Below, piece after piece: positions 1-64,000 of a stretch of DNA of 64,000 nt (position 1 is its first letter; every line of letters begins with the position of its first letter). A program made the translations under genes and the position numbers. The stretch comes from an uncultured Bacilli bacterium (lineage in GTDB: Bacteria; Bacillota_I; Bacilli_A; RF39; UBA660), in the NCBI GenBank assembly GCA_934101425.1, contig CAKOQQ010000008.1:3088-67087 (forward strand), in the 5' to 3' direction. The notes below the pieces were generated by a model. It worked only from the letters and a program-made list of their open reading frames with translations, searched no databases and was not told the DNA's origin.

Positions 1-30
1 TTTATTTCTTCATTTGTTTCATTTATTATT

Positions 31-645
31 TCAAACATTGTACACCTCTATAATTTTCATTAAATATAATATAAATAATACTATTAGTATAAGTATTATA
101 ATACTATAAAATATTGTATTTCTTAAAATTTTTGGTAATCTATCTTTTATTTTATTAAATAACTTATATATTAAGAATCCTATAATAGATCCTATTACAT
201 TTAATATAATGTCATCTATATCAAATACTCTACCAATATATCCTTGTATTACCTCTATACTAGTTGATACTAACATAGAGAGTAATAATACTACTGATAC
301 TTTATTTATTTTTAAAAAATATCCTGTGAAAAATCCATATGGCATAAACATTACCATATTACCAATTACATTTTTGATAAACAAATTGCTACCTAGAGTA
401 TACCTAAACATCTCTTTAAATGGTGTAAAGTTATTTCCATAAGATTCTACGTCCTGATATGTTACAACTGTAAACAAACACATTATATATATACCAAATA
501 AGAACATAAGTAGTTCTTTATGAATATATATTTTTTTATCACTTTTAACTAGATATACTATCCTCATGCTAACAAAAATAATAGAACATATTACCAATAT
601 TGGCCATGTATCTCTTAGTACATCTATCATCATATTTCTTAGCAT
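31..645 (-). CDS. VanZ-like family membrane protein
   Basis: 204-aa multi-TM ORF; blocks FTPFKE, NVIGNMVMFMPYGFF, SIEVIQ, GRVFDIDDIILNVIGSIIG resemble the VanZ-like family. Confidence 0.7.
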   Translation of the reverse strand: MLRNMMIDVLRDTWPILVICSIIFVSMRIVYLVKSDKKIYIHKELLMFLFGIYIMCLFTVVTYQDVESYGNNFTPFKEMFRYTLGSNLFIKNVIGNMVMFMPYGFFTGYFLKINKVSVVLLLSMLVSTSIEVIQGYIGRVFDIDDIILNVIGSIIGFLIYKLFNKIKDRLPKILRNTIFYSIIILILIVLFILYLMKIIEVYNV

Positions 646-653
646 AAGACCTC

Positions 654-1811
654 CTAGCGAATAGTTAAATAATCCGTTATATCTTCATAAACAGTATAAA
701 ACATTTCTAGTTCTATTTTACTATTTTTTACATTAACTTTCAACTGTATTTCATTTATTATATACTCTTCTTTACTAAGTTTTTCCTCTATTTTTTCTCT
801 ACTTTTTAAAATAGAAGTTTTAATAGCTTCATCAACATTAAACTTTTTTTCTTTTATCTTTATTTCTTTTTCTATAATTTTATTTAAAGATATTGGTACA
901 TATTTATTTTCAAATATTTTAGTTATTTCTTCATTTTTATATTTAAAACCTTTTTTCAATTTTATATTTTTATCTAAAAAAGAAAAACTATAATTAGTAA
1001 TTTTATTACTTGTATATACTTCTTCTTTATAATTAAAAGGCATGGTAATATTTACTTTATACCATACTTCACCATATACTTTAGCGTTAGCTCTTATAAT
1101 ATCTTTAGTATTATCATTTAATTTAATATCACCACTTACGATTATATCTCCTTTTTTTACATAAGTATCTACATTTTTTACTACTTCTCCACTAGTAGCT
1201 ACTATCTTTTTTATAATAGCATCTTTTTTGCTAATAATGTGTCTTGGCGTATTATCATTTTCTATATTGTTTATTTTTCTTTCTTCTACTTTTACTATAT
1301 ATTTTGTACCACTTACAATTATTTCAATCCACTCTATTTTATCTTTATATTTTTCTTTAATATTATTCTTTATTTTTTCTAATTCTTTATCCCTTTTCTT
1401 TAGTTTATTTATATCAACTCCATTATATTTTAATTCTTTTAAAATAATATTTCTAATCTCTTCTTTATCATGTACAACTTCTATATTAAATATAAATAAA
1501 CTTAATGTATAGATAAGTGCTATACCTAGCATTATAGATAGTAATAATATTTTATTATAATTTATAAGTTTCTTTATCTTAATAAGACCACTATAATCTA
1601 TTTCTTCTACATCATAAATACTTTTTAGTTTTAATACTTTTTCATAATCTTTTTCATATAAACAAATATTTATTTCTTTATAATTAATATAGTCCATACT
1701 AATTATATTTATATGGTTCTTTATAAGTCTATTTATGAAATTATCAATATTTCTGCCACTTAATTTTATAACAATTTTACTTTTAAAACTATCTATAATA
1801 CTATTTTTCAT
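654..1811 (-). CDS. yqfD: sporulation protein YqfD
   Basis: 385 aa, one central TM, directly downstream of a yqfC-like ORF; length and layout typical of YqfD. Confidence 0.8.
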   Translation of the reverse strand: MKNSIIDSFKSKIVIKLSGRNIDNFINRLIKNHINIISMDYINYKEINICLYEKDYEKVLKLKSIYDVEEIDYSGLIKIKKLINYNKILLLSIMLGIALIYTLSLFIFNIEVVHDKEEIRNIILKELKYNGVDINKLKKRDKELEKIKNNIKEKYKDKIEWIEIIVSGTKYIVKVEERKINNIENDNTPRHIISKKDAIIKKIVATSGEVVKNVDTYVKKGDIIVSGDIKLNDNTKDIIRANAKVYGEVWYKVNITMPFNYKEEVYTSNKITNYSFSFLDKNIKLKKGFKYKNEEITKIFENKYVPISLNKIIEKEIKIKEKKFNVDEAIKTSILKSREKIEEKLSKEEYIINEIQLKVNVKNSKIELEMFYTVYEDITDYLTIR

Positions 1812-1814
1812 ATT

Positions 1815-2036
1815 TCACCCATATTCTATACTTTTTATTTTGCCATGAATTAAAATCTCATCTTTTAATAGTTTCTTTATAACTAAATCTTCACCAATTA
1901 CTTTTATAATACCATCTTTATGTTTTAACTTAATTTCTTCTCTTGAAAATGATAATACTTCAAGATAATTAGTTATATAAACATTATCATTTATTATATT
2001 TACTTCTAAACTATCATTTCTTAAATACTCAAACAT
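1815..2036 (-). CDS. yqfC: sporulation protein YqfC
   Basis: 73-aa ORF immediately upstream of yqfD, the conserved yqfC-yqfD pair. Confidence 0.75.
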   Translation of the reverse strand: MFEYLRNDSLEVNIINDNVYITNYLEVLSFSREEIKLKHKDGIIKVIGEDLVIKKLLKDEILIHGKIKSIEYG

Positions 2037-2080
2037 ATTTCACCTTATTTAATTTTATTTTTAGTACAAAAGAAAAAGAA

Positions 2081-2917
2081 CTATTTTTTATAGTTCTTTT
2101 TATATGCTATTTCTAATTCTCTTAATACTTTTTCTCTTAAAGACTGATAAAAAGTAATTATACTACTTATTGTTTCTTTAGGGTATTTAGCTAAATCACT
2201 ATCACTTAATACTAAGTCTAAATCTAGTATACGTTCTAAATCAGCTACTATTTCATATTTATTAAATGAACTTAAGAATTGATCATTTAGACTATATGTA
2301 AATTTAGAATCATCTATAAATGGTACAACATCTTTTTTTGGTGCAAATGGTTTAGATACTTTTCTCATTAAATGTAAATAATCTAGTATGTCATAAGCAC
2401 TTAAGCTATTATCTAATGTCATTATAGTTAAATGATTTAATAGTTCTAACCATTCTTTAGGTAGACCATACCCTCCACCATATTTTCTTCTATCTACTCT
2501 TTCAACTAAGTGTGAATTACTAGTTTTACTTTGATTTAAAATAAAATTTTGATTAGCTAAATCTTCAAGAGGTTTTGCATATATTATTTTTATTGAGCTC
2601 ATAGAACTTAATTCACTAGCTTCACTTTGAATTATATTTACCATATCTTTATATGTTTTATCTTGAAGTAAATGATTTCTGCTTAAAACAAATCCTTTAT
2701 CTTTTCCTAATTCACTTACTATTTGTTTTAATCTTTTAGCTACAAAATATTTATGATGATTAATTCCTTTTGAAAAATATACATATCTATCACAATCCTT
2801 AAATGGATTTACACTTCTGATATTGATATGTTCAAAACTTTTTCCACCTTGAAAACGATACCAAGCGCTAATATCATTAGTGTTTAATCCTTTAAGTGTC
2901 TCATCTAGTAATGCCAT
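2081..2917 (-). CDS. hypothetical protein
   Basis: Long ORF. Listed start is GTG at 2929; the ATG at 2917 preceded by GAGGTGG is the more likely start. No family recognised. Confidence 0.6.
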   Translation of the reverse strand: MALLDETLKGLNTNDISAWYRFQGGKSFEHINIRSVNPFKDCDRYVYFSKGINHHKYFVAKRLKQIVSELGKDKGFVLSRNHLLQDKTYKDMVNIIQSEASELSSMSSIKIIYAKPLEDLANQNFILNQSKTSNSHLVERVDRRKYGGGYGLPKEWLELLNHLTIMTLDNSLSAYDILDYLHLMRKVSKPFAPKKDVVPFIDDSKFTYSLNDQFLSSFNKYEIVADLERILDLDLVLSDSDLAKYPKETISSIITFYQSLREKVLRELEIAYKKNYKK

Positions 2918-2989
2918 ATGCCACCTCACGGCTAATTATATTAACATAATCATATATTTTAGTCAAATAAAAGAAGTATATGTATACTT

Positions 2990-5900
2990 CTATTTATTAT
3001 CTAATTCTTTATAATAATTGTATCTTGAAATAGCATTATTCTTATTAGATTCTAATAATTCTTTATAATGATCTTCATTTACTTTTTTTAGCATATTATA
3101 TCTATTTTGCATACTTAAGAATTCATCATATAAGTCAAAATTAACATTTTTAGAATCTAAAGTAAATTTCTTATCTACTGGATTATAATGGAATATTGGG
3201 AAGTATCCACATTCTGTTGCTAATTTTTCCATCAATATACTATTTTCCATACCACCTTTTATACCATGTGATATACATGGACTATAAGCTATTATAATAG
3301 ATGGTCCATTATAATTTTCTGCTTCTTTAAATACTTTTAGTAATTGATTCATATTAGCTCCCATACTTACAGTTGCTACATATACATGTGGATATGATAA
3401 GGCTATACGAGCTAAATCTTTTTTAGCATTTTGTTTACCTTTTGCTGCAAATAATGCAACTGCTCCTTTAGGGCTTGCTTTACTAGCTTGTCCTCCAGTA
3501 TTTGAATATACTTGACTATCAAGTACTAATATATTTACATTATCATTTGTAGATAATACATGATCTATTCCACCATATCCTATATCATATGCCCAGCCAT
3601 CACCACCGATAGCCCATACACTTCTTTTAGCGATATAGTCTTTTAATTCATTTAATTCTTTTGGACAAGTATTATAGTCTAGGCTATCATATACTTGTTT
3701 AGTTATATCATAATTATCTATATTATTTATATATAACTCAAATAATTCACGGTTAGGATTATCCATATTATTTTCCATTATAGTTTTAATTCTATCTCTT
3801 ATTGTTTTATTTCCAATAAGTATACCATAACCATATTCAGCATTATCTTCAAATAAACTATTAGACCAAGGTAAGTTATATGGAGTTGATGGTACTGATC
3901 CACCATAAATAGATGAACATCCTGTAGCATTAGCTATTATCATGTTATCGCCAAATAATTGAGTTAATACTTTTATATATGGAGTTTCTCCACATCCTTG
4001 ACAAGCTCCACTATATTTAAATTTAGATTCTGTAAATTGACTATTAATAACATTATCTTTATTTATATGTTTATCTTTTATATTTTTACTTAAATAGTTA
4101 TATATATCTTGTTCTTCACTATTTAAAGGAGTAAGCGATAACGCCTTATTAGGACAATTATTTATACATACTTTGCATCCAGTACAATCCATCACTGAGA
4201 AACTAAGTAAATAATAATAGTCTTTTAATGCTGGTAATACTGGTTTTTTACATTTATTTTTTATATTATCCGGTAATTTACTATATTCTTCTTCATCTAT
4301 TAAAAATGGTCTTATTACTGCGTGAGGACAAATAAATGAACATTTATTACACATAATACATTTACTTATATCACAAGTTGGAACAGATGATGATATTCCT
4401 CTTTTATCAAATTTACTAGTATTAGGCATAAATGTACCATCTCTAAGAGGTATAAATTTAGATACTGGAATACTATCTCCTTTTCTATCTGACATTTCTT
4501 CATATAAGCTAGTTCCATAAGATACAAATTTACCTTCTAAATTGTCTAAATTTACTTCTTTTAAATAATTAACTGCTTCATCAATTGCTTTATAATTAGC
4601 TAAAACTACATCATCACCTTTTTTAGAAAATTTGTTTTTAGCATATAATTTCATTTCTTCTTTTGTTCTATCATAATCTATTACATTTGATAAATATAGA
4701 ATTACACTTTCCATAATAGTACTTATTTTACCAGGCAAGTTAATTTCTTCTGCTAGTTTATAAGCATTTATTGTATAGAATTTTATATTTTTTTCTAATA
4801 TTATTTTTTTTATATCATTATTTATTTTATTTAATTCATCAATATCTTTTTCGGTATTTAATATAAAAATACCATTTTCTTTTATATGTTCTAACATATT
4901 ATATTTATCTAAATATGTATCTTTAGTACATACTACTAATTTAGGATTTTCTACATAATATGTAGATTTTATTTTATTGTCATCAAATCTTAAATGACCA
5001 ATTGTTACTCCACCTGATTTTTTAGAATCATATTGAAAATATCCTTGTACATATTTATCTGTTAAGTTACCTACTAATTTTATAATTGATTTACAAGCTG
5101 ATACCATTCCATCAGATCCATACCCATATACTAAGAATTCTAAAGAATTACTTATTTTATATGTTTTATCAACTTCTAAACTTAAATTAGTAACATCATC
5201 ATTTATACCTATAGTAAAGTTATTTTTAGGATTATCAAGCATATCAAATACAGCTTTTATCATAGCGGCATTGGTATCTTTACTAGATAATCCATATCTA
5301 CCACCTACAATATTTATATTTTTATCTTTTAAAGCTGCTACTACATCTAAATATAATGGTTCACCAATACTTCCTGCTTCTTTAGTTCTATCTAAAACTG
5401 CAATACTTTCTACTGTAGAAGGTAAGACATTAAGTAAATGTTTTACACTAAATGGTCTATATAGATGTACTTCTATAAGGCCTATATCACCCTTTTCATA
5501 ATCAATAACACTTTTTATAGTTTCTGTTACTGATCCCATTGCTACTATTACTTTTTTAGCTGTTTTACTACCATAATAATTAAATGGCTTATAATCAGTA
5601 TTAGCGATTTTATTTATATCCATCATATATTTTTCTACAATATCTGCTACTTTATTATAATCATTATTTCTAGATTCTGTTATTTGAAAATATACATCAT
5701 CGTTTTCTGCAGTACCTCTTGTAAATGGTTTATTTGGATTTAGGGCTTTAGCTCTAAATTTATTTATACTATCATAAGGAACTAAAGGTTTTATATCCTC
5801 TAATTCTAAAGCATTTATCTTATCTATTTCATGACTAGTTCTAAAACCATCAAAGAAATGTAAAAATGGAATACTAGATTTAATACTAGATAAATGAGCT

Positions 5901-6352
5901 ACAGCAGCTAAATGATTAGCATTTTCAACACTACTTGATGCTAATATACAAAAACCAGTTTGTCTAGTTGCATATATATCTTGGTGATCTCCAAATATAC
6001 TAAGAGCATGAGTAGCTAGACTTCTTGCAGCTACATGAATAACTGCTGGTAACATTTCACCAGCCATTTTATACATATTAGGAATCATTAAAAGTAATCC
6101 TTGACTAGCTGTAAAAGTAGTAGTTAAAAGTCCTGATTGTAGTGATCCATGTACAAGGCCAGCGGCTCCTGCTTCACTTTGCATTTCAACTACTTTAACA
6201 CTATCATTAAAAATATTTTTTCTATCACTCCAATTATCAATACTTTCTGCCATTGGACTTGATGGTGTAATAGGATATATACCTGCTACTTCGGTAAACA
6301 TATATGCTGTGCTAGCACAAGCTTCATTTCCATCTACTGTTATTTTTCTCAT
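2990..6352 (-). CDS. por: pyruvate:ferredoxin (flavodoxin) oxidoreductase
   Basis: 1120 aa; two 4Fe-4S ferredoxin motifs (CIMCNKCSFICP, CTGCKVCINNCP); TPP motif GGDGWAYDIGYGG; full-length PFOR/NifJ architecture. Confidence 0.95.
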   Translation of the reverse strand: MRKITVDGNEACASTAYMFTEVAGIYPITPSSPMAESIDNWSDRKNIFNDSVKVVEMQSEAGAAGLVHGSLQSGLLTTTFTASQGLLLMIPNMYKMAGEMLPAVIHVAARSLATHALSIFGDHQDIYATRQTGFCILASSSVENANHLAAVAHLSSIKSSIPFLHFFDGFRTSHEIDKINALELEDIKPLVPYDSINKFRAKALNPNKPFTRGTAENDDVYFQITESRNNDYNKVADIVEKYMMDINKIANTDYKPFNYYGSKTAKKVIVAMGSVTETIKSVIDYEKGDIGLIEVHLYRPFSVKHLLNVLPSTVESIAVLDRTKEAGSIGEPLYLDVVAALKDKNINIVGGRYGLSSKDTNAAMIKAVFDMLDNPKNNFTIGINDDVTNLSLEVDKTYKISNSLEFLVYGYGSDGMVSACKSIIKLVGNLTDKYVQGYFQYDSKKSGGVTIGHLRFDDNKIKSTYYVENPKLVVCTKDTYLDKYNMLEHIKENGIFILNTEKDIDELNKINNDIKKIILEKNIKFYTINAYKLAEEINLPGKISTIMESVILYLSNVIDYDRTKEEMKLYAKNKFSKKGDDVVLANYKAIDEAVNYLKEVNLDNLEGKFVSYGTSLYEEMSDRKGDSIPVSKFIPLRDGTFMPNTSKFDKRGISSSVPTCDISKCIMCNKCSFICPHAVIRPFLIDEEEYSKLPDNIKNKCKKPVLPALKDYYYLLSFSVMDCTGCKVCINNCPNKALSLTPLNSEEQDIYNYLSKNIKDKHINKDNVINSQFTESKFKYSGACQGCGETPYIKVLTQLFGDNMIIANATGCSSIYGGSVPSTPYNLPWSNSLFEDNAEYGYGILIGNKTIRDRIKTIMENNMDNPNRELFELYINNIDNYDITKQVYDSLDYNTCPKELNELKDYIAKRSVWAIGGDGWAYDIGYGGIDHVLSTNDNVNILVLDSQVYSNTGGQASKASPKGAVALFAAKGKQNAKKDLARIALSYPHVYVATVSMGANMNQLLKVFKEAENYNGPSIIIAYSPCISHGIKGGMENSILMEKLATECGYFPIFHYNPVDKKFTLDSKNVNFDLYDEFLSMQNRYNMLKKVNEDHYKELLESNKNNAISRYNYYKELDNK

Positions 6353-6353
6353 T

Positions 6354-6986
6354 TTATTTTTCTCCCTCTTTTAATGAATTTATTTTACTTTCATATTCTC
6401 CATTAGTTATATAACTACCAACCACTGATATATTAGCTTCTTTTATTTTCTTTATTGTTTCATTATTTATTCCACCATCTACTTCTATTACGTAGTTATA
6501 ACTATGTTGTAATTTATATAATTCTTCTACTTTTTCTTTGCTAGATTCTATAAATGCTTGTCCTCCACGACCAGGTTCTACGCTCATAACTAATACTAAA
6601 TCAATATTTTTTAGATATGGAATTATTTTATCTACACTAGTATTAGGTTTTATTGATAAACCTACTTTTATACCTTTATTTTTTATATAATTTATATCAC
6701 CCAATATATCTTTACTAGCTTCATAATGAAATGTTATATATTCTGGATTTAAATTACTATACATATCTACATACTCTTTAATATCTTCTACCATTAAATG
6801 AATATCCTTTTTATGGGTAGTATCCTTTAAAATAGAAGCTGCTTCTAAATAATCCATTGTTTTATTTGTAACAAAGACACCATCCATTACATCTACATGT
6901 ATATAATCTATATTTAATTTATCTATTTTACTTAATTCTTCTTTTATATTATCTTTTATACTTAAGTATGATACTGCTATTTTCAT
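6354..6986 (-). CDS. rpe: ribulose-phosphate 3-epimerase
   Basis: 210 aa; HVDVMDG, VMSVEPGRGGQ and EVDGGIN motifs. Confidence 0.9.
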   Translation of the reverse strand: MKIAVSYLSIKDNIKEELSKIDKLNIDYIHVDVMDGVFVTNKTMDYLEAASILKDTTHKKDIHLMVEDIKEYVDMYSNLNPEYITFHYEASKDILGDINYIKNKGIKVGLSIKPNTSVDKIIPYLKNIDLVLVMSVEPGRGGQAFIESSKEKVEELYKLQHSYNYVIEVDGGINNETIKKIKEANISVVGSYITNGEYESKINSLKEGEK

Positions 6987-7070
6987 ATTATCACCATTAT
7001 AATTTTATCATATTTTTTTATTTTATTCTATAAAAACACATTATTATAATTTATATGTTATGTTTATTTA

Positions 7071-7108
7071 ACAAGGGGCTTGGTATATTTGTATATCAAG
7101 TCCCTTGT
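7071..7108. repeat. 12-bp-arm inverted repeat (ACAAGGGGCTTG / CAAGTCCCTTGT) with 14-nt spacer
   Basis: Read directly. One G:T position, so it pairs fully only as plus-strand RNA. No U-tract follows. Confidence 0.6.
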
Positions 7109-7114
7109 ATTTAC

Positions 7115-7140
7115 AAAAAAACACACTTAGTGTGTTTTTC
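7115..7140 (-). terminator. rho-independent terminator after rsgA
   Basis: AAAAACACAC-TAA-GTGTGTTTTT followed by a T-run on the minus strand. A/T-flanked, so potentially bidirectional. Confidence 0.75.
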
Positions 7141-7186
7141 TTAGACTACTTACAAAGTAAAATTTGACAATAGTCTGAAATACCTT

Positions 7187-8023
7187 TTAAAAGGTATTTT
7201 TTTTATCTATAAATTTTAAATAATTTAAATATCTAGAATTTAATATATTAGTACCTACTTGTCTTTTAATTTCACAATCATCTTCCTTATTATGCATACA
7301 ATCTTTATATTTGCATAAACCTCTATATTTATTAAATTCTATCATATTATCTCTTATATCACTTTCAGTCATACCACTAAAATCTAATGAACTAAATCCT
7401 GGTGTATCTGCTACTAAACCACCTTCTAAACTAAATAATTCAGTATGTCTTGTAGTATGTTTACCTCTATTTAAGGCTTTACTTATTTCATTTGTTTTTA
7501 AGTTAAAATCACTATTTAATCTATTTAATAAACTAGATTTACCACTACCACTTTGTCCTGTAAATACAGTTACTTTATCCTTAAATATATTTTTTATATT
7601 TAAATCATTATTATAGTAAACATTATATCCAATAGATTCATAATACTTTTTATAATCATCTATTACTTTAAATTCATCTTTACTTAATAAATCTATTTTA
7701 GAAATACATATTATAGGTTTAATATTATTAAATTCTATTGTTACTAATAATTTATCTAATAAGTTAGTATCAAAATCAGGACTTTTACTACTTGCTAATA
7801 TTACTACTTGATCTATATTAGCAACACTAGGTCTTACAAGAGAATTTTTTCTCTTTTTTATTTCTAATATATAATTACTATTTTCATCAAATACTACATT
7901 ATCACCAACTAATGGTATTTCTTTAGTATTTCTAAATTTACCTCTTGGTTTACAAACATATAATTTATCAGATGATTTAATAGTATAATCATTACTAATA
8001 TTTTTTACTATTTTACCTTCCAT
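7187..8023 (-). CDS. rsgA: ribosome small-subunit biogenesis GTPase RsgA
   Basis: Circularly permuted GTPase motifs (ISKIDL, GQSGSGKSSL); C-terminal zinc cluster C..C.H.....C. Confidence 0.9.
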   Translation of the reverse strand: MEGKIVKNISNDYTIKSSDKLYVCKPRGKFRNTKEIPLVGDNVVFDENSNYILEIKKRKNSLVRPSVANIDQVVILASSKSPDFDTNLLDKLLVTIEFNNIKPIICISKIDLLSKDEFKVIDDYKKYYESIGYNVYYNNDLNIKNIFKDKVTVFTGQSGSGKSSLLNRLNSDFNLKTNEISKALNRGKHTTRHTELFSLEGGLVADTPGFSSLDFSGMTESDIRDNMIEFNKYRGLCKYKDCMHNKEDDCEIKRQVGTNILNSRYLNYLKFIDKKNTF

Positions 8024-9723
8024 TATTCACCTTTAGCGACTGCAATTTTAATAACTAATGATGCTTTTGCAGTTACAACAGATCCTTCTGGTCTACTTTG
8101 TGAAATAATAACTCCTGGTGCATATTCATCTGTTTCTACTTCTGTGAAACTACAATTTATATCATTATCAGAGCAGAATGATTCAATAGAAGCTCTACTA
8201 TAACCTTCTAAATTAAAGTTAGGATAAGTTACTACTATATCTGGAATAGTAAGTGTTATAGAATCTCCTTCTTCAAGTAATTTTCCAGGTTCAATGCTTT
8301 GTTTAATAATTTGATTCTTTTTATATTTAGAATCAGATTTATTTACTTCCATTTTTTCAGGGAATACATATAAACCTTTTTCTTCTAACATTTTTTTAAC
8401 TTCATCATAGTCTTTACCAACGTAGTTTTCTATTTTAATGGCGTTACTACCTTTAGAAATAATTAAAGTTATTTTTGTATCTTTAACTCTTTTTGCTCCT
8501 GCTACTGGACTAGTAGATATAACACTACCTTCTGCTACATCATTACTATATTTTTCTTCATATTCATCTGCTACTATAAAACCTTTTTCTTTTAGTTTAT
8601 TTTCAGCTTCTAAAATAGTTAAACCAGCTACATTAGGAACTTCTATTTCTTCTTTTGTTTTACCTGTTGAGAAAAATATAACAAATACTAAACTAGCAGC
8701 TACTAGAAATAAGAAAATTGCTCCACTTATCCATACCGCTAAATCTAAACCTTTTTTCTTCTTTTGTTTTACCACCTTATTTTCTCCTTCTTCTTTTCTT
8801 TCTTCTCTTATAAATTCTTTTACATCTTCTAGATTCTTAGTTTCTTCAATATCTTCATGTTCAGGGTAACTATAAACTAATCTTCTAACATTTCTATTTT
8901 CTTCTTTCATACATTCTAATAAATCATTTCTCATTTCAGTAACATTTTTATATCTATTTTTGGGATTTTTTGCACAACATGCTAAGATAATATTTTCTAC
9001 TGATTGAGGTATTTCAGGATTTATCTTTGTAACACTAGGAATTGGTTCTTTTAACTGTTTAATTGCTACTTCAACAGCGTTATCACCTTTAAATGGTACT
9101 TTACCAGTTAATAATTCAAACATCAATATTCCCATAGAATATATATCACTTCTTATTGTAGAACCACTACCATTTGCCATTTCCGGTGGAAGATAATGAA
9201 CACTTCCCATTACAGAATTTGTTTGTGTAAGTTCTTGAGCATTTATGGCAGTTGCAATACCAAAGTCAGTTACTTTAATAGTACCATCATCAAGCATAAG
9301 AATATTTTGTGGTTTAATATCTCTATGAATTATATATTTATCATGAGCACATTCTATAGCACTAGTAAGTTGTAACATAATATCTATTACTTCTGGTAAT
9401 GTAAGCGCTCCTCTTTTTTTAATTAAATTTTTAAGAGTTTGACCATCAATATATTCCATTACAATAAAATAATTATCATCATCCTTACCAACATCATACA
9501 TTTCTACAACATTAGGATGAATAATAGTAGCGGCCGCATTAGCTTCTCTTTGAAATTTTTTTACAAATTTTTCATCTTGAGCTAAATCACCTCTTAATAT
9601 TTTAACAGCTACATTACGATCTAATATAGTGTCATGAGCTAAATAAACATTAGCCATTCCACCTTCACCAATACTTCTAATTATTTGGTATCTATCATTT
9701 ATTTTTTGACCTTTCATTAGCAT
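8023..9723 (-). CDS. prkC: Ser/Thr protein kinase with PASTA repeats (PrkC type)
   Basis: Hanks kinase motifs (GEGGMANVY, HRDIKPQN, DFGIA), one TM, three PASTA-like repeats. Overlaps the phosphatase gene by 1 nt. Confidence 0.9.
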   Translation of the reverse strand: MLMKGQKINDRYQIIRSIGEGGMANVYLAHDTILDRNVAVKILRGDLAQDEKFVKKFQREANAAATIIHPNVVEMYDVGKDDDNYFIVMEYIDGQTLKNLIKKRGALTLPEVIDIMLQLTSAIECAHDKYIIHRDIKPQNILMLDDGTIKVTDFGIATAINAQELTQTNSVMGSVHYLPPEMANGSGSTIRSDIYSMGILMFELLTGKVPFKGDNAVEVAIKQLKEPIPSVTKINPEIPQSVENIILACCAKNPKNRYKNVTEMRNDLLECMKEENRNVRRLVYSYPEHEDIEETKNLEDVKEFIREERKEEGENKVVKQKKKKGLDLAVWISGAIFLFLVAASLVFVIFFSTGKTKEEIEVPNVAGLTILEAENKLKEKGFIVADEYEEKYSNDVAEGSVISTSPVAGAKRVKDTKITLIISKGSNAIKIENYVGKDYDEVKKMLEEKGLYVFPEKMEVNKSDSKYKKNQIIKQSIEPGKLLEEGDSITLTIPDIVVTYPNFNLEGYSRASIESFCSDNDINCSFTEVETDEYAPGVIISQSRPEGSVVTAKASLVIKIAVAKGE

Positions 9724-10460
9724 TATTTACCACCTCGCATATCTAAGAAAGCGACTGTTATATTATCAGTACCACCTCTATTGTTGCTTTTTGATATAAG
9801 TTTTTGTAGTTTTTCTTCTATTGTTTTATGTTCATCTAATACTTTTTCTATTGCTTCTTCACTAAGCATATTAGTTAAACCATCACTACATAAGAAAATT
9901 CCTTCTACATTATCTTCAACATCAAATATATCCATTTCTACTTTTTTATCTGCACCAAGTGCTCTCATAAGTACATTCTTTCTTGGATGATTCTTAGCTT
10001 CTTCTTCACTTAATTCTCCACTTCTTACTAATAAGTTTACTAATGTATGATCAGTAGTTATTTTATGTAATCTCTTATTTTTAAGTACATATCCAGAACT
10101 ATCTCCTATATTACCAAATAACAAGAAATCTTTAGTATATAAAGCTAGTACTAAAGTTGTACCCATACCTTCACTACCTGGATTTTCACTAGTATATTTA
10201 TATATTGCTGCATTAGCTTCTCCAACTATTTCTTTTATCCAATTTATAGTATCTTCTTTAGAACCAATTTTACTTATTTGTTCAAATCTTTTACCAATTT
10301 TATTAACAACGATATTTGATGCTATTTCTCCTCCAGTATGCCCTCCCATACCATCAGCTACTATAAGTAAATATTCATCAAAATCATTTTTGATAATAAG
10401 GACACTATCTTCATTTCTTTCCCTAACTTTTCCAGGATCAGTTAAATAAAAATATTCCAT
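9723..10460 (-). CDS. prpC: PP2C-family Ser/Thr phosphatase (Stp/PrpC)
   Basis: RERNEDS, ADGMGGH, SDGL and GGTDNIT motifs. Confidence 0.9.
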   Translation of the reverse strand: MEYFYLTDPGKVRERNEDSVLIIKNDFDEYLLIVADGMGGHTGGEIASNIVVNKIGKRFEQISKIGSKEDTINWIKEIVGEANAAIYKYTSENPGSEGMGTTLVLALYTKDFLLFGNIGDSSGYVLKNKRLHKITTDHTLVNLLVRSGELSEEEAKNHPRKNVLMRALGADKKVEMDIFDVEDNVEGIFLCSDGLTNMLSEEAIEKVLDEHKTIEEKLQKLISKSNNRGGTDNITVAFLDMRGGK

Positions 10461-11479
10461 TATTCACCTCTATTTTCTTTCGCTTTTAATTGACCACAAG
10501 CTCCACTAACTTTAGAACCAAATTCGCGTCTTATAGTCACATTAATATTATGTTTTTTTAAAGTATCATAAAACTTCATAATTACGTCTTTATCACTTTT
10601 CTTATATTTACTACTAGTTTCATTATAAGGTATTAAATTTACATAACAATTTAGTCCCTTAAGTAAGTTAGCTAATTCTATGGCAGAGGATACGCTATCA
10701 TTAACATCTTTAAGTAAAATATATTCAAAAGTAACTCTTCTATTTGTTTTATCTATATATTCTTTTATAGCACTTATAAGTTTTTCTATATTATAAGCTC
10801 TATTAATAGGCATAAGTTCATTTCTAATTTTATTATTAGGTGCATGAAGACTTATCGCTAAATTAACTTGTTTATAATTAGAAAATTCTTTTATTTTAGG
10901 AACTATTCCACAAGTAGATATAGTTATATGTCTACTACCTAAACTAATACCTTTACTATCATTTATAATGTCTATAAATTTAATTACATTATCATAATTA
11001 TCAAAAGGTTCACCTATACCCATAAGTACAATATGAGTAATCCTAAGTGATTCCGTGATTTCTACAGTTAATATTTGACTAACCATTTCAGAAGGTAATA
11101 AATCCCTTACTTTTTTAAGTCTTCCACTTTCACAGAAGGCACATCCCATATTACAACCCAATTCAGTTGAAATACATAAACTATTACCATAGTCGTGAAA
11201 CATAAGTACACACTCTATTTTGTTATTATCACTTAAATTAAATAAATACTTTTTAACACCTGTATCTTCTTCTTTTTTTACTAATTCTAAAAGTCCTATA
11301 GTAAAATCTTCTTTAAGTTTAGTTATAAGTTCTTTTTTTAAATTAGTCATTTCATCAAAAGATGATACTCTTTTTTTATATAACCAATCAAATATTTGAT
11401 CTGCAGTAAACTTTTTATACCCCAAATCTAATAAATAATTGAGTAATTCCTCATATGTAAGATTATAAATACTACTCAT
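10460..11479 (-). CDS. rlmN: 23S rRNA/tRNA adenine-C2 methyltransferase RlmN (radical SAM)
   Basis: CNMGCAFC radical-SAM cluster, C-terminal GACGQL, position after prkC-prpC. Confidence 0.9.
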   Translation of the reverse strand: MSSIYNLTYEELLNYLLDLGYKKFTADQIFDWLYKKRVSSFDEMTNLKKELITKLKEDFTIGLLELVKKEEDTGVKKYLFNLSDNNKIECVLMFHDYGNSLCISTELGCNMGCAFCESGRLKKVRDLLPSEMVSQILTVEITESLRITHIVLMGIGEPFDNYDNVIKFIDIINDSKGISLGSRHITISTCGIVPKIKEFSNYKQVNLAISLHAPNNKIRNELMPINRAYNIEKLISAIKEYIDKTNRRVTFEYILLKDVNDSVSSAIELANLLKGLNCYVNLIPYNETSSKYKKSDKDVIMKFYDTLKKHNINVTIRREFGSKVSGACGQLKAKENRGE

Positions 11480-11595
11480 ATTTTCACCTATACCAATTAT
11501 AGCATTTTTAATATAATAAGTAAAACAAAAAACAATACTAAATCGTTATAAAATAACTATTTAATATTGTTTTTTACTTTTATTAGACATAAGTC

Positions 11596-11808
11596 TTATA
11601 TATTCATAATTATAGAAATAACAAAGAAAGCGATTACAAGAGCTAATGTAAGTCTTGTAATAAATAATTCTCCGCCTCTTTCTTTTCTATTAGCAAATAA
11701 ATCACTACTACCGCCACTAATTATATTAGATGTACTTTCTGCTTTACCAGATTGTAATAATACTAATGCAATTAATAAGATTGATACTATCATTAATAAT
11801 ACTGTCAT
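11596..11808 (-). CDS. secG: preprotein translocase subunit SecG
   Basis: 70 aa, two TM segments, LLQSGK motif. Confidence 0.8.
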   Translation of the reverse strand: MTVLLMIVSILLIALVLLQSGKAESTSNIISGGSSDLFANRKERGGELFITRLTLALVIAFFVISIIMNI

Positions 11809-11859
11809 AATTTCACCTCAATACTTAGTAATTTTAACATATTTAATAAATAAATGCAA

Positions 11860-13131
11860 CTATTTAGGTTCTATTATATAAATTAGTTTATTAGATAAGT
11901 CAATATTACTTACTACATAAGAAACATCATCCATAGTTAAATTTTTAACTAATTCAAGTTCATTTGTATATACTTTATTATAATCAGTTATATCATCTAT
12001 TATTCTATCATTAGTTCTAAATATATTTTCAGTAGAACTTATAAGACCACTTATCATTATACGTTTTCTTCTTTCAAATTCAAGTGGAGTTATAGATAAA
12101 TGTGATAGTGTTTCTGTGATTTCTTTTATAAGAACTTTTTCTTTTTTAGTTTCTGCTAATAATAATACTAAATAATGGGTATCAGTAACCATTACAGTAG
12201 TAGATACAGGAGATGTAATAATATCAGATTCTCTTAATTTTTCACTTAATATAGAAGTAGATCCTACCTTTAAATCAAATATATGATTTATTAGTCTAGT
12301 AGCCATTTTAGAATCTATATCTTTAAATAAATTTTTATTTATTTTATAAGCTAAACATACTTTACTAATAGAAGTATTCATTTTAACTTTTTCTTCTTTT
12401 TTAGCTACTTTATCAGGTTCTTTATATTTTTTTCTTACAATTTTCTTTTCTTCTTTTAAATCTCTTTTACTTTCAAAATCTTTTATTATAGTTATTACTT
12501 CAGTTGGGTTAACATTACCAGTTACTACTATAAACATATTAGATGGATGATAAAAAGTATTATAGCATTCATATAATTGTTCTTTTGTTATACTTCTTAT
12601 ACTTTCTAGATCACCTAATATAGAAACATTATAAGGTAATTTAATAAAAGCATTTTCTAAAGCTCCATAAAATATACGACTATATGGATTATCTTCATTC
12701 ATCCTATATTCTTGTTCTATTATGCCTTTTTCCTTTTCTACATTTTCATCTGTAAAATATGGACTTTCCACATAATGAAGTAACATCTCTAAATTTTCTT
12801 TAAAATATTCTGTACCAAAGAATAAATAACTTGTTCTCTCATAACTAGTATTGGCATTAGCGTTTGCACCACGTTCTTGATAAAAACTAAAAACATTAGT
12901 ATTATCTTCTTCTTCAAATAATTTATGTTCTAAGAAGTGAGCGATTCCCTTTGGAAACTTCTTCATTTTAGTTTCATTTAGAGGTATGAATTCATTATCT
13001 TTTCCACCATATTTAGTATTATATGTTACATAGATATTATTACAGTCATTCTTAGGAATTACATATATTTCAAGACCATTATCTAGTTTTTCATAATATA
13101 AATCCATATCAATTATTTTCTTCTTTTTCAT
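11860..13131 (-). CDS. M16-family zinc peptidase (active subunit, YmfH-like)
   Basis: Inverted zinc motif HFLEH present (GIAHFLEHKLF). Overlaps the upstream M16 paralog by 4 nt. Confidence 0.8.
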   Translation of the reverse strand: MKKKKIIDMDLYYEKLDNGLEIYVIPKNDCNNIYVTYNTKYGGKDNEFIPLNETKMKKFPKGIAHFLEHKLFEEEDNTNVFSFYQERGANANANTSYERTSYLFFGTEYFKENLEMLLHYVESPYFTDENVEKEKGIIEQEYRMNEDNPYSRIFYGALENAFIKLPYNVSILGDLESIRSITKEQLYECYNTFYHPSNMFIVVTGNVNPTEVITIIKDFESKRDLKEEKKIVRKKYKEPDKVAKKEEKVKMNTSISKVCLAYKINKNLFKDIDSKMATRLINHIFDLKVGSTSILSEKLRESDIITSPVSTTVMVTDTHYLVLLLAETKKEKVLIKEITETLSHLSITPLEFERRKRIMISGLISSTENIFRTNDRIIDDITDYNKVYTNELELVKNLTMDDVSYVVSNIDLSNKLIYIIEPK

Positions 13132-14384
13132 GCTTCACCCTCTAATAAATAGATTGTATCCATATGTATTTTTTTACTAAACTTAATAATATCTTCTTTT
13201 GTTACCTTTTCTATTTCTTTTTTTCTTTCTTCTAATAAGTCTAAATCTAAATATTCTTTAGACACATATAATGACATCATTGAATAAATAGAATCTTCTA
13301 ATTCCTTAAATGTACTTAAATATGTAATTTTACCTTTTTCTAGTTCTTCATCTTTAATATTACCACTAGATATATCTTTTAATATTTTTTTAATTAGCGT
13401 TACACACTTTTTAAAATCAGATGCATTTATACCAGATGAAATTAACATAGTATTAGTTACACCACTAAAACTAGATGATATAGAATAACATAATGAATTT
13501 TCTTCACGTACTATACTAAATAGTCTAGAATCAGGACTACCACCTAAAATAAAGTTATACATATTAGCGACATACTTTCTTTCTTTTTCAGATAAATTTT
13601 CACATTTAAAACCAATTATTAAACTAGATTGATTAAACTTACTTTTTTCTTTAACAATTTGTTCTTTTTTTCTAAACTTAGTATGTTTTACAATATGAGA
13701 ACCTTTATCTTTTTTCAAGGTATTAATTGCCATATATTTACTTATAATGTCTTTAATATCATTATTAAAATCTCCAATTATAAAAATATCTACAGTATCA
13801 CTATTTAATACTTTTTTATAATATTCATATAAATTCTTTTCATTAATACCTTTTAAATCTTCCAAATACCCTACACCATTTAAAGCTATACTACTATCTT
13901 TATCCATAGCTTCATAACATTTTGCTACTGCATATCTTCTTGGATTATCTTTAAATGTATCTAAATCTTCTAAAAGGATATTTTTAGCTTTATTAAAACT
14001 ATTAGTATCAAACTTACCATTATCTACATTAGGATTAAATATAAATTCTAAAAAATACTTTATAGTTTCTTCTAACATACATTCTTCTGTATATTTACTA
14101 TTTAAAAATGAAGTATCAAAACTGATAATATTATAGTTCCCAGAAATAGATGTATTAGCGGATACATTAACTCCATATAATTCTTCACTTTTAATATCTA
14201 ATAATCTTTTAGAGGGATAATTCTTAGTTGATTCCAATAATACATTAATTAACATATTTCTATATGTTATCTCTTCTTTGTTTATTAGACTTTTAAAGTT
14301 AATTTTAATACAATTTTTCTTAAACTTCTTAGTTTTTATTAAATGAATATTATAGGCAAGATTTTCTTCTTTTGTATATTCCAT
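13128..14384 (-). CDS. M16-family peptidase-like protein (no HxxEH; probable non-catalytic partner, YmfF-like)
   Basis: Insulinase-like length and layout; translationally coupled to the next M16 gene; no HxxEH seen. Confidence 0.7.
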   Translation of the reverse strand: MEYTKEENLAYNIHLIKTKKFKKNCIKINFKSLINKEEITYRNMLINVLLESTKNYPSKRLLDIKSEELYGVNVSANTSISGNYNIISFDTSFLNSKYTEECMLEETIKYFLEFIFNPNVDNGKFDTNSFNKAKNILLEDLDTFKDNPRRYAVAKCYEAMDKDSSIALNGVGYLEDLKGINEKNLYEYYKKVLNSDTVDIFIIGDFNNDIKDIISKYMAINTLKKDKGSHIVKHTKFRKKEQIVKEKSKFNQSSLIIGFKCENLSEKERKYVANMYNFILGGSPDSRLFSIVREENSLCYSISSSFSGVTNTMLISSGINASDFKKCVTLIKKILKDISSGNIKDEELEKGKITYLSTFKELEDSIYSMMSLYVSKEYLDLDLLEERKKEIEKVTKEDIIKFSKKIHMDTIYLLEGEA

Positions 14385-14394
14385 AAGTTCCTTT

Positions 14395-15093
14395 CTAGAT
14401 TGATTTTAAAGCTAATTCAATCATCTTATTTAGAGATTTTTCTCTATCAGTACTAGAAGCTTTTTCTTTTGTTATAAAATGATCAGTAACAGTAAGAAGA
14501 CAAGCAGCTTCTTTATTTAGTACTTTAGCATTACTAAATAAGGCAAATGATTCCATTTCAACCCCTAAACAATTATATTTATCTCTTAAAACTTCATAAT
14601 TATCATTTTCTTTATAGAAAACATCACTAGAATATATAGTTCCTTCAACTAAATCTATATTATTATTCTTACCAGTTTCTTTAATTTTATTATTTAATTC
14701 TTTACTTGCAGAAATAATATTATCATTATATCCATTTTGTACTTTAGCAAATGAAGAGTCACTATATGCATTATCTACTAAAATAACGTCAAATAGTTTT
14801 ACTTTATCAGTGTATACTCCACATGTACCAATTCTAATAATTTTTTCTACATTATAAAATTTATATAATTCATAAGAATATATACCTATACTAGGCATAC
14901 CCATACCAGATGCCATAACAGTTACTAATTTATCATTATAGTATCCAGTATATGCATATATATTTCTTACGGTATTTACTAATTTATAATCTTTTAAATA
15001 ATTTTCTGCTATATATTTAGCTCTTAAAGGATCTCCAGGCATAATCACAACTTTAGCAATTTCACCTTCTAAAGCATTAATGTGTGGTGTCAT
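14395..15093 (-). CDS. deoD: purine nucleoside phosphorylase, DeoD type
   Basis: MTPHINA...VIMPGDPLRAKYIAE...GMGMPS...EMES motifs. Confidence 0.9.
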   Translation of the reverse strand: MTPHINALEGEIAKVVIMPGDPLRAKYIAENYLKDYKLVNTVRNIYAYTGYYNDKLVTVMASGMGMPSIGIYSYELYKFYNVEKIIRIGTCGVYTDKVKLFDVILVDNAYSDSSFAKVQNGYNDNIISASKELNNKIKETGKNNNIDLVEGTIYSSDVFYKENDNYEVLRDKYNCLGVEMESFALFSNAKVLNKEAACLLTVTDHFITKEKASSTDREKSLNKMIELALKSI

Positions 15094-15095
15094 AA

Positions 15096-15260
15096 TTACC
15101 TCCTATATAAATATACAAATAAAAATGCAATTAAAACAATAGGCATTAATAATTGTGAAATGATTGCCCATGTATTATTAATAAACCATATACCTATAAG
15201 TATACCTATTACTACTACAAATAATAAGTATATTATTGTGTTAACTTTATTTTTACTCAT
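15096..15260 (-). CDS. small hydrophobic protein (54 aa, two predicted TM)
   Basis: Not in the ORF track. ATG at 15260 preceded by GGTGA. Peptide MSKNKVNTIIYLLFVVVIGILIGIWFINNTWAIISQLLMPIVLIAFLFVYLYRR; its last codons form the deoD RBS. Confidence 0.4.
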   Translation of the reverse strand: MSKNKVNTIIYLLFVVVIGILIGIWFINNTWAIISQLLMPIVLIAFLFVYLYRR

Positions 15261-15306
15261 ATTATCACCTATTTAATTATAACATAATAACTAAAGAAAA
15301 GACACA

Positions 15307-18129
15307 TTATTGTGTCTTTTTAAGTTCATTTACTAAAAACTTACCTGTATAACTTTCTTTTACTTTTGCTACTTCTTCAGGTGTTCCAATAGCTACTACT
15401 TTACCACCTTCATCTCCACCTTCAGGTCCTAAATCAATAATATTATCAGCTACTTTTATAACATCTAAATTATGTTCAATAACAATTATAGTATCACCAT
15501 TATCTACTATTCTTTCAAGTATTTTAAGTAGTTTTTTAATATCATCTTGGTGAAGACCTGTAGTTGGTTCATCTAGTATAAATAAACTCTTACCAGTAGG
15601 TTTTTTTTGTAATTCTTTAGCTAATTTAATTCTAGCTGCTTCTCCACCTGACAAAGTTGGAGAACCTTGACCTAATTTTATATAAGATAGTCCTACATCT
15701 TTAAGCATTTCAAGTTTATTTTTTACTTTTGGTACATTTTCAAAGAATGTAAGAGCTTCTTCTACTCTCATTTCAAGTACATCATATATATTTTTGCCTT
15801 TATATTTAATTTCTCTTGTTTCACTATTATAACGAGTTCCCTCACATACGCTACAAGGTACATAAACATCTGGTAAGAAATGCATTTCTATTTTCTTTAC
15901 ACCATCACCATAACAAGCTTCACATCTTCCACCTTTTACGTTAAAAGAAAATCTACTTTTATCATAGCCTCTTACTTTAGCTTCTTTAGTATTTGCAAAT
16001 ACTTCTCTTATATCATCAAAAACTCCTACATAAGTAGCTGGATTGCTTCTTGGTGTTCTGCCTATTGGTGCTTGTGATATATTTACTACTTTATCAATAT
16101 TTTCAAGACCTTTTATTTCTTTATATTTACCAGGTACTTCTTTTGATTTATATAAATAATTTGATACCGCTTTTAATAATATTTGATTTATAAGAGTAGA
16201 TTTACCACTACCAGATACTCCAGTTACAGCATTAAATACCCCTAGTGGTATTTTTACATTTATATTCTTTAAATTGTTTTCTTTAGCTCCTTTTATTTCT
16301 AGATATTTACCATTACCTTTTCTCCTTTTTAAAGGAACTTCTATCTTTTCTTTACCAGTTAAATATCTAGCTGTTAAGCTATTTTCATTTTTAAGTACTT
16401 CTTCTACAGTACCAGCAGCTATTACTTCACCACCATGAGTACCAGCTTTAGGTCCTATATCAACTAAATAATCAGCAGCTAACATAGTTTCTGTATCATG
16501 TTCTACTACTATTAGAGTATTACCTAAATCTCTCATGTTCTTTAAAGAGGAAATAAGTCTTTCATTATCTCTTTGATGAAGACCTATACTTGGTTCATCA
16601 AGTACATATAATACTCCTGTAAGTCTAGAACCAATTTGAGTAGCTAGACGAATTCTTTGAGCTTCTCCACCTGATAAAGATCCTGCCATACGAGCTAAAG
16701 TTAAATAGCCTAAACCTACATTTATTAAAAATTCTAATCTTGATTTTATTTCAGCTAGTATTAATCTAGATATCTCTATTTGTTCATTATTCAGTTTTAA
16801 GTTATTTATAAAATCATATAGATCTTTAATACTTAATAAAGTAAATTCATATATATTCTTTCTATTTATTTTTACAGATAATATAGAAGAATCTAATCTA
16901 GAACCTTTACAAGTAGGACATTCACTTTCTACCATAAATCCTTCTAACCATTCTCTTATCCAGTTACTTTTAGTTTCTATATATCTTCTTTGTAAGTTAT
17001 TTACAACACCCTCAAATGGAGCTTTAGTAACTCTAGAACCACCATTTTTACTAGTATATTTAAAATCAATTATTTCATTTGTACCATAAAGTATTATATC
17101 TAATTTTTTCTTATCAATATCTTTTATAGGTATATTCATGTCTATATTGTAAAGTTTACAAACAGTTTGCAATTGAGTAAAATTAATATTATTTTCATCA
17201 CCCCATTGCCAAGCTACTATAGCACCTTCCATTAAAGATTTATCTTTATCTGGAATTATTAAATCAACACTTATATTTTGATTAACTCCAAGACCTTTAC
17301 AATCTGGGCAAGCACCATAAGGAGCATTAAAAGAAAACATTCTAGGCTCTAATTCTGGTAATGAAAAATCACAATCTGGACAAGCATATTTTTCACTCAT
17401 TACTATATCATCACTACCAATTACATTTATAACTACTTTACCATTTGATAGTTTAGATGCAAGTTCAATAGCTTCATAAAGTCTACTTCTTATATTTTCT
17501 TTTATAATTAATCTATCTATAACAACTAAAATATTATGTTTCTTATTTTTAGATAACTCTATTTCTTCATCTAAATCATACTCAGTATCATCTATTATAA
17601 CTTTAGTGTATCCATCTTTTCTAAGTCCATTTAGTAGGTCTTTATGAGTACCTTTTTCACCATATTTAATTGGACTTAATACCTTTATTTTAGTATTTAT
17701 ATCAAGAGTTAATATTTGATTAGTCATTTCTTCTATACTTTGACTTTTGATTGGTTTATTATGTATAGGACAGTAAGGAATACCTATTCTTGCAAATAAA
17801 AGACGCAAATAATCATATATTTCAGTTACTGTTCCTACTGTACTTCTTGGATTCTTATTAGTTGTTTTTTGATCTATACTAATAGCTGGTGAAAGACCTT
17901 CTATAGAATCAACATCTGGTTTTTCAGTTCCACCTAAAAATTGTCTAGCGTAACTAGACAAACTTTCTACATACCTTCTTTGTCCTTCTGCATATATAGT
18001 ATCAAATGCTAAACTAGATTTACCACTTCCTGATACTCCAGTCATTACTATAAGTTTATTTTTAGGTAACGTAAGATTTATATTTTTTAAATTATTTTCT
18101 CTTGCACCTTTAATCACTATTTCGTCCAT
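15307..18129 (-). CDS. uvrA: excinuclease ABC subunit A
   Basis: Two ABC ATPase modules (GVSGSGKSS twice, LSGGE twice) and zinc fingers. Start moved to MDEIVIKGARENNLKNI (ATG 18129, GGAGG upstream). Confidence 0.95.
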   Translation of the reverse strand: MDEIVIKGARENNLKNINLTLPKNKLIVMTGVSGSGKSSLAFDTIYAEGQRRYVESLSSYARQFLGGTEKPDVDSIEGLSPAISIDQKTTNKNPRSTVGTVTEIYDYLRLLFARIGIPYCPIHNKPIKSQSIEEMTNQILTLDINTKIKVLSPIKYGEKGTHKDLLNGLRKDGYTKVIIDDTEYDLDEEIELSKNKKHNILVVIDRLIIKENIRSRLYEAIELASKLSNGKVVINVIGSDDIVMSEKYACPDCDFSLPELEPRMFSFNAPYGACPDCKGLGVNQNISVDLIIPDKDKSLMEGAIVAWQWGDENNINFTQLQTVCKLYNIDMNIPIKDIDKKKLDIILYGTNEIIDFKYTSKNGGSRVTKAPFEGVVNNLQRRYIETKSNWIREWLEGFMVESECPTCKGSRLDSSILSVKINRKNIYEFTLLSIKDLYDFINNLKLNNEQIEISRLILAEIKSRLEFLINVGLGYLTLARMAGSLSGGEAQRIRLATQIGSRLTGVLYVLDEPSIGLHQRDNERLISSLKNMRDLGNTLIVVEHDTETMLAADYLVDIGPKAGTHGGEVIAAGTVEEVLKNENSLTARYLTGKEKIEVPLKRRKGNGKYLEIKGAKENNLKNINVKIPLGVFNAVTGVSGSGKSTLINQILLKAVSNYLYKSKEVPGKYKEIKGLENIDKVVNISQAPIGRTPRSNPATYVGVFDDIREVFANTKEAKVRGYDKSRFSFNVKGGRCEACYGDGVKKIEMHFLPDVYVPCSVCEGTRYNSETREIKYKGKNIYDVLEMRVEEALTFFENVPKVKNKLEMLKDVGLSYIKLGQGSPTLSGGEAARIKLAKELQKKPTGKSLFILDEPTTGLHQDDIKKLLKILERIVDNGDTIIVIEHNLDVIKVADNIIDLGPEGGDEGGKVVAIGTPEEVAKVKESYTGKFLVNELKKTQ

Positions 18130-18607
18130 AAAGCCTCCTATATGCATCTTTCTTCTTCTTTTGATAATAATCTATAGTTGCTTTAACATCACTAGCAGAA
18201 TGAAGAGATAATATCTCTTCTATTTCTTTATCTGTTAATTTTATACCACTTAAAAATCTTTTTAATCTCTCATCATTTAGACTAAGTGCATATTCTATTA
18301 TTTCTCTTCTTGATAAAACATGTAATATTTCTAACTTTTCAGCTGCATACATATCGTAGTAGCCATAATAATCATCAGAATACTCTACAATTACTCCAGA
18401 AGCTCTTACTTTGCATATGTCTACATTTTCATTCATAGCATCAAAATATCTAAATGTATCTTCCATATTTTTACACAAATGAAAACCATTACCACTATTA
18501 CCAAACTTTATACTTCCCTCTGTGATATATATTTTACCTAATCTAAATTTTTTACCATATCTGTTTAACAAATCTTTATTAAAACACTTATAACCTATTA
18601 TCTCCAT
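18110..18607 (-). CDS. hypothetical protein
   Basis: 165-aa ORF. N-terminus (IIGYKCFNKDL...GFHLC) recalls a phage-associated domain of unknown function, from memory only. 3' end overlaps the uvrA start by 20 nt. Confidence 0.5.
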   Translation of the reverse strand: MEIIGYKCFNKDLLNRYGKKFRLGKIYITEGSIKFGNSGNGFHLCKNMEDTFRYFDAMNENVDICKVRASGVIVEYSDDYYGYYDMYAAEKLEILHVLSRREIIEYALSLNDERLKRFLSGIKLTDKEIEEILSLHSASDVKATIDYYQKKKKDAYRRLYGRNSD

Positions 18608-18653
18608 AAGCGTTATTATATCATTTTAATTATAAAAAAACAAACATAGTTTG

Positions 18654-19001
18654 TTAATTTTTAGGTTTAAAAATAAGTGCAAAGATAAATGAAAATACTA
18701 TAGCAGAAGTTATACCAGATGCAGTTAAATTAAACATACCCATACATAGCCCAATAAGACCATATTTGTTCATACTTAAGGCTCCATGAATTAGTAAATG
18801 TCCAAAACTAGTAATAGGTACAAGTGCCCCACCACCTACATATAGTACAATCTTATCATAGATATTAAAGATATCTAAGAAGGATCCTAATACTACAAAA
18901 ATAGTAGTAATATGTCCAGGAGTTAATTTAGTATTATCAAGGATTAATTGCGCTATTAAACAAATAAAACCCGTAAATAAAAAGGAATATACATATGTCA
19001 C
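18654..19001 (-). CDS. spoVAEB: stage V sporulation protein AE (SpoVAEB type)
   Basis: 115-aa polytopic membrane protein, last gene of a spoVAC-AD-AE triplet. Confidence 0.8.
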   Translation of the reverse strand: MTYVYSFLFTGFICLIAQLILDNTKLTPGHITTIFVVLGSFLDIFNIYDKIVLYVGGGALVPITSFGHLLIHGALSMNKYGLIGLCMGMFNLTASGITSAIVFSFIFALIFKPKN

Positions 19002-19987
19002 TCTATTACCTCCAAACTAACAGCATGAGCTACTGCAGGAATTGTAAGATGTTGATTTACTAAATTAGTATTTAGTAGTGCTCCTGTAGCTACTATAAGG
19101 ACTCTTTCATAATCGCCTTTTCTCATTTTATCAAAAACATATGAATAAGTAACTAAAGGAAGACAAGCAATTCCAGAACCGCCAGCATTAACTTTTTGCT
19201 TTTCTAAATCAAAAATTATACTTCCAGCATCTTTTAAATTATATAAATTCATATTATATTCACTTTCCATATAATCTATAAGAATTTCTTTACCATACAC
19301 GCCTAAATCACCAGTTAAAATTAAATCATAATAACCAGGTAATCTTTTAGTATCTTTTAAATGATTATATATTACACTTGCAGCTGCAGGAGCCATTATA
19401 GCACCCATATTATTTACATCATTAACACCTAAATCTATAGGAGTACCTATAGTAGATGATTCTACTCTTATACCTTTTTTATTGGAAGAAATAAGAGCAC
19501 TAGCTGCACCAGTAGTAGTAAAAGTAGAATATATTTTTTTAGGAGCACCATATTCATTCGGATATCTAAATTGCTTTTCAGCAGTTAAATTATGAGATGA
19601 AGAAGATACTATTATATTTTTTAACTTGTTACCCTCTATCATATTAGAAGCAATTATAATACCTTCTGCTGATGTAGCACAAGCATTATATATACCTAAA
19701 TAAGGTAAATTAACATTAACACTAGCATAATTAGAAACCCCTAATTGATTAGATAAATCACCAGATATAAATACATCAACATCATCTTTACTCTTTTTAG
19801 CTTTATTAAGTAAAATATCAACACTCTCTTCTATTAGTTTTATTTCACCTTGTTCAATAGTATCTCTTTTAAAATAAAAATCATTATAACTTTTATCATA
19901 TAATTTACTAAATGGTCCTTCACTTTCATATGGCCCAGTTATAGTAGAAGTTTCATTTATATATACATTATCATATTTAAATGTCAT
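18998..19987 (-). CDS. spoVAD: stage V sporulation protein AD
   Basis: 329 aa, thiolase/KAS-like fold signature, between spoVAC and spoVAE. Confidence 0.85.
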   Translation of the reverse strand: MTFKYDNVYINETSTITGPYESEGPFSKLYDKSYNDFYFKRDTIEQGEIKLIEESVDILLNKAKKSKDDVDVFISGDLSNQLGVSNYASVNVNLPYLGIYNACATSAEGIIIASNMIEGNKLKNIIVSSSSHNLTAEKQFRYPNEYGAPKKIYSTFTTTGAASALISSNKKGIRVESSTIGTPIDLGVNDVNNMGAIMAPAAASVIYNHLKDTKRLPGYYDLILTGDLGVYGKEILIDYMESEYNMNLYNLKDAGSIIFDLEKQKVNAGGSGIACLPLVTYSYVFDKMRKGDYERVLIVATGALLNTNLVNQHLTIPAVAHAVSLEVIE

Positions 19988-20421
19988 AACCCTATCACCA
20001 ACCTTATAAGACCAAATATATAAGCACTTACTACACCATATATAATTACAGTACCAGCTAGTTTAAACATATTAGCACCTATACCAGTTATAAGCCCCTC
20101 TTTCTTATATTCTAATGAAGCACTCATCATAGAATGAGCAAAACCAGTAATAGGTATTATAAGTCCACATTTACAAAATGTTACCCATTTATCAAAAAAA
20201 CCAAGTGCCGTAAATAAACACCCAAAAAATATTAAAGTAATAATCATAAAAACAGATGCATCACTAGTAGGTATACTTAACATACTAGAATAAAAATTAA
20301 CTAAAAAATTACCAATAAGACCCATTACTCCTCCACTAATAAAGGCAACTAATGCATTTAATAGTGTATTTTCTTTAGGAGTATTATAATTAACTATATC
20401 TTTATATTTATACTTTTCCAT
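19984..20421 (-). CDS. spoVAC: stage V sporulation protein AC
   Basis: Polytopic membrane protein. Start moved to MEKYKYKD (ATG 20421, GGTGGAGGA upstream). Confidence 0.8.
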   Translation of the reverse strand: MEKYKYKDIVNYNTPKENTLLNALVAFISGGVMGLIGNFLVNFYSSMLSIPTSDASVFMIITLIFFGCLFTALGFFDKWVTFCKCGLIIPITGFAHSMMSASLEYKKEGLITGIGANMFKLAGTVIIYGVVSAYIFGLIRLVIGL

Positions 20422-20467
20422 ATATCCTCCACCATTAGTATGAATTGATAACACTTTTTTATACTAT

Positions 20468-20501
20468 ACAAAAACCACATTTTATTTTCTAAAATGTGGT
20501 T
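20468..20501 (-). terminator. rho-independent terminator after the 20601-21509 gene
   Basis: AACCACATTTT / AAAATGTGGTT 11-bp stem followed by TTTTGT on the minus strand. Confidence 0.75.
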
Positions 20502-20600
20502 AATATAATATTACTTTTATAAATTTATAGTTTTAATACTTTCTACCATAGGTATAAATTCTATTGTAAAAACTAATGCATTAATTTTTATTTTTAATTT

Positions 20601-21509
20601 TTACATATATTTGCTTGGTTTAAATCCTCCTTTATTATATATAAAATAATCGTCTATTATTGCTTCTTCAAAATTATGCCACCATGGGCCTATCATATAG
20701 GCATCTTTATATCCAAGTATTTCATCAGCAGGTGGAATTATTCCAGGAAAATTTCCTATATATATTAATTTTTTTGGAATACTTCTTTTTGATGACGTAC
20801 AAATAGATGACCTATAAATTGGGATCATTCCGCGTTTATTAGGTTTCACATTGATATCTTTATCTTTAAACATCATATTTTTTGCTTCAAAACGGTGATT
20901 AACTAGTTCTATAAATTCAAGATTATTTATTTCTTCTACTGTTTTTGGTATTTTATCATCATTTGTTATTTTTATCCAAAAAACAGGATCTACATAACCA
21001 TCTGAATATTTTAATATATCTATTTTTATAAATATTAAGTGTCTACCATATATTCCTTTTTCTTTTGCATAATCACTTTCTAATTTATATGAAAACACAT
21101 CATAGTTATTCCAATCACATACATATGGAATTACTTTCCTTACTTTCTTTTCTTTTGGTTGTTCACTTTTTAATTTTGCCTCTAATTCTTCTAATACTTT
21201 TACAGAATATACACAATAACTTTCTTCTTTATTTTTTTTCTTATCTTCTATACATTCAGAAATAATTTTTAATGCTGCTTCTTTTAACTCATTTGTTAGT
21301 CTTCCATAATTCCATAATGTATCTGCAAATGATAAGTAAAATATTATAATATCATCAACATATTCTGATGATATTACATCACTATATGATTCAAACATTT
21401 CCTCATATGCTTCTTCTGTAGATTTTCCATCTTGAAGTAATTTTTTATACGAATCCTTTATATCCATTGCTGTATCATTTTGATATATTTTATTTCCCCA
21501 TGCTCCCAT
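20601..21509 (-). CDS. hypothetical protein with DUF4259-like N-terminus
   Basis: MGAWGNKIYQNDTAMDI resembles the DUF4259 N-terminal signature (recalled). AGGAGG RBS. Confidence 0.55.
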   Translation of the reverse strand: MGAWGNKIYQNDTAMDIKDSYKKLLQDGKSTEEAYEEMFESYSDVISSEYVDDIIIFYLSFADTLWNYGRLTNELKEAALKIISECIEDKKKNKEESYCVYSVKVLEELEAKLKSEQPKEKKVRKVIPYVCDWNNYDVFSYKLESDYAKEKGIYGRHLIFIKIDILKYSDGYVDPVFWIKITNDDKIPKTVEEINNLEFIELVNHRFEAKNMMFKDKDINVKPNKRGMIPIYRSSICTSSKRSIPKKLIYIGNFPGIIPPADEILGYKDAYMIGPWWHNFEEAIIDDYFIYNKGGFKPSKYM

Positions 21510-21958
21510 ATTATCCTCCTATACAATATCCTACATATATTTCATTTTCTGGCAAATATAACATTGCCACGTCCATATATTCTTGGCATTGTGGATTAAA
21601 TCTTGAAATACCATTTATTTTATTAGAATATTTAGCTTTATTTAAAGTTCTATAATACATTATTAACCCCTGTTCTACACCCCTTGATTTTGCAAGAGAT
21701 AAATTTTTATATTTAACTTTAGCTACTAATCCTAGTTTATTATTTCTATATCATTACGTTTGTAATATCATTACATTACTATCTTTTATGCTTGAATAGA
21801 AAAGCAATAACAATTAAATCTTCATTTATATTTTTTATAATAGTAATCAAATCCTATACCACTATGAATGTAATTATATATATAGTATAACATAACACCA
21901 ATTACTTCTCCAAATATTATATTTTATCATTTTAAATATCATTTATTTATTTTGTAAA

Positions 21959-21996
21959 CAAAAAAAGATACATATGGTAGTCTTTCATATGTATCT
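21959..21996 (-). terminator. rho-independent terminator overlapping the yihY-like stop codon
   Basis: AGATACATATG / CATATGTATCT 11-bp stem plus T6 on the minus strand. Confidence 0.75.
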
Positions 21997-22861
21997 ATTT
22001 TTTATTATTATCGGAATTATCTTTTTTATTCATAAAGTAATCATTAGCATTTATACCAATACCAAGTAACATAATATATGATAATAAATATATCCAAAGT
22101 AATAGTACTATAAAACTAGCTAGTGGACCATAAAATATAGTATAGTCTACTATAGATGTTGTATACCAAGTATATAAAGCTGTTGCAATTAAGAACATTA
22201 TAGCTCCAAATAAAGCACCTTTATTCATACTTTTACTTGGTTGTTTATCATCTAAAGCAATAGTATATATAGTTTTTAATGATACAAATAGTAATATAAA
22301 TGCAGCTGGCCATTTAAGTATTGAATACCAAGTATATATACTTATACCAAGACCACTTATAATTTCTATTTTTATAAGAGCCTTAAGTATAATGTTACCA
22401 ATACCCATAATAATGACCATTATAAGTACTATAAATATTATTATTATAGCTAAGAAGAATGATTTAATTCTTCTTTTTATAATATTTTTATCATCTATTT
22501 TATACATTAGATTAGTACCTAATATTATCGAATTAGCTCCATCAGCTACCATAATAAACCCGAATATCATGGATATACCACCTGATATACCTAAGTTAGA
22601 ATGGAAAAATGGGTCTAGTATTTTTATTACACTATCAGGTACTGTACCTTCAAAAAGTTTAAGTAATCCAGAAAGTGAAAGAGAAAATTTAGATGCCACA
22701 AATAATAAAAGCAATATTATAGGTACTATAGAAGTGACCATATAAAAGGCTAAATTACCAGGTAAAATTTTCATTTCTGGTCTATTACCTATTTTTAATA
22801 AAGTAACTATAAAATTTTTAATTCTTTTACTTAGGTCCCTAAAGAATTTCTTCACTTTCAT
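21995..22861 (-). CDS. YihY/BrkB-family membrane protein
   Basis: 288 aa, about 6 TM, N-terminal LPGNLAFYMVTSIVP block typical of the family. Confidence 0.7.
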   Translation of the reverse strand: MKVKKFFRDLSKRIKNFIVTLLKIGNRPEMKILPGNLAFYMVTSIVPIILLLLFVASKFSLSLSGLLKLFEGTVPDSVIKILDPFFHSNLGISGGISMIFGFIMVADGANSIILGTNLMYKIDDKNIIKRRIKSFFLAIIIIFIVLIMVIIMGIGNIILKALIKIEIISGLGISIYTWYSILKWPAAFILLFVSLKTIYTIALDDKQPSKSMNKGALFGAIMFLIATALYTWYTTSIVDYTIFYGPLASFIVLLLWIYLLSYIMLLGIGINANDYFMNKKDNSDNNKK

Positions 22862-22868
22862 AGTTCAC

Positions 22869-24896
22869 CTAGTTATTTAATTCTTCCTTATTATTTTTCA
22901 TATCTAAAGTAGCTTCATTAACAGCATCATCTATAGTTTTAATAGCATCAGTTATCATACTATAACCAATAGCTGCTCCAAAGCCATGAGATAATTCTTT
23001 AAATTCTTTATTTAATTTTTTAATATAAGAAACAATTTGTTTTTCATCATATTCTACTAAATATATTAAGAATTCGTTACCATTAGTTCTTATAATTTCA
23101 CTATTAGGAAGTTGATTAGTAATAAGAATATTAGCAGCTTCCTTAATAACATTATCTCCTTCAGCATGACCATAATTATCATTTACATAAGCAATATTAT
23201 TTAAATCAATAATGATTATTGTTTGTGGATATATTTCACTTTCATCCCAAACTTCTATATTATCATTTAAATAATTTCTATTCTTTAATGATGTAAGCAC
23301 ATCAACGTATTTTAATTTATCTTCTTTTGTTAAAGTTTTACTATTTCCTCTTAATTTTTTAATTACTGCTAGTACTAATATAACTAATACAATAATTGAT
23401 ACTACAATAGCACTTAAAAGAATAATTAAACTATGATCTGTAGCATTTAAAGCTTCATCTACACCTACTACTATAGCATCTTTTTCGTTTGCTAAAGTTA
23501 AATAGAAATTGAAGTATTTAATAAATATTTCATTTTTATCAAAATCTCTTATTATATAATTATAATTTACATCAGCAGATGTAATATAGTCTACTTTATA
23601 ATTACTTAATTCATCCTTACTATAATAGTTATAATTATTACTATCAATAGCTATTATACTATTTTTACTACCTTTAAATAATTTTTTATAAGTATTATAT
23701 TTATTTACTTTTATATTATTATTAGTTAAATAACTATTTAATTTACTATTACTTATTGTATTAACTTCTTTATTAGCAAGTGTTCTAATAGAATTTACTG
23801 ATAATTTTTTACCTACTCTACTAGCAATTACTAATTTTTCTTCAAATGGAGCGATTGTTTCATATACATCCATATCATATTCAGTATCATTATAGATATT
23901 AAAATAGAAATCTATTTTATTGCTACTAAAATCACTTTCAAGTTCTTTTAATGAATCATATTTTACATAATTAACTTCTATTTTAGCTAATTTAGCAAAA
24001 TCTTCAATTATAGTATGATTTATACCATATACGTCATTACCTAATGTTTTATCATAAGGTGCATTTTCTAAATATGCATAAGTATATCTTTTACTTCTAA
24101 ATTTAACTTTTGATTGTTCTGCAATGTTATTTATTTCAAAGAACATATTTGTAAAATGATTATTATATGATTCTTGATAATTTTTACTTTGCCATTTTTT
24201 AAAATATTTAGTAATAATATTATTTAAAGTAGAATACTCTTTATTTTTACTTAATACAATAACATAATCTTCTGTCATTTCAGTAATATTATAATTAATA
24301 TATAATTCATTATCATCTGCATAATATTTAAAATAATCTAATTTTGAAATAACAAAAGCATCAACATCTTCAAATTTTTCTTTTAATTTATCAATTGTTT
24401 CATATGATTTATAACTTACTTTATCAGTTCTTAAATAAGATGTAGCATCTTGAATATGTTTTTCACTAACACCTATAGTCATTTTTGGAATTTCATCTAG
24501 ATTAGTATATTTTACTCTATTTTTACTAACTAAAACAAAATTATCTTGATAAAAAAGTAAATCATCATCATCTTTTTTATCTTTTCTTACAAAAGCATAT
24601 TCTGCTGTTATATTATCTCCAGTATTTAAACTAACTCTATGGAATGTTAAACCAACATCTTTTTCAAATACTGATAAGAAATCAAAGAATATACCAGAAC
24701 CATCTTTATCTAATAAATAAATATTTGGTTCTATTTCCATTCTAAATGATTCATTTTTTCTATTATCAATCCATGTTTTTTCACTTAATGTCAAAGTTGT
24801 ATTTTTGTCTTGTTTAAAAAAGAAAAAGAATACAAACAAACTTACAACAAATAGTACAATTGTAGATATTATTATTATTAACTTCTTTTTGTTCAT
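22869..24896 (-). CDS. membrane sensor with two solute-binding-protein-like extracytoplasmic domains and a degenerate GGDEF domain
   Basis: Start moved to MNKKKLIII (ATG 24896). N-terminal TM, SBP type-3-like repeats, second TM. C-terminal GGDEF fold has NGNEF in place of GGDEF and IDLNN in place of DxD. Confidence 0.75.
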   Translation of the reverse strand: MNKKKLIIIISTIVLFVVSLFVFFFFFKQDKNTTLTLSEKTWIDNRKNESFRMEIEPNIYLLDKDGSGIFFDFLSVFEKDVGLTFHRVSLNTGDNITAEYAFVRKDKKDDDDLLFYQDNFVLVSKNRVKYTNLDEIPKMTIGVSEKHIQDATSYLRTDKVSYKSYETIDKLKEKFEDVDAFVISKLDYFKYYADDNELYINYNITEMTEDYVIVLSKNKEYSTLNNIITKYFKKWQSKNYQESYNNHFTNMFFEINNIAEQSKVKFRSKRYTYAYLENAPYDKTLGNDVYGINHTIIEDFAKLAKIEVNYVKYDSLKELESDFSSNKIDFYFNIYNDTEYDMDVYETIAPFEEKLVIASRVGKKLSVNSIRTLANKEVNTISNSKLNSYLTNNNIKVNKYNTYKKLFKGSKNSIIAIDSNNYNYYSKDELSNYKVDYITSADVNYNYIIRDFDKNEIFIKYFNFYLTLANEKDAIVVGVDEALNATDHSLIILLSAIVVSIIVLVILVLAVIKKLRGNSKTLTKEDKLKYVDVLTSLKNRNYLNDNIEVWDESEIYPQTIIIIDLNNIAYVNDNYGHAEGDNVIKEAANILITNQLPNSEIIRTNGNEFLIYLVEYDEKQIVSYIKKLNKEFKELSHGFGAAIGYSMITDAIKTIDDAVNEATLDMKNNKEELNN

Positions 24897-24900
24897 AACA

Positions 24901-25344
24901 TCACCATACAAAAACCTTTCTAGTTTTATGTTTAGAAGCAATTAAAGGAACAAATTTACTATCTTCTTTACAGTTAACAATAAGTTGAATATCATAATAA
25001 TCTTTAATATCACCACTTAGTGAAGCTAAAATAGTTTCTCCTAATGATTCTATACTTTCTTTATCAGTACCTTTTTTTACATCAATAGTAAATTTCATAA
25101 GTCTACCTTCTAAAGAATATGTTATATCATTAACTTTTTTTGATTCCTTTACTTTAGATTTAACACTTTCTATATCTTCATTTTTGATTGGATGTTCTTC
25201 TATACCATCTAATCTATCACCATATTTATCTTTTCCTGAATCTGGATATAATAAATTTTTAAGACCTATAAATGCAAAAATAAATAATACTATAAATACT
25301 CCTGCAATTATAAATGTATATTTATGCTTTTTAATAAACTTCAT
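24901..25344 (-). CDS. membrane-anchored hypothetical protein
   Basis: 147 aa, single N-terminal TM, 5 nt upstream of the GGDEF-like gene. Confidence 0.55.
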   Translation of the reverse strand: MKFIKKHKYTFIIAGVFIVLFIFAFIGLKNLLYPDSGKDKYGDRLDGIEEHPIKNEDIESVKSKVKESKKVNDITYSLEGRLMKFTIDVKKGTDKESIESLGETILASLSGDIKDYYDIQLIVNCKEDSKFVPLIASKHKTRKVFVW

Positions 25345-25387
25345 AAGCCACCTCGATTAATAATTATACTATATTTTTATTATTTAA

Positions 25388-26380
25388 TCAATCTACCATA
25401 TAGATTGATACTTTACTACTACTTTTTTCTTTAAATATCATTGATTTAATTTTATCATTATTTTTTATATAGATACTTAAATTAGTATCATTAAATTTAT
25501 TTGATATTATTTTATTTATAAGTTCATTTAAATATAAAATACTATTTTTATTATTACTATTATATGTAATATTTATGATAGTTTTTATAGTTTCATCTTC
25601 TTTTAAAAATGTATAACCTGATATATATATGTTTTTTATATCTTTTAAAATAGTATCTTTTAATTCTATGTAGTCATTATAAAATACACTTGATATATTA
25701 TCTAAATCTTCATATTTATAATTAATACTTTTAAATTTAACTTCATTATTATTAGTAATACCATAGTATTTATAACTACCTGGATAAACACTAGAGGAAC
25801 TACTTTGCATAAATAATGAAACTAATATTTTTACATCTTCTAACTCGTATTTATCTCTTATTTTACTTAATATAATAGGTATTTTTTCTTTTACTAAATT
25901 ATATACCTCATCAGATTCTACTATTTTATAAGATATACTTTTATATTCATTTATATAACTTTGATATCTATTTATTGTTATACCTAGTGAAATACCATTT
26001 AACACGCCATCTTCATTTAAATAATTTTGTTCAAAAATAGAAGTTATATAAATGGGTTTTATTTTTTTATCACCTACTTTAATCTCTTCAAAATCATTTA
26101 TTTCCATTAATAATTCTTTTAAAAATTCATTATCTAAATATTGACCGCTTTGATAATATAGTTTATTGGGATCATAATATATTTTAGATATATCCATAAG
26201 TTCAGTTTCTACTTCTTCCATATTTATACTATTTATAGTACTAATCGAATAAACTGATGATCTATCTTTATAAGGAGTATAGATTCTATAATAATTATCT
26301 ATATCTTTATAAGAATTAATGCTTTTACTTTCACATCCAACTATTAAAAGTGTTAAAAGTAATATGTATATTTTTTTCAT
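25388..26380 (-). CDS. lipoprotein, CamS-like
   Basis: Start moved to MKKIYILLLTLLIVGC (lipobox IVGC). Size and YYRIYTPYK / YYQSGQYL blocks recall the CamS family (moderate). Confidence 0.55.
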   Translation of the reverse strand: MKKIYILLLTLLIVGCESKSINSYKDIDNYYRIYTPYKDRSSVYSISTINSINMEEVETELMDISKIYYDPNKLYYQSGQYLDNEFLKELLMEINDFEEIKVGDKKIKPIYITSIFEQNYLNEDGVLNGISLGITINRYQSYINEYKSISYKIVESDEVYNLVKEKIPIILSKIRDKYELEDVKILVSLFMQSSSSSVYPGSYKYYGITNNNEVKFKSINYKYEDLDNISSVFYNDYIELKDTILKDIKNIYISGYTFLKEDETIKTIINITYNSNNKNSILYLNELINKIISNKFNDTNLSIYIKNNDKIKSMIFKEKSSSKVSIYMVD

Positions 26381-26642
26381 ACTACCACCTATTATAATTT
26401 TATCAAAAATCATAAAAAAAATCTACTTTAACTTTAAAGTAAAAGTAGATCTTTTTATATACTTCATATCCTCCAACATATCATTAAATATTAGATCTAT
26501 ATGATGTTTATCCATACCTCACCTCTTCATTAAAATATCAGTTTTATAATTACTTGTCACTTGCTTCGACAAAAGTAGAAAAAACTAGACTATTAATTGG
26601 AAAAATATTTTTAAATATAGTATAATTATAATGGTGAAAAAA

Positions 26643-27164
26643 ATGATTAGTGCAAAAATATTTGATAAACACTCTAATAAAGGTATGGCACTGGAAGAAG
26701 ATATCAATTTAACTAATACATATTATTTAAATAATAATATCGCTTCAATATATAAAAAACCAACACCTATTAAAGTAGTTAAGGTAGACTATAAAATAGT
26801 ACCTGCAAAAATACTAGAAGGATACTTTAATACTCCCTCTACTACTGATTATAATGGCATATATAAAGGTAAATATATAGACTTTGAAGCTAAAGAAACT
26901 AAATTAGATTATTTTCCACTAAAAAATATCCATCCTCACCAAATAAAACATTTACTTACTTGTAAAGAAATGGGTGGTATTAGTTTTGTAATAATTAAGT
27001 TTTTAAAATATGATAAAGTATTTTTAATAGATATATCATCTTTAGTCAAATTTAAGGATAAAATACCATATACATATTTTAAAGATAATGTAAGTGAAAT
27101 AAAATATAAATATAATCCTAGATTAGATTACTTAGATATTATAGATAAAATGGAGGCCTTATGA
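26643..27164 (+). CDS. recU: Holliday junction resolvase RecU
   Basis: TDYNGIYKGKYIDFEAKET and HQIKHL motifs. ATG 26643 has a GGTGA RBS; the listed ATG 26631 abuts a TATAAT. Followed by ponA as in Bacillus. Confidence 0.85.
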   Translation: MISAKIFDKHSNKGMALEEDINLTNTYYLNNNIASIYKKPTPIKVVKVDYKIVPAKILEGYFNTPSTTDYNGIYKGKYIDFEAKETKLDYFPLKNIHPHQIKHLLTCKEMGGISFVIIKFLKYDKVFLIDISSLVKFKDKIPYTYFKDNVSEIKYKYNPRLDYLDIIDKMEAL

Positions 27165-29887
27165 AAAAGAAAAAAAAGATAAATAAAGAAAAACCAAAAA
27201 AGAGCGTTGATAAAAGAAATATATTAAAGATACTATTAACAACTTGTTTTGTTATAGGTATCCTATTATTTATATTACTTGGAATATTTTTATTTATAGT
27301 AGTTAAAGATGCTCCGGAGTTTGATCCTGATGCTCTTTATTCATCTGATTCTACTGTACTATATGATAAAGATAATAAGGTAATAGCTAAAATTGGTATT
27401 GAAAAAAGAAAAAATGTTTCTTTTGAAGCATTACCAGAAGTATTAGTAAATGCTATAGTAGCTACTGAAGACTCTAGATTCTATCAACATAAAGGTGTTG
27501 ACTTTCCTAGATTCTTTAAAGCTTCTGTATATCAATTACTTGGTAAAAATATGGGTGGAGCATCTACATTAACAATGCAACTTTCAAAACAAAATTATAC
27601 ATCTACTGAAGATACTGGTTTTGAAGGTATCAAAAGAAAATTTACAGACTTATATATAGCTTTATTTAAAATAGAAGCTGTTAATACTAAAAAACAAATA
27701 TTTGAATACTATGTTAATTCCAACTTCTTAGGAGCTCGTTCTTGGGGTGTTGAACAAGCATGTCAAACTTATTTTGGTAAATCAGTTACTGATATCAATT
27801 TAGCAGAAGCAAGTATAATAGCTGGACTATTCCAAGCTCCTGGTAAATATAATCCTCTAGCTAATCCAGAAAATGTTGAAGCAAGAAGAAAAACAGTACT
27901 TAGTTTAATGGTTAGACATGGATATATAACAGAAGAAGAAAAAGACGCTGTATTAAAGATTCCCGTAACAAGTATTGTAACTGGTAAACAAGCAAATCAA
28001 GAAGAATTTCAAGATTTCATAGATACTGTTATGAGTGAAGTAGAAAAAATTACTGGTAATGATCCATATAATGTACCTATGGAAATATATACAACAATGG
28101 ATAGATCACTTCAAAATAGTATAAATGAAGTTATGGATGGAAAAGATAAAAAAGGTAATACAGTATTTGCTTGGGAAAATAAATTTGTAGATGCTGGTAT
28201 ATCAGTAGTTGAAACTACTACTGGAGCTATAAGAGCTATTGGAGCTGGTAGAAATCACGTAGCAACAGGTTTTAATACTGCTACTGACACTAATAAACAA
28301 ATTGGTTCTACCGCTAAACCATTATATGATTATGGTCCTGGTATTGAAACAGAAAACTGGTCAACATATACTCCATGGATAGATCAACCACATACCTACT
28401 CTGATGGAAAGACTAGTGTCGTAAACTCAGATGGAACATATTCTGGATTTATTACATCAAGACAAGCGCTTGTTAGATCTAGAAATATTCCAGCATTAAA
28501 AGCTTTCCAATCATTAAATAAAAATAGCGTAACAAATTTTGTTAAAGGACTTGGTCTTCATCCAGAAAATCCACTTCATGAATCTCATGCAATTGGTGGT
28601 TACACAGGTGAAAGTCCATTATCATTAAGTGCCGCATATGCTGCATTTGGTAATAAAGGTGTTTATAATGAACCTTATAGTTTTACTAAAGTTGTATATA
28701 TAAATAGTGGTGAAATATATAAGAGAAAACTTAATAGTAATGAAGTTATGAGTGAAGAAACAGCTTATATGGTTTACAGTATGCTTAACGATACTGCAAA
28801 ATACGTTATGAGTTACTTATATAATACTAATGGTACTACTTACGGAGCTAAGACAGGTACAACAAACTATACAAGTGAACATATAAAGAAATATAAATTA
28901 CCTTATAATGCAATAAATGACTTATGGCTTGTTGGTGTTAACACAGACTATACAGTAGCTGTATGGTATGGATACCAAAGAGGTATAGCTGAATATCAAG
29001 AAAATGGAGCTATTACACGTTTTGGTAATATGCAACATAGAAGCTTATTCTCTACTGTAATTAGAAAAGCATTTAAAAATACTAAAGGTGCAGAAAAACC
29101 TAGTGGTGTCGTATCAGTAACAGTAGAAAATGGATGTTTAAGTGCTTGTTTGCCAAGTAAATACACACCAGCAAATAAGAAAGTAACAGAACTATTTAAA
29201 GCTGGTACAGAACCTACTGAAGTATCAAATAGATATGATAAATTAAGTGATGTAACTAACTTAGAAGGAACTTATAAAAATGGTGTTGTAACACTTACTT
29301 GGGATAAAATAAAAGAACCAGATGCCATAAATGAAGAATATTTAAATAAATATGCAAGAAAATATTTAACTAAAAAAGAAGATATAGAATATTATGTAAA
29401 CACTAGATTAAAAGAAGTATATAGTGAATTTGGTAAAGTATCCTATGATGTATATGTACTACAAGATGGTGAATATATATTATCTGGATCAACTACTGAT
29501 AATACAATAGATATAAATATATACTCTACTAGTGAACCAATGACATTTGTAGTAAAAACAAGTTATGAAAAATTTAAAACAAATGCCTCAGATGGTAAAG
29601 AAGTAACAATATCATTTGGTAGTGGTAGTATTACAATAGCTAGACTAAATGGTAATAATGTTACTACATTAAATAAGGGTGACACTTACACAGATCAAGG
29701 TGTTACAGTACTAGATAATATGATAGATGTAACTGATAGAGCTACAATTACTACAACAATAAAAGATAAAAATAACAATATGGTATCTAGTGTAGATACA
29801 TCTAACACTAATACATACTATATATACTATAAAATAACATATAAGAGTTATAGTAAAACACTTACTAGAACAGTTAAAATAACATAA
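27161..29887 (+). CDS. ponA: class A penicillin-binding protein (glycosyltransferase + transpeptidase), PBP1A type
   Basis: EDSRFYQHKGVD and RKxxE GT51 motifs, STAKP (SxxK), KTGTT, long C-terminal extension. Confidence 0.9.
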   Translation: MKKKKKINKEKPKKSVDKRNILKILLTTCFVIGILLFILLGIFLFIVVKDAPEFDPDALYSSDSTVLYDKDNKVIAKIGIEKRKNVSFEALPEVLVNAIVATEDSRFYQHKGVDFPRFFKASVYQLLGKNMGGASTLTMQLSKQNYTSTEDTGFEGIKRKFTDLYIALFKIEAVNTKKQIFEYYVNSNFLGARSWGVEQACQTYFGKSVTDINLAEASIIAGLFQAPGKYNPLANPENVEARRKTVLSLMVRHGYITEEEKDAVLKIPVTSIVTGKQANQEEFQDFIDTVMSEVEKITGNDPYNVPMEIYTTMDRSLQNSINEVMDGKDKKGNTVFAWENKFVDAGISVVETTTGAIRAIGAGRNHVATGFNTATDTNKQIGSTAKPLYDYGPGIETENWSTYTPWIDQPHTYSDGKTSVVNSDGTYSGFITSRQALVRSRNIPALKAFQSLNKNSVTNFVKGLGLHPENPLHESHAIGGYTGESPLSLSAAYAAFGNKGVYNEPYSFTKVVYINSGEIYKRKLNSNEVMSEETAYMVYSMLNDTAKYVMSYLYNTNGTTYGAKTGTTNYTSEHIKKYKLPYNAINDLWLVGVNTDYTVAVWYGYQRGIAEYQENGAITRFGNMQHRSLFSTVIRKAFKNTKGAEKPSGVVSVTVENGCLSACLPSKYTPANKKVTELFKAGTEPTEVSNRYDKLSDVTNLEGTYKNGVVTLTWDKIKEPDAINEEYLNKYARKYLTKKEDIEYYVNTRLKEVYSEFGKVSYDVYVLQDGEYILSGSTTDNTIDINIYSTSEPMTFVVKTSYEKFKTNASDGKEVTISFGSGSITIARLNGNNVTTLNKGDTYTDQGVTVLDNMIDVTDRATITTTIKDKNNNMVSSVDTSNTNTYYIYYKITYKSYSKTLTRTVKIT

Positions 29888-30015
29888 GATGATAAATAAT
29901 CAGAATGCATAAATAAAAATCTATAATAAAAAAGAGAAAAGTTGATACTAGTACTACTAAATATTAATTTATATTGATATTGTACTAGCGACACGTACCC
30001 TAATTTATTTTGAAT

Positions 30016-30050
30016 ACGTTCATTGTTATACCGATGGACGTATTTTTTTT
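30016..30050 (+). terminator. rho-independent terminator after ponA
   Basis: ACGTTCAT / ATGGACGT stem (one mismatch) followed by T8. Confidence 0.6.
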
Positions 30051-30120
30051 ATTTATAAGATTTATATAATTTTAATACTCTATTTTTAACTTCAAATAAA
30101 TAACACTTTATTTAATATCA

Positions 30121-30148
30121 AAAACACACATCCAAATGGATGCGTGTT
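30121..30148 (-). terminator. rho-independent terminator after the pilin-Hint gene
   Basis: Minus strand ACACGCATCC-ATTT-GGATGTGTGT followed by TTTTT. Confidence 0.7.
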
Positions 30149-30220
30149 ATAAAACTCTTATTGACATATTTTTTATATTTTCTAAAAGCTAGTTTCATTT
30201 TTATTTTTTATAGAAAAGTT

Positions 30221-31750
30221 TTAATATTGACTAGCAATCATAACAGATATTAACGAATATGAAGTCTTAATGGAAATAGTTTTATTTTCTTTATCAATCT
30301 GATAAATGGGGGTTTCTTCCCATTTTTGTGTTTTCAAATTAAAACTTAAAATTCTAATATCATTTTCATCAAATGTTAATGTTGGAACTGATATATCAAT
30401 ATTATGGACATTTTTTTCATCTTTATCATAACAATCAATACCATAATTTGATATATTAAATACACTAGTAATCGCGTTTGACCCCTCAATAAGTTCTTTT
30501 AAAAATTCTGTCTCAGAAGTGGTTTGCTTAGTTCCAGAGGCAGATAATAAATCAACTAATTTAATTTTTCCATCATTAAATTGTTTAATTTTATTGAACA
30601 CTATTTCTGGTAATTCTTCATATTCACTAAAATCATCAGAAATATAGTGTCCATAAGCACTATCATTAATTACATGTAAACTATTATCTGCACTAGCAGC
30701 ATTATGTACTAATATTTCATTTTCAGTAATTAAGTAGTTATGATTATTTGCTATTGTCAAGTTATATACATTCACTGAATTATCCAAATTAAGAACTTCT
30801 ATATTTTTTATACTAGTTTTTCCGCCAATACTAGCTGATAATACATCTCCCACTTTTAATTCATATGCTCTAACCCATCCTTTATCAAGTACATAATATT
30901 GATGCTTTTCTGTAGAAGTTATTACTTTATTATTTTTTAATGTTATTTTATATAATTTATTATTTTTTGAAATCATAGTATCAATAACTCTATTTAATTC
31001 TTTTTCGTTACTTTCAATATTTATTGTATATACATAATCACCAATTTTAATATCTTCAATATTCTTTAAACCATTTCTTGTTAATACTTTTGTTCCTGCT
31101 ACAAAACACGTTGAAATTTGAAACAATCCTTTTATTACTGCAACATTTCCAAAAACATCTTCACTTTCAATTTTATAAATATTTGATGCTTTATTAGAAG
31201 TCCCTAAATAAGTTTTTTCATTCCCTCTATAAACAAGTATACCATTTACAAAATATCTTATTTCTTTTATTCCACTCGTATCTGAAGTATTTACATCTAT
31301 TTTATAATTACTAGTACTAGTATTAGTAATTACAGCTGATAAAAGTGGTGCATCTTTTTCAGCACTTCTAAGTATACATTCACTTTCATTTGTTTTAGTG
31401 CTTACAATACTTCCATCACTTTTAATTTCAATACAGTAATCATTAACATACATTTTTCCATATGCATTACCATTAGTATCATAACTTAAATAACCTTTAC
31501 TTGCTTTATCTCCCTCATATGTAAGTGTACTACCCGATAAATCTATATTTTTTACTGTTTCTCCTTCCATTATTTTTTGCATATAATATGTTTTTGCAGC
31601 ACTTACTATATTTCTTGCACTTGCTTCTGCCGCACTTTTTTTAGAGTCTTCTATAATGTTTAATACGGCTGGTACCGCTATTAGTGCAATAACTGCTAGT
31701 ATTACTATAACGGCTAATAACTCTATTAGGGTAAATCCTTTCTTTTTCAT
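30221..31750 (-). CDS. type IV pilin-like protein fused to a Hint (intein-like) autoprocessing domain and a 159-aa C-terminal domain (paralog E)
   Basis: MKKKGFTLIELLAVIVILAV prepilin signal (G-1, F+1, E+5). Residues 1-125 are shared with four paralogs. Residues 215-350 run CFVAGTKVLT...TEKH...ILVHN (Cys1, TxxH, terminal HN); next residue is Ala. Confidence 0.85.
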   Translation of the reverse strand: MKKKGFTLIELLAVIVILAVIALIAVPAVLNIIEDSKKSAAEASARNIVSAAKTYYMQKIMEGETVKNIDLSGSTLTYEGDKASKGYLSYDTNGNAYGKMYVNDYCIEIKSDGSIVSTKTNESECILRSAEKDAPLLSAVITNTSTSNYKIDVNTSDTSGIKEIRYFVNGILVYRGNEKTYLGTSNKASNIYKIESEDVFGNVAVIKGLFQISTCFVAGTKVLTRNGLKNIEDIKIGDYVYTINIESNEKELNRVIDTMISKNNKLYKITLKNNKVITSTEKHQYYVLDKGWVRAYELKVGDVLSASIGGKTSIKNIEVLNLDNSVNVYNLTIANNHNYLITENEILVHNAASADNSLHVINDSAYGHYISDDFSEYEELPEIVFNKIKQFNDGKIKLVDLLSASGTKQTTSETEFLKELIEGSNAITSVFNISNYGIDCYDKDEKNVHNIDISVPTLTFDENDIRILSFNLKTQKWEETPIYQIDKENKTISIKTSYSLISVMIASQY

Positions 31751-31772
31751 ATATCCTCCTTCTATTTATAAG

Positions 31773-31816
31773 AAAACAAAAAACAAAAATCTAGGTTTTC
31801 CTAGTTTTTATGTTTT
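31773..31816 (-). promoter_or_regulatory. terminator-like hairpin plus U-rich tail in the 5' leader of pilin E
   Basis: AAAACATAAAAACTAGG-AAAA-CCTAGATTTTTGTTTT then TTGTTTTC. Lies between the promoter and the pilin RBS (AGGAGG). Confidence 0.5.
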
Positions 31817-31888
31817 ACATATATGACTAATAATTAAGTTATTTGATATGACTATTTCTCTACAAACATAGACATAATTACTAGACAT
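31808..31888 (-). CDS. candidate leader peptide (26 aa) upstream of pilin E
   Basis: ATG preceded by GTGAGG. Peptide MSSNYVYVCREIVISNNLIISHICKT. Stop TAA (31810-31808) lies in the 5' arm of the hairpin. Confidence 0.3.
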   Translation of the reverse strand: MSSNYVYVCREIVISNNLIISHICKT

Positions 31889-31911
31889 ATACCTCACTTT
31901 CTTACTATACA

Positions 31912-31940
31912 AGTATATATTCTTTTTGTTAAGTTGTAAA
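31912..31940 (-). promoter_or_regulatory. sigma-A-type promoter for pilin E leader
   Basis: TTTACA-17 nt-TATACT on the minus strand. Confidence 0.5.
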
Positions 31941-31952
31941 GAAAAAGATATA

Positions 31953-32567
31953 CTATAGTATATCTTTCTTACATATATCTTTTAATTTACAAGTACTACA
32001 TTCTGGTTTAATAGCTTTACAGTAGTATCTACCAAACAGTACTAATTGATGATGTAATTTATTTATTTTAGATTTAGGTATCTTTTTATATAGTTTTTTC
32101 TCTACTTCTAATACATTGTCATTATAAGATGCTAATCCTAATCTTTTACTTACTCTAAGTACATGAGTATCTACTGCTATATATGGTTCATTATAAAGTT
32201 CACTTAATACAACATTAGTAGTTTTTCTACCTACTCCACTTAAACTTTCTAAAAAGGTTCTATCATTAGGTACATATCCTATATCTTTTAATGATTTACT
32301 AATATTTATTATATTTAAGGCTTTTTTATTAAAAGTACCTAATGGTTTTATAATAGTTTTTATATCTTCTATATTAGCTTCACTTAATTTATCTAAATTG
32401 TCATATTTAGTAAATAAGTTTTTAGTTACTTCATTTACTCTTTTATCAGTAGTTTGTGCACTTAACATAGTAGCGATTAAAAGCTCATAATCTTTAGTAT
32501 AATTAAGTTCACACTTTGCATCACCTAGAATTTCATCTAAATAAGTAAAAATTCTATTCATCTTCAT
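31953..32567 (-). CDS. nth: endonuclease III
   Basis: HhH-GPD fold (LSGVGRKTTNVV) and C-terminal CX6CX2CX5C cluster (CKAIKPECSTCKLKDIC). Confidence 0.9.
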   Translation of the reverse strand: MKMNRIFTYLDEILGDAKCELNYTKDYELLIATMLSAQTTDKRVNEVTKNLFTKYDNLDKLSEANIEDIKTIIKPLGTFNKKALNIINISKSLKDIGYVPNDRTFLESLSGVGRKTTNVVLSELYNEPYIAVDTHVLRVSKRLGLASYNDNVLEVEKKLYKKIPKSKINKLHHQLVLFGRYYCKAIKPECSTCKLKDICKKDIL

Positions 32568-33162
32568 TTAACCAATCATAATCTAATAATTCTTTTTTAT
32601 TATTAGTTTTCTTTACTTCTTTTTTAATATCACTAGGTACTTTATAACCTTTCTTATTCCATTCATATAAAATAGTATCTATGTATCTTAAACTAGTAAC
32701 ATGATTATATATAGCTTCTTTTAAGGCTTCTTTAATTAGTTCTTCATTAAATCCATTATCTATCCATGCTCTTACTATTTCATATTCCATAGGTGATAAA
32801 GTTCTACCAAATTCACTTTCAATTACACTATATATATCTGTTTTTACTTCTTTTTTTTCTATCATTAAGAATCCTAACTTATTATATAATTCTTCTAAGT
32901 TTAAATAGTCTTTTTTATCTTTCACATCAAGTGATAATAAGTTTTTTTCACTTAACGAACTAATAAGTGCCATTACATCTTTTTTAGTATATCCTAAATC
33001 ATCACATATAAGATTGATATTAAATTCATCATTGTTATTCATTATATAGATAATAAATATGAGTTCTTTTTCTGTAATATTTAATTTTAAATAGTTTTTT
33101 ATAAGAGTACTAGGTATCATATATGTTTTTGATTTTAATAGTTCTACAATATTTTTATACAT
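32554..33162 (-). CDS. dnaD: DnaD-domain replication initiation protein
   Basis: C-terminal DnaD/DnaB-type domain (FGRTLSPMEYEIVRAWID...YIDTILYEWNKKG). dnaD-nth adjacency as in Bacillus. Confidence 0.8.
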   Translation of the reverse strand: MYKNIVELLKSKTYMIPSTLIKNYLKLNITEKELIFIIYIMNNNDEFNINLICDDLGYTKKDVMALISSLSEKNLLSLDVKDKKDYLNLEELYNKLGFLMIEKKEVKTDIYSVIESEFGRTLSPMEYEIVRAWIDNGFNEELIKEALKEAIYNHVTSLRYIDTILYEWNKKGYKVPSDIKKEVKKTNNKKELLDYDWLNEDE

Positions 33163-33249
33163 AACATCACCTATATAAATTATACATTTTTTTTATTTCT
33201 TTGACAATAAATAAATAGTGTGTTAGTATATATCACTAAAGGTGATACT

Positions 33250-34071
33250 ATGGCTATTCCAGTTGAAGTTATGACTTCAAAAAAAATAATATATATTGAT
33301 AGAGATGAATATCATCCTGATGATAATCCATTAAGTATTGAGGGTAATCCTTTTTACTTTAAAGATATAGAATCTTTAGATAAATATTTTAATGAATTAT
33401 TGGGTTCTTTACTTGCTAGTAAATTTGATTTAAAAACAGTTAAATATAAACTTGCGTGTATAAGATTAGATGATATATCACTATATGGAATTATTTCTCC
33501 ATCTATGTTTATACCAAATAAAAAATATGTAATGGCAGATAGTATAATAGGCAATAAAAAAATACCTACAGGTCTTGAAAATTTAGATAAAATAGCTGCT
33601 TTCTTTAAGAATGATAAAGAATTAGAACGTTTTATATTAGAATTACTTAAAATGGCTGTACTTGATTTTTATATGAATCAAATAGATAGAGTAAAAGAAA
33701 ATTTCTATATAATTAAAAATCCTCATAGCTTATCACTAGCGCCTTTATATGATTATTCTGAATCATTTAATTCTATATATGATGAATATGGAATTGATTA
33801 TACTTTTAACTACCCTATAAATAGACATTCAAGCACTTATGTATATGGTAATGCTATTATGAAATTAGAATTTCCTAGTGATGATTTATATAGGTTATTT
33901 AATCGATTTCCTCTTTTTAAAGAGTATTTTAAAAGAATATTAGATATAGATATGAATGAACTACTTAATTTAATAAGAAAAAAATATGATTTGAAAGCTC
34001 CTAAATATTTAAGAGAACATTATATGGATTATGATCATGATAAAAAAGAGTTTGTTAAAAATTTAATTTAA
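33250..34071 (+). CDS. HipA-C-terminal-like (kinase-fold) protein, possibly degenerate
   Basis: Start moved to MAIPVEV (ATG 33250, AAAGGTGA RBS; TTGACA-17-TAGTAT upstream). MNQIDRVKENFYII...LAPLYDYSESF resembles the N.DRH..N...aP.yD core with H replaced by V. Confidence 0.45.
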   Translation: MAIPVEVMTSKKIIYIDRDEYHPDDNPLSIEGNPFYFKDIESLDKYFNELLGSLLASKFDLKTVKYKLACIRLDDISLYGIISPSMFIPNKKYVMADSIIGNKKIPTGLENLDKIAAFFKNDKELERFILELLKMAVLDFYMNQIDRVKENFYIIKNPHSLSLAPLYDYSESFNSIYDEYGIDYTFNYPINRHSSTYVYGNAIMKLEFPSDDLYRLFNRFPLFKEYFKRILDIDMNELLNLIRKKYDLKAPKYLREHYMDYDHDKKEFVKNLI

Positions 34072-35137
34072 CAAACTCTTTTATTTTTTCATTATCATTT
34101 TCTAATTCTTTATTTATTATCATTAATTCTAATTTAGAATAAACATCTTTAATAAAACTACCTGGCTTTTTATTTAGCACTTCACATATTTCATTAGCCG
34201 TTATATTTATATCACTTCTTGAATGAATTACTAAATTATTATATCTTTCAATAACACTTTTTTTAGGTATATGTTTAAATTCTGAAACTAAACTTGATAT
34301 ATAAAGCCCATACTTATACATAACATAATCAGTTAGTTCAGTATCCTTTATTTCTTTTATCTTCTTTATGACTTCTTTTTCATTATTAGTAAAACTATAT
34401 ATATCATCTACATTTAATTGAGCCCATATGTTTATAGTAGATGGAGTTAAAATAACATCAGTAAAATCTAATTCTAAGTATTTTGATAAATCTAACTCAT
34501 TTATAAGGTCTATTCCCTTCTTTTTATTTTGTGAAGCAAATATTCTATCTAATTCCTCTTTTTTTCTAAAATATGATAATTTTTTAAGTAAATATCCATA
34601 CTTTTTAATAGCTTTTTTTAAATCTTTATCAAGATCAAAATTAAGTATAGTAGAAAATCTAACTGCTCTTAAAATTCTAAGTGAATCTTCACTTATTTTA
34701 TTTTTAGCATCTCCTACAGTTCTAATTACTTTATTATCAAAATCTTCTTTAATGTTTAAAACATCTAATATTTCACCACGTTCATTCATACATAAAGTAT
34801 TAACTGTAAAGTCTCTTCTTCTTAAATCTTCAAATAAATCATCAGTATATTTTACTTTTGATGGCACTCTATTATTTATGTATTTTAAATCCTTACGATA
34901 TGTAGTTATTTCAAATCGTATTTTCTTATATATTACAGTTACAGAACCATATTCATGAGTTGGTAGTATTACATTATTAAATATATTTTTTATATCTTTT
35001 GGAGTAGCATTTGTACAAATATCAACGTCACTACTCTTTCTTGCTAAATAAATATCTCTAGGATATCCCCCAACTATATATGCTTCAAAACCATTTTCTA
35101 TTATTTTATTTAATACCTTAATCGATGCATTATACAT
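34055..35137 (-). CDS. cca: CCA-adding tRNA nucleotidyltransferase
   Basis: GGYPRDIYLARKSSDVDI, RRDFTVN motifs. Start moved to MYNASIKV (GGAGGG upstream). 3' end overlaps the convergent gene by 17 nt. Confidence 0.85.
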   Translation of the reverse strand: MYNASIKVLNKIIENGFEAYIVGGYPRDIYLARKSSDVDICTNATPKDIKNIFNNVILPTHEYGSVTVIYKKIRFEITTYRKDLKYINNRVPSKVKYTDDLFEDLRRRDFTVNTLCMNERGEILDVLNIKEDFDNKVIRTVGDAKNKISEDSLRILRAVRFSTILNFDLDKDLKKAIKKYGYLLKKLSYFRKKEELDRIFASQNKKKGIDLINELDLSKYLELDFTDVILTPSTINIWAQLNVDDIYSFTNNEKEVIKKIKEIKDTELTDYVMYKYGLYISSLVSEFKHIPKKSVIERYNNLVIHSRSDINITANEICEVLNKKPGSFIKDVYSKLELMIINKELENDNEKIKEFVKLNF

Positions 35138-35174
35138 AGGTCCCTCCAGCATAAAAAAAAGGCAAAACTGCCTT

Positions 35175-35447
35175 TTAGTTTAAAGCTTCTTTTAATTTAG
35201 CGCCAGCTTTAATTGTAACAGCAACTTTAGCAGGAATATTAACTGTTTCACCAGTTCTTGGATTACGTCCTGTAGTTGCTGGTTTCTTTTTAGCAGCAAA
35301 TGTTGCAAATCCTGTAACAGTTACTTTACCTTCCTTTTTTAATCCTGCAGTTACACCAGTAATAACAGCTTCTAATGCTCTAGCAGCATCAGCTTTACTT
35401 AATCCAGTTTCTTCTGCAATATAATTTACTAAATCTGTCTTTGTCAT
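35175..35447 (-). CDS. hup: DNA-binding protein HU
   Basis: 90 aa; MTKTDLVNYIAEETG...GFATF...RNPRTGE canonical HU sequence. Terminator AAAGGCA-GTTT-TGCCTTT+T8 follows. Confidence 0.95.
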   Translation of the reverse strand: MTKTDLVNYIAEETGLSKADAARALEAVITGVTAGLKKEGKVTVTGFATFAAKKKPATTGRNPRTGETVNIPAKVAVTIKAGAKLKEALN

Positions 35448-35595
35448 AATTACCTCCTATTTTGATTAAGCTATCTTGCTTACAATATAAGAATACCATT
35501 TTTTCCTAATAAAATCAACATATTTGCCTTATTTTCTTTATTTTTACTTGATTTTCTTACCTTTTTACAAAAAAAAGAAAGCATTAAACTTTCTT

Positions 35596-36966
35596 TTAAA
35601 ATTCACAATTTTTAGGTGTTCTAGGATAAGGAATAACATCACGAATATTTTCTACTCCAGTTAAGTAAATAAGTAGTCTTTCGAATCCCATACCAAATCC
35701 ACTATGTTTACAACCACCAAATTTTCTTAAGTTAATGTACCAATATAGGTCTTCTTTTGGAACACCCATATCATCCATTCTTTTTACTAAATAGTCATAT
35801 CTTTCTTCTCTTTGACTACCACCCATTAATTCACCTGCACCTGGAACTAATAAGTCTACAGCGGCTACTGTTTTATTATCATCATTCATTCTCATATAGA
35901 ATGCTTTAATATCTTTAGGCCAATCTTTAACAAATACTGGTGCGTTATAAACATCTTTTGTTAAATATTTTTCATGTTCTGTAGCTAAATCTTCTGCATA
36001 ACTTGGAACATTTTCAAATTTTTCTTTTGCTTTTAATAAAATATCTACAGCTTCTTTATGTGTAATTCTAACTGCTTTTGTATTTACTACATGTTTTAAT
36101 TTATCAATAAGTCCATTTTCTACAAATTTATCACAGAATGCGATTTCTTCATAAGCGTGTTCTAAGACATATTTAATAATGTATTTAAGCATATCTTCTT
36201 CGATATCCATAATACCATCTAAATCACAGAAAGCTACTTCTGGTTCAATCATCCAGAATTCACTAGCGTGTGTTTTAGTATTAGAGTTTTCTGCTCTAAA
36301 TGTTGGTCCAAATGTATATGTTTTTTTGAATGCTAGGGCAAATGTTTCTGCTTGTAATTGTCCTGATACAGTAAGGTTTGTAGATTTACCAAAGAAATCA
36401 TCCTTAAAATCTGTTTTATCATCTATTTTATTTAAAGTTGTAACTCTAAACATTTCACCGGCACCTTCACAGTCACTTCCTGTGATAAGTGGTGCATGGA
36501 AATAAACATAGTTATTACTTTGAAAATACATGTGTATTGCTTGTGCTGCAATACTTCTTATTTTAAATACTGCTTGAAATAAGTTTGTTCTAGGTCTTAA
36601 ATATGCTACTTCTCTTAAGAACTCTCTTGTATGTCTTTTTGGTTGAATTGGATAATCTTCAGGACAATCTCCTTCTAGTGTTACTTCTAATACAGATAGT
36701 TCAAATATTTGTTCTTCTTTTGGTGATGAAATAACTTTACCTTTTACAGTAATCGCACTACCAATATGTAATTTGGCTATTTCATCAAATGATTCTAATT
36801 TACTTTCATAAACTAATTGTACACTTTTAAAATAAGTTCCATCGAAGAAATCAATAAATCCCATTTCTTTTTGTTTTCTATGGTTTTTTATCCATCCTTC
36901 TAAAACTACTTCTTTATCTAAATACTCATCTAAATGAGTATATAATTCTCTTAAATCTATTTTCAT
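35596..36966 (-). CDS. asnS: asparaginyl-tRNA synthetase
   Basis: 456 aa class IIb; APLITGSDCEGAGEMF and GFGMGFERL motifs. Start overlaps the gatB stop (ATGA). Terminator at 35571-35597. Confidence 0.9.
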   Translation of the reverse strand: MKIDLRELYTHLDEYLDKEVVLEGWIKNHRKQKEMGFIDFFDGTYFKSVQLVYESKLESFDEIAKLHIGSAITVKGKVISSPKEEQIFELSVLEVTLEGDCPEDYPIQPKRHTREFLREVAYLRPRTNLFQAVFKIRSIAAQAIHMYFQSNNYVYFHAPLITGSDCEGAGEMFRVTTLNKIDDKTDFKDDFFGKSTNLTVSGQLQAETFALAFKKTYTFGPTFRAENSNTKTHASEFWMIEPEVAFCDLDGIMDIEEDMLKYIIKYVLEHAYEEIAFCDKFVENGLIDKLKHVVNTKAVRITHKEAVDILLKAKEKFENVPSYAEDLATEHEKYLTKDVYNAPVFVKDWPKDIKAFYMRMNDDNKTVAAVDLLVPGAGELMGGSQREERYDYLVKRMDDMGVPKEDLYWYINLRKFGGCKHSGFGMGFERLLIYLTGVENIRDVIPYPRTPKNCEF

Positions 36967-38387
36967 TGTTTATCTAGTTCCTCCTTTACAATTTTACCAG
37001 TTAATACTGGATTTGCTTGTCCACTAGTTTTTTTCATTATTTGTCCTACAAAGAAATTATATACATTTCTTCCACTTTTATATTGTTCTACCATTTTTTC
37101 ATTATCTCTGATTACTTCTAGTACCATATTTCTAAGTTCGTCTTCATTCCCCATTTGTTTAATACCTAATTTTTCTACTATTACTTTAGGTTCTTTTTCT
37201 TCTTCCATTACTTTTTTAAATACTTCTTTACCTTGTTTAGATGATATTTTACCAGATTCTACCATATCAATTAAATCAGCTAGCATAGCTGGTGTTAAAT
37301 AAATATCTGTTATTTCTTTTTCTACACTATTTAAATAACCCAAAACAGTATTAGCCACCCAGTTAGATGCTACTTTAGGATTAACTTTTAATTTTATAAC
37401 TTCTTCATAGAAATCAGCTACTTCTATACTTTTAGCAATACTTTTAGCATCTACTAAAGAGACATTATAATTAGTTGTGTAATCTTTAATTCTTTCAAAT
37501 TGTAATCTTGGTAAAGTACTTTTTACTTCATTTATAAGTTCATCTGTAATTTTAAATGGCGGAATATTAGGTTCTGTAAAATACTTATAATCTACTCCAT
37601 CAACTTTTTCTCTCATTCTATATGTCTTCATAGTATTTTCATCATATCTTCTAGTTTCTTGCATTATTTCTTCGCCATTCTTTAAACATTCTTTTTGTCT
37701 TTCTACTTCTACTATGATAGCATCTTTTACATTAGCAAATGATGGAATATTTTTCATTTCTACTCTAGTACCTAATTTATCTGAACCCTTTTCGCTTATA
37801 GATACATTTACATCGCATCTCATTTGACCTAAATCAAGTCTTGCTTCACTAACACTTGTATACAAGAATATTTTTCTTAAGGCATCTAAGAAAGCTAATG
37901 CTTCATCAACACTATGCATACAAGGTTCTGTTACTGTTTCAAGAAGTGGTACACCAGCTCTATTATAATCAATAAGTGAATAATCACTATAATGATCTAA
38001 TGATGCAGTATCTTCTTCTATATGTATATCATGAATATAAATTCTTTTAATCTCATCTTTAACATATATATCAATATATCCATTAGTACCTATTGGTTTC
38101 TTACTTTGAGTAATTTGATATCCTTTAGGTAAATCTGGATAATAATAATTTTTTCTATCAAATACAAGTATATCTGGAATATCACAATTTAGTGCAAGTG
38201 CCATTTTAATTGACTTTTTTAAAGCTTCCATATTTACTGTTGGAAGGATACCAGGGAAAGCTAAATCAACTTGATTAACATTTGTATTAGCTTCACTACT
38301 GTAACCATTTAATCCTTTAGAAAACATTTTTGTTTTACTTTTTACTTCGCAGTGTACTTCAAGTCCTATAGTTACTTCGTATTCCAT
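36963..38387 (-). CDS. gatB: Asp/Glu-tRNA amidotransferase subunit B
   Basis: 474 aa; MEYEVTIGLEVHCEV N-terminus and GatB/YqeY C-terminal domain. Confidence 0.95.
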   Translation of the reverse strand: MEYEVTIGLEVHCEVKSKTKMFSKGLNGYSSEANTNVNQVDLAFPGILPTVNMEALKKSIKMALALNCDIPDILVFDRKNYYYPDLPKGYQITQSKKPIGTNGYIDIYVKDEIKRIYIHDIHIEEDTASLDHYSDYSLIDYNRAGVPLLETVTEPCMHSVDEALAFLDALRKIFLYTSVSEARLDLGQMRCDVNVSISEKGSDKLGTRVEMKNIPSFANVKDAIIVEVERQKECLKNGEEIMQETRRYDENTMKTYRMREKVDGVDYKYFTEPNIPPFKITDELINEVKSTLPRLQFERIKDYTTNYNVSLVDAKSIAKSIEVADFYEEVIKLKVNPKVASNWVANTVLGYLNSVEKEITDIYLTPAMLADLIDMVESGKISSKQGKEVFKKVMEEEKEPKVIVEKLGIKQMGNEDELRNMVLEVIRDNEKMVEQYKSGRNVYNFFVGQIMKKTSGQANPVLTGKIVKEELDKQ

Positions 38388-39781
38388 TATTTTACCTCCT
38401 TAAATTGTCCTTTATAAGACATATTTGATTCTAAGGCATAAGCAATATTAAGAAGCTTTTGATCAAATAAAACACCACTAGTAAGTGATAAACCTATAGG
38501 CATACCCTTAACAAATCCTGATGGAATAGATATACTAGGAAATCCTCCAAAATTACCTATTAACATATGATTTTCAAGTAATAAATATCTATCACTTAAT
38601 TTATCTAAATTTTCACTTTTGAATTTAGGAGCTATACTACTAGATCCCGGTAATATAAGAGCATCATATTCTTTAAATAAACTAGTAAACTTATCAACTA
38701 CTAACCTTCTTATTCTACCAGCATTTAAGAATAATTTTTCTTGATTTTCTTTTTGTAAAATATAACTGCCTAATACAAATCTTCTTTTTATAAGTTCAGA
38801 AAATCCTTTTGTTCTAGCATCAAACATAATATCATTAACATTATTTCCTTCTCCATTTGGCCCAAATATTATACCTGTTAAATTACTATTATTTGAAGTT
38901 GCTTCTGCACATGAAATAGCAAAATAAGTTGGAAATAATGATTCTAATAATCTTTTATCTATACTTACTTCAGATACTGTAGCACCTAAAGATTTACATA
39001 ATTCTATTTTTTCTTTAAAATTATCTAATATCATAGTAAGTTCTTCATCAACATCATCTTTATAATTGTTTATATCTAATAATTCTTTTATATAAAATAA
39101 TTTCATTCCTTTTATATTATTATCTAAGTTATCATGAAAACTAGGTGTTTCGCATCTAAGTGATGTCATATCTTTTTCATCATAACCTTTTATATTATCA
39201 AGTACAAGTGCAGTATCTTCTACACTTCTTGAAAATATACCTACATGATCTAAAGAACAGGCAAATGGAAATAATCCATATCTAGATACTAATCCGTATG
39301 TTGGCTTATATCCTACAATCCCTCCATAAATGGCTGGTTTTCTTACAGAGTCTCCAGTATCACTACCTATAGCAAAAGGAACAATACCTAAAGCTACAGA
39401 AGCAGCTGATCCAGCAGAAGATCCACCTATAAGTCTTTCTTTATCCCATGGATTTCTTACTATACCAGTGTGTCCAGTAGTTCCAGTTCCACCCATTGCA
39501 AGTTCATCTAATACTGTTTTTCCAATACAAACAGCTCCACTTTCTTTTAACTTTGTAACAACTGTTGCATCAAAAAATGGCACATAATCTTTTAATATAT
39601 TAGAAGAAGCAGTTGTAAGTATTCCTTTAGTAGAAAAGTTATCCTTTAAGGCATATGGAATACCTTTTAAAGGGCCATCACATTCATTTTTAGCATCATC
39701 TAATATAGTTACAAATGAATTATATTCATCTTGATACTTATGTGCAAGAGATAATGCAATATCAATATTTTGCTTCATCAT
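38387..39781 (-). CDS. gatA: Asp/Glu-tRNA amidotransferase subunit A
   Basis: Amidase signature GGSSAGSAASVA; K...S-S catalytic layout. Confidence 0.95.
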   Translation of the reverse strand: MMKQNIDIALSLAHKYQDEYNSFVTILDDAKNECDGPLKGIPYALKDNFSTKGILTTASSNILKDYVPFFDATVVTKLKESGAVCIGKTVLDELAMGGTGTTGHTGIVRNPWDKERLIGGSSAGSAASVALGIVPFAIGSDTGDSVRKPAIYGGIVGYKPTYGLVSRYGLFPFACSLDHVGIFSRSVEDTALVLDNIKGYDEKDMTSLRCETPSFHDNLDNNIKGMKLFYIKELLDINNYKDDVDEELTMILDNFKEKIELCKSLGATVSEVSIDKRLLESLFPTYFAISCAEATSNNSNLTGIIFGPNGEGNNVNDIMFDARTKGFSELIKRRFVLGSYILQKENQEKLFLNAGRIRRLVVDKFTSLFKEYDALILPGSSSIAPKFKSENLDKLSDRYLLLENHMLIGNFGGFPSISIPSGFVKGMPIGLSLTSGVLFDQKLLNIAYALESNMSYKGQFKEVK

Positions 39782-39782
39782 A

Positions 39783-40073
39783 TTATTCCACCACCTTTGG
39801 TACTTTTACTCTATTATCTAATTTATTGTGGCAATTACTAAGTAGAATATCTCTATCTATATTTTCTACTTCTTCACCACTTCTTAACTCTATATCATCT
39901 CTTAAGAAAGGAAATGTCATAGGTTCGACTCCTTTAATTTCTTCTATTTCACCTATTTTATCCATTTGTTTTAAGATAACATCAAATTCTTTTAATAATG
40001 TTTCATATTCACTATCTTCCATATCAAACATTAATTTATTTGCATATACTTTTAATTTTTCTTTAGTTATCAT
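39783..40073 (-). CDS. gatC: Asp/Glu-tRNA amidotransferase subunit C
   Basis: Start moved to MITKEKLKVYANK (ATG 40073, AGGAGG upstream). About 96 aa, directly upstream of gatA. Confidence 0.85.
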   Translation of the reverse strand: MITKEKLKVYANKLMFDMEDSEYETLLKEFDVILKQMDKIGEIEEIKGVEPMTFPFLRDDIELRSGEEVENIDRDILLSNCHNKLDNRVKVPKVVE

Positions 40074-40083
40074 AATTCCTCCT

Positions 40084-40124
40084 ATAAAACAAAATAAGTT
40101 TCTACAAAATAGTAGAAACTTATT
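40084..40124 (-). terminator. 13-bp perfect hairpin with U-rich tail between tRNA-Asn and the gatC RBS
   Basis: Minus strand AATAAGTTTCTAC-TATTTT-GTAGAAACTTATT then TTGTTTTAT, ending about 8 nt before AGGAGG of gatC. Confidence 0.6.
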
Positions 40125-40134
40125 AAAAATCATA

Positions 40135-40210
40135 TGGCGCCTGATGTAGGACTCGAACCTACGACCTAACGGTTAACAGCCGTGCGCTCTACCGACTGAG
40201 CTAATCAGGC
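40135..40210 (-). tRNA. tRNA-Asn (GUU), CCA encoded
   Basis: Hand-folded cloverleaf: GCCTGAT acceptor, GCTC/GAGC D-stem, loop CTGTTAA, GTAGG/CCTAC T-stem, G73, CCA; 76 nt. Confidence 0.9.
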
Positions 40211-40213
40211 ATA

Positions 40214-40289
40214 TGGCGCTCAATGTAGGACTCGAACCTACGACCTAACGGTTAACAGCCGTGCGCTCTACCGACTGAGCTAATTGAGC
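40214..40289 (-). tRNA. tRNA-Asn (GUU), CCA encoded, second copy with different acceptor stem
   Basis: Identical to copy 1 from position 8 to 65. Acceptor is GCTCAAT/ATTGAGC instead of GCCTGAT/ATCAGGC. Confidence 0.9.
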
Positions 40290-40290
40290 A

Positions 40291-40541
40291 AATATAAAAC
40301 AGCACTCTCCACTAAAAGGGACGAATTACTGTTGTATCCGCGGTACCACCCAATTTATTATATTAAATATAATCACTTTTATGATATGTAATGTGGTAAC
40401 GGATTACAACCGAACTACTCTACTTAATTCGAATAGCTAGCTCCTTAGTGTTATTCATAATATACTTTATTGTTAGCTTCCACCATGCCTAACTCGCTTT
40501 AATTAGTACTTATTACTACTTCTCTATATCTTCGCCTTATG
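40291..40541 (-). promoter_or_regulatory. T-box leader, Asn specifier (AAC, overlapping AAU)
   Basis: T-box motif AAATTGGGTGGTACCGCGG (40356-40338). Antiterminator GGG[TGGTACC]GCG...CGTCCC. Competing terminator ACAGTAATTCGTCC/GGAGAGTGCTGT plus TTTTATATTT. Stem-I elements AGTA, GGTGGAAG. Specifier region ATGAATAACACT. Confidence 0.8.
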
Positions 40542-40547
40542 TATGTA

Positions 40548-40576
40548 ATTATAGTGTATAAAATTCATTTTGTCAA
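40548..40576 (-). promoter_or_regulatory. consensus sigma-A promoter of the T-box leader
   Basis: TTGACA-17 nt-TATAAT on the minus strand. Confidence 0.75.
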
Positions 40577-40616
40577 TAACTTTTAAAAAAGTTAAAGAAA
40601 AAAACACAAATGTGTT

Positions 40617-41831
40617 TTAACTAAATTTATATAATGGCAACTTTAATATAGTAGTTGTTCCTTCACCAACTTTAGAATCATATATGAGTTCTCCCATATG
40701 AGCACTCACTATTTCATTAGATAAAAGTATACCAATTCCATTACCTTTATTCTTAGAAGTATATCCTCCCTCTTTTATCTTATTGATATTATCTTTAGAC
40801 ATTCCTTTACCATTATCATAAAAATTAATATATGCATAATCTTTATCTACATCTATATTAACTTTAACAAATCCATTTTTTTTATTTACTGCTTCAATAG
40901 AATTTTTTACTATATTTATTATAACTTGTCCTAGTCTATTATAGTCACCATCTATATATACTTCATCTTCAAATAAATTATAACTTAAATCAACATTTTT
41001 AGATTTTGCATAATTTAATAGCACATCTAAGTTTTCTTCTAACAACAAATTTATATCAATTATATCTTTATTTATTTGAATTTTTCTTAAAGATAAGAAA
41101 TCTTGTAATAATATTAAAGTCTTATCTATTTCACCTTTTATATTATTAACATACTTAATAGTTTTTTCTTTATTATTTACATCAATCATGTCTAAATAAC
41201 CCTTACATACCGCTATAGGATTCTTTATTTCATGAGTTATTTTAAATATCATATCTCTTATTTGTTTTTCTTTTTCTATTTCTTTTAAATTCAATGAATA
41301 CTTAATAAGTTTATCACCTATTTTTACTAACATATTAATAAATACCGTAGTTATACAGAATAATATACACTCAAATAAAAATTCATATAATACTACATTT
41401 AATAATAAATAAGTAAATATAATTTTTATTATAAGAGATATTATAAATATAATATAATTTTTAATTTTATAATGTGAGCATACTAAATATATTACATAGT
41501 ACATAATATATTCTATGATGCCATACACTATATTAAAATCAAATTTTATGTAGTAAAAATAAAGAATAAACATAGACAATAATAAACCAATATTCTTCTT
41601 GTTTAAAGAATATGCGATTACGATTGGTATGTTTATCATTAAGTAATAATCATCTTTTATTGTATTTGAATATATAAAAAATAAATATATAGATAAAAAT
41701 AAAGACATATCTATTAAAATATTTTTTATTTTTTCATCATGTTTTACAGTATATGAATTATAAAATAAATAAAATATAAATGGATAAGAAATTAAAATTA
41801 TTTGTAATAATATATTACTAAAAATATTCAT
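40617..41831 (-). CDS. orphan sensor histidine kinase with polytopic N-terminal membrane domain
   Basis: H-box ITHEIKNPIAV, N-box NIVKNSIEA, G-boxes YDNGKGM and GNGIGILL. No response regulator adjacent. Terminator AAAACACA-TT-TGTGTTTT overlaps the stop. Confidence 0.85.
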   Translation of the reverse strand: MNIFSNILLQIILISYPFIFYLFYNSYTVKHDEKIKNILIDMSLFLSIYLFFIYSNTIKDDYYLMINIPIVIAYSLNKKNIGLLLSMFILYFYYIKFDFNIVYGIIEYIMYYVIYLVCSHYKIKNYIIFIISLIIKIIFTYLLLNVVLYEFLFECILFCITTVFINMLVKIGDKLIKYSLNLKEIEKEKQIRDMIFKITHEIKNPIAVCKGYLDMIDVNNKEKTIKYVNNIKGEIDKTLILLQDFLSLRKIQINKDIIDINLLLEENLDVLLNYAKSKNVDLSYNLFEDEVYIDGDYNRLGQVIINIVKNSIEAVNKKNGFVKVNIDVDKDYAYINFYDNGKGMSKDNINKIKEGGYTSKNKGNGIGILLSNEIVSAHMGELIYDSKVGEGTTTILKLPLYKFS

Positions 41832-41915
41832 ATGTCACCTCTAGAAAAATTATACTATATACTAAAGGTCAAATTTTGTCGAAAAATGCCACAAACTGTA
41901 AATTTGTGACATTTT

Positions 41916-42233
41916 TTATTTTAAATCATCAATTTGCTTCTTCAATTTTTTAGCATCATTACCAAGAATAATCTTTAATTGGTTATCAATTTCTACCATA
42001 CCTTGAGCTCCCATTTTTTGAATAGCTTCTTTATTTACTAAAGATATATCATGTAATGTTACCATAAATCTTGATTTGTTAACTTCATAACTAATAATAT
42101 TTTGTTTTCCACCTAAGTTATCTATTAACTTATTAGCTTCTATTTTAAAATCTTTTCTTTTAGATTTAATAATTGCAAATGCTATTATAACTGCTATTGC
42201 AATTATTATTATATATTGCCATAAATTTTCCAT
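41916..42233 (-). CDS. membrane-anchored PTS EIIB-like domain protein lacking the phospho-cysteine
   Basis: One N-terminal TM, then LIDNLGGKQNIISYEVNKSRFMVTL...GAQGMVEIDNQLKIILG. This matches the glucose-type EIIB pattern with Asn at the Cys position. Confidence 0.6.
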   Translation of the reverse strand: MENLWQYIIIIAIAVIIAFAIIKSKRKDFKIEANKLIDNLGGKQNIISYEVNKSRFMVTLHDISLVNKEAIQKMGAQGMVEIDNQLKIILGNDAKKLKKQIDDLK

Positions 42234-42280
42234 TTCATCACCAATTTAATTTTATCACAAAAAAAGAAGTATTTCTACTT

Positions 42281-43450
42281 CTAATTTAATTTTGTTCCAC
42301 AATTTGCACAAAAGTTTCCACCATTACTTAAAGTTCCGCAATTTGTACAATATTTAGGTTTTGGTGAAGATGTGCTAGTTTCTTCCTTTACTTCTTCTTT
42401 TTCTTCAGTTTGTGCACTTTCATTTGAAGTAGAAGCTGTACTAGATAAATCCATTCTAGAATTTTCAGTATTAGCGAATGCATTATTAGTAGTATTACCC
42501 ATCATTCCACCACTAGCCATGTTAACCATACCAACACCTATCATACCAGTAGCTGCTCCATTAGCATTATTTGCAGCAAGTTTAACGGCATCTGCATATC
42601 CAGATACAAGACGACCTTGTTGCATATAAGCATTACTACTTAATTCATAATCATCAATCTTCTTATTTGATTCATCATCTAATGTAACTGATTCAATTAT
42701 AAATCCAGTAATAGCCATACCACGATCTCTTATTTTTTGATCAAATACTTTTTCATCCATTACTTTCTTTATTTCATCAGTTTGACTAGGTAATTCAAGT
42801 ACTGGTGCTTTATGTTCACTATTACCTAATTCATTTAAGACATTTTGGAAAGATGATTGTACTTCACTTCTCATTTGTTCACAAATCATATCTTTTTTAT
42901 ATACATCACTAGTACCAGCTATTTCTCTCATGAATACTGCTGGATCTGCAATTTTAAATGTATATTTACCAAAACATTTAACTTGTACTCTAAGTGGTGT
43001 TAAAGTATTTGTCATTTGATTTGGAATTGGATGACTCCAATCTTGATAAGGAACTGGTGCAGGTGTACCAAATTTATTATCAATTATTTCTTTTGAGTTA
43101 ATGAAGAATACGGCTTGTTCTTTACTAACTGCTCCGTTATATACAAAACGTGCCCACATTTCTTTAAATACTGCACCAAATTGTCCAGCAAAGAAAGATG
43201 GCGATGAAGATTCATCAAATGTATATATTCCTTCTTCTGCAGTGGCATCTAAGATTCTACCACTATCAAATATAACGGCTACTTGTCCTGGTTTTACTTC
43301 TATTGCACTATTTTTAGAAATAACACCATTTTCTGTAGTCTTTTTAACCATTAGTGTATCATTACCTAAGTCTTCACAATTTATGAAATCTTTCCATTGA
43401 TCATGGAAAGTGCTAGAAATTGCACTAGCAGCTGCTTTTATAAGTCCCAT
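42281..43450 (-). CDS. SPFH-domain protein with C-terminal zinc ribbon (COG4260 / YdjI-like)
   Basis: 389 aa. N-terminal SPFH/virion-core-like region, low-complexity linker, CTNCG...CANCG zinc ribbon. Confidence 0.7.
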   Translation of the reverse strand: MGLIKAAASAISSTFHDQWKDFINCEDLGNDTLMVKKTTENGVISKNSAIEVKPGQVAVIFDSGRILDATAEEGIYTFDESSSPSFFAGQFGAVFKEMWARFVYNGAVSKEQAVFFINSKEIIDNKFGTPAPVPYQDWSHPIPNQMTNTLTPLRVQVKCFGKYTFKIADPAVFMREIAGTSDVYKKDMICEQMRSEVQSSFQNVLNELGNSEHKAPVLELPSQTDEIKKVMDEKVFDQKIRDRGMAITGFIIESVTLDDESNKKIDDYELSSNAYMQQGRLVSGYADAVKLAANNANGAATGMIGVGMVNMASGGMMGNTTNNAFANTENSRMDLSSTASTSNESAQTEEKEEVKEETSTSSPKPKYCTNCGTLSNGGNFCANCGTKLN

Positions 43451-43468
43451 AATTTCCTCTTTTCTATT

Positions 43469-43996
43469 TTACATCTCTATAGATGTTAAAACCCAATCAT
43501 AATTTTCTATATTGAATATACTGCCACAATACTCACATTTACCACTTGTGTTAACTGATATGTTAGCTCCACAACCTGGGCATTTTCTTGCAGATGAGTT
43601 ATATCCGCTATTTATAGTTTTTTCTAATGTTAAATAATTTATATTTTCTACTCTTCTAGTATTATCACCAGATACAACATTAAATTTTTCATCTACTTTA
43701 TAGTCCATATATCTAGATATTAATTTAACATTTATACATATTTTATTATCTTTAATTTCTATATTAGTAATATTTGTATCTTTTACATTTAATTCATCAT
43801 ACATTTGTCTTAAGTGTTTTTCTTTTAATTCTTTTAAAATAAGCTCATACTTCTTTTCTAAGTTATCACTTATAAAGTGTCTTACTCTATCTAAATCATC
43901 CATCATTATTGATGTATATAGCATTATAAATATGTTATTTACTTTTGTTATAAACATTGCTTCATTAAAATCTTTATCTATACTTCTAATATCCAT
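43469..43996 (-). CDS. Tim44-like domain protein with C-terminal zinc ribbon
   Basis: 175 aa. Tim44-like layout ending in WVLTSIE. CPGCG...CEYCG. Start overlaps the upstream stop by 1 nt. Confidence 0.6.
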   Translation of the reverse strand: MDIRSIDKDFNEAMFITKVNNIFIMLYTSIMMDDLDRVRHFISDNLEKKYELILKELKEKHLRQMYDELNVKDTNITNIEIKDNKICINVKLISRYMDYKVDEKFNVVSGDNTRRVENINYLTLEKTINSGYNSSARKCPGCGANISVNTSGKCEYCGSIFNIENYDWVLTSIEM

Positions 43997-44865
43997 TATA
44001 CATTCCTTTGATTAACACATGTTTTTTTGCTCATAACATATTCTTTTGCATCTACTACTACTACACTTCCACAGTATTCACATTTAGCCCCTGTTACTAC
44101 ATCTACCTTAGCTCCACAGTTTGGACAAATAGTTTCTTCGCTAGTATTTTCTTTTTTAACAAATGTAATTTCATATTCGATACTTATTTTTTTTGAACTA
44201 GAACCACGTACTACTTTATCATTTTCATCTACTACATAATCATACATTTCAACATTTAAGTATATAGAAACATTTAACATACCATTTACATTTTCAGCTT
44301 TATATACTTTTACACCTTTTAATTCAAAGTCTTTCATTATATTTTTTTGTTTCTTCATTCTTAAAACATCTAATTGCATTTTATATGAATTATATATTTC
44401 ATCAGTAGTTAATTTTCTTAAAGTATCATAATCAAAATTCATCCATGCAATTTGAATATCTTTATATTTTTCAAATACTAATGCTTTAAATTCTTCTAAA
44501 GACATACCAAGAATTTTATCATCTTCTATTTCTTTATATAATGCTTCTCTACTACTTCTTGTAGATGCTTTATATCCCGTATTATCTTTTGTAAAATATA
44601 TAAATAATACTACACATATTATTACAAGTAAAAATGTAAAACTAGAGCCACTATATGATCCAGATGAACTTCTGCTACTACCAGACCAAGAAGATCCTCC
44701 ACTATCCCATGAAGACGAGCCCCCTCCGCTAGACCAAGAGCCTCCTCCTCCATCATAAGAACTATCCCATCCACTATCTGCTTTTACATTTGGTATTACA
44801 AATGTAATTGCAACTAGTGAAAAAATAGATATAATTGTAATAAATATTTTCTTCTTATTATTCAC
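43996..44865 (-). CDS. membrane protein: signal/TM, Gly-Ser-Trp-rich region, TM, Tim44-like domain, zinc ribbon
   Basis: 289 aa. DSGWDSSYDGGGGSWSSGGGSSSWDSGGSSWSGSS low-complexity tract. CPNCG...CEYCG. Confidence 0.6.
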   Translation of the reverse strand: MNNKKKIFITIISIFSLVAITFVIPNVKADSGWDSSYDGGGGSWSSGGGSSSWDSGGSSWSGSSRSSSGSYSGSSFTFLLVIICVVLFIYFTKDNTGYKASTRSSREALYKEIEDDKILGMSLEEFKALVFEKYKDIQIAWMNFDYDTLRKLTTDEIYNSYKMQLDVLRMKKQKNIMKDFELKGVKVYKAENVNGMLNVSIYLNVEMYDYVVDENDKVVRGSSSKKISIEYEITFVKKENTSEETICPNCGAKVDVVTGAKCEYCGSVVVVDAKEYVMSKKTCVNQRNV

Positions 44866-44896
44866 GCTACCACCTATTATAATAATAACACAAACT

Positions 44897-44942
44897 ATTA
44901 CATTTTTCTACAAAAAAAATGCTATAAGCATTTTAATTTGTA
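44897..44942. repeat. 46-bp direct repeat, copy 1 (contains a terminator hairpin)
   Basis: ATTACATTTTTCTACAAAAAAAATGCTATAAGCATTTTAATTTGTA, identical to 48648-48693. Minus strand AAAATGCT-TAT-AGCATTTT plus a T-run. Confidence 0.9.
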
Positions 44943-44981
44943 TAGTATACAATTATGTAAAAAGACTTTAGCATTTTCTTT

Positions 44982-46046
44982 CTATTGTGAAATATTAGAT
45001 TTTAAGACAGTTACAACTGGGCGCACACCGAAGCCTCCTATATGAGACACGCTGAAGTAGTACAATCTGCCACCTTGACTCACGAACCAAGCGCTGGAAG
45101 AAAAGCCGGAATGTGCAGTATTTGTCCAGTATCCATAAGTACTAGAATCTGCTACATTACATCCGAATCTTGTACAATCCTTTATATTATCAAATAGCCA
45201 TGCATATCTATTTGTTCCAGCATCTCCAGTGTATTGTGTTCCTAATGTGTTATTATGGAAGTAATACGCTTGATTATCCCAATTTGGATATCCTGTTATT
45301 GTTGCTATTTCTCTTGCTTCTATTAGTCTAGCATTTATACTTTTGTTCCAACTAGATGTATCACTTTTTAGTTGTTTTAATAATGTAATTGGTCCTTTAC
45401 TGTTATTTCCATGAAGATCATATTCTGCTTCTGTTCCACCTGATTCAATATAATCTTCTTCCGATATCCATGCAACTAATGCCGTTGTATTATGGTCTAG
45501 TAGTAGGTTTACTGTATCATTTCCTTCGTCATTAAAGATATACCATCTCATACATCCTGTTTTAGTCCCTGTAGTGCTTACTGCTTCACTACCACTACAT
45601 TTCTTATTTGTTTCTGGATTATAGTATACTACTGTTCCATTTGCGTATGTAGTTACTTGTGGAATGTCTATAGTGCATTCACTTTCATTTGTTTTAGTGC
45701 TTGTTATGGTTCCATTAGATGATACTTCAATGCAGTATCCTGATATATACATTTTACCACTTACATTACCGTTAGTATCATAACTAAGTAACCCTTTTTT
45801 TGCTTGTTCTCCATCATATTTTAATGTGTTAGTGCTTAAATCAATATTAGAATTTGTTTTATTATCCATTATATTTTTCATGTAATGTGTTTTTGCAGCA
45901 CCTACAATACTTCTTGCACTTGCTTCTGCTGCACTTTTTTTAGAATCTTCTATAATATTTAATACTGCTGGTGTTGCTATTACTGCAATAACTGCTAGTA
46001 TTACTATTACAGCGAGTAACTCTATTAGTGTAAATCCTTTTTTCAT
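44982..46046 (-). CDS. bimodular type IV pilin-like protein (paralog A)
   Basis: Start moved to MKKGFTLIELL (ATG 46046, GGAGG upstream). Pilin module plus a Cys-containing C-terminal module ending GVRPVVTV. Confidence 0.85.
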   Translation of the reverse strand: MKKGFTLIELLAVIVILAVIAVIATPAVLNIIEDSKKSAAEASARSIVGAAKTHYMKNIMDNKTNSNIDLSTNTLKYDGEQAKKGLLSYDTNGNVSGKMYISGYCIEVSSNGTITSTKTNESECTIDIPQVTTYANGTVVYYNPETNKKCSGSEAVSTTGTKTGCMRWYIFNDEGNDTVNLLLDHNTTALVAWISEEDYIESGGTEAEYDLHGNNSKGPITLLKQLKSDTSSWNKSINARLIEAREIATITGYPNWDNQAYYFHNNTLGTQYTGDAGTNRYAWLFDNIKDCTRFGCNVADSSTYGYWTNTAHSGFSSSAWFVSQGGRLYYFSVSHIGGFGVRPVVTVLKSNISQ

Positions 46047-46070
46047 ATATTCCTCCTCATATAAGGTATT

Positions 46071-46115
46071 AAAAAAAATCACAAAACTCTAGGAAATTCC
46101 TAGTTCTTGTGATTT
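46071..46115 (-). promoter_or_regulatory. intrinsic-terminator-like hairpin in the leader of pilin A
   Basis: Minus strand AAATCACAAGAACTAGG-AATTT-CCTAGAGTTTTGTGATTT followed by a T-run (T8 in total), about 25 nt upstream of the pilin ATG. Confidence 0.6.
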
Positions 46116-46195
46116 ATATACATGACTAATAGGTGGTTATTAAATATTAACCCCCCCCCACAAATATAAGAAGTATTATAATTTGTATTAGCCAT
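46100..46195 (-). CDS. candidate leader peptide (31 aa) containing the G9 tract
   Basis: AAGGAAGTGA RBS-like, then ATG. Peptide MANTNYNTSYICGGGLIFNNHLLVMYINHKN. Stop TAG (46102-46100) is inside the hairpin 5' arm. Confidence 0.35.
   Translation of the reverse strand: MANTNYNTSYICGGGLIFNNHLLVMYINHKN
46151..46159. repeat. C9/G9 homopolymer tract
   Basis: Nine consecutive C on the plus strand in a very AT-rich context. Encodes GGG GGG GGG of the leader ORF. Confidence 0.9.
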
Positions 46196-46218
46196 ATATT
46201 CACTTCCTTACTATATTT

Positions 46219-46247
46219 ATTATATCTTCTGATTTCGGTAATGTCAA
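46219..46247 (-). promoter_or_regulatory. consensus sigma-A promoter of pilin A leader
   Basis: TTGACA-17 nt-TATAAT. Confidence 0.7.
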
Positions 46248-46276
46248 TATTTTATAATTTTATTTATGGACATCTA

Positions 46277-47284
46277 TCAAGACATCAATAAAGCTTTATC
46301 TACAGTAATAACTGGGCGAATACCGTAATTGTCTGTATCCAAGTAGTATCTGAAAAAGAAGCCATAGTTGTTCACGATTCCATTGAGGTAAAAATTTCCG
46401 GAATATACATTGCCTGTCCAGTATCCCTCGTTACTAGAATCTGCTACATTACATCCAAATCTTGTACAATCTTTCGTGTTATCAAATAGCCATGCATATT
46501 TATTAGTTCCTGCTGCTCCTTCATAAGGCGTATTTGAATTTGTATGGAAATAATATGCATCGCTTCCTGCTGTATTTCCTGTTATTCTGACGATTTCGCT
46601 TTCTTCTATTAGTCTTGGGTTTATACTTTTATTCCAAGAGCTTGTATCACTTTCTAGTTGTGCTTTTACTTCAACTGAGTCATTAGTATTTGTACCACTT
46701 GATGCCAATGCAACAAATGCTGTCGTATTATGATCTAGTAGTAGATTAACTATATCATTTCCTTTATCATTAAATGCATACCACCTCATACATCCTGTTT
46801 TAGTTCCAGTAGTGCTTACTGCTTCAGCACTTGTACATTTACTGTTTGTTTCTGGATTATAGTATACTACTGTTCCATTTGCGTATGTTGTTACTTGTAG
46901 AACGTCTATATCACATTCACTTTCATTTGTTTTAGTGCTTGTAATAGTTCCATCAGATGATACTTCTACACAATAACCACTTATATACATTTTTCCATAT
47001 GCAGTACCATTAGTATCATAACTAAGTAATCCTTTTTTAGCTTGTTCTCCATCATATTTTAATGTGTTAGTGCTTAAATCAACATTAGAATTTGGTTTAT
47101 TATCCATTAGATTTTCCATGTAATGGCTTTCTGCAGTTCTTACTATATTTCTTGCACTTGCTTCTGCTGCACTTTTTTTAGAGTCTTCAATAACATTTAA
47201 TACTGCAGGGGTTGCTATTAGCGCTATTACTGCTAGTATTACTATTACTGCTAAGAGCTCTATTAATGTAAATCCTTTTTTCAT
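46277..47284 (-). CDS. bimodular type IV pilin-like protein (paralog B)
   Basis: MKKGFTLIELLAVIVILAVIALIA. Same module order; shorter middle region. AAGGAGG RBS. Confidence 0.85.
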   Translation of the reverse strand: MKKGFTLIELLAVIVILAVIALIATPAVLNVIEDSKKSAAEASARNIVRTAESHYMENLMDNKPNSNVDLSTNTLKYDGEQAKKGLLSYDTNGTAYGKMYISGYCVEVSSDGTITSTKTNESECDIDVLQVTTYANGTVVYYNPETNSKCTSAEAVSTTGTKTGCMRWYAFNDKGNDIVNLLLDHNTTAFVALASSGTNTNDSVEVKAQLESDTSSWNKSINPRLIEESEIVRITGNTAGSDAYYFHTNSNTPYEGAAGTNKYAWLFDNTKDCTRFGCNVADSSNEGYWTGNVYSGNFYLNGIVNNYGFFFRYYLDTDNYGIRPVITVDKALLMS

Positions 47285-47304
47285 TTTTCCTCCTTACTAT
47301 ATTT

Positions 47305-47333
47305 AGTATATCTTCCGATTTCGGTAATGCCAA
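47305..47333 (-). promoter_or_regulatory. promoter of pilin B (same promoter family, no leader module)
   Basis: TTGGCA-17 nt-TATACT, then AAATATAGTAAGGAGGAAAAATG. Spacer is near-identical to the A/C promoters. Confidence 0.6.
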
Positions 47334-47348
47334 TATTTTATAATTTTA

Positions 47349-48428
47349 TTATTGGGCTTCTAACTGATCTTTCAATAAAGCTTTATCTACAGTGATAACT
47401 GGGCGAACACCAAAGGTGTCTATTTCGGCTAAAACTCCTGATCCCATACCCCCTCCGGCGCTTACTCCCCATGCTCTATAAGAATTGTTGGAATATACAG
47501 TGCCTGTCCAGTATCCATCGTTACTAGAATCTGCTACATTACATCCAAATGTTGTACAATATTTCGTGTTATCAAATAACCATGCATATTTATTTGTTCC
47601 TGCCGCTCCTTGATAAACTATTTGTGTGTTATCATGGAAATAATAATAATCTATACCTGCTGTCCATGTTGTGTTATTAGTTATTTTAGCTATTTCACTT
47701 GCTTCTATTAATCTAGCATTTATAGTTTTATTCCATGTGCTCGTATCACTTTTTAGTTGTTTTAATAATGTAATTGGCCCTTTACTATTATTTCCATAGT
47801 CTCCCCATTCTGCTTCTGTTCCACCTGCTGCAATATAATCTTCTTTTGATATCCAATCTACAGCTGCTGTTGTATTATGATCTAGTATTAAATTAACTTT
47901 AGATGATCCTTCATCATTAAATATATACCACTTCATACATCCTGTTTTTGTTCCTGTCACGCTTACTGTTTCCATTTTATGGCATGGCATGTTTATTTCA
48001 GGATTATAGATTACTACTCTTCCATTAGCATATCTTTTTTGTGGCTTTTCTATAATGCATTCATTTTCATCTGTTTTATCACTTGTAATAGTACCATTAT
48101 TTAGTATTTCTACACAATAACCACTTATATGCATTTTTCCATATGCTATTCCGTCTTCATTATAGTATAAATATCCTTTACTTGGTTTTTTTCCACTATA
48201 AGATAGTATATCACTAGATAAATCAATACCTGTTATTTCTTCATCTTTGTCTAGATTACTTGTATAATATTTTTCTGCTATGTTTTTTATCATTCTAGCA
48301 TCATTTTCTGCACTTTTCTTTTTTGCATTATTTACTGTTTTCTTTACTGCTGGTACTGCTATTAGTAGTATTACTGCTAGTATTACTATTACTGCGAGTA
48401 ACTCTATTAGGGTAAATCCTTTTTTCAT
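47349..48428 (-). CDS. bimodular type IV pilin-like protein (paralog C)
   Basis: MKKGFTLIELLAVIVILAVILLIA. Pilin module more diverged; C-terminal module conserved (GVRPVITV). Confidence 0.85.
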   Translation of the reverse strand: MKKGFTLIELLAVIVILAVILLIAVPAVKKTVNNAKKKSAENDARMIKNIAEKYYTSNLDKDEEITGIDLSSDILSYSGKKPSKGYLYYNEDGIAYGKMHISGYCVEILNNGTITSDKTDENECIIEKPQKRYANGRVVIYNPEINMPCHKMETVSVTGTKTGCMKWYIFNDEGSSKVNLILDHNTTAAVDWISKEDYIAAGGTEAEWGDYGNNSKGPITLLKQLKSDTSTWNKTINARLIEASEIAKITNNTTWTAGIDYYYFHDNTQIVYQGAAGTNKYAWLFDNTKYCTTFGCNVADSSNDGYWTGTVYSNNSYRAWGVSAGGGMGSGVLAEIDTFGVRPVITVDKALLKDQLEAQ

Positions 48429-48452
48429 ATATTCCTCCTCATATAAGGTATT

Positions 48453-48496
48453 AAAAAAATCACAAAACTCTAGGAAATTCCTAGTTCTTGTGATTT
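48453..48496 (-). promoter_or_regulatory. intrinsic-terminator-like hairpin in the leader of pilin C
   Basis: Same sequence as 46071-46115 except the T-run is 7 rather than 8. Confidence 0.6.
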
Positions 48497-48576
48497 ATAT
48501 ACATGACTAATAGGTGGTTATTAAATATTAACCCCCCCCCACAAATATAAGAAGTATTATATTTTGTATTAGCCAT
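48481..48576 (-). CDS. candidate leader peptide (31 aa) containing the G9 tract
   Basis: Same as 46100-46195 with one substitution (N5K). Stop TAG is inside the hairpin. Confidence 0.35.
   Translation of the reverse strand: MANTKYNTSYICGGGLIFNNHLLVMYINHKN
48532..48540. repeat. C9/G9 homopolymer tract
   Basis: Nine consecutive C on the plus strand. Confidence 0.9.
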
Positions 48577-48599
48577 ATATTCACTTCCTTACTATATTT

Positions 48600-48628
48600 A
48601 TTATATCTTCCGATTTCGGTAATGTCAA
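48600..48628 (-). promoter_or_regulatory. consensus sigma-A promoter of pilin C leader
   Basis: TTGACA-17 nt-TATAAT. Confidence 0.7.
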
Positions 48629-48647
48629 TATTTTGTCCTATTCTAAA

Positions 48648-48693
48648 ATTACATTTTTCTACAAAAAAAATGCTATAAGCATTTTAATTTGTA
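48648..48693. repeat. 46-bp direct repeat, copy 2 (3' end of the GDPD gene plus its terminator)
   Basis: Identical to 44897-44942. Includes the last 7 codons (YKLKCL-stop region) of the 48673-49290 gene. Confidence 0.9.
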
Positions 48694-49290
48694 AGGAATA
48701 TCCGTTATTATATTAATTTCTTTATTTAATAACTTTATATTCTTATATATTTCTATATCATTTATAGTCCATATATAATCTATATATTTATATTTATTTA
48801 GATAAGTATATTTTACTGAATTAAAATCTAAATTATTTCTAAAGCGGAATTTATTTTTATTAGTACCTATAAGTAATCCACATTTATAATTATAATTTTT
48901 ATGTATATATTTTATTAGTCTATAATTAAAACTACATAAAGCGATATTTAAATGACTATATTTTTTTAATATCATATCTAAATATGTAATAAATTCTTTA
49001 TCTTTTTTTTCACTTTTTACTTCTATTAGTATAAGTTTTATAGTATCTAATCTTTTTAATAAATCATCTAATCTATCTAATTTTAATTCATTATAATTAG
49101 TATTATTAACTTCTAAGTTATTATATATATAATCATGATTTAATACTATTTCTTTATCTTTAGTAAACATTATATCTACTTCTACACCATCAACATAATC
49201 TCTATTTAAAGAAAATACTACCGCTTCGATAGTATTTTCTTTATAGTTATGATTATCATTACCTCTATGAGATATAATCATCATATCCAA
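48673..49290 (-). CDS. glycerophosphodiester phosphodiesterase family protein
   Basis: IISHRGN...ENT...VEVDI...HD motifs of GDPD. Overlaps mraY by 10 nt. Confidence 0.75.
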   Translation of the reverse strand: MDMMIISHRGNDNHNYKENTIEAVVFSLNRDYVDGVEVDIMFTKDKEIVLNHDYIYNNLEVNNTNYNELKLDRLDDLLKRLDTIKLILIEVKSEKKDKEFITYLDMILKKYSHLNIALCSFNYRLIKYIHKNYNYKCGLLIGTNKNKFRFRNNLDFNSVKYTYLNKYKYIDYIWTINDIEIYKNIKLLNKEINIITDIPYKLKCL

Positions 49291-50273
49291 ACCCCAAAGG
49301 CAATTGCGGCCATACTAAGTATTAAACCAACTACCCAGAAACCCTTTACAATATCAGATTCTTCATAGCCTTTCTTTTCAAAATGATGATGTAGTGGTGC
49401 CATTAAAAATACTTTTTTATGGAAACACATTATACCAAGCATTTGAATTATACAAGATAGTGTTTCTATTATAAATACTCCTGCTACTATTACTAATGTT
49501 AATTCATGATTAGTTATAATAGCTATTGAAGCAAGTGTTGCACCAAGAGAAAGTGAACCAGTGTCTCCCATAAATACACGAGCTGGATGACTATTAAATA
49601 ATAAGAAACCAAGTAATGATCCTATAAGGATAAAACAGAATATTGCTATATCAGAGTATCCTACTACCCATGTTGCATTCCAAGTAATAAGTCCAAATGC
49701 TAAGAAACTAATTACTGATAACCCTCCTGCAAGTCCATCTAACCCATCTGTTATATTTACAGCATTTGAAGATGCAACTAATATAAATAATAAGAATATA
49801 CCATAGAACCATTTCATATTAATATTTATACCTAATGTATAAATATTAAGTACTGGCTCATTACCACTTCTCATAAATATATAGAAGAATATTAAAGCTA
49901 TAAATAATTGTGCAAATAACTTTTGCAATTCTGTTAATCCTATATTATTTTTTCTTTTTATTATTAAATAATCATCAAGAAAACCGATTAAAGCGTATCC
50001 TACAAAGACAAATAACACTATAAATAAGTTTTCTGAAAATGATATTTTCTTAAGTAAAAGCAACCATATAACAGTTATAAGTGTAGGTATTATAAATATA
50101 AGTCCTCCCATAGTAGGAGTTCCTTCTTTACTACTATGAGTGCCTCTTAAAAAGATACTTTCACTTTGTTTTATATTTATCTTTTTTAAAAAAGGTACAA
50201 ATACTAAACCAAATATAACACTAGTAATGAACCCTATCATCATTGCTAACATGGCCTTAGCTAATATTAACAT
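49281..50273 (-). CDS. mraY: phospho-N-acetylmuramoyl-pentapeptide transferase
   Basis: 330 aa, about 10 TM; KEGTPTMGG, NAVNITDGLDGLA, MGDTGSL, APLHHHFE motifs. Confidence 0.95.
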   Translation of the reverse strand: MLILAKAMLAMMIGFITSVIFGLVFVPFLKKINIKQSESIFLRGTHSSKEGTPTMGGLIFIIPTLITVIWLLLLKKISFSENLFIVLFVFVGYALIGFLDDYLIIKRKNNIGLTELQKLFAQLFIALIFFYIFMRSGNEPVLNIYTLGININMKWFYGIFLLFILVASSNAVNITDGLDGLAGGLSVISFLAFGLITWNATWVVGYSDIAIFCFILIGSLLGFLLFNSHPARVFMGDTGSLSLGATLASIAIITNHELTLVIVAGVFIIETLSCIIQMLGIMCFHKKVFLMAPLHHHFEKKGYEESDIVKGFWVVGLILSMAAIAFGVWI

Positions 50274-51638
50274 TTATCTTACCTCTACTTTCTTTAATAT
50301 CTCTTCTACTACTTTATGATCATTAAAAGGTATTTTTTTATCTTTTACTATAATAGCTTCTTCATGGCCTTTACCTAGTATAAGTAAAAAGTCATTTTCT
50401 TTAAGTAAGTCTATACCTTTTTTAATAGCTTCTTTTCTATCTAAACAAACTATATAATTATCTCTTTTATTATCTTTTAACATATCAGATACTATATCTT
50501 CAGCCGCTTCATCATGTAAGTCATCTATAGTTATAATACCTAATGTTGTATTTTTAAGTACTATTTCAGTCATTATTGGTCTTTTTACTCTATCTCTAGA
50601 ACCAGTACAACCAAATACTACATATATTTTTCCTTTAGCCACTTCTTTTACTGTTTCAATTATCTTAGAAATAGCATCTGGAGTATGAGCATAGTCTATA
50701 ATTATATTATTTGTTTTATATTTTATTATATCCATTCTACCTGGTGGACATGATATAGTTTCTGATACTTTAATAATATCTTTTATATCAATATTCATTT
50801 GTTCTAACACTACTATAGCAAGTAATAAATTATATATATTGTACTTTCCTATAAGTGGTGATGTAACTTTATATTCTTTATTATCGTGAATATACGTAAA
50901 TACTGATTTATTAGTCATTTTATAATCTATAACATGATAGTCTCCACCATTAAATCCATAATAAATAGTATTATCTGTTATAAAATATTTATTATATGCA
51001 TCATCATAATTTAATATCGATTTACCATTTTTCTTTAATTTTTTAAATAATAATTGTTTTGCTTTTGCATAATTTTCCATTGTTTTATGATAATCCAAAT
51101 GATCTTGTGTTAAATTAGTAAAACATGCATATGAAAATGGTATATTATTAAGTCTACCAAAATCAAGTCCCTGACTAGAAGCTTCAATAACTACTACTTT
51201 ATAATCATTATCATAAGCATTTATAAGCATATCATACATTTCACATATATCTGGATTAGTATTAGGTAAACCAGATACTTTACCATTTAAATAATATCCT
51301 ACAGTACCTATATAACCACATTTAATACCTAATTTATTTAACATATCATATATTAAATATGCTGTAGTAGTTTTTCCATTAGTACCTGTTATACCTATTA
51401 TAGTCATTTCTTCTAAATATTTATTATAGTTTTCTTTTAAATAATTTTCTAAATATAATCTAGAATTATCAACAATAGTATAAGGAATATTATACTTGCC
51501 ATGTTCACATATTATTTTAGATGCACCATTTTTTATAGCAGCATCTATATATTTATGACCATCATTTACTTCACACTTAATAGCGGCAAATATATCACCT
51601 TTTTTAACTTTTCTAGAATCTGTTTTTATATTTATCAT
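50274..51638 (-). CDS. murE: UDP-N-acetylmuramoyl-L-alanyl-D-glutamate ligase (MurE type), residue-3 specificity unclear
   Basis: TDSRKVKKGDIF, GITGTNGKTTT, GSRDRVKRP, GKGHE. The position of the DNPR motif reads DDLH. Confidence 0.85.
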   Translation of the reverse strand: MINIKTDSRKVKKGDIFAAIKCEVNDGHKYIDAAIKNGASKIICEHGKYNIPYTIVDNSRLYLENYLKENYNKYLEEMTIIGITGTNGKTTTAYLIYDMLNKLGIKCGYIGTVGYYLNGKVSGLPNTNPDICEMYDMLINAYDNDYKVVVIEASSQGLDFGRLNNIPFSYACFTNLTQDHLDYHKTMENYAKAKQLLFKKLKKNGKSILNYDDAYNKYFITDNTIYYGFNGGDYHVIDYKMTNKSVFTYIHDNKEYKVTSPLIGKYNIYNLLLAIVVLEQMNIDIKDIIKVSETISCPPGRMDIIKYKTNNIIIDYAHTPDAISKIIETVKEVAKGKIYVVFGCTGSRDRVKRPIMTEIVLKNTTLGIITIDDLHDEAAEDIVSDMLKDNKRDNYIVCLDRKEAIKKGIDLLKENDFLLILGKGHEEAIIVKDKKIPFNDHKVVEEILKKVEVR

Positions 51639-51703
51639 ATAATCACCATATATTATTTTACTATAAATTGCTTATTTTAACAATAAAAAAAGCCCTAAGG
51701 CTT

Positions 51704-53782
51704 TTAATTTATAGTAAATTCATCATTTTTTACATCGATAACTAATTTACTGTTTGGTTTAATAGTACCATTTACAATACTATTTGCGAGTAATGTTTCA
51801 ATATTATGTGATACATATCTTTTAATAGGTCTAGCTCCGTATTCTTTGTCATAAGAGTTTTCAACTACATAGTCTTTGCATTTATCTGTTAAAGTAATAC
51901 TAATACCTTGATCTACTAATCTATAATTTATTTCATCTATTATTTTATCTAATATTTCATAAACAACTTTTTTAGTTAATGAATTAAATACTATTATTTC
52001 ATCAATACGATTTATAAATTCTGGTCTAAAAGTCATTTTTAAATCTTTTATAACTTTTTCTTTATTACCAGCTAGTATATCTTCACTACCTAAGTTAGAT
52101 GTCATAATTATTATAGTATTTTTAAAGTCTACTGTTCTACCTTGACTATCAGTAATTCTACCATCATCTAGTATTTGAAGTAGAATATTAAATACATCTT
52201 TATGAGCTTTTTCTATTTCATCAAATAATACTATACTATATGGATTTCTTCTTACTTTTTCAGTTAATTCTCCACCTTCATCATATCCAACGTATCCTGG
52301 AGGCGCTCCTATAAGTCTAGAGACTGAGAAACTTTCCATATATTCACTCATATCAATTCTTACCATATGTTTTTCATCATCAAACAATTCATAGGCAAGT
52401 GCTTTGGCTACTTCTGTTTTACCTACTCCAGTAGGCCCTAAAAAGATAAATGAACCAATTGGTCTATTTGGATCTTTTATACCTGCTCTAGCTCTTATGA
52501 TTGAATCTACAACAAGAGTTAAAGCTTCATCTTGACCTTTTACTCTTTTTCTTAAATTATCATATAAATGCATTAATTTTTCTTTTTCACTATCTACTAA
52601 CTTACTAATAGGTATATTAGTCCATCTAGAAATAACTTCTGCTATTTCATTTTCACCTATAGTATCACTTAATATTTCATTTTTATCATTTTTCTTTATT
52701 TCTTCTAGTTCATGTTCTAGTTTTGGTATAACACCATGTCTTAATCTTGCTGCTTCTTCTAAATTGTATTCATTTTCTGCTTTTTCTAGTTTAAATCTAG
52801 CTTTATCCAATTCGTCTTTTTTACTACTCTTTAAATCATTAATTTTCTTTTCGTCTTCCCAAGCACTTCTTAATTTAGATTCTTTTTCTTTTAATGATAC
52901 AAGTTTATTATCTATATCACTAAGTCTTTTCTTAGAAATATCATCTTTTTCTTTCTTTAATGCTTGTTTTTCAATTTCTAAACTCATTATTTTTCTATTT
53001 AATTTATCTAATGATTCAGGCATTGAATCTATTTGAACTTTTATAGTAGCACAAGCTTCATCAACTAAATCTATAGCTTTATCTGGTAAAAATCTATCTG
53101 TTATATATCTATTAGATAAAGTTGCAGCAGCAACTAATGCAGCATCTTTAATATTAACTCCATGGTATATTTCAAATTTTTCTTTTAAACCTCTTAATAT
53201 AGTAATAGTATCCATTACTGTAGGTTCTTTAACCAATACTTTTTGGAATCTTCTTTCCAAAGCTCCATCTTTTTCTATATATTTACGATATTCATTTAAT
53301 GTAGTAGCACCTATACAATGTATTTCGCCTCTAGCTAACATTGGTTTTAGCATATTACCAGCATCCATAGCACCTTCTCCAGTACCAACAATTAAATGAA
53401 TTTCATCTATAAACATTATAATTTCGCCATCTGAATCTTTTATTTCTTTTAATACTGCTTTTAGTCTTTCTTCAAATTCACCACGATACTTAGCTCCGGC
53501 AACTAAAGCAGTCATATCAAGTTCCCATACTCTTTTATTCTTTAAACTATTTGGGATATCACCTTTATTAATTCTTATGGCAAGTCCTTCTACAATCGCT
53601 GTTTTACCTACACCAGGTTCTCCAATTAAAACTGGATTATTTTTTGTTTTTCTAGATAAAATCCTAGTTAATGATCTAATTTCTTCATCTCTACCAATAA
53701 CTGGATCTATTTTACCTGATTTAACAAGTTCAGTAATGTCACGACCATATTTTTCTAAAACATTTACTTCTTCCATATTCAT
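51704..53782 (-). CDS. clpB: ClpB-type AAA+ disaggregase lacking the N-terminal domain
   Basis: Start moved to [19 protein letters not shown] (ATG 53782, GGGGTGA upstream). Two Walker A motifs ([16 protein letters not shown]) and a long coiled-coil middle domain. Confidence 0.9.
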
Positions 53783-53841
53783 TATATCACCCCATTTAAA
53801 AAGTGGACCTTTCCTAGTCCACTTATAATTATACCACTTTT

Positions 53842-53868
53842 TTAGCACTTGTCAATAGTGAGTGCTAA
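53842..53868. promoter_or_regulatory. CIRCE operator (HrcA site) overlapping the clpB promoter
   Basis: TTAGCACTT-GTCAATAGT-GAGTGCTAA versus consensus TTAGCACTC-N9-GAGTGCTAA. On the minus strand TTGACA-16 nt-TATAAT overlaps it. Confidence 0.85.
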
Positions 53869-55392
53869 TTATTTTAATTTTTCTATTGTTTCAACTAAAA
53901 TATCTTTAGCTGCACTATCTACTAAAAATAAACCTTCATCTAACACTTCAAATCTAGTATTAGCTCTAGACATTTCATAAGTTACTACATCAGATACCGT
54001 AACATGATCTTTATTAAGTTCAAGTTCATAATATACTTCTAGTCCAGAGCCTATAATAGCACTTACTTCTTTAGTAATTCTGCTTAATTCTATAGGCATT
54101 GTTCTTCTTATATTTTCTCTTTCAGTACCATGAGCAACTCTAAATGATTTTAATACATTTTTATATTCTTCTAGTAATCTAGTAATTGCTACTCTATCTA
54201 AAAATATACCTTTTTCTTCTAACATTCTTTCGTATTTTTTAATACTACTTTCATAGATTTCAATTGTCATAGAGTTATGTATATAAATTAGATCTTTTAA
54301 ACTCTTAGTTTGATATTCTTCTGGTACAACTACACCAATAATTTTTGATGCAGGTATTCTTTTATATACATATCTTTCATCTTCATAGTCTCCTTTATCA
54401 TAAGGATAACCCTGTTCAATAGCTTTTCCTCTTTCTTTATTAGAATATCCTTTGATCATTTCATCTGCATTACATAAAAATCCTATACCATTTTTAGTAA
54501 ATGTAGAAAATGCTCCTGCACTTTTTTTAATAGCATTTATATCTACTACAGATATCCATCTATCACTGTTACCACCTTCAAAATTAGAAGGTACATTTAA
54601 ATTCATTCTTACTCTTTCACTTAATGATAAAACACCATTATTTAGTATAGGTGCTACCTTAGTAAAATCAAACCCTATACTATGGAAACATAATCCACCT
54701 TTATTTAAGTCCTTTATGTGTTCCTTATATCCCTTTATCATTTCTTTTTTATAAACATCATTAATTGCATATGCAAAATCTATTAACCCCTTTGATTCTT
54801 CAATTCTTAAAAAGTCAGGATCAACAGTTGCATATGATTTTCTTCCAAATCTAGTTCTATCAAGAGCATCTGCATCTTTTAATATATTATATAAAGTACT
54901 ATATTTTTGATATAATTCTTCCTCATACTCTCTATCATATTCGTAACATTGATTATCAAATTCACATTTTTTTCTATCGTCTGGTAGTGAATGACCACTA
55001 ATTATTCCATATAATAATATTTTATTTTCTACATTATCATAAAAAGGATCATCTAATATTTGTTTTTCTTCTAACCAATGTGCACTTGTATATCCATGAA
55101 CAGTATCTTCTGAATCTACTGTTCTACCTATATCATGATATAAAGCGGCATCTAAAACTATTTTCATATCATCTTCACTTAGATTTTTTATTCTACCTAA
55201 TATATAAGAAAATAAATATACTTTATCACTATGATTTCTACCATGAATGAAACTATCATATAAATATTTATCTTTTACATTTCTTAAATCTCTTAATATT
55301 CTTTCCTTATCTAAAGAATCTAATATTACATTTGCATCAAAACTGCTACTAGAGAGTTTTTTTTCTAATAAGAGCATTAGAATCGTCTCCAT
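53869..55392 (-). CDS. HD-domain phosphohydrolase fused to a ~270-aa C-terminal domain of unknown function
   Basis: H...HD...H...D pattern (HGRNHSDKV, ALYHDIGR, SGHS, LKDADALDRTRFG). No recognisable motif in the C-terminal half. Confidence 0.65.
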   Translation of the reverse strand: METILMLLLEKKLSSSSFDANVILDSLDKERILRDLRNVKDKYLYDSFIHGRNHSDKVYLFSYILGRIKNLSEDDMKIVLDAALYHDIGRTVDSEDTVHGYTSAHWLEEKQILDDPFYDNVENKILLYGIISGHSLPDDRKKCEFDNQCYEYDREYEEELYQKYSTLYNILKDADALDRTRFGRKSYATVDPDFLRIEESKGLIDFAYAINDVYKKEMIKGYKEHIKDLNKGGLCFHSIGFDFTKVAPILNNGVLSLSERVRMNLNVPSNFEGGNSDRWISVVDINAIKKSAGAFSTFTKNGIGFLCNADEMIKGYSNKERGKAIEQGYPYDKGDYEDERYVYKRIPASKIIGVVVPEEYQTKSLKDLIYIHNSMTIEIYESSIKKYERMLEEKGIFLDRVAITRLLEEYKNVLKSFRVAHGTERENIRRTMPIELSRITKEVSAIIGSGLEVYYELELNKDHVTVSDVVTYEMSRANTRFEVLDEGLFLVDSAAKDILVETIEKLK

Positions 55393-56587
55393 AATTTTCC
55401 CCCTTACTAATTAGTGACTCATATATATTAAAGTCGTAATATTTTTCTAAATCTTCGATACTACCCATAAAAATTTCTTTGGGATCTTCAGGAGTATATT
55501 TTGGATTACAATAATACCACTTGTTATCACATTCTACTCTTAAAATTGAATGATTAGATGCTAAAAATTTACTTCTTTTATCATGACAATGTACATTAAA
55601 CGATTTAACACCTAACATAGATAACATAAATCTCATTAAGTTAACATATCCATCACAATTTGCTTTTTTAAAATGATATGCCACATAACTATTATGAAAA
55701 GAGGCAAATTTCTTTCTTCTAAACGTTGGTAATTCTTTTTGTTCTTTCATATAGTTAGTATATTCTTTTTCTCTTTCTTCAAGGCCTTCTTTGTCAAATG
55801 AAAGTCTACTCTTTACATATCTATATACATATTTTATTTTATCTAAATCACTTTTTTCATATAATGAATTTTTCATAAATAATCTAAGAAAGTTATAATA
55901 CATTTCTTGTAAGTTTTGTGGATATAAAAGTGCAAAATCCAAAAAACCAATTCTTTCTGCAAACTTAATATTAGTATCTCCTACTATAGATGCCATAGTA
56001 AGAAAATTAGCGATGTTAATATCTTTATTTACCATACTAATATATAAGCTAACATCTAAAACATTTTTTCTACTACCCATAGTATTTTTTATATAAGTTT
56101 CTATATCAAAATCAAAATCTAAGGCATTACCACATAACATAACACTTTGTAAATTTCTCTTTTCTTCAAGACCTTTTATAACTTTTAAATTAGGATTATT
56201 TACAATAGTTAAATTTCTTAATTCTTCTAATTTAGTTATATCTAAACTACTTAAATTAATATCATTAATTATTTGTAGTTCTTCTAACTTAGTTAATCTA
56301 CTAATTACAGAAAAGTCTTTAATACTATTCATATTAGAATCATTTATATCAACATCACTAGATACATTTGAAAAATCAGGACTTTTTATAATTAATTTTC
56401 TTAAATTAGGTAATAATTCTAGTCCCTCTAGGCTAGATACACGACTAAGTTCTAGGGAAGTAATTTTATCAAGTTCATCATATGTGAACACACAAAAACC
56501 AGGGTCAAAGCTTCTTATTTTTCTATCAATGCCCTTTTTTCTTAGTTCCTCATCAATAATTAAAGATAACTCAATACTAAAATGCAT
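55349..56587 (-). CDS. leucine-rich-repeat protein with C-terminal transglutaminase-like cysteine-protease core
   Basis: Repeats of the L..L..L.I..N.I..L type between residues ~40-150. C-terminal ANCDGYVNLMRFML...NHSILRVE...WYYCNP gives a C/H/(D,N) triad layout. No signal peptide. Confidence 0.6.
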   Translation of the reverse strand: MHFSIELSLIIDEELRKKGIDRKIRSFDPGFCVFTYDELDKITSLELSRVSSLEGLELLPNLRKLIIKSPDFSNVSSDVDINDSNMNSIKDFSVISRLTKLEELQIINDINLSSLDITKLEELRNLTIVNNPNLKVIKGLEEKRNLQSVMLCGNALDFDFDIETYIKNTMGSRKNVLDVSLYISMVNKDINIANFLTMASIVGDTNIKFAERIGFLDFALLYPQNLQEMYYNFLRLFMKNSLYEKSDLDKIKYVYRYVKSRLSFDKEGLEEREKEYTNYMKEQKELPTFRRKKFASFHNSYVAYHFKKANCDGYVNLMRFMLSMLGVKSFNVHCHDKRSKFLASNHSILRVECDNKWYYCNPKYTPEDPKEIFMGSIEDLEKYYDFNIYESLISKGENYGDDSNALIRKKTL

Positions 56588-56596
56588 ATTGCCTCC

Positions 56597-57091
56597 TTAA
56601 AACATATTTATAACTTCATCTAATTTATCTATTACTAAATATCCTTTACTACTTAATTTAGGTGAAAATCTTATACTAATTCCACCTTCTTTTTGCCATT
56701 CATATAAATTTCCAGTAAAATCATCAATTAAAATTGAATCTAATGTATGTACCATTTTTGTTTTAGATATTTCTTTAGGTACAGGAATAATAGTTATATC
56801 TTTAAAGTATTTTCTAATAAATTTAATTTTTTCTACAGCTTCACCCATAGAGTGAACATGTGTAAGTATTGCTACATTAAATTTATTAGAGTCAATAATC
56901 TTTTGTACACAATTAAGTCCATCATTTATATCTGGAGTAGTTGCTAAAAGTTTTTTCCAATCTAACTTAGAATAAAACTTAGATTTTGCTACTTCATCAT
57001 TCATATCTATTCCTTCATCACTAAGCATTTTATATGTAACATTAATAGTATCCATTATTACTCCATCAAAATCAATATAAAGATTAATCAT
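56597..57091 (-). CDS. HAD-superfamily 5'(3')-deoxyribonucleotidase-like protein
   Basis: N-terminal DFDGV(I) motif I (IDFDGVIMDT); 164 aa. Confidence 0.6.
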   Translation of the reverse strand: MINLYIDFDGVIMDTINVTYKMLSDEGIDMNDEVAKSKFYSKLDWKKLLATTPDINDGLNCVQKIIDSNKFNVAILTHVHSMGEAVEKIKFIRKYFKDITIIPVPKEISKTKMVHTLDSILIDDFTGNLYEWQKEGGISIRFSPKLSSKGYLVIDKLDEVINMF

Positions 57092-57157
57092 ACTACCACT
57101 CCTTACACCTATATTCTACCATATTTTCTTTTGTTGGTAAACTTAAAAAAAAGAAGA

Positions 57158-57682
57158 CTATTTGTCTTCTTTTGTAGTTTTTTTAGCAGTTGTTTTTTTT
57201 GCTGCTGGTTTTTTAGCTGTAGTTTCTTTTTTAGTAGTTTCTTTCTTTGTAGTAGTCTTCTTTGCTGGAGACACTTTAGCTTCTGCTTTAGAACTTTCTA
57301 CTTTAGCTACTCTCTTAGTTACTTTACCATTTAAAGCATCTTTAGCGATTACTACTAAATCAGCGAATGCTTTAGGATTATCAATAGCGATTTCAGAAAG
57401 CATTTTTCTATTAATAGTAACTTCTGCTTTATTTAATCCACTAATGAATTTAGAATAACTGATTTCATTTTCACGACATGCAGCATTAATTCTTGTAATC
57501 CATAATTTTCTGAATTCTCTTTTATTTTGTCTTCTATCTCTGAATGCATATTTACCAGAATGCATAACTTGTTCATTAGCAGTTCTGTATAATCTATGTT
57601 TACTTCCAAAGTAACCTTTAGCTTGTTTTAAAACTTTTTTATGACGTGCTTTACTAATTGTTCCACCTTTAACTCTTGTCAT
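57158..57682 (-). CDS. rplT: 50S ribosomal protein L20 with ~55-aa Lys/Thr/Ala-rich C-terminal extension
   Basis: [26 protein letters not shown] canonical L20. Tail [35 protein letters not shown]. Terminator GAAGAC-AAATA-GTCTTC plus a T-run overlaps the stop. Confidence 0.95.
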
Positions 57683-57696
57683 TTAATTCACCTCTT

Positions 57697-57885
57697 CTAT
57701 AATATTGTTTTAATTCTCTTGTAGTCACTAGCACTTAATGTAGATCCTGATCTACCTTTTCTACTAGCAGCTGTAGTTTTTTTACCTGTATTGTGTCTTG
57801 TACCTGGTTTACCAATTTTGATAGTTCCACCTGGACGAACATTACATACTTTTTTTGTACCTTTATGTGTTTTTAATTTTGGCAT
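57697..57885 (-). CDS. rpmI: 50S ribosomal protein L35
   Basis: MPKLKTHKGTKK canonical N-terminus, 62 aa. Confidence 0.95.
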   Translation of the reverse strand: MPKLKTHKGTKKVCNVRPGGTIKIGKPGTRHNTGKKTTAASRKGRSGSTLSASDYKRIKTIL

Positions 57886-57895
57886 AATTTTCCTC

Positions 57896-58437
57896 CTATT
57901 TTTCTTTTAATGGCGCAAGTATCATAGTCATAAATCTTCCTTCTAATTTAGGATTTTGTTCTATGACAGCGATATTTTCTAGAGTTTTTGCAAATCTAAG
58001 TAATACTTCTTTTCCTAATTCTGGGTGAGCCATTTCTCTTCCCTTAAATCTTATACTAACTTTAATCTTATGTCCTTTTTCTAAATATTTAGTAGAGTTT
58101 TTAACTCTAGTATTAAAGTCATGAATATCAATTGAAACTGATAATCTATATTCTTTAACTTCTAAAGTATTTTCTCTTTGTCTTTTTTGATTTTCTTTTT
58201 GTCTTTTCTTAGTTTCATATTTGTATTTATTGTAATCCATAATTTTACATACTTGTGGATTAGCATTTGGACTAATTAAAACTAAATCAAAACCTGCATA
58301 AGTTGCTAAAGTTCTAGCATCTTCAATTCTTTTGATACCTAATTGTTCTCCATTAGGACCTATAACCATTACTTCTTTTGCTCTTATTTGTTCATTTATA
58401 AACAAATCTCTGTCTTTACTAGCGATATCCCACACCT
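57896..58437 (-). CDS. infC: translation initiation factor IF-3 (probable non-AUG start)
   Basis: INEQIRAKEVMVIGPNGEQLG onwards is canonical IF-3. The listed upstream Met extension covers GGAGGTG; an in-frame ATC at 58437 lies 8 nt after it. Unusual AUU-class starts are the rule for infC. Confidence 0.85.
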
Positions 58438-58440
58438 CCA

Positions 58441-58564
58441 AATAAAAAAGTAGATACAAAGTATCCACTTAAAACCATATCAAAAATATTATAATGGCAT
58501 TTTACCCAAAGACTTAATCAATCGGGTGAGAAGTGGATACTTCTTCTTTCCTTTTTCAATCACT
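58441..58564 (-). promoter_or_regulatory. L20-leader-like attenuator upstream of infC
   Basis: Terminator AGTGGATAC-TTT-GTATCTACT+T6 (58455-58481). An upstream segment GAAGTATCCACTTC can pair alternatively with AAGTGGATACT. Position matches the Firmicute infC-rpmI-rplT leader. Confidence 0.5.
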
Positions 58565-58570
58565 TGTAAT

Positions 58571-58598
58571 ATTATACTATAAATCTATTATTTGTCAA
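58571..58598 (-). promoter_or_regulatory. sigma-A promoter of the infC operon
   Basis: TTGACA-16 nt-TATAAT. Confidence 0.65.
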
Positions 58599-58687
58599 CT
58601 AAAATATTACTACTTATTAAGTTTATCATATATATTATTTTAAATCAAGCGTTTTCTAAATTTAAAATTATAATATATATAAAATAT

Positions 58688-59758
58688 TTAAGAGATGATA
58701 GATTTTGAGATAGTGATAACTGGGCGAACACCGTAGCTGTCTGCATCATCCACGTTGCCGCGGTTCAATTGGCCATTGCGGACCACGTGCCAAGCGTCGT
58801 GAGAATCGCCGGAATATGCAGTGTTTGTCCAGTATCCCAACAAAGTACTAGAATCTGCTACATTACATCCATATGTTGTACACTTATATGTATTATCAAA
58901 TAACCATGCATATTTGTTTGTTCCTGCTGCTCCACTATAAGGTGAATTTGAATTTATATGGAAAAAATAATAACTTCCTCCTGCTGTCCATCCATTATTT
59001 CCTGTTATAGTAGCTATTTCTCTTGCTTCTATTAGTCTAGCATTTATACTTTTATTCCAACTAGACGTATCACTTTTTAGTTGTTTTAATAATGTAATTG
59101 GTCCTTTACTGTTATTTCCATAACTTCCATATTCCGCTTCTGTTCCTCCAGCAGCAATATAATCTGCTTTTGATACCCATGCAAATGTTGATGTTGTATT
59201 ATGATCTAGTAGTAAATTAACTGTTGATGCTCCTTCATCATTAAAGGTATACCACTTCATACATCCTGTTTTAGTTCCTGTAGTGCTCACTGCTTCAGAG
59301 CTTGTGCATTTAGTATTTGTTACTGGATTATAATATACTACTGTACCATTTGCGTATGTAATTACTTGTGGAGTATCTATAGTGCATTCACTTTCATCTG
59401 TTTTAGTGCTTGTTATAGTTCCATTAGATGATACTTCTACGCAGTAACCACTTATATACATTTTACCACTTACATTACCATTATTATCGTAAGTAAGATT
59501 TCCTTTTTTAGCTTGTTCTCCATCATACTTTAATGTGTTAGTGCTTAAATCAATATTAGAGTTTGGCTTATTATCCATTATATTTTTTATATAATGTGTT
59601 TTTGCTGCACCTACAATACTTCTTGCACTTGCTTCTGCTGCACTTTTTTTAGAGTCTTCTATAATATTTAATACTGCAGGGGTTGCAATTAAAGCAATAA
59701 CTGCTAATATTACTATTACTGCTAATAACTCTATTAATGTAAACCCTTTCTTTTTCAT
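58688..59758 (-). CDS. bimodular type IV pilin-like protein (paralog D)
   Basis: MKKKGFTLIELLAVIVILAVIALIA. Very similar to paralog A over the first ~170 aa. C-terminal module ends YGVRPVITI. Confidence 0.85.
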   Translation of the reverse strand: MKKKGFTLIELLAVIVILAVIALIATPAVLNIIEDSKKSAAEASARSIVGAAKTHYIKNIMDNKPNSNIDLSTNTLKYDGEQAKKGNLTYDNNGNVSGKMYISGYCVEVSSNGTITSTKTDESECTIDTPQVITYANGTVVYYNPVTNTKCTSSEAVSTTGTKTGCMKWYTFNDEGASTVNLLLDHNTTSTFAWVSKADYIAAGGTEAEYGSYGNNSKGPITLLKQLKSDTSSWNKSINARLIEAREIATITGNNGWTAGGSYYFFHINSNSPYSGAAGTNKYAWLFDNTYKCTTYGCNVADSSTLLGYWTNTAYSGDSHDAWHVVRNGQLNRGNVDDADSYGVRPVITISKSIIS

Positions 59759-59892
59759 ATTCCCTCCTTATCATAATTTAATTATAACATGTTTTTACAA
59801 AGAAATCACAGTTTTATAGATTTACTCCCTTTAAGTTTCTTACTAAGGAGTATCTCATCTGTGATATAGTATTTCTTAAGTATAACTTAAGA

Positions 59893-61098
59893 TTAGTTTT
59901 CTAAATTATTTATAGCTTCCATAACACCTAAATAGCCATATTCATATGTCATAGCTCCTTGTAAATAAGCGACATAAGGACTTCTAAGTGGGGCATCACA
60001 AGAAAGTTCTATAGAACTACCTTGATTAAAACTACCTGATGCCATTATTATTTCATCATCATATCCAGGCATATCACTTGGTATAGGAGTACTACTTGCA
60101 TCTATTAGTGAACCTTTTTGTATTCCTTGTACAAATGAGATAAGCTTTTCTCTATCATTAAATGTTATAGTTTGTACTATATCTACTCTTTCACTATTAT
60201 ATTTTGGTTCTACTACATATCCTTTTTGTTCTAATAAATAACTTGCTAATATAGCTGTTTTAAGAGCACTACCTACAACACTAGGCGAAATAGCAAGACC
60301 TTGTAACAAACTTTTATTTATTCCTAGACTAGGTCCTACTTCTTTTCCTTCTCCTGGTAATGTTAACCTTTCACCAGCTAACTTAACTAAGTCTCTTTTA
60401 CCAACGATATAAGCTCCATTAGGTGCTATAGTACCACCTAAGTTTTTTATAAGTGAACCAACTACAATATCAGCACCTACTTCAGTTGGTTCTTTTTCAT
60501 TTACAAATTCACAATAACAATTATCTACCATAATTATAATATCTTTATTTATATCTTTTATTAGTTTAATTACTTTTTCTAATTTACTAATTGATAAACT
60601 TTTTCTAGTAGAATAACCTTTACTTCTTTGTATATGTACTACTTTTACATTATCTAAACTAGTTTTAATTTTATCATAGTCAAAGTTATCATCTACTAAA
60701 TCTATTTGTTTATATATAACACCATATGATTTAAGTGATGAAGGATTATCTTTTATACCTATTACTTCATGTAATGTATCATAAGGTGTACCTGATATAC
60801 TTAAAAGTACATCATTTGGCCTTAATAATGCAAAGAAAGCGACTGTAAGAGCATGTGAGCCTGATATAAATTGGTTTCTTACAAGTGCATCTTCACATTT
60901 AAATATATCACTATATACTTTTTCTATGGTATCTCTACCTAAATCATTATATCCATAACCGCTAGTTGAATTAAAATGTATTTCAGATACATTATTTTTA
61001 TGAAAAGCGTCTAATACCTTTTTACTATTATATAAAGTAAGAGCATCTACCTTATCAAATTCTATTTTTAAATTACTATCTATCATATATTCCACCAT
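59893..61098 (-). CDS. PLP-dependent aluminium-resistance/YnbB-like (Met gamma-lyase family) protein
   Basis: About 400 aa; N-terminal VLDAFHKNNVSE..HFNSTSGYGYNDLGRD block typical of the YnbB family. Confidence 0.7.
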   Translation of the reverse strand: MVEYMIDSNLKIEFDKVDALTLYNSKKVLDAFHKNNVSEIHFNSTSGYGYNDLGRDTIEKVYSDIFKCEDALVRNQFISGSHALTVAFFALLRPNDVLLSISGTPYDTLHEVIGIKDNPSSLKSYGVIYKQIDLVDDNFDYDKIKTSLDNVKVVHIQRSKGYSTRKSLSISKLEKVIKLIKDINKDIIIMVDNCYCEFVNEKEPTEVGADIVVGSLIKNLGGTIAPNGAYIVGKRDLVKLAGERLTLPGEGKEVGPSLGINKSLLQGLAISPSVVGSALKTAILASYLLEQKGYVVEPKYNSERVDIVQTITFNDREKLISFVQGIQKGSLIDASSTPIPSDMPGYDDEIIMASGSFNQGSSIELSCDAPLRSPYVAYLQGAMTYEYGYLGVMEAINNLEN

Positions 61099-61810
61099 CT
61101 ACTCTTATTATTGAACTATTTATATAAGTTCCATCATTACATACAAAATATGCTACTTTAGCTATTTCAAAAGGATTTGCAAATCTATGTAAACATATTT
61201 TATTTAATTCTTTTTCTTTAAAAGATATATCCATATCTTTATTCATATCGGTATCTACCCAACCTAAAGCTAAGGCATTTACCCTTATATAAGGTGAAAA
61301 TTCTTTAGCTAAATTATGAGTTAAAGAAATAACACCAGCTTTTGATGCATCGTAATCTATACTTTCAGGATAACAAGTATCTATTCCATTAGTTGAAGAA
61401 ATATTTAAGATTACACCTTCTTTTTTATCATACATATATGTACCAAAGTATTTGCTAACTAAAAAAGTTCCTATTAAGTTTGTATCTAATATTTTTTTAA
61501 AGTTATCTATACTTTTATCTATAAACATAGTATCAATTGCTATACCAGCATTATTTATAACAACATCAATTCTACCCATTTCTTTTATTACTTTATCAAA
61601 CATTTCTTTAACTTCAGATTCTACACCTACATCACATTTTATAAGTAAAACTTTTACATTATATGTTTTTATTTCTTCTTCTAACGTCTTAGCTTCTAAA
61701 TAACTAGTATTATAGTTTATTACGACATCATAACCATTTTTACTAAATTCTTTTATAATAGCTCTACCAATACCTTTTGATGAGCCTGTTACTAGTACTA
61801 CTTTATTCAT
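61076..61810 (-). CDS. SDR-family oxidoreductase (FabG-like)
   Basis: Start moved to MNKVVLVTGSSKGIG (ATG 61810, AGGAGG upstream). TGxxxGIG, NNAG, YxxxK (YDASK) motifs. Confidence 0.85.
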   Translation of the reverse strand: MNKVVLVTGSSKGIGRAIIKEFSKNGYDVVINYNTSYLEAKTLEEEIKTYNVKVLLIKCDVGVESEVKEMFDKVIKEMGRIDVVINNAGIAIDTMFIDKSIDNFKKILDTNLIGTFLVSKYFGTYMYDKKEGVILNISSTNGIDTCYPESIDYDASKAGVISLTHNLAKEFSPYIRVNALALGWVDTDMNKDMDISFKEKELNKICLHRFANPFEIAKVAYFVCNDGTYINSSIIRVDGGIYDR

Positions 61811-61843
61811 AATACCTCCTAAATAAAAATAGCACATAAAGTG

Positions 61844-62401
61844 CTATAATCTTGAATCATATTTACCATCTTTAGTTGAAACGATAATAACTTCTCCATC
61901 TTCAATAAAAAGTGGTACTCTAACTACTAAACCATTTTCAAGTTCTGCATCTTTAGTAGCATTTGTTGTAGTGTTACCTTTAACAGCTGGTTCAGTATGA
62001 ACTACTGTATATTCTATTTTTTCTGGTAAAATCATTCCTAATAATTCTCCATTATAGAAACTTAAATCAACATTGATGTTTTCTTTTAAATATTTAATAT
62101 CGTCACCAATTTGATCTTTAGTTAATTCAACTTGTTCATAAGTTTCCATATTCATAAAATAATAAGTATCACCAGTATTATATAAATAAGACATTGTTTG
62201 TTTTTGAATCATTGCTTTTTCTAATTTAATACTTGTATTAAATGTTTTTTCAACTGTAGAACCTGTTCTTAAGTTTCTTAATTTAGCTTTTACAAATGCT
62301 GCACCCTTACCTGGTTTTACATGTTGGAATTCTAATACTACATAAATATTATCTTCAAATATAAATGTTATTCCATTTTTTATATCATTTACGTTAAACA
62401 T
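61844..62401 (-). CDS. efp: elongation factor P
   Basis: 185 aa; HVKPGKGAAFVKAKLRNL loop with the modified Lys. Confidence 0.95.
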   Translation of the reverse strand: MFNVNDIKNGITFIFEDNIYVVLEFQHVKPGKGAAFVKAKLRNLRTGSTVEKTFNTSIKLEKAMIQKQTMSYLYNTGDTYYFMNMETYEQVELTKDQIGDDIKYLKENINVDLSFYNGELLGMILPEKIEYTVVHTEPAVKGNTTTNATKDAELENGLVVRVPLFIEDGEVIIVSTKDGKYDSRL

Positions 62402-62432
62402 AATTTCCTCCTTTCGAGTAATTTAGTTATTT

Positions 62433-62600
62433 TTATTTTTTTTCTTTATGAGTTGTAGTTTTTTGACAATTTGAACAATATTTGTTTAATTCTAAACGTT
62501 CAGTTGTATTTTTTCTATTTTTTTCTGTACGATAGTTTTCTCTTTTACATTCAGTACATTCTAGAGTTACTCTTTCTCTATTTTCACCTTTTTTAGCCAT
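62433..62600 (-). CDS. rpmG: 50S ribosomal protein L33 (zinc-binding type)
   Basis: Not in the ORF track. GGAGGG RBS. Peptide [55 protein letters not shown] with CxxC...CxxC. Confidence 0.9.
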
Positions 62601-62643
62601 AGTAAACTTCCCTCCTTTAAAACACTAATAGCATTATAACAAA

Positions 62644-64000
62644 TTATTTGTAAAAATAAAAGTATTTTTTTATAACTTGTTGTGCAATTCTCTTATTTAC
62701 ACTACTTCTATAGTAAGAAGAACCCTTATTATGAGATATATCTGGCGAAATAATTGCAAATGCCACTTTAGGATTATTATACGGTGCAAATGATACAAAT
62801 GAATTACTAATAGTCTCTGTATCAACAATACTATCATTATTTGTATCAATAAAACTTTGACTAGTTCCTGTTTTACTAGCTGGATAATAACTATTATCTA
62901 CAAATCCATATGATGTTCCATAAGCACTTGATGCAATAAATCCTTTTTTTACTCTATCTATATATTCATCTTTAGTATTTACTTTATTAAGTTTAATTGG
63001 TTTATATTCATATATTAAATCGCCATCACTACTATATGCTTTATTTACTAAATTTAATTTCATTCTATTACCATTATTTGCAAGGGTACTTATATATTGT
63101 GCTATTTGAATTGGTGTATAAGTATCGTATTGTCCTATAGAAAAATCTAATAAATGACCTGGTAATGTACTAGTTCCTTTATAACCTAAAGTTTCATTAG
63201 GTAAATCAATACCCGTTTTTATTCCTAGTCCAAATTCTGCAAAAGTATTTCTATATATTTCAAAAGCACTTTTATCTATAACAAGTGGTTTATTGTATTC
63301 ATATACTCCTTTACCAACTTTAATAGCAGTATTAAACTGATAAGTATTAGATGATTTAGCGAGAGCATCTATATCATTTATATTACCCATATAGTAAACA
63401 GAACATTTTTCTTTAGTAGCTGCTATTTTAATACAACTATCATTTCTTACTTCACCAATTTTTAAAACACTTTCATTATATCCAACTAATTGAGATGCAC
63501 CTTTTACAACAGAACCTGCGACAACTGTAGAGGTTATAACTCCAGGTGTATAATCGTATACTTTACCATCTATTATTTGCCTGCCTGCCATAGATAATAT
63601 TTCACCAGTATTAGGATCTGTTATTATAACAAATGATTTATTATAATACTCGGTGTTAGGTTCTTTTTTAGCGTTTATTAGTTCTTTTTCTATAATACTT
63701 TCTACTTCTTTTTGTAAATTTATATCAATTGAAAGCACTATATCACTACCACGATGACCTTCTTCTATTAGTTTATAAGTACCATTTTCTACTTCATATT
63801 TATTTTTAGTACCTCTTAGATAACTATCATATTCATACTCTAAATAACTAGTTCCTACATTATCATTTAAACTATAACCTTTATTTAAATAATACTCTTT
63901 TAAATTTAATGGTAATGATGAAGTTGAAACACTACCTAATATACTTTTAAAAGTATTACCATATAAATATACTCTTTCCCAATCTAATCTAGTATTTACA
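62644..64000 (-). CDS. class B penicillin-binding protein (transpeptidase), 5'-truncated by the window edge
   Basis: SVVKGAS (SxxK-like) and KTGTSQ motifs. I checked that the minus-strand frame has no stop from 63739 to 64000, so the gene continues beyond the window. Confidence 0.8.
   Translation of the reverse strand, partial: VNTRLDWERVYLYGNTFKSILGSVSTSSLPLNLKEYYLNKGYSLNDNVGTSYLEYEYDSYLRGTKNKYEVENGTYKLIEEGHRGSDIVLSIDINLQKEVESIIEKELINAKKEPNTEYYNKSFVIITDPNTGEILSMAGRQIIDGKVYDYTPGVITSTVVAGSVVKGASQLVGYNESVLKIGEVRNDSCIKIAATKEKCSVYYMGNINDIDALAKSSNTYQFNTAIKVGKGVYEYNKPLVIDKSAFEIYRNTFAEFGLGIKTGIDLPNETLGYKGTSTLPGHLLDFSIGQYDTYTPIQIAQYISTLANNGNRMKLNLVNKAYSSDGDLIYEYKPIKLNKVNTKDEYIDRVKKGFIASSAYGTSYGFVDNSYYPASKTGTSQSFIDTNNDSIVDTETISNSFVSFAPYNNPKVAFAIISPDISHNKGSSYYRSSVNKRIAQQVIKKYFYFYK

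Follow-up and report, generated by a model that had tools for sequence, protein, structure and literature searches.

What is a run of nine guanines doing in a very AT-rich genome, and why does it occur twice, each time ahead of a pilin gene? The window, by which we mean the whole 64-kb stretch of DNA analysed here, has a G+C content of 20–33% and carries C9 on its plus strand, read as G9 on the coding, minus strand, at 46151-46159 and 48532-48540. These are its only runs of six or more G or C, and for runs of eight there are 4 overlapping matches where shuffles give an expectation of 0.01. As the first-pass annotation had recognized, each tract lies in a short open reading frame (ORF) in the leader 5' of a pilin gene, A and C, respectively. 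The two tracts are not independent events, since the leaders are copies of one cassette of ~207–210 nt that differ by one base and by one T in a T run. Based on the sequence comparisons described below, we propose that this cassette is probably a phase-variable, translation-dependent transcription attenuator, switched by slipped-strand mispairing.

All features of the two cassettes lie on the minus strand. The promoter of cassette A (46219-46247; TTGACA, 17 nt, TATAAT) agrees with the sigma-70 consensus at 12 of 12 positions; cassette C has the same elements (48600-48628), and the promoter core recurs at a third paralog, B, in the form TTGGCA, 17 nt, TATACT. Between promoter and structural gene lies a short leader ORF with its own ribosome-binding site. 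In cassette A, the Shine-Dalgarno site AAGGAAGTGA (46200-46209; 9 of 10 matches to AAGGAGGTGA) stands 4 nt 5' of the ATG, and the ORF (46100-46195; 31 codons and TAG) reads the G9 tract as GGG GGG GGG and specifies MANTNYNTSYICGGGLIFNNHLLVMYINHKN. In cassette C, the Shine-Dalgarno site is at 48590-48581, and the product of the 31-codon ORF (48481-48576) is identical except for N5K. An intrinsic terminator is predicted between leader ORF and pilin, comprising in A a hairpin (46115-46076) with an invariant CTAGG/CCTAG core, into whose 5' arm the leader ORF stop codon falls, and T8 at 46078-46071; the predicted fold of the hairpin has −16.8 kcal/mol and z = −4.9, with T7–8 behind it. The terminator is abutted by the 3' strand (TATTAGTCATGTATAT, 46116-46131) of a helix, P1, whose 5' strand (46186-46199; 99% of cells paired across 21 leaders) includes the leader AUG. 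The corresponding elements of leader C are the P1 3' strand at 48512-48497, the hairpin at 48496-48457, and T7 at 48459-48453. Cassettes A and C leave no room for a separate pilin promoter, and since the terminator is placed ~30 nt 5' of the pilin ribosome-binding site, pilin transcription would proceed only via terminator read-through.

The genes downstream encode modular pilins. Pilin A (354 aa; 44982-46046, minus strand) has a class III signal peptide, a pilin module, and a C-terminal module of ~230 aa; pilin C (47349-48428, minus strand) has 359 aa. The type IV pilin N-terminal motif K/R-G|F-T-L-x-E and a hydrophobic alpha1 helix are present (MKKGFTLIELLAVIVILAV), and profile scores identify the proteins as prepilin-type (TIGR02532, 33 bits against a cutoff of 16; PF07963, 28.5 against 21.2). 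Residues 5–126 of pilin A match S. sanguinis PilE1 (PDB 8pfb; E = 2.6e-8); its AlphaFold2 model has a pLDDT of 78.6, and the best PDB fold match of the C-terminal module, to the T. ramosa IgA peptidase, is weak (E = 1.5e-3, TM 0.30). None of the ~30 scanned ORFs of the window encodes PilB, PilC, PilD, or Com assembly machinery. More than 2,700 pilin homologs were found in gut metagenomes, and comparison of pilin A with genome contigs recovered only two distant MAG loci, at 36–38% identity, neither with a recoverable leader. Three further paralogs are encoded on the minus strand of the window. Paralog B (46277-47333; promoter at 47333-47305) lacks leader, leader ORF, and terminator; the loss is clean and exact, with the same Shine-Dalgarno position serving the pilin ATG directly, and B is a natural unswitched control. 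Paralog E (58688-59758; 356 aa), which shares 78% identity with A, also lacks a leader and is preceded by an upstream region of its own, and in paralog D (30221-31750; 509 aa) the pilin N-terminus is fused to a pretoxin-HINT domain and a further C-terminal domain. Frameshifts in downstream pilin genes at other loci, considered as extra homopolymer switches, proved to be a nonsense SNP and an in-frame deletion.

How could tract length bear on the terminator? With G9 the leader frame runs to AAC TAG, the TAG lying within CTAGG in the 5' arm of the hairpin; with G8 it ends at GGT TAA, and with G10 at GTT AAT ATT TAA. The frames thus differ in where they stop, inside the 5' arm in the long frame and well 5' of the hairpin with G8 or G10, and the CTAGG/CCTAG core makes TAG stops available in two frames. 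The first-pass annotation had read all three frames in this way. Its statement that both off-frames end more than 30 nt before the hairpin holds when measured to the CTAGG core (39–46 nt); measured to the base of the stem, it holds for G8 (31 nt) and fails for G10 (24 nt).

From this geometry we propose the following model. A strong, constitutive promoter would fire into a leader of ~150 nt, in which a good Shine-Dalgarno site precedes a short ORF. When the tract keeps the long frame (G6, G9, or G12 in leaders of the A/C type), a ribosome trailing RNA polymerase would melt P1 and halt with its A site on the TAG in the terminator 5' arm, so that the hairpin would be blocked and the pilin transcribed (predicted ON). 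A slip by +1 or −1 (G8, G10) would release the ribosome 24–31 nt before the stem, after which P1 and the terminator would fold and transcription would end (predicted OFF or low). The interrupted tract GGTGGAGGT is predicted to be ON, as are G6 and G9. Because switching would arise from slipped-strand mispairing in the G run, it would be heritable, reversible, and independent at each pilin locus. For the model to hold, ribosomes must translate the leader ORF, the pilin must be expressed in the long frame, and the tract must switch within a clone as well. As soon as RNA polymerase has passed its 3' strand, P1 would sequester the leader AUG, and we speculate that it thereby limits the decision to the first, co-transcriptional ribosome. 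Coupling between transcription and translation is weak at least in Bacillus subtilis, which counts against an attenuator of this kind, as the first-pass annotation had cautioned.

How variable is the tract? In independent gut-metagenome assemblies, the same cassette is present at four or more loci of one species. The first-pass proposal of a switch for two pilin paralogs is thus too narrow, as the cassette is portable, occupies at least four loci in the genome, and belongs to a wider family; a relative of the leader is present in GCA_964325435.1, for example. Each of the four cassettes has unique flanks, namely GDPD and pilin C, pilin B and pilin A, a PolC side, and an HlyIII/SpoIIGA side, and in ERZ27287367 three of the loci are in the long frame and one has G10. 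Apart from the tract, the copies at the four loci differ by a G-to-T change in the hairpin (L016), a few changes near the pilin ribosome-binding site (L017), and T7 or T8. The 22 tract observations in this species, read as consensus calls from assemblies of short-read metagenomes, in which homopolymers are prone to error, comprise 16 of G9, 3 of G6, 2 of G10, and 1 contig that begins inside the tract. The leader A locus has G9 in 10 of 10 samples (the window and 9 other assemblies); the leader C locus has, in other assemblies, G6 (2 samples) and G10 (1 sample). Allelic pairs in the wider family show G9 against G8 (L033 and L048-51; 99.2% identity over 1.9 kb) and G6 against G7 (L032 and L039; 99.7% identity, with the tract as the sole gap). 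Tracts of G11 are found in L043-47, and interrupted tracts, GGTGGGG and GAGGGT, in L038/40-42 and L062; the latter kind would resist slippage. All lengths from G6 to G11 occur in DNA that is otherwise 99–100% identical, and the tract is hypermutable between strains; the uniform tract length between isolates that the first-pass annotation had named as refuting its proposal is thus not what is observed. At the same time, the commonest variant in this species, G6, preserves the frame, and out-of-frame tracts account for 2 of its 21 complete calls. Taken with the constant G9 of leader A, these figures suggest that switching may proceed slowly, or that selection in the gut may strongly favor the long frame. 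A search for new leaders through the downstream Tim44-like gene added none, as contigs from new samples begin inside pilin A and the three spanning ones had already been counted.

Could these length differences be sequencing or assembly artefacts, or else neutral polymorphism with no effect on pilin expression? The nature of the data lends this some weight: all are short-read metagenome consensus, many contigs end in or beside leaders, and the G10 calls are single observations. Yet the lengths are reproducible over independent samples and assemblers (G9, n = 10 at leader A; G8, n = 4; G11, n = 5; G6, n = 3), a 3-nt difference is atypical of homopolymer error, and base-substituted, interrupted tracts exist. 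Moreover, 38 of the 39 runs of six or more G or C in 355 kb surveyed fall in these leaders, and confinement of G runs to one position argues for selection. We consider artefact or neutrality improbable.

If the attenuator depends on a translating ribosome, what has been conserved? The Shine-Dalgarno site and ATG are nearly invariant across 21 leaders. In 13 of 13 representative leaders, exactly one frame past a conserved Cys codon reaches the terminator, its stop lying no more than 14 nt before the beginning of the CTAGG core and no more than 41 nt past that point, whereas the other two stop at least 32 nt upstream of the core; composition-matched shuffles are equally open in only 4–7% of cases. 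Diverged leaders without a G run retain the Shine-Dalgarno site, the start codon, the AUG-sequestering helix, and one frame into the terminator. An example within the window is the leader of paralog D (31780-31940, minus strand), with promoter TTTACA/TATACT at 31940-31912, Shine-Dalgarno site at 31903-31894, a 26-codon ORF (31888-31808) whose TAA falls in the terminator 5' arm, and the terminator at 31816-31780. Tract-free leaders are in the long frame, with L035 (short frame) as the sole exception, and tract-bearing leaders occur in both frame states. The peptide sequence, on the other hand, is not conserved: the leaders read the conserved block TTAGTCATRTAT in differing phases, and most substitutions in the 12 N-terminal codons that they share are non-synonymous. 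As far as comparison of the leaders can tell, it is translation itself that matters, not the peptide. Retention of the terminator in leaders without a G run makes a second, physiological input possible.

The same comparisons bear on another idea, in which the leader ORF would be a gene in its own right, either for a true small protein with a terminator of its own or for a small RNA, and the pilin would merely lie downstream. Gene calls in many assemblies include peptides of 29–46 aa, of which one is found in 58 contigs, and an N-terminal motif, M-x-N-x-x-Y-N-T-S-H/Y-I-C, recurs. We rejected a conserved small protein on the basis of the mostly non-synonymous substitutions, and the C-terminal half is read in different frames by different lineages. 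The element is also always followed directly by a pilin gene, whose ribosome-binding site lies ~30 nt away across a promoter-free gap, and paralog B has lost exactly the leader. We regard an independent gene of either kind as extremely improbable.

Might the leader act instead through its structure, with P1, inner hairpins, and the terminator together making up a riboswitch, a thermometer, a site for protein binding, or another cis-regulatory RNA, and with an incidental ORF? In that case the G run would belong to an inner helix, in which GGGGGUUA pairs with UAACCACC, and differences in its length would either be neutral or serve to tune the RNA. In favor of this view, pairing across 21 leaders reaches 98% in P1 and the terminator, compared with 31–56% in slid controls, and the overall leader fold has z = −3.9. 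The P1 3' strand is conserved whatever the codon phase in which a leader reads it, from which we conclude that it is conserved as RNA. L035 also has GAUGGU...ACCAUC in place of the GGGGGU...ACCACC of the A type. The segment from the Cys codon to P1 is, however, the least conserved part of the leader and variable in length, unlike an aptamer, and with a double-sided change at a single pair the leader does not resemble a riboswitch or known cis-regulatory RNA. Against Rfam, 44000-50000 gave no match even with E values allowed up to 10, and the whole window, scanned at gathering score, gave none at the leaders; we therefore reject a known riboswitch, be it of the c-di-GMP classes by which C. difficile controls its pilins or of another class. 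Predicted folding is likewise indifferent to tract length, pairing probabilities remaining at 0.97 for the terminator and 1.00 for P1 from G6 to G12; this favors an effect of reading frame over one of RNA structure, and an effect of tract length through the RNA only is, on these models, unlikely. Since a purely structural role would also fail to explain why the Shine-Dalgarno site and AUG are invariant, why a single frame is open into the terminator, and why alleles cluster in frame, we judge it unlikely overall. A candidate pairing of the Shine-Dalgarno region with CCUUAU after the terminator, suggested by alifold, was set aside, as its single-pair covariation fits chance (about 0.2).

Is there precedent for the proposed attenuator? 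The first-pass annotation held that coupling of phase variation to a leader peptide and terminator had not been described. This is incorrect: in the pil1 and pil3 loci of S. gallolyticus, the number of GCAGA repeats in a leader ORF sets the position of its stop codon, a stop at least 28 nt upstream of a premature terminator giving low expression and one within or after it high expression, as was proven by deleting the terminator and by mutating the leader ORF (ATG* and 3-STOP; Danne et al. 2014, PMC3894217). The likeness extends to the order of parts (promoter, Shine-Dalgarno site, repeat-bearing leader ORF, intrinsic terminator, pilus genes), to terminators of similar make (−18.7 kcal/mol and 6 T there, PMC3894217; −16.8 kcal/mol and 7–8 T here), and to the geometry of stop positions, whose effect on expression is here predicted from sequence. 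In both, repeat number varies by isolate and more than one pilus locus per genome carries the device. Together with the length alleles, the conserved geometry, and predicted folds that do not change with tract length, this precedent supports the attenuator that the first pass had envisaged. The leaders share no sequence homology, however, and the repeat is a G homopolymer of 6–11 nt here compared with 13–22 GCAGA units in S. gallolyticus; the cargo is type IV (prepilin-type) modular pilins instead of sortase pili, and the predominant state is the long frame, in contrast to the mostly short frame of S. gallolyticus UCN34. Additional features here are P1 over the leader start codon, the CTAGG/CCTAG core with TAG stops in two frames, and a portable cassette of ~210 nt with at least four loci and repeat-free relatives. 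In Bifidobacterium breve UCC2003, replication slippage in an intragenic G tract switches pilus genes (Penno et al. 2022, PMC9187656). There, too, poly-G sets a pilus ON or OFF in a gut commensal, as predicted here, with tract length plastic within populations; the B. breve tract, however, lies inside a structural pilus gene and truncates the protein, whereas ours belongs to an ORF upstream of the pilin gene and would influence termination, leaving the pilin coding sequence intact.

Two older paradigms share part of this logic. In the trp and pyrBI leaders of E. coli, the position of the translating ribosome on the leader ORF decides whether an intrinsic terminator forms. Their input is the supply of charged tRNA or nucleotides, whereas here it would be a DNA frameshift, and a regulatory codon run and a clear antiterminator were not found. 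The Clostridioides difficile surface protein CwpV varies in phase according to whether an intrinsic terminator forms in the 5' leader of cwpV; this depends on site-specific DNA inversion, and neither a leader ORF nor a ribosome is known to be involved. To our knowledge, a phase switch that couples leader ORF and terminator has so far been demonstrated in one species, S. gallolyticus. The mechanism itself is therefore not new; what is new is the homopolymer, the modular type IV pilins, the several loci, and the start-codon helix.

The polarity of the switch deserves separate consideration. Short frames might be the expressing ones, or slippage of RNA polymerase or the ribosome on G9 might fix a fractional, non-heritable read-through, and long homopolymers can indeed provoke transcriptional slippage. 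For a short-frame ribosome to favor expression, one would look for an antiterminator; inspection of the folds revealed no convincing pairing, the candidate AUUUGUG(G) forming just 5–7 weak, inconsistently conserved pairs with the terminator 5' arm. Tract-free relatives occupy the long frame, as they should if that is the expressed state, and the long frame of S. gallolyticus is the high-expression state. As for slippage, the length alleles are present at the DNA level. We therefore hold both variants to be very improbable, and retain heritable switching with the long frame ON as the preferred model.

What might the device have been before it acquired a G run? It is conceivable, and we put this forward tentatively as a possibility that we would not favor, that the leader is an older, self-standing regulatory module onto which poly-G was grafted, sensing the first ribosome via P1 and recombining among modular-pilin loci. 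Such a module would be a translation-sensing attenuator with a hairpin core that holds stop codons for two frames, and tract-free leaders would answer another physiological signal. The poly-G would have arisen repeatedly (AGTGGGGA to G8–G11) and been re-locked through interruption, and the module would travel as a portable cassette of ~210 nt with a consensus promoter, its loci including the pilin–toxin fusion. If so, this uncultured, spore-forming gut lineage would possess a combinatorial set of independently switching surface proteins.

Under the attenuator model, the same logic as in S. gallolyticus would have been built independently from a homopolymer, and the modular type IV pilins that it precedes form a large family. 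The hosts are uncultured Bacillota, spore-forming and very AT-rich, from metagenomes of human and other guts. Such an occurrence suggests that the device is a general solution and no curiosity. A commensal so equipped would vary its surface adhesins at each locus separately, and perhaps also a toxin carried on a pilin, with the coding sequence untouched. In practical terms, the analysis delimits a leader element that has gone without annotation and that gene callers list as 'proteins' of 29–46 aa, a leader-type peptide being annotated as a gene in public assemblies (P0123), and the leaders mark a recurrent assembly break point.

The two G9 runs reported by the first-pass annotation in the leader ORFs of pilins A and C are real and lie where it placed them (46159-46151 and 48540-48532, on the minus strand, as are all leader and pilin features of A and C). 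They are the only G/C runs of at least 6 in the window, whose G+C content is 20-33%. Leader ORF A (46195-46100) has 31 codons and encodes MANTNYNTSYICGGGLIFNNHLLVMYINHKN followed by its stop; leader ORF C (48576-48481), also of 31 codons, encodes the same peptide with N5K. Upstream of each ORF lies a perfect TTGACA-17-TATAAT promoter (46247-46219 for A, 48628-48600 for C), and the leader Shine-Dalgarno site, AAGGAAGTGA, agrees with the Firmicute consensus AAGGAGGTGA at 9 of 10 positions. The ORFs are followed by a terminator-like hairpin with a CTAGG...CCTAG core (-16.8 kcal/mol, z = -4.9), by T8 or T7 and, about 30 nt past the T-run, by GAGGAGG and the ATG of a prepilin-type gene. Leaders A and C are two copies of one cassette, differing by one base and by one T in the T-run. 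A second homopolymer of variable length is the U-tract of the terminator: T8 in cassette A (46071-46078) and T7 in cassette C (48453-48459), whereas one Hadza assembly (L004, 3834-4003) has T7 in cassette A; such variation could modulate terminator strength.

With nine Gs, the leader frame ends at a TAG within the 5' arm of the hairpin, while G8 yields GGT TAA and G10 yields GTT AAT ATT TAA, all as first described. The accompanying statement that the off-frame stops lie more than 30 nt before the hairpin holds for the inner core (39-46 nt), but not for the base of the full stem, from which they are only 24-31 nt away.

When public assemblies were queried with the exact proteins of the window and with close homologues of these, contigs of the same species were recovered from independent gut metagenomes, which by their sample labels we take to come from Hadza and other human cohorts and, for one paralog, a pig cohort. 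The promoter-leader cassette occurs at no fewer than four loci of this genome: A, C, beside polC and beside spoIIGA/sigE. Apart from the tract and a T-run of either T7 or T8, its copies differ only by one G-to-T in the hairpin of L016 and, in L017, by a few changes close to the ribosome-binding site of the pilin. The leader C tract is G9 in the window and four samples, G6 in two samples and G10 in one; the polC-side tract is G9 in one sample and G6 in another; the spoIIGA-side tract is G10 in one sample, with one further contig starting within it; and the leader A tract is G9 in the window and in 9/9 other samples. Related lineages, obtained by scanning JGI metagenomes for a DNA pattern and by searching with a profile of the leader peptides, add G8 in alleles L048-51 where L033 has G9 (99.2% identity over 1.9 kb), G6TGGAGGG in L032 versus G7TGGAGGG in L039 (99.7% identity, the tract being the sole gap), the interrupted GGTGGGG in L038 and L040-42, G11 in L043-47 and GAGGGT in L062 (GCA_964325435.1). 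Tract length thus varies across related genomes (G6, G7, G8, G9, G10 and G11), and in all fetched sequence (355 kb) 38 of the 39 G/C runs of at least 6 fall at this single leader position.

All of these lengths are consensus calls. Simple homopolymer miscalling is an unlikely source of the differences, since the same lengths recur across samples and assemblers, one difference amounts to 3 nt and base-interrupted forms exist. The consensus is in the long frame, the one reaching the terminator, in 19 of 21 complete calls of this species, the frame-preserving G6 included, which suggests that pilin expression is mostly ON in the gut, or else that switching, which we infer to occur within clones, is not very fast. 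Locus combinations vary by sample (in ERZ27287367, three loci are long-frame and one is G10), the pattern that independent switching of each locus would be expected to produce.

Contigs often end in or beside the leader or the pilin N-terminal repeats (L010, L012, L013, L018, L055-L061); assemblies therefore break repeatedly at the cassette, and public ones under-sample its tract lengths. Sample ERZ27287367 also contains an arrangement (L005/L054, ~780-2210) in which pilin A is preceded not by pilins C and B and leader A but by an IS element (rve transposase and HTH protein) and a different upstream region that has no leader; together with an intact array from the same sample (L009), this indicates structural heterogeneity at the pilin-array locus. 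Changes outside the leader tract also occasionally inactivate or remodel a pilin gene: downstream pilins carry a nonsense SNP (TGGA to TTGA, L043 ~1949) or an in-frame 159-nt deletion within a repeat module (L039 ~2353-2511).

What is conserved in these leaders? In all 13 representative leaders compared, a single one of the three frames downstream of the conserved Cys codon enters or reaches the terminator, with its stop anywhere from 14 nt upstream to 41 nt downstream of the CTAGG-core start, and the remaining two frames end at least 32 nt upstream of the core. A frame open from the ATG to the hairpin arises in just 4-7% of composition-matched shuffles. Tract-less leaders are assembled in the long frame (L028, L029, L030, L034 and D/L037), with the exception of L035; tract-bearing leaders occur in the long frame (A, C, L031, L036, L039, L043-51) and in a short one (L011, L017, L032, L033). 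L035 occupies the same locus as L033 with another central segment, and is in a short frame without any repeat. The flanks of the two (L035 2059-2227, L033 2750-2928) are 95.7-99.2% identical and their centres differ, GATGGT...ACCATC versus G9, implying that leader cassettes have recombined or undergone gene conversion with one another.

The peptide sequence itself is not the conserved feature: the block TTAGTCATRTAT lies in different codon phases in the A and L029 types, and substitutions in the shared N-terminal codons are largely non-synonymous. The same block complements the start-codon region (ATATATGRCTAA), the two forming a 12-13 bp helix, P1, that is predicted to bury the leader AUG and abut the terminator. 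Across 21 leaders P1 and the terminator are 98.3% paired (31-56% in slid controls), their changes being one-sided and wobble-compatible, with a double-sided change in only one pair; the leaders have no Rfam matches. The conserved set comprises the Shine-Dalgarno site, the AUG, an open frame into the terminator, P1 and the terminator. Given this set, and pairing probabilities that stay constant in foldings from G6 to G12 (terminator 0.97, P1 1.00), tract length should act via the reading frame rather than via RNA structure. The cassette anatomy, between-strain variation and this conservation pattern lend in silico support to the phase-switch interpretation of the first-pass annotation.

We consider it probable that the element works as an attenuator that depends on translation and takes a slipped-strand frameshift as its input, and propose the following model. 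In the long frame, a ribosome translating the leader behind RNA polymerase would open P1 and come to rest on the stop codon within the hairpin, blocking the terminator and allowing pilin transcription. The invariant CTAGG/CCTAG core holds TAG stops in two frames, so that ribosomes entering the hairpin would terminate there. Upon a +1 or -1 change in the tract, the ribosome would depart 24-31 nt ahead of the stem, P1 and the terminator would fold, and transcription would stop.

The first-pass annotation took phase variation coupled to a leader-peptide/terminator device to be undescribed, but it is already known from Streptococcus gallolyticus pil1 and pil3, where a 38-aa leader ORF has its stop shifted when it gains or loses GCAGA repeats (Danne et al. 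2014, PMC3894217). A stop 28-39 nt upstream of the premature terminator (-18.7 kcal/mol, 6 T) gives Pil1-low cells and one within or after it Pil1-high cells, a mechanism proven by terminator-deletion, ATG* and 3-STOP mutants (PMC3894217). The present element has all sequence-level hallmarks of that attenuator class and no sequence homology to the S. gallolyticus leader. Unlike the latter, its repeat is a homopolymer, its cargo consists of type IV modular pilins, its default state would be the opposite one, a helix sequesters the AUG, several portable cassettes occur per genome and repeat-less relatives exist. Our literature search found no other leader-peptide/terminator phase switch, the citing papers that it located discussing S. 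gallolyticus only. In the gut commensal Bifidobacterium breve, G-tract slippage occurs within the coding pilus gene (PMC9187656), whereas here the tract lies in an upstream leader ORF. The present case extends to further bacteria a mechanism known from a single species and delineates a family of unannotated leaders among abundant gut bacteria that are uncultured, with a prediction directly testable in existing metagenome and metatranscriptome data.

The window encodes five modular type IV pilin paralogs, all on the minus strand: A (44982-46046) and C (47349-48428), with G9 leaders; B (46277-47284), with the same promoter type but exactly the leader missing, its ATG being joined directly to the leader's Shine-Dalgarno position; D (30221-31750), with a diverged leader; and E (58688-59758), whose upstream region is unrelated. 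All five begin MKK(K)GFTLIELLAVIVILAV and exceed the TIGR02532 and PF07963 cutoffs. Residues 5-126 of pilin A match S. sanguinis PilE1 (PDB 8pfb, E = 2.6e-8); its last ~230 residues make up a module of their own, with only a weak DUF6273 match and no confident structural relative found. Leader D, clearly homologous to leaders A and C, lacks a G run and consists of a promoter, the Shine-Dalgarno site AAGAAAGTGA, a 26-codon ORF (MSSNYVYVCREIVISNNLIISHICKT) and a terminator ahead of the pilin; the TAA of its ORF lands in the 5' arm of the CTAGG/CCTAG terminator, as the stop does in A and C. Paralog D joins a pilin N-terminus to a pretoxin-HINT domain and a C-terminal domain of ~150 aa without assigned family, by its domain content a polymorphic-toxin architecture with a type IV pilin as putative carrier; related loci (L038-L041, ~2800-3117) hold N_methyl + Flg_new + PT-HINT genes. 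A 53-nt direct repeat (94% identical; 44897-44949 and 48648-48700) flanks the three-pilin array and contains the terminator behind the GDPD gene, which suggests that the array was inserted or expanded through duplication at that terminator.

Based on sporulation genes in the window (YqfD, 654-1811; SpoVAD, 18998-19987) and in related contigs (SpoIIGA/sigE, YunB), the host is a spore-forming member of the Bacillota, with ~26% G+C. The window also encodes a 690-aa GGDEF protein (22869-24941) and, on the minus strand, an L20 leader upstream of infC-rpmI-rplT (58436-58554). Downstream of a T-box leader (40314-40541, minus strand, 128 bits) come two tRNA-Asn(GUU) genes (40214-40289 and 40135-40210, minus strand), then gatC, gatA, gatB and an AsnRS-like gene; the whole region (35596-40541, minus strand) resembles an operon under T-box control that serves tRNA-dependent asparagine synthesis and contains the tRNA genes themselves.
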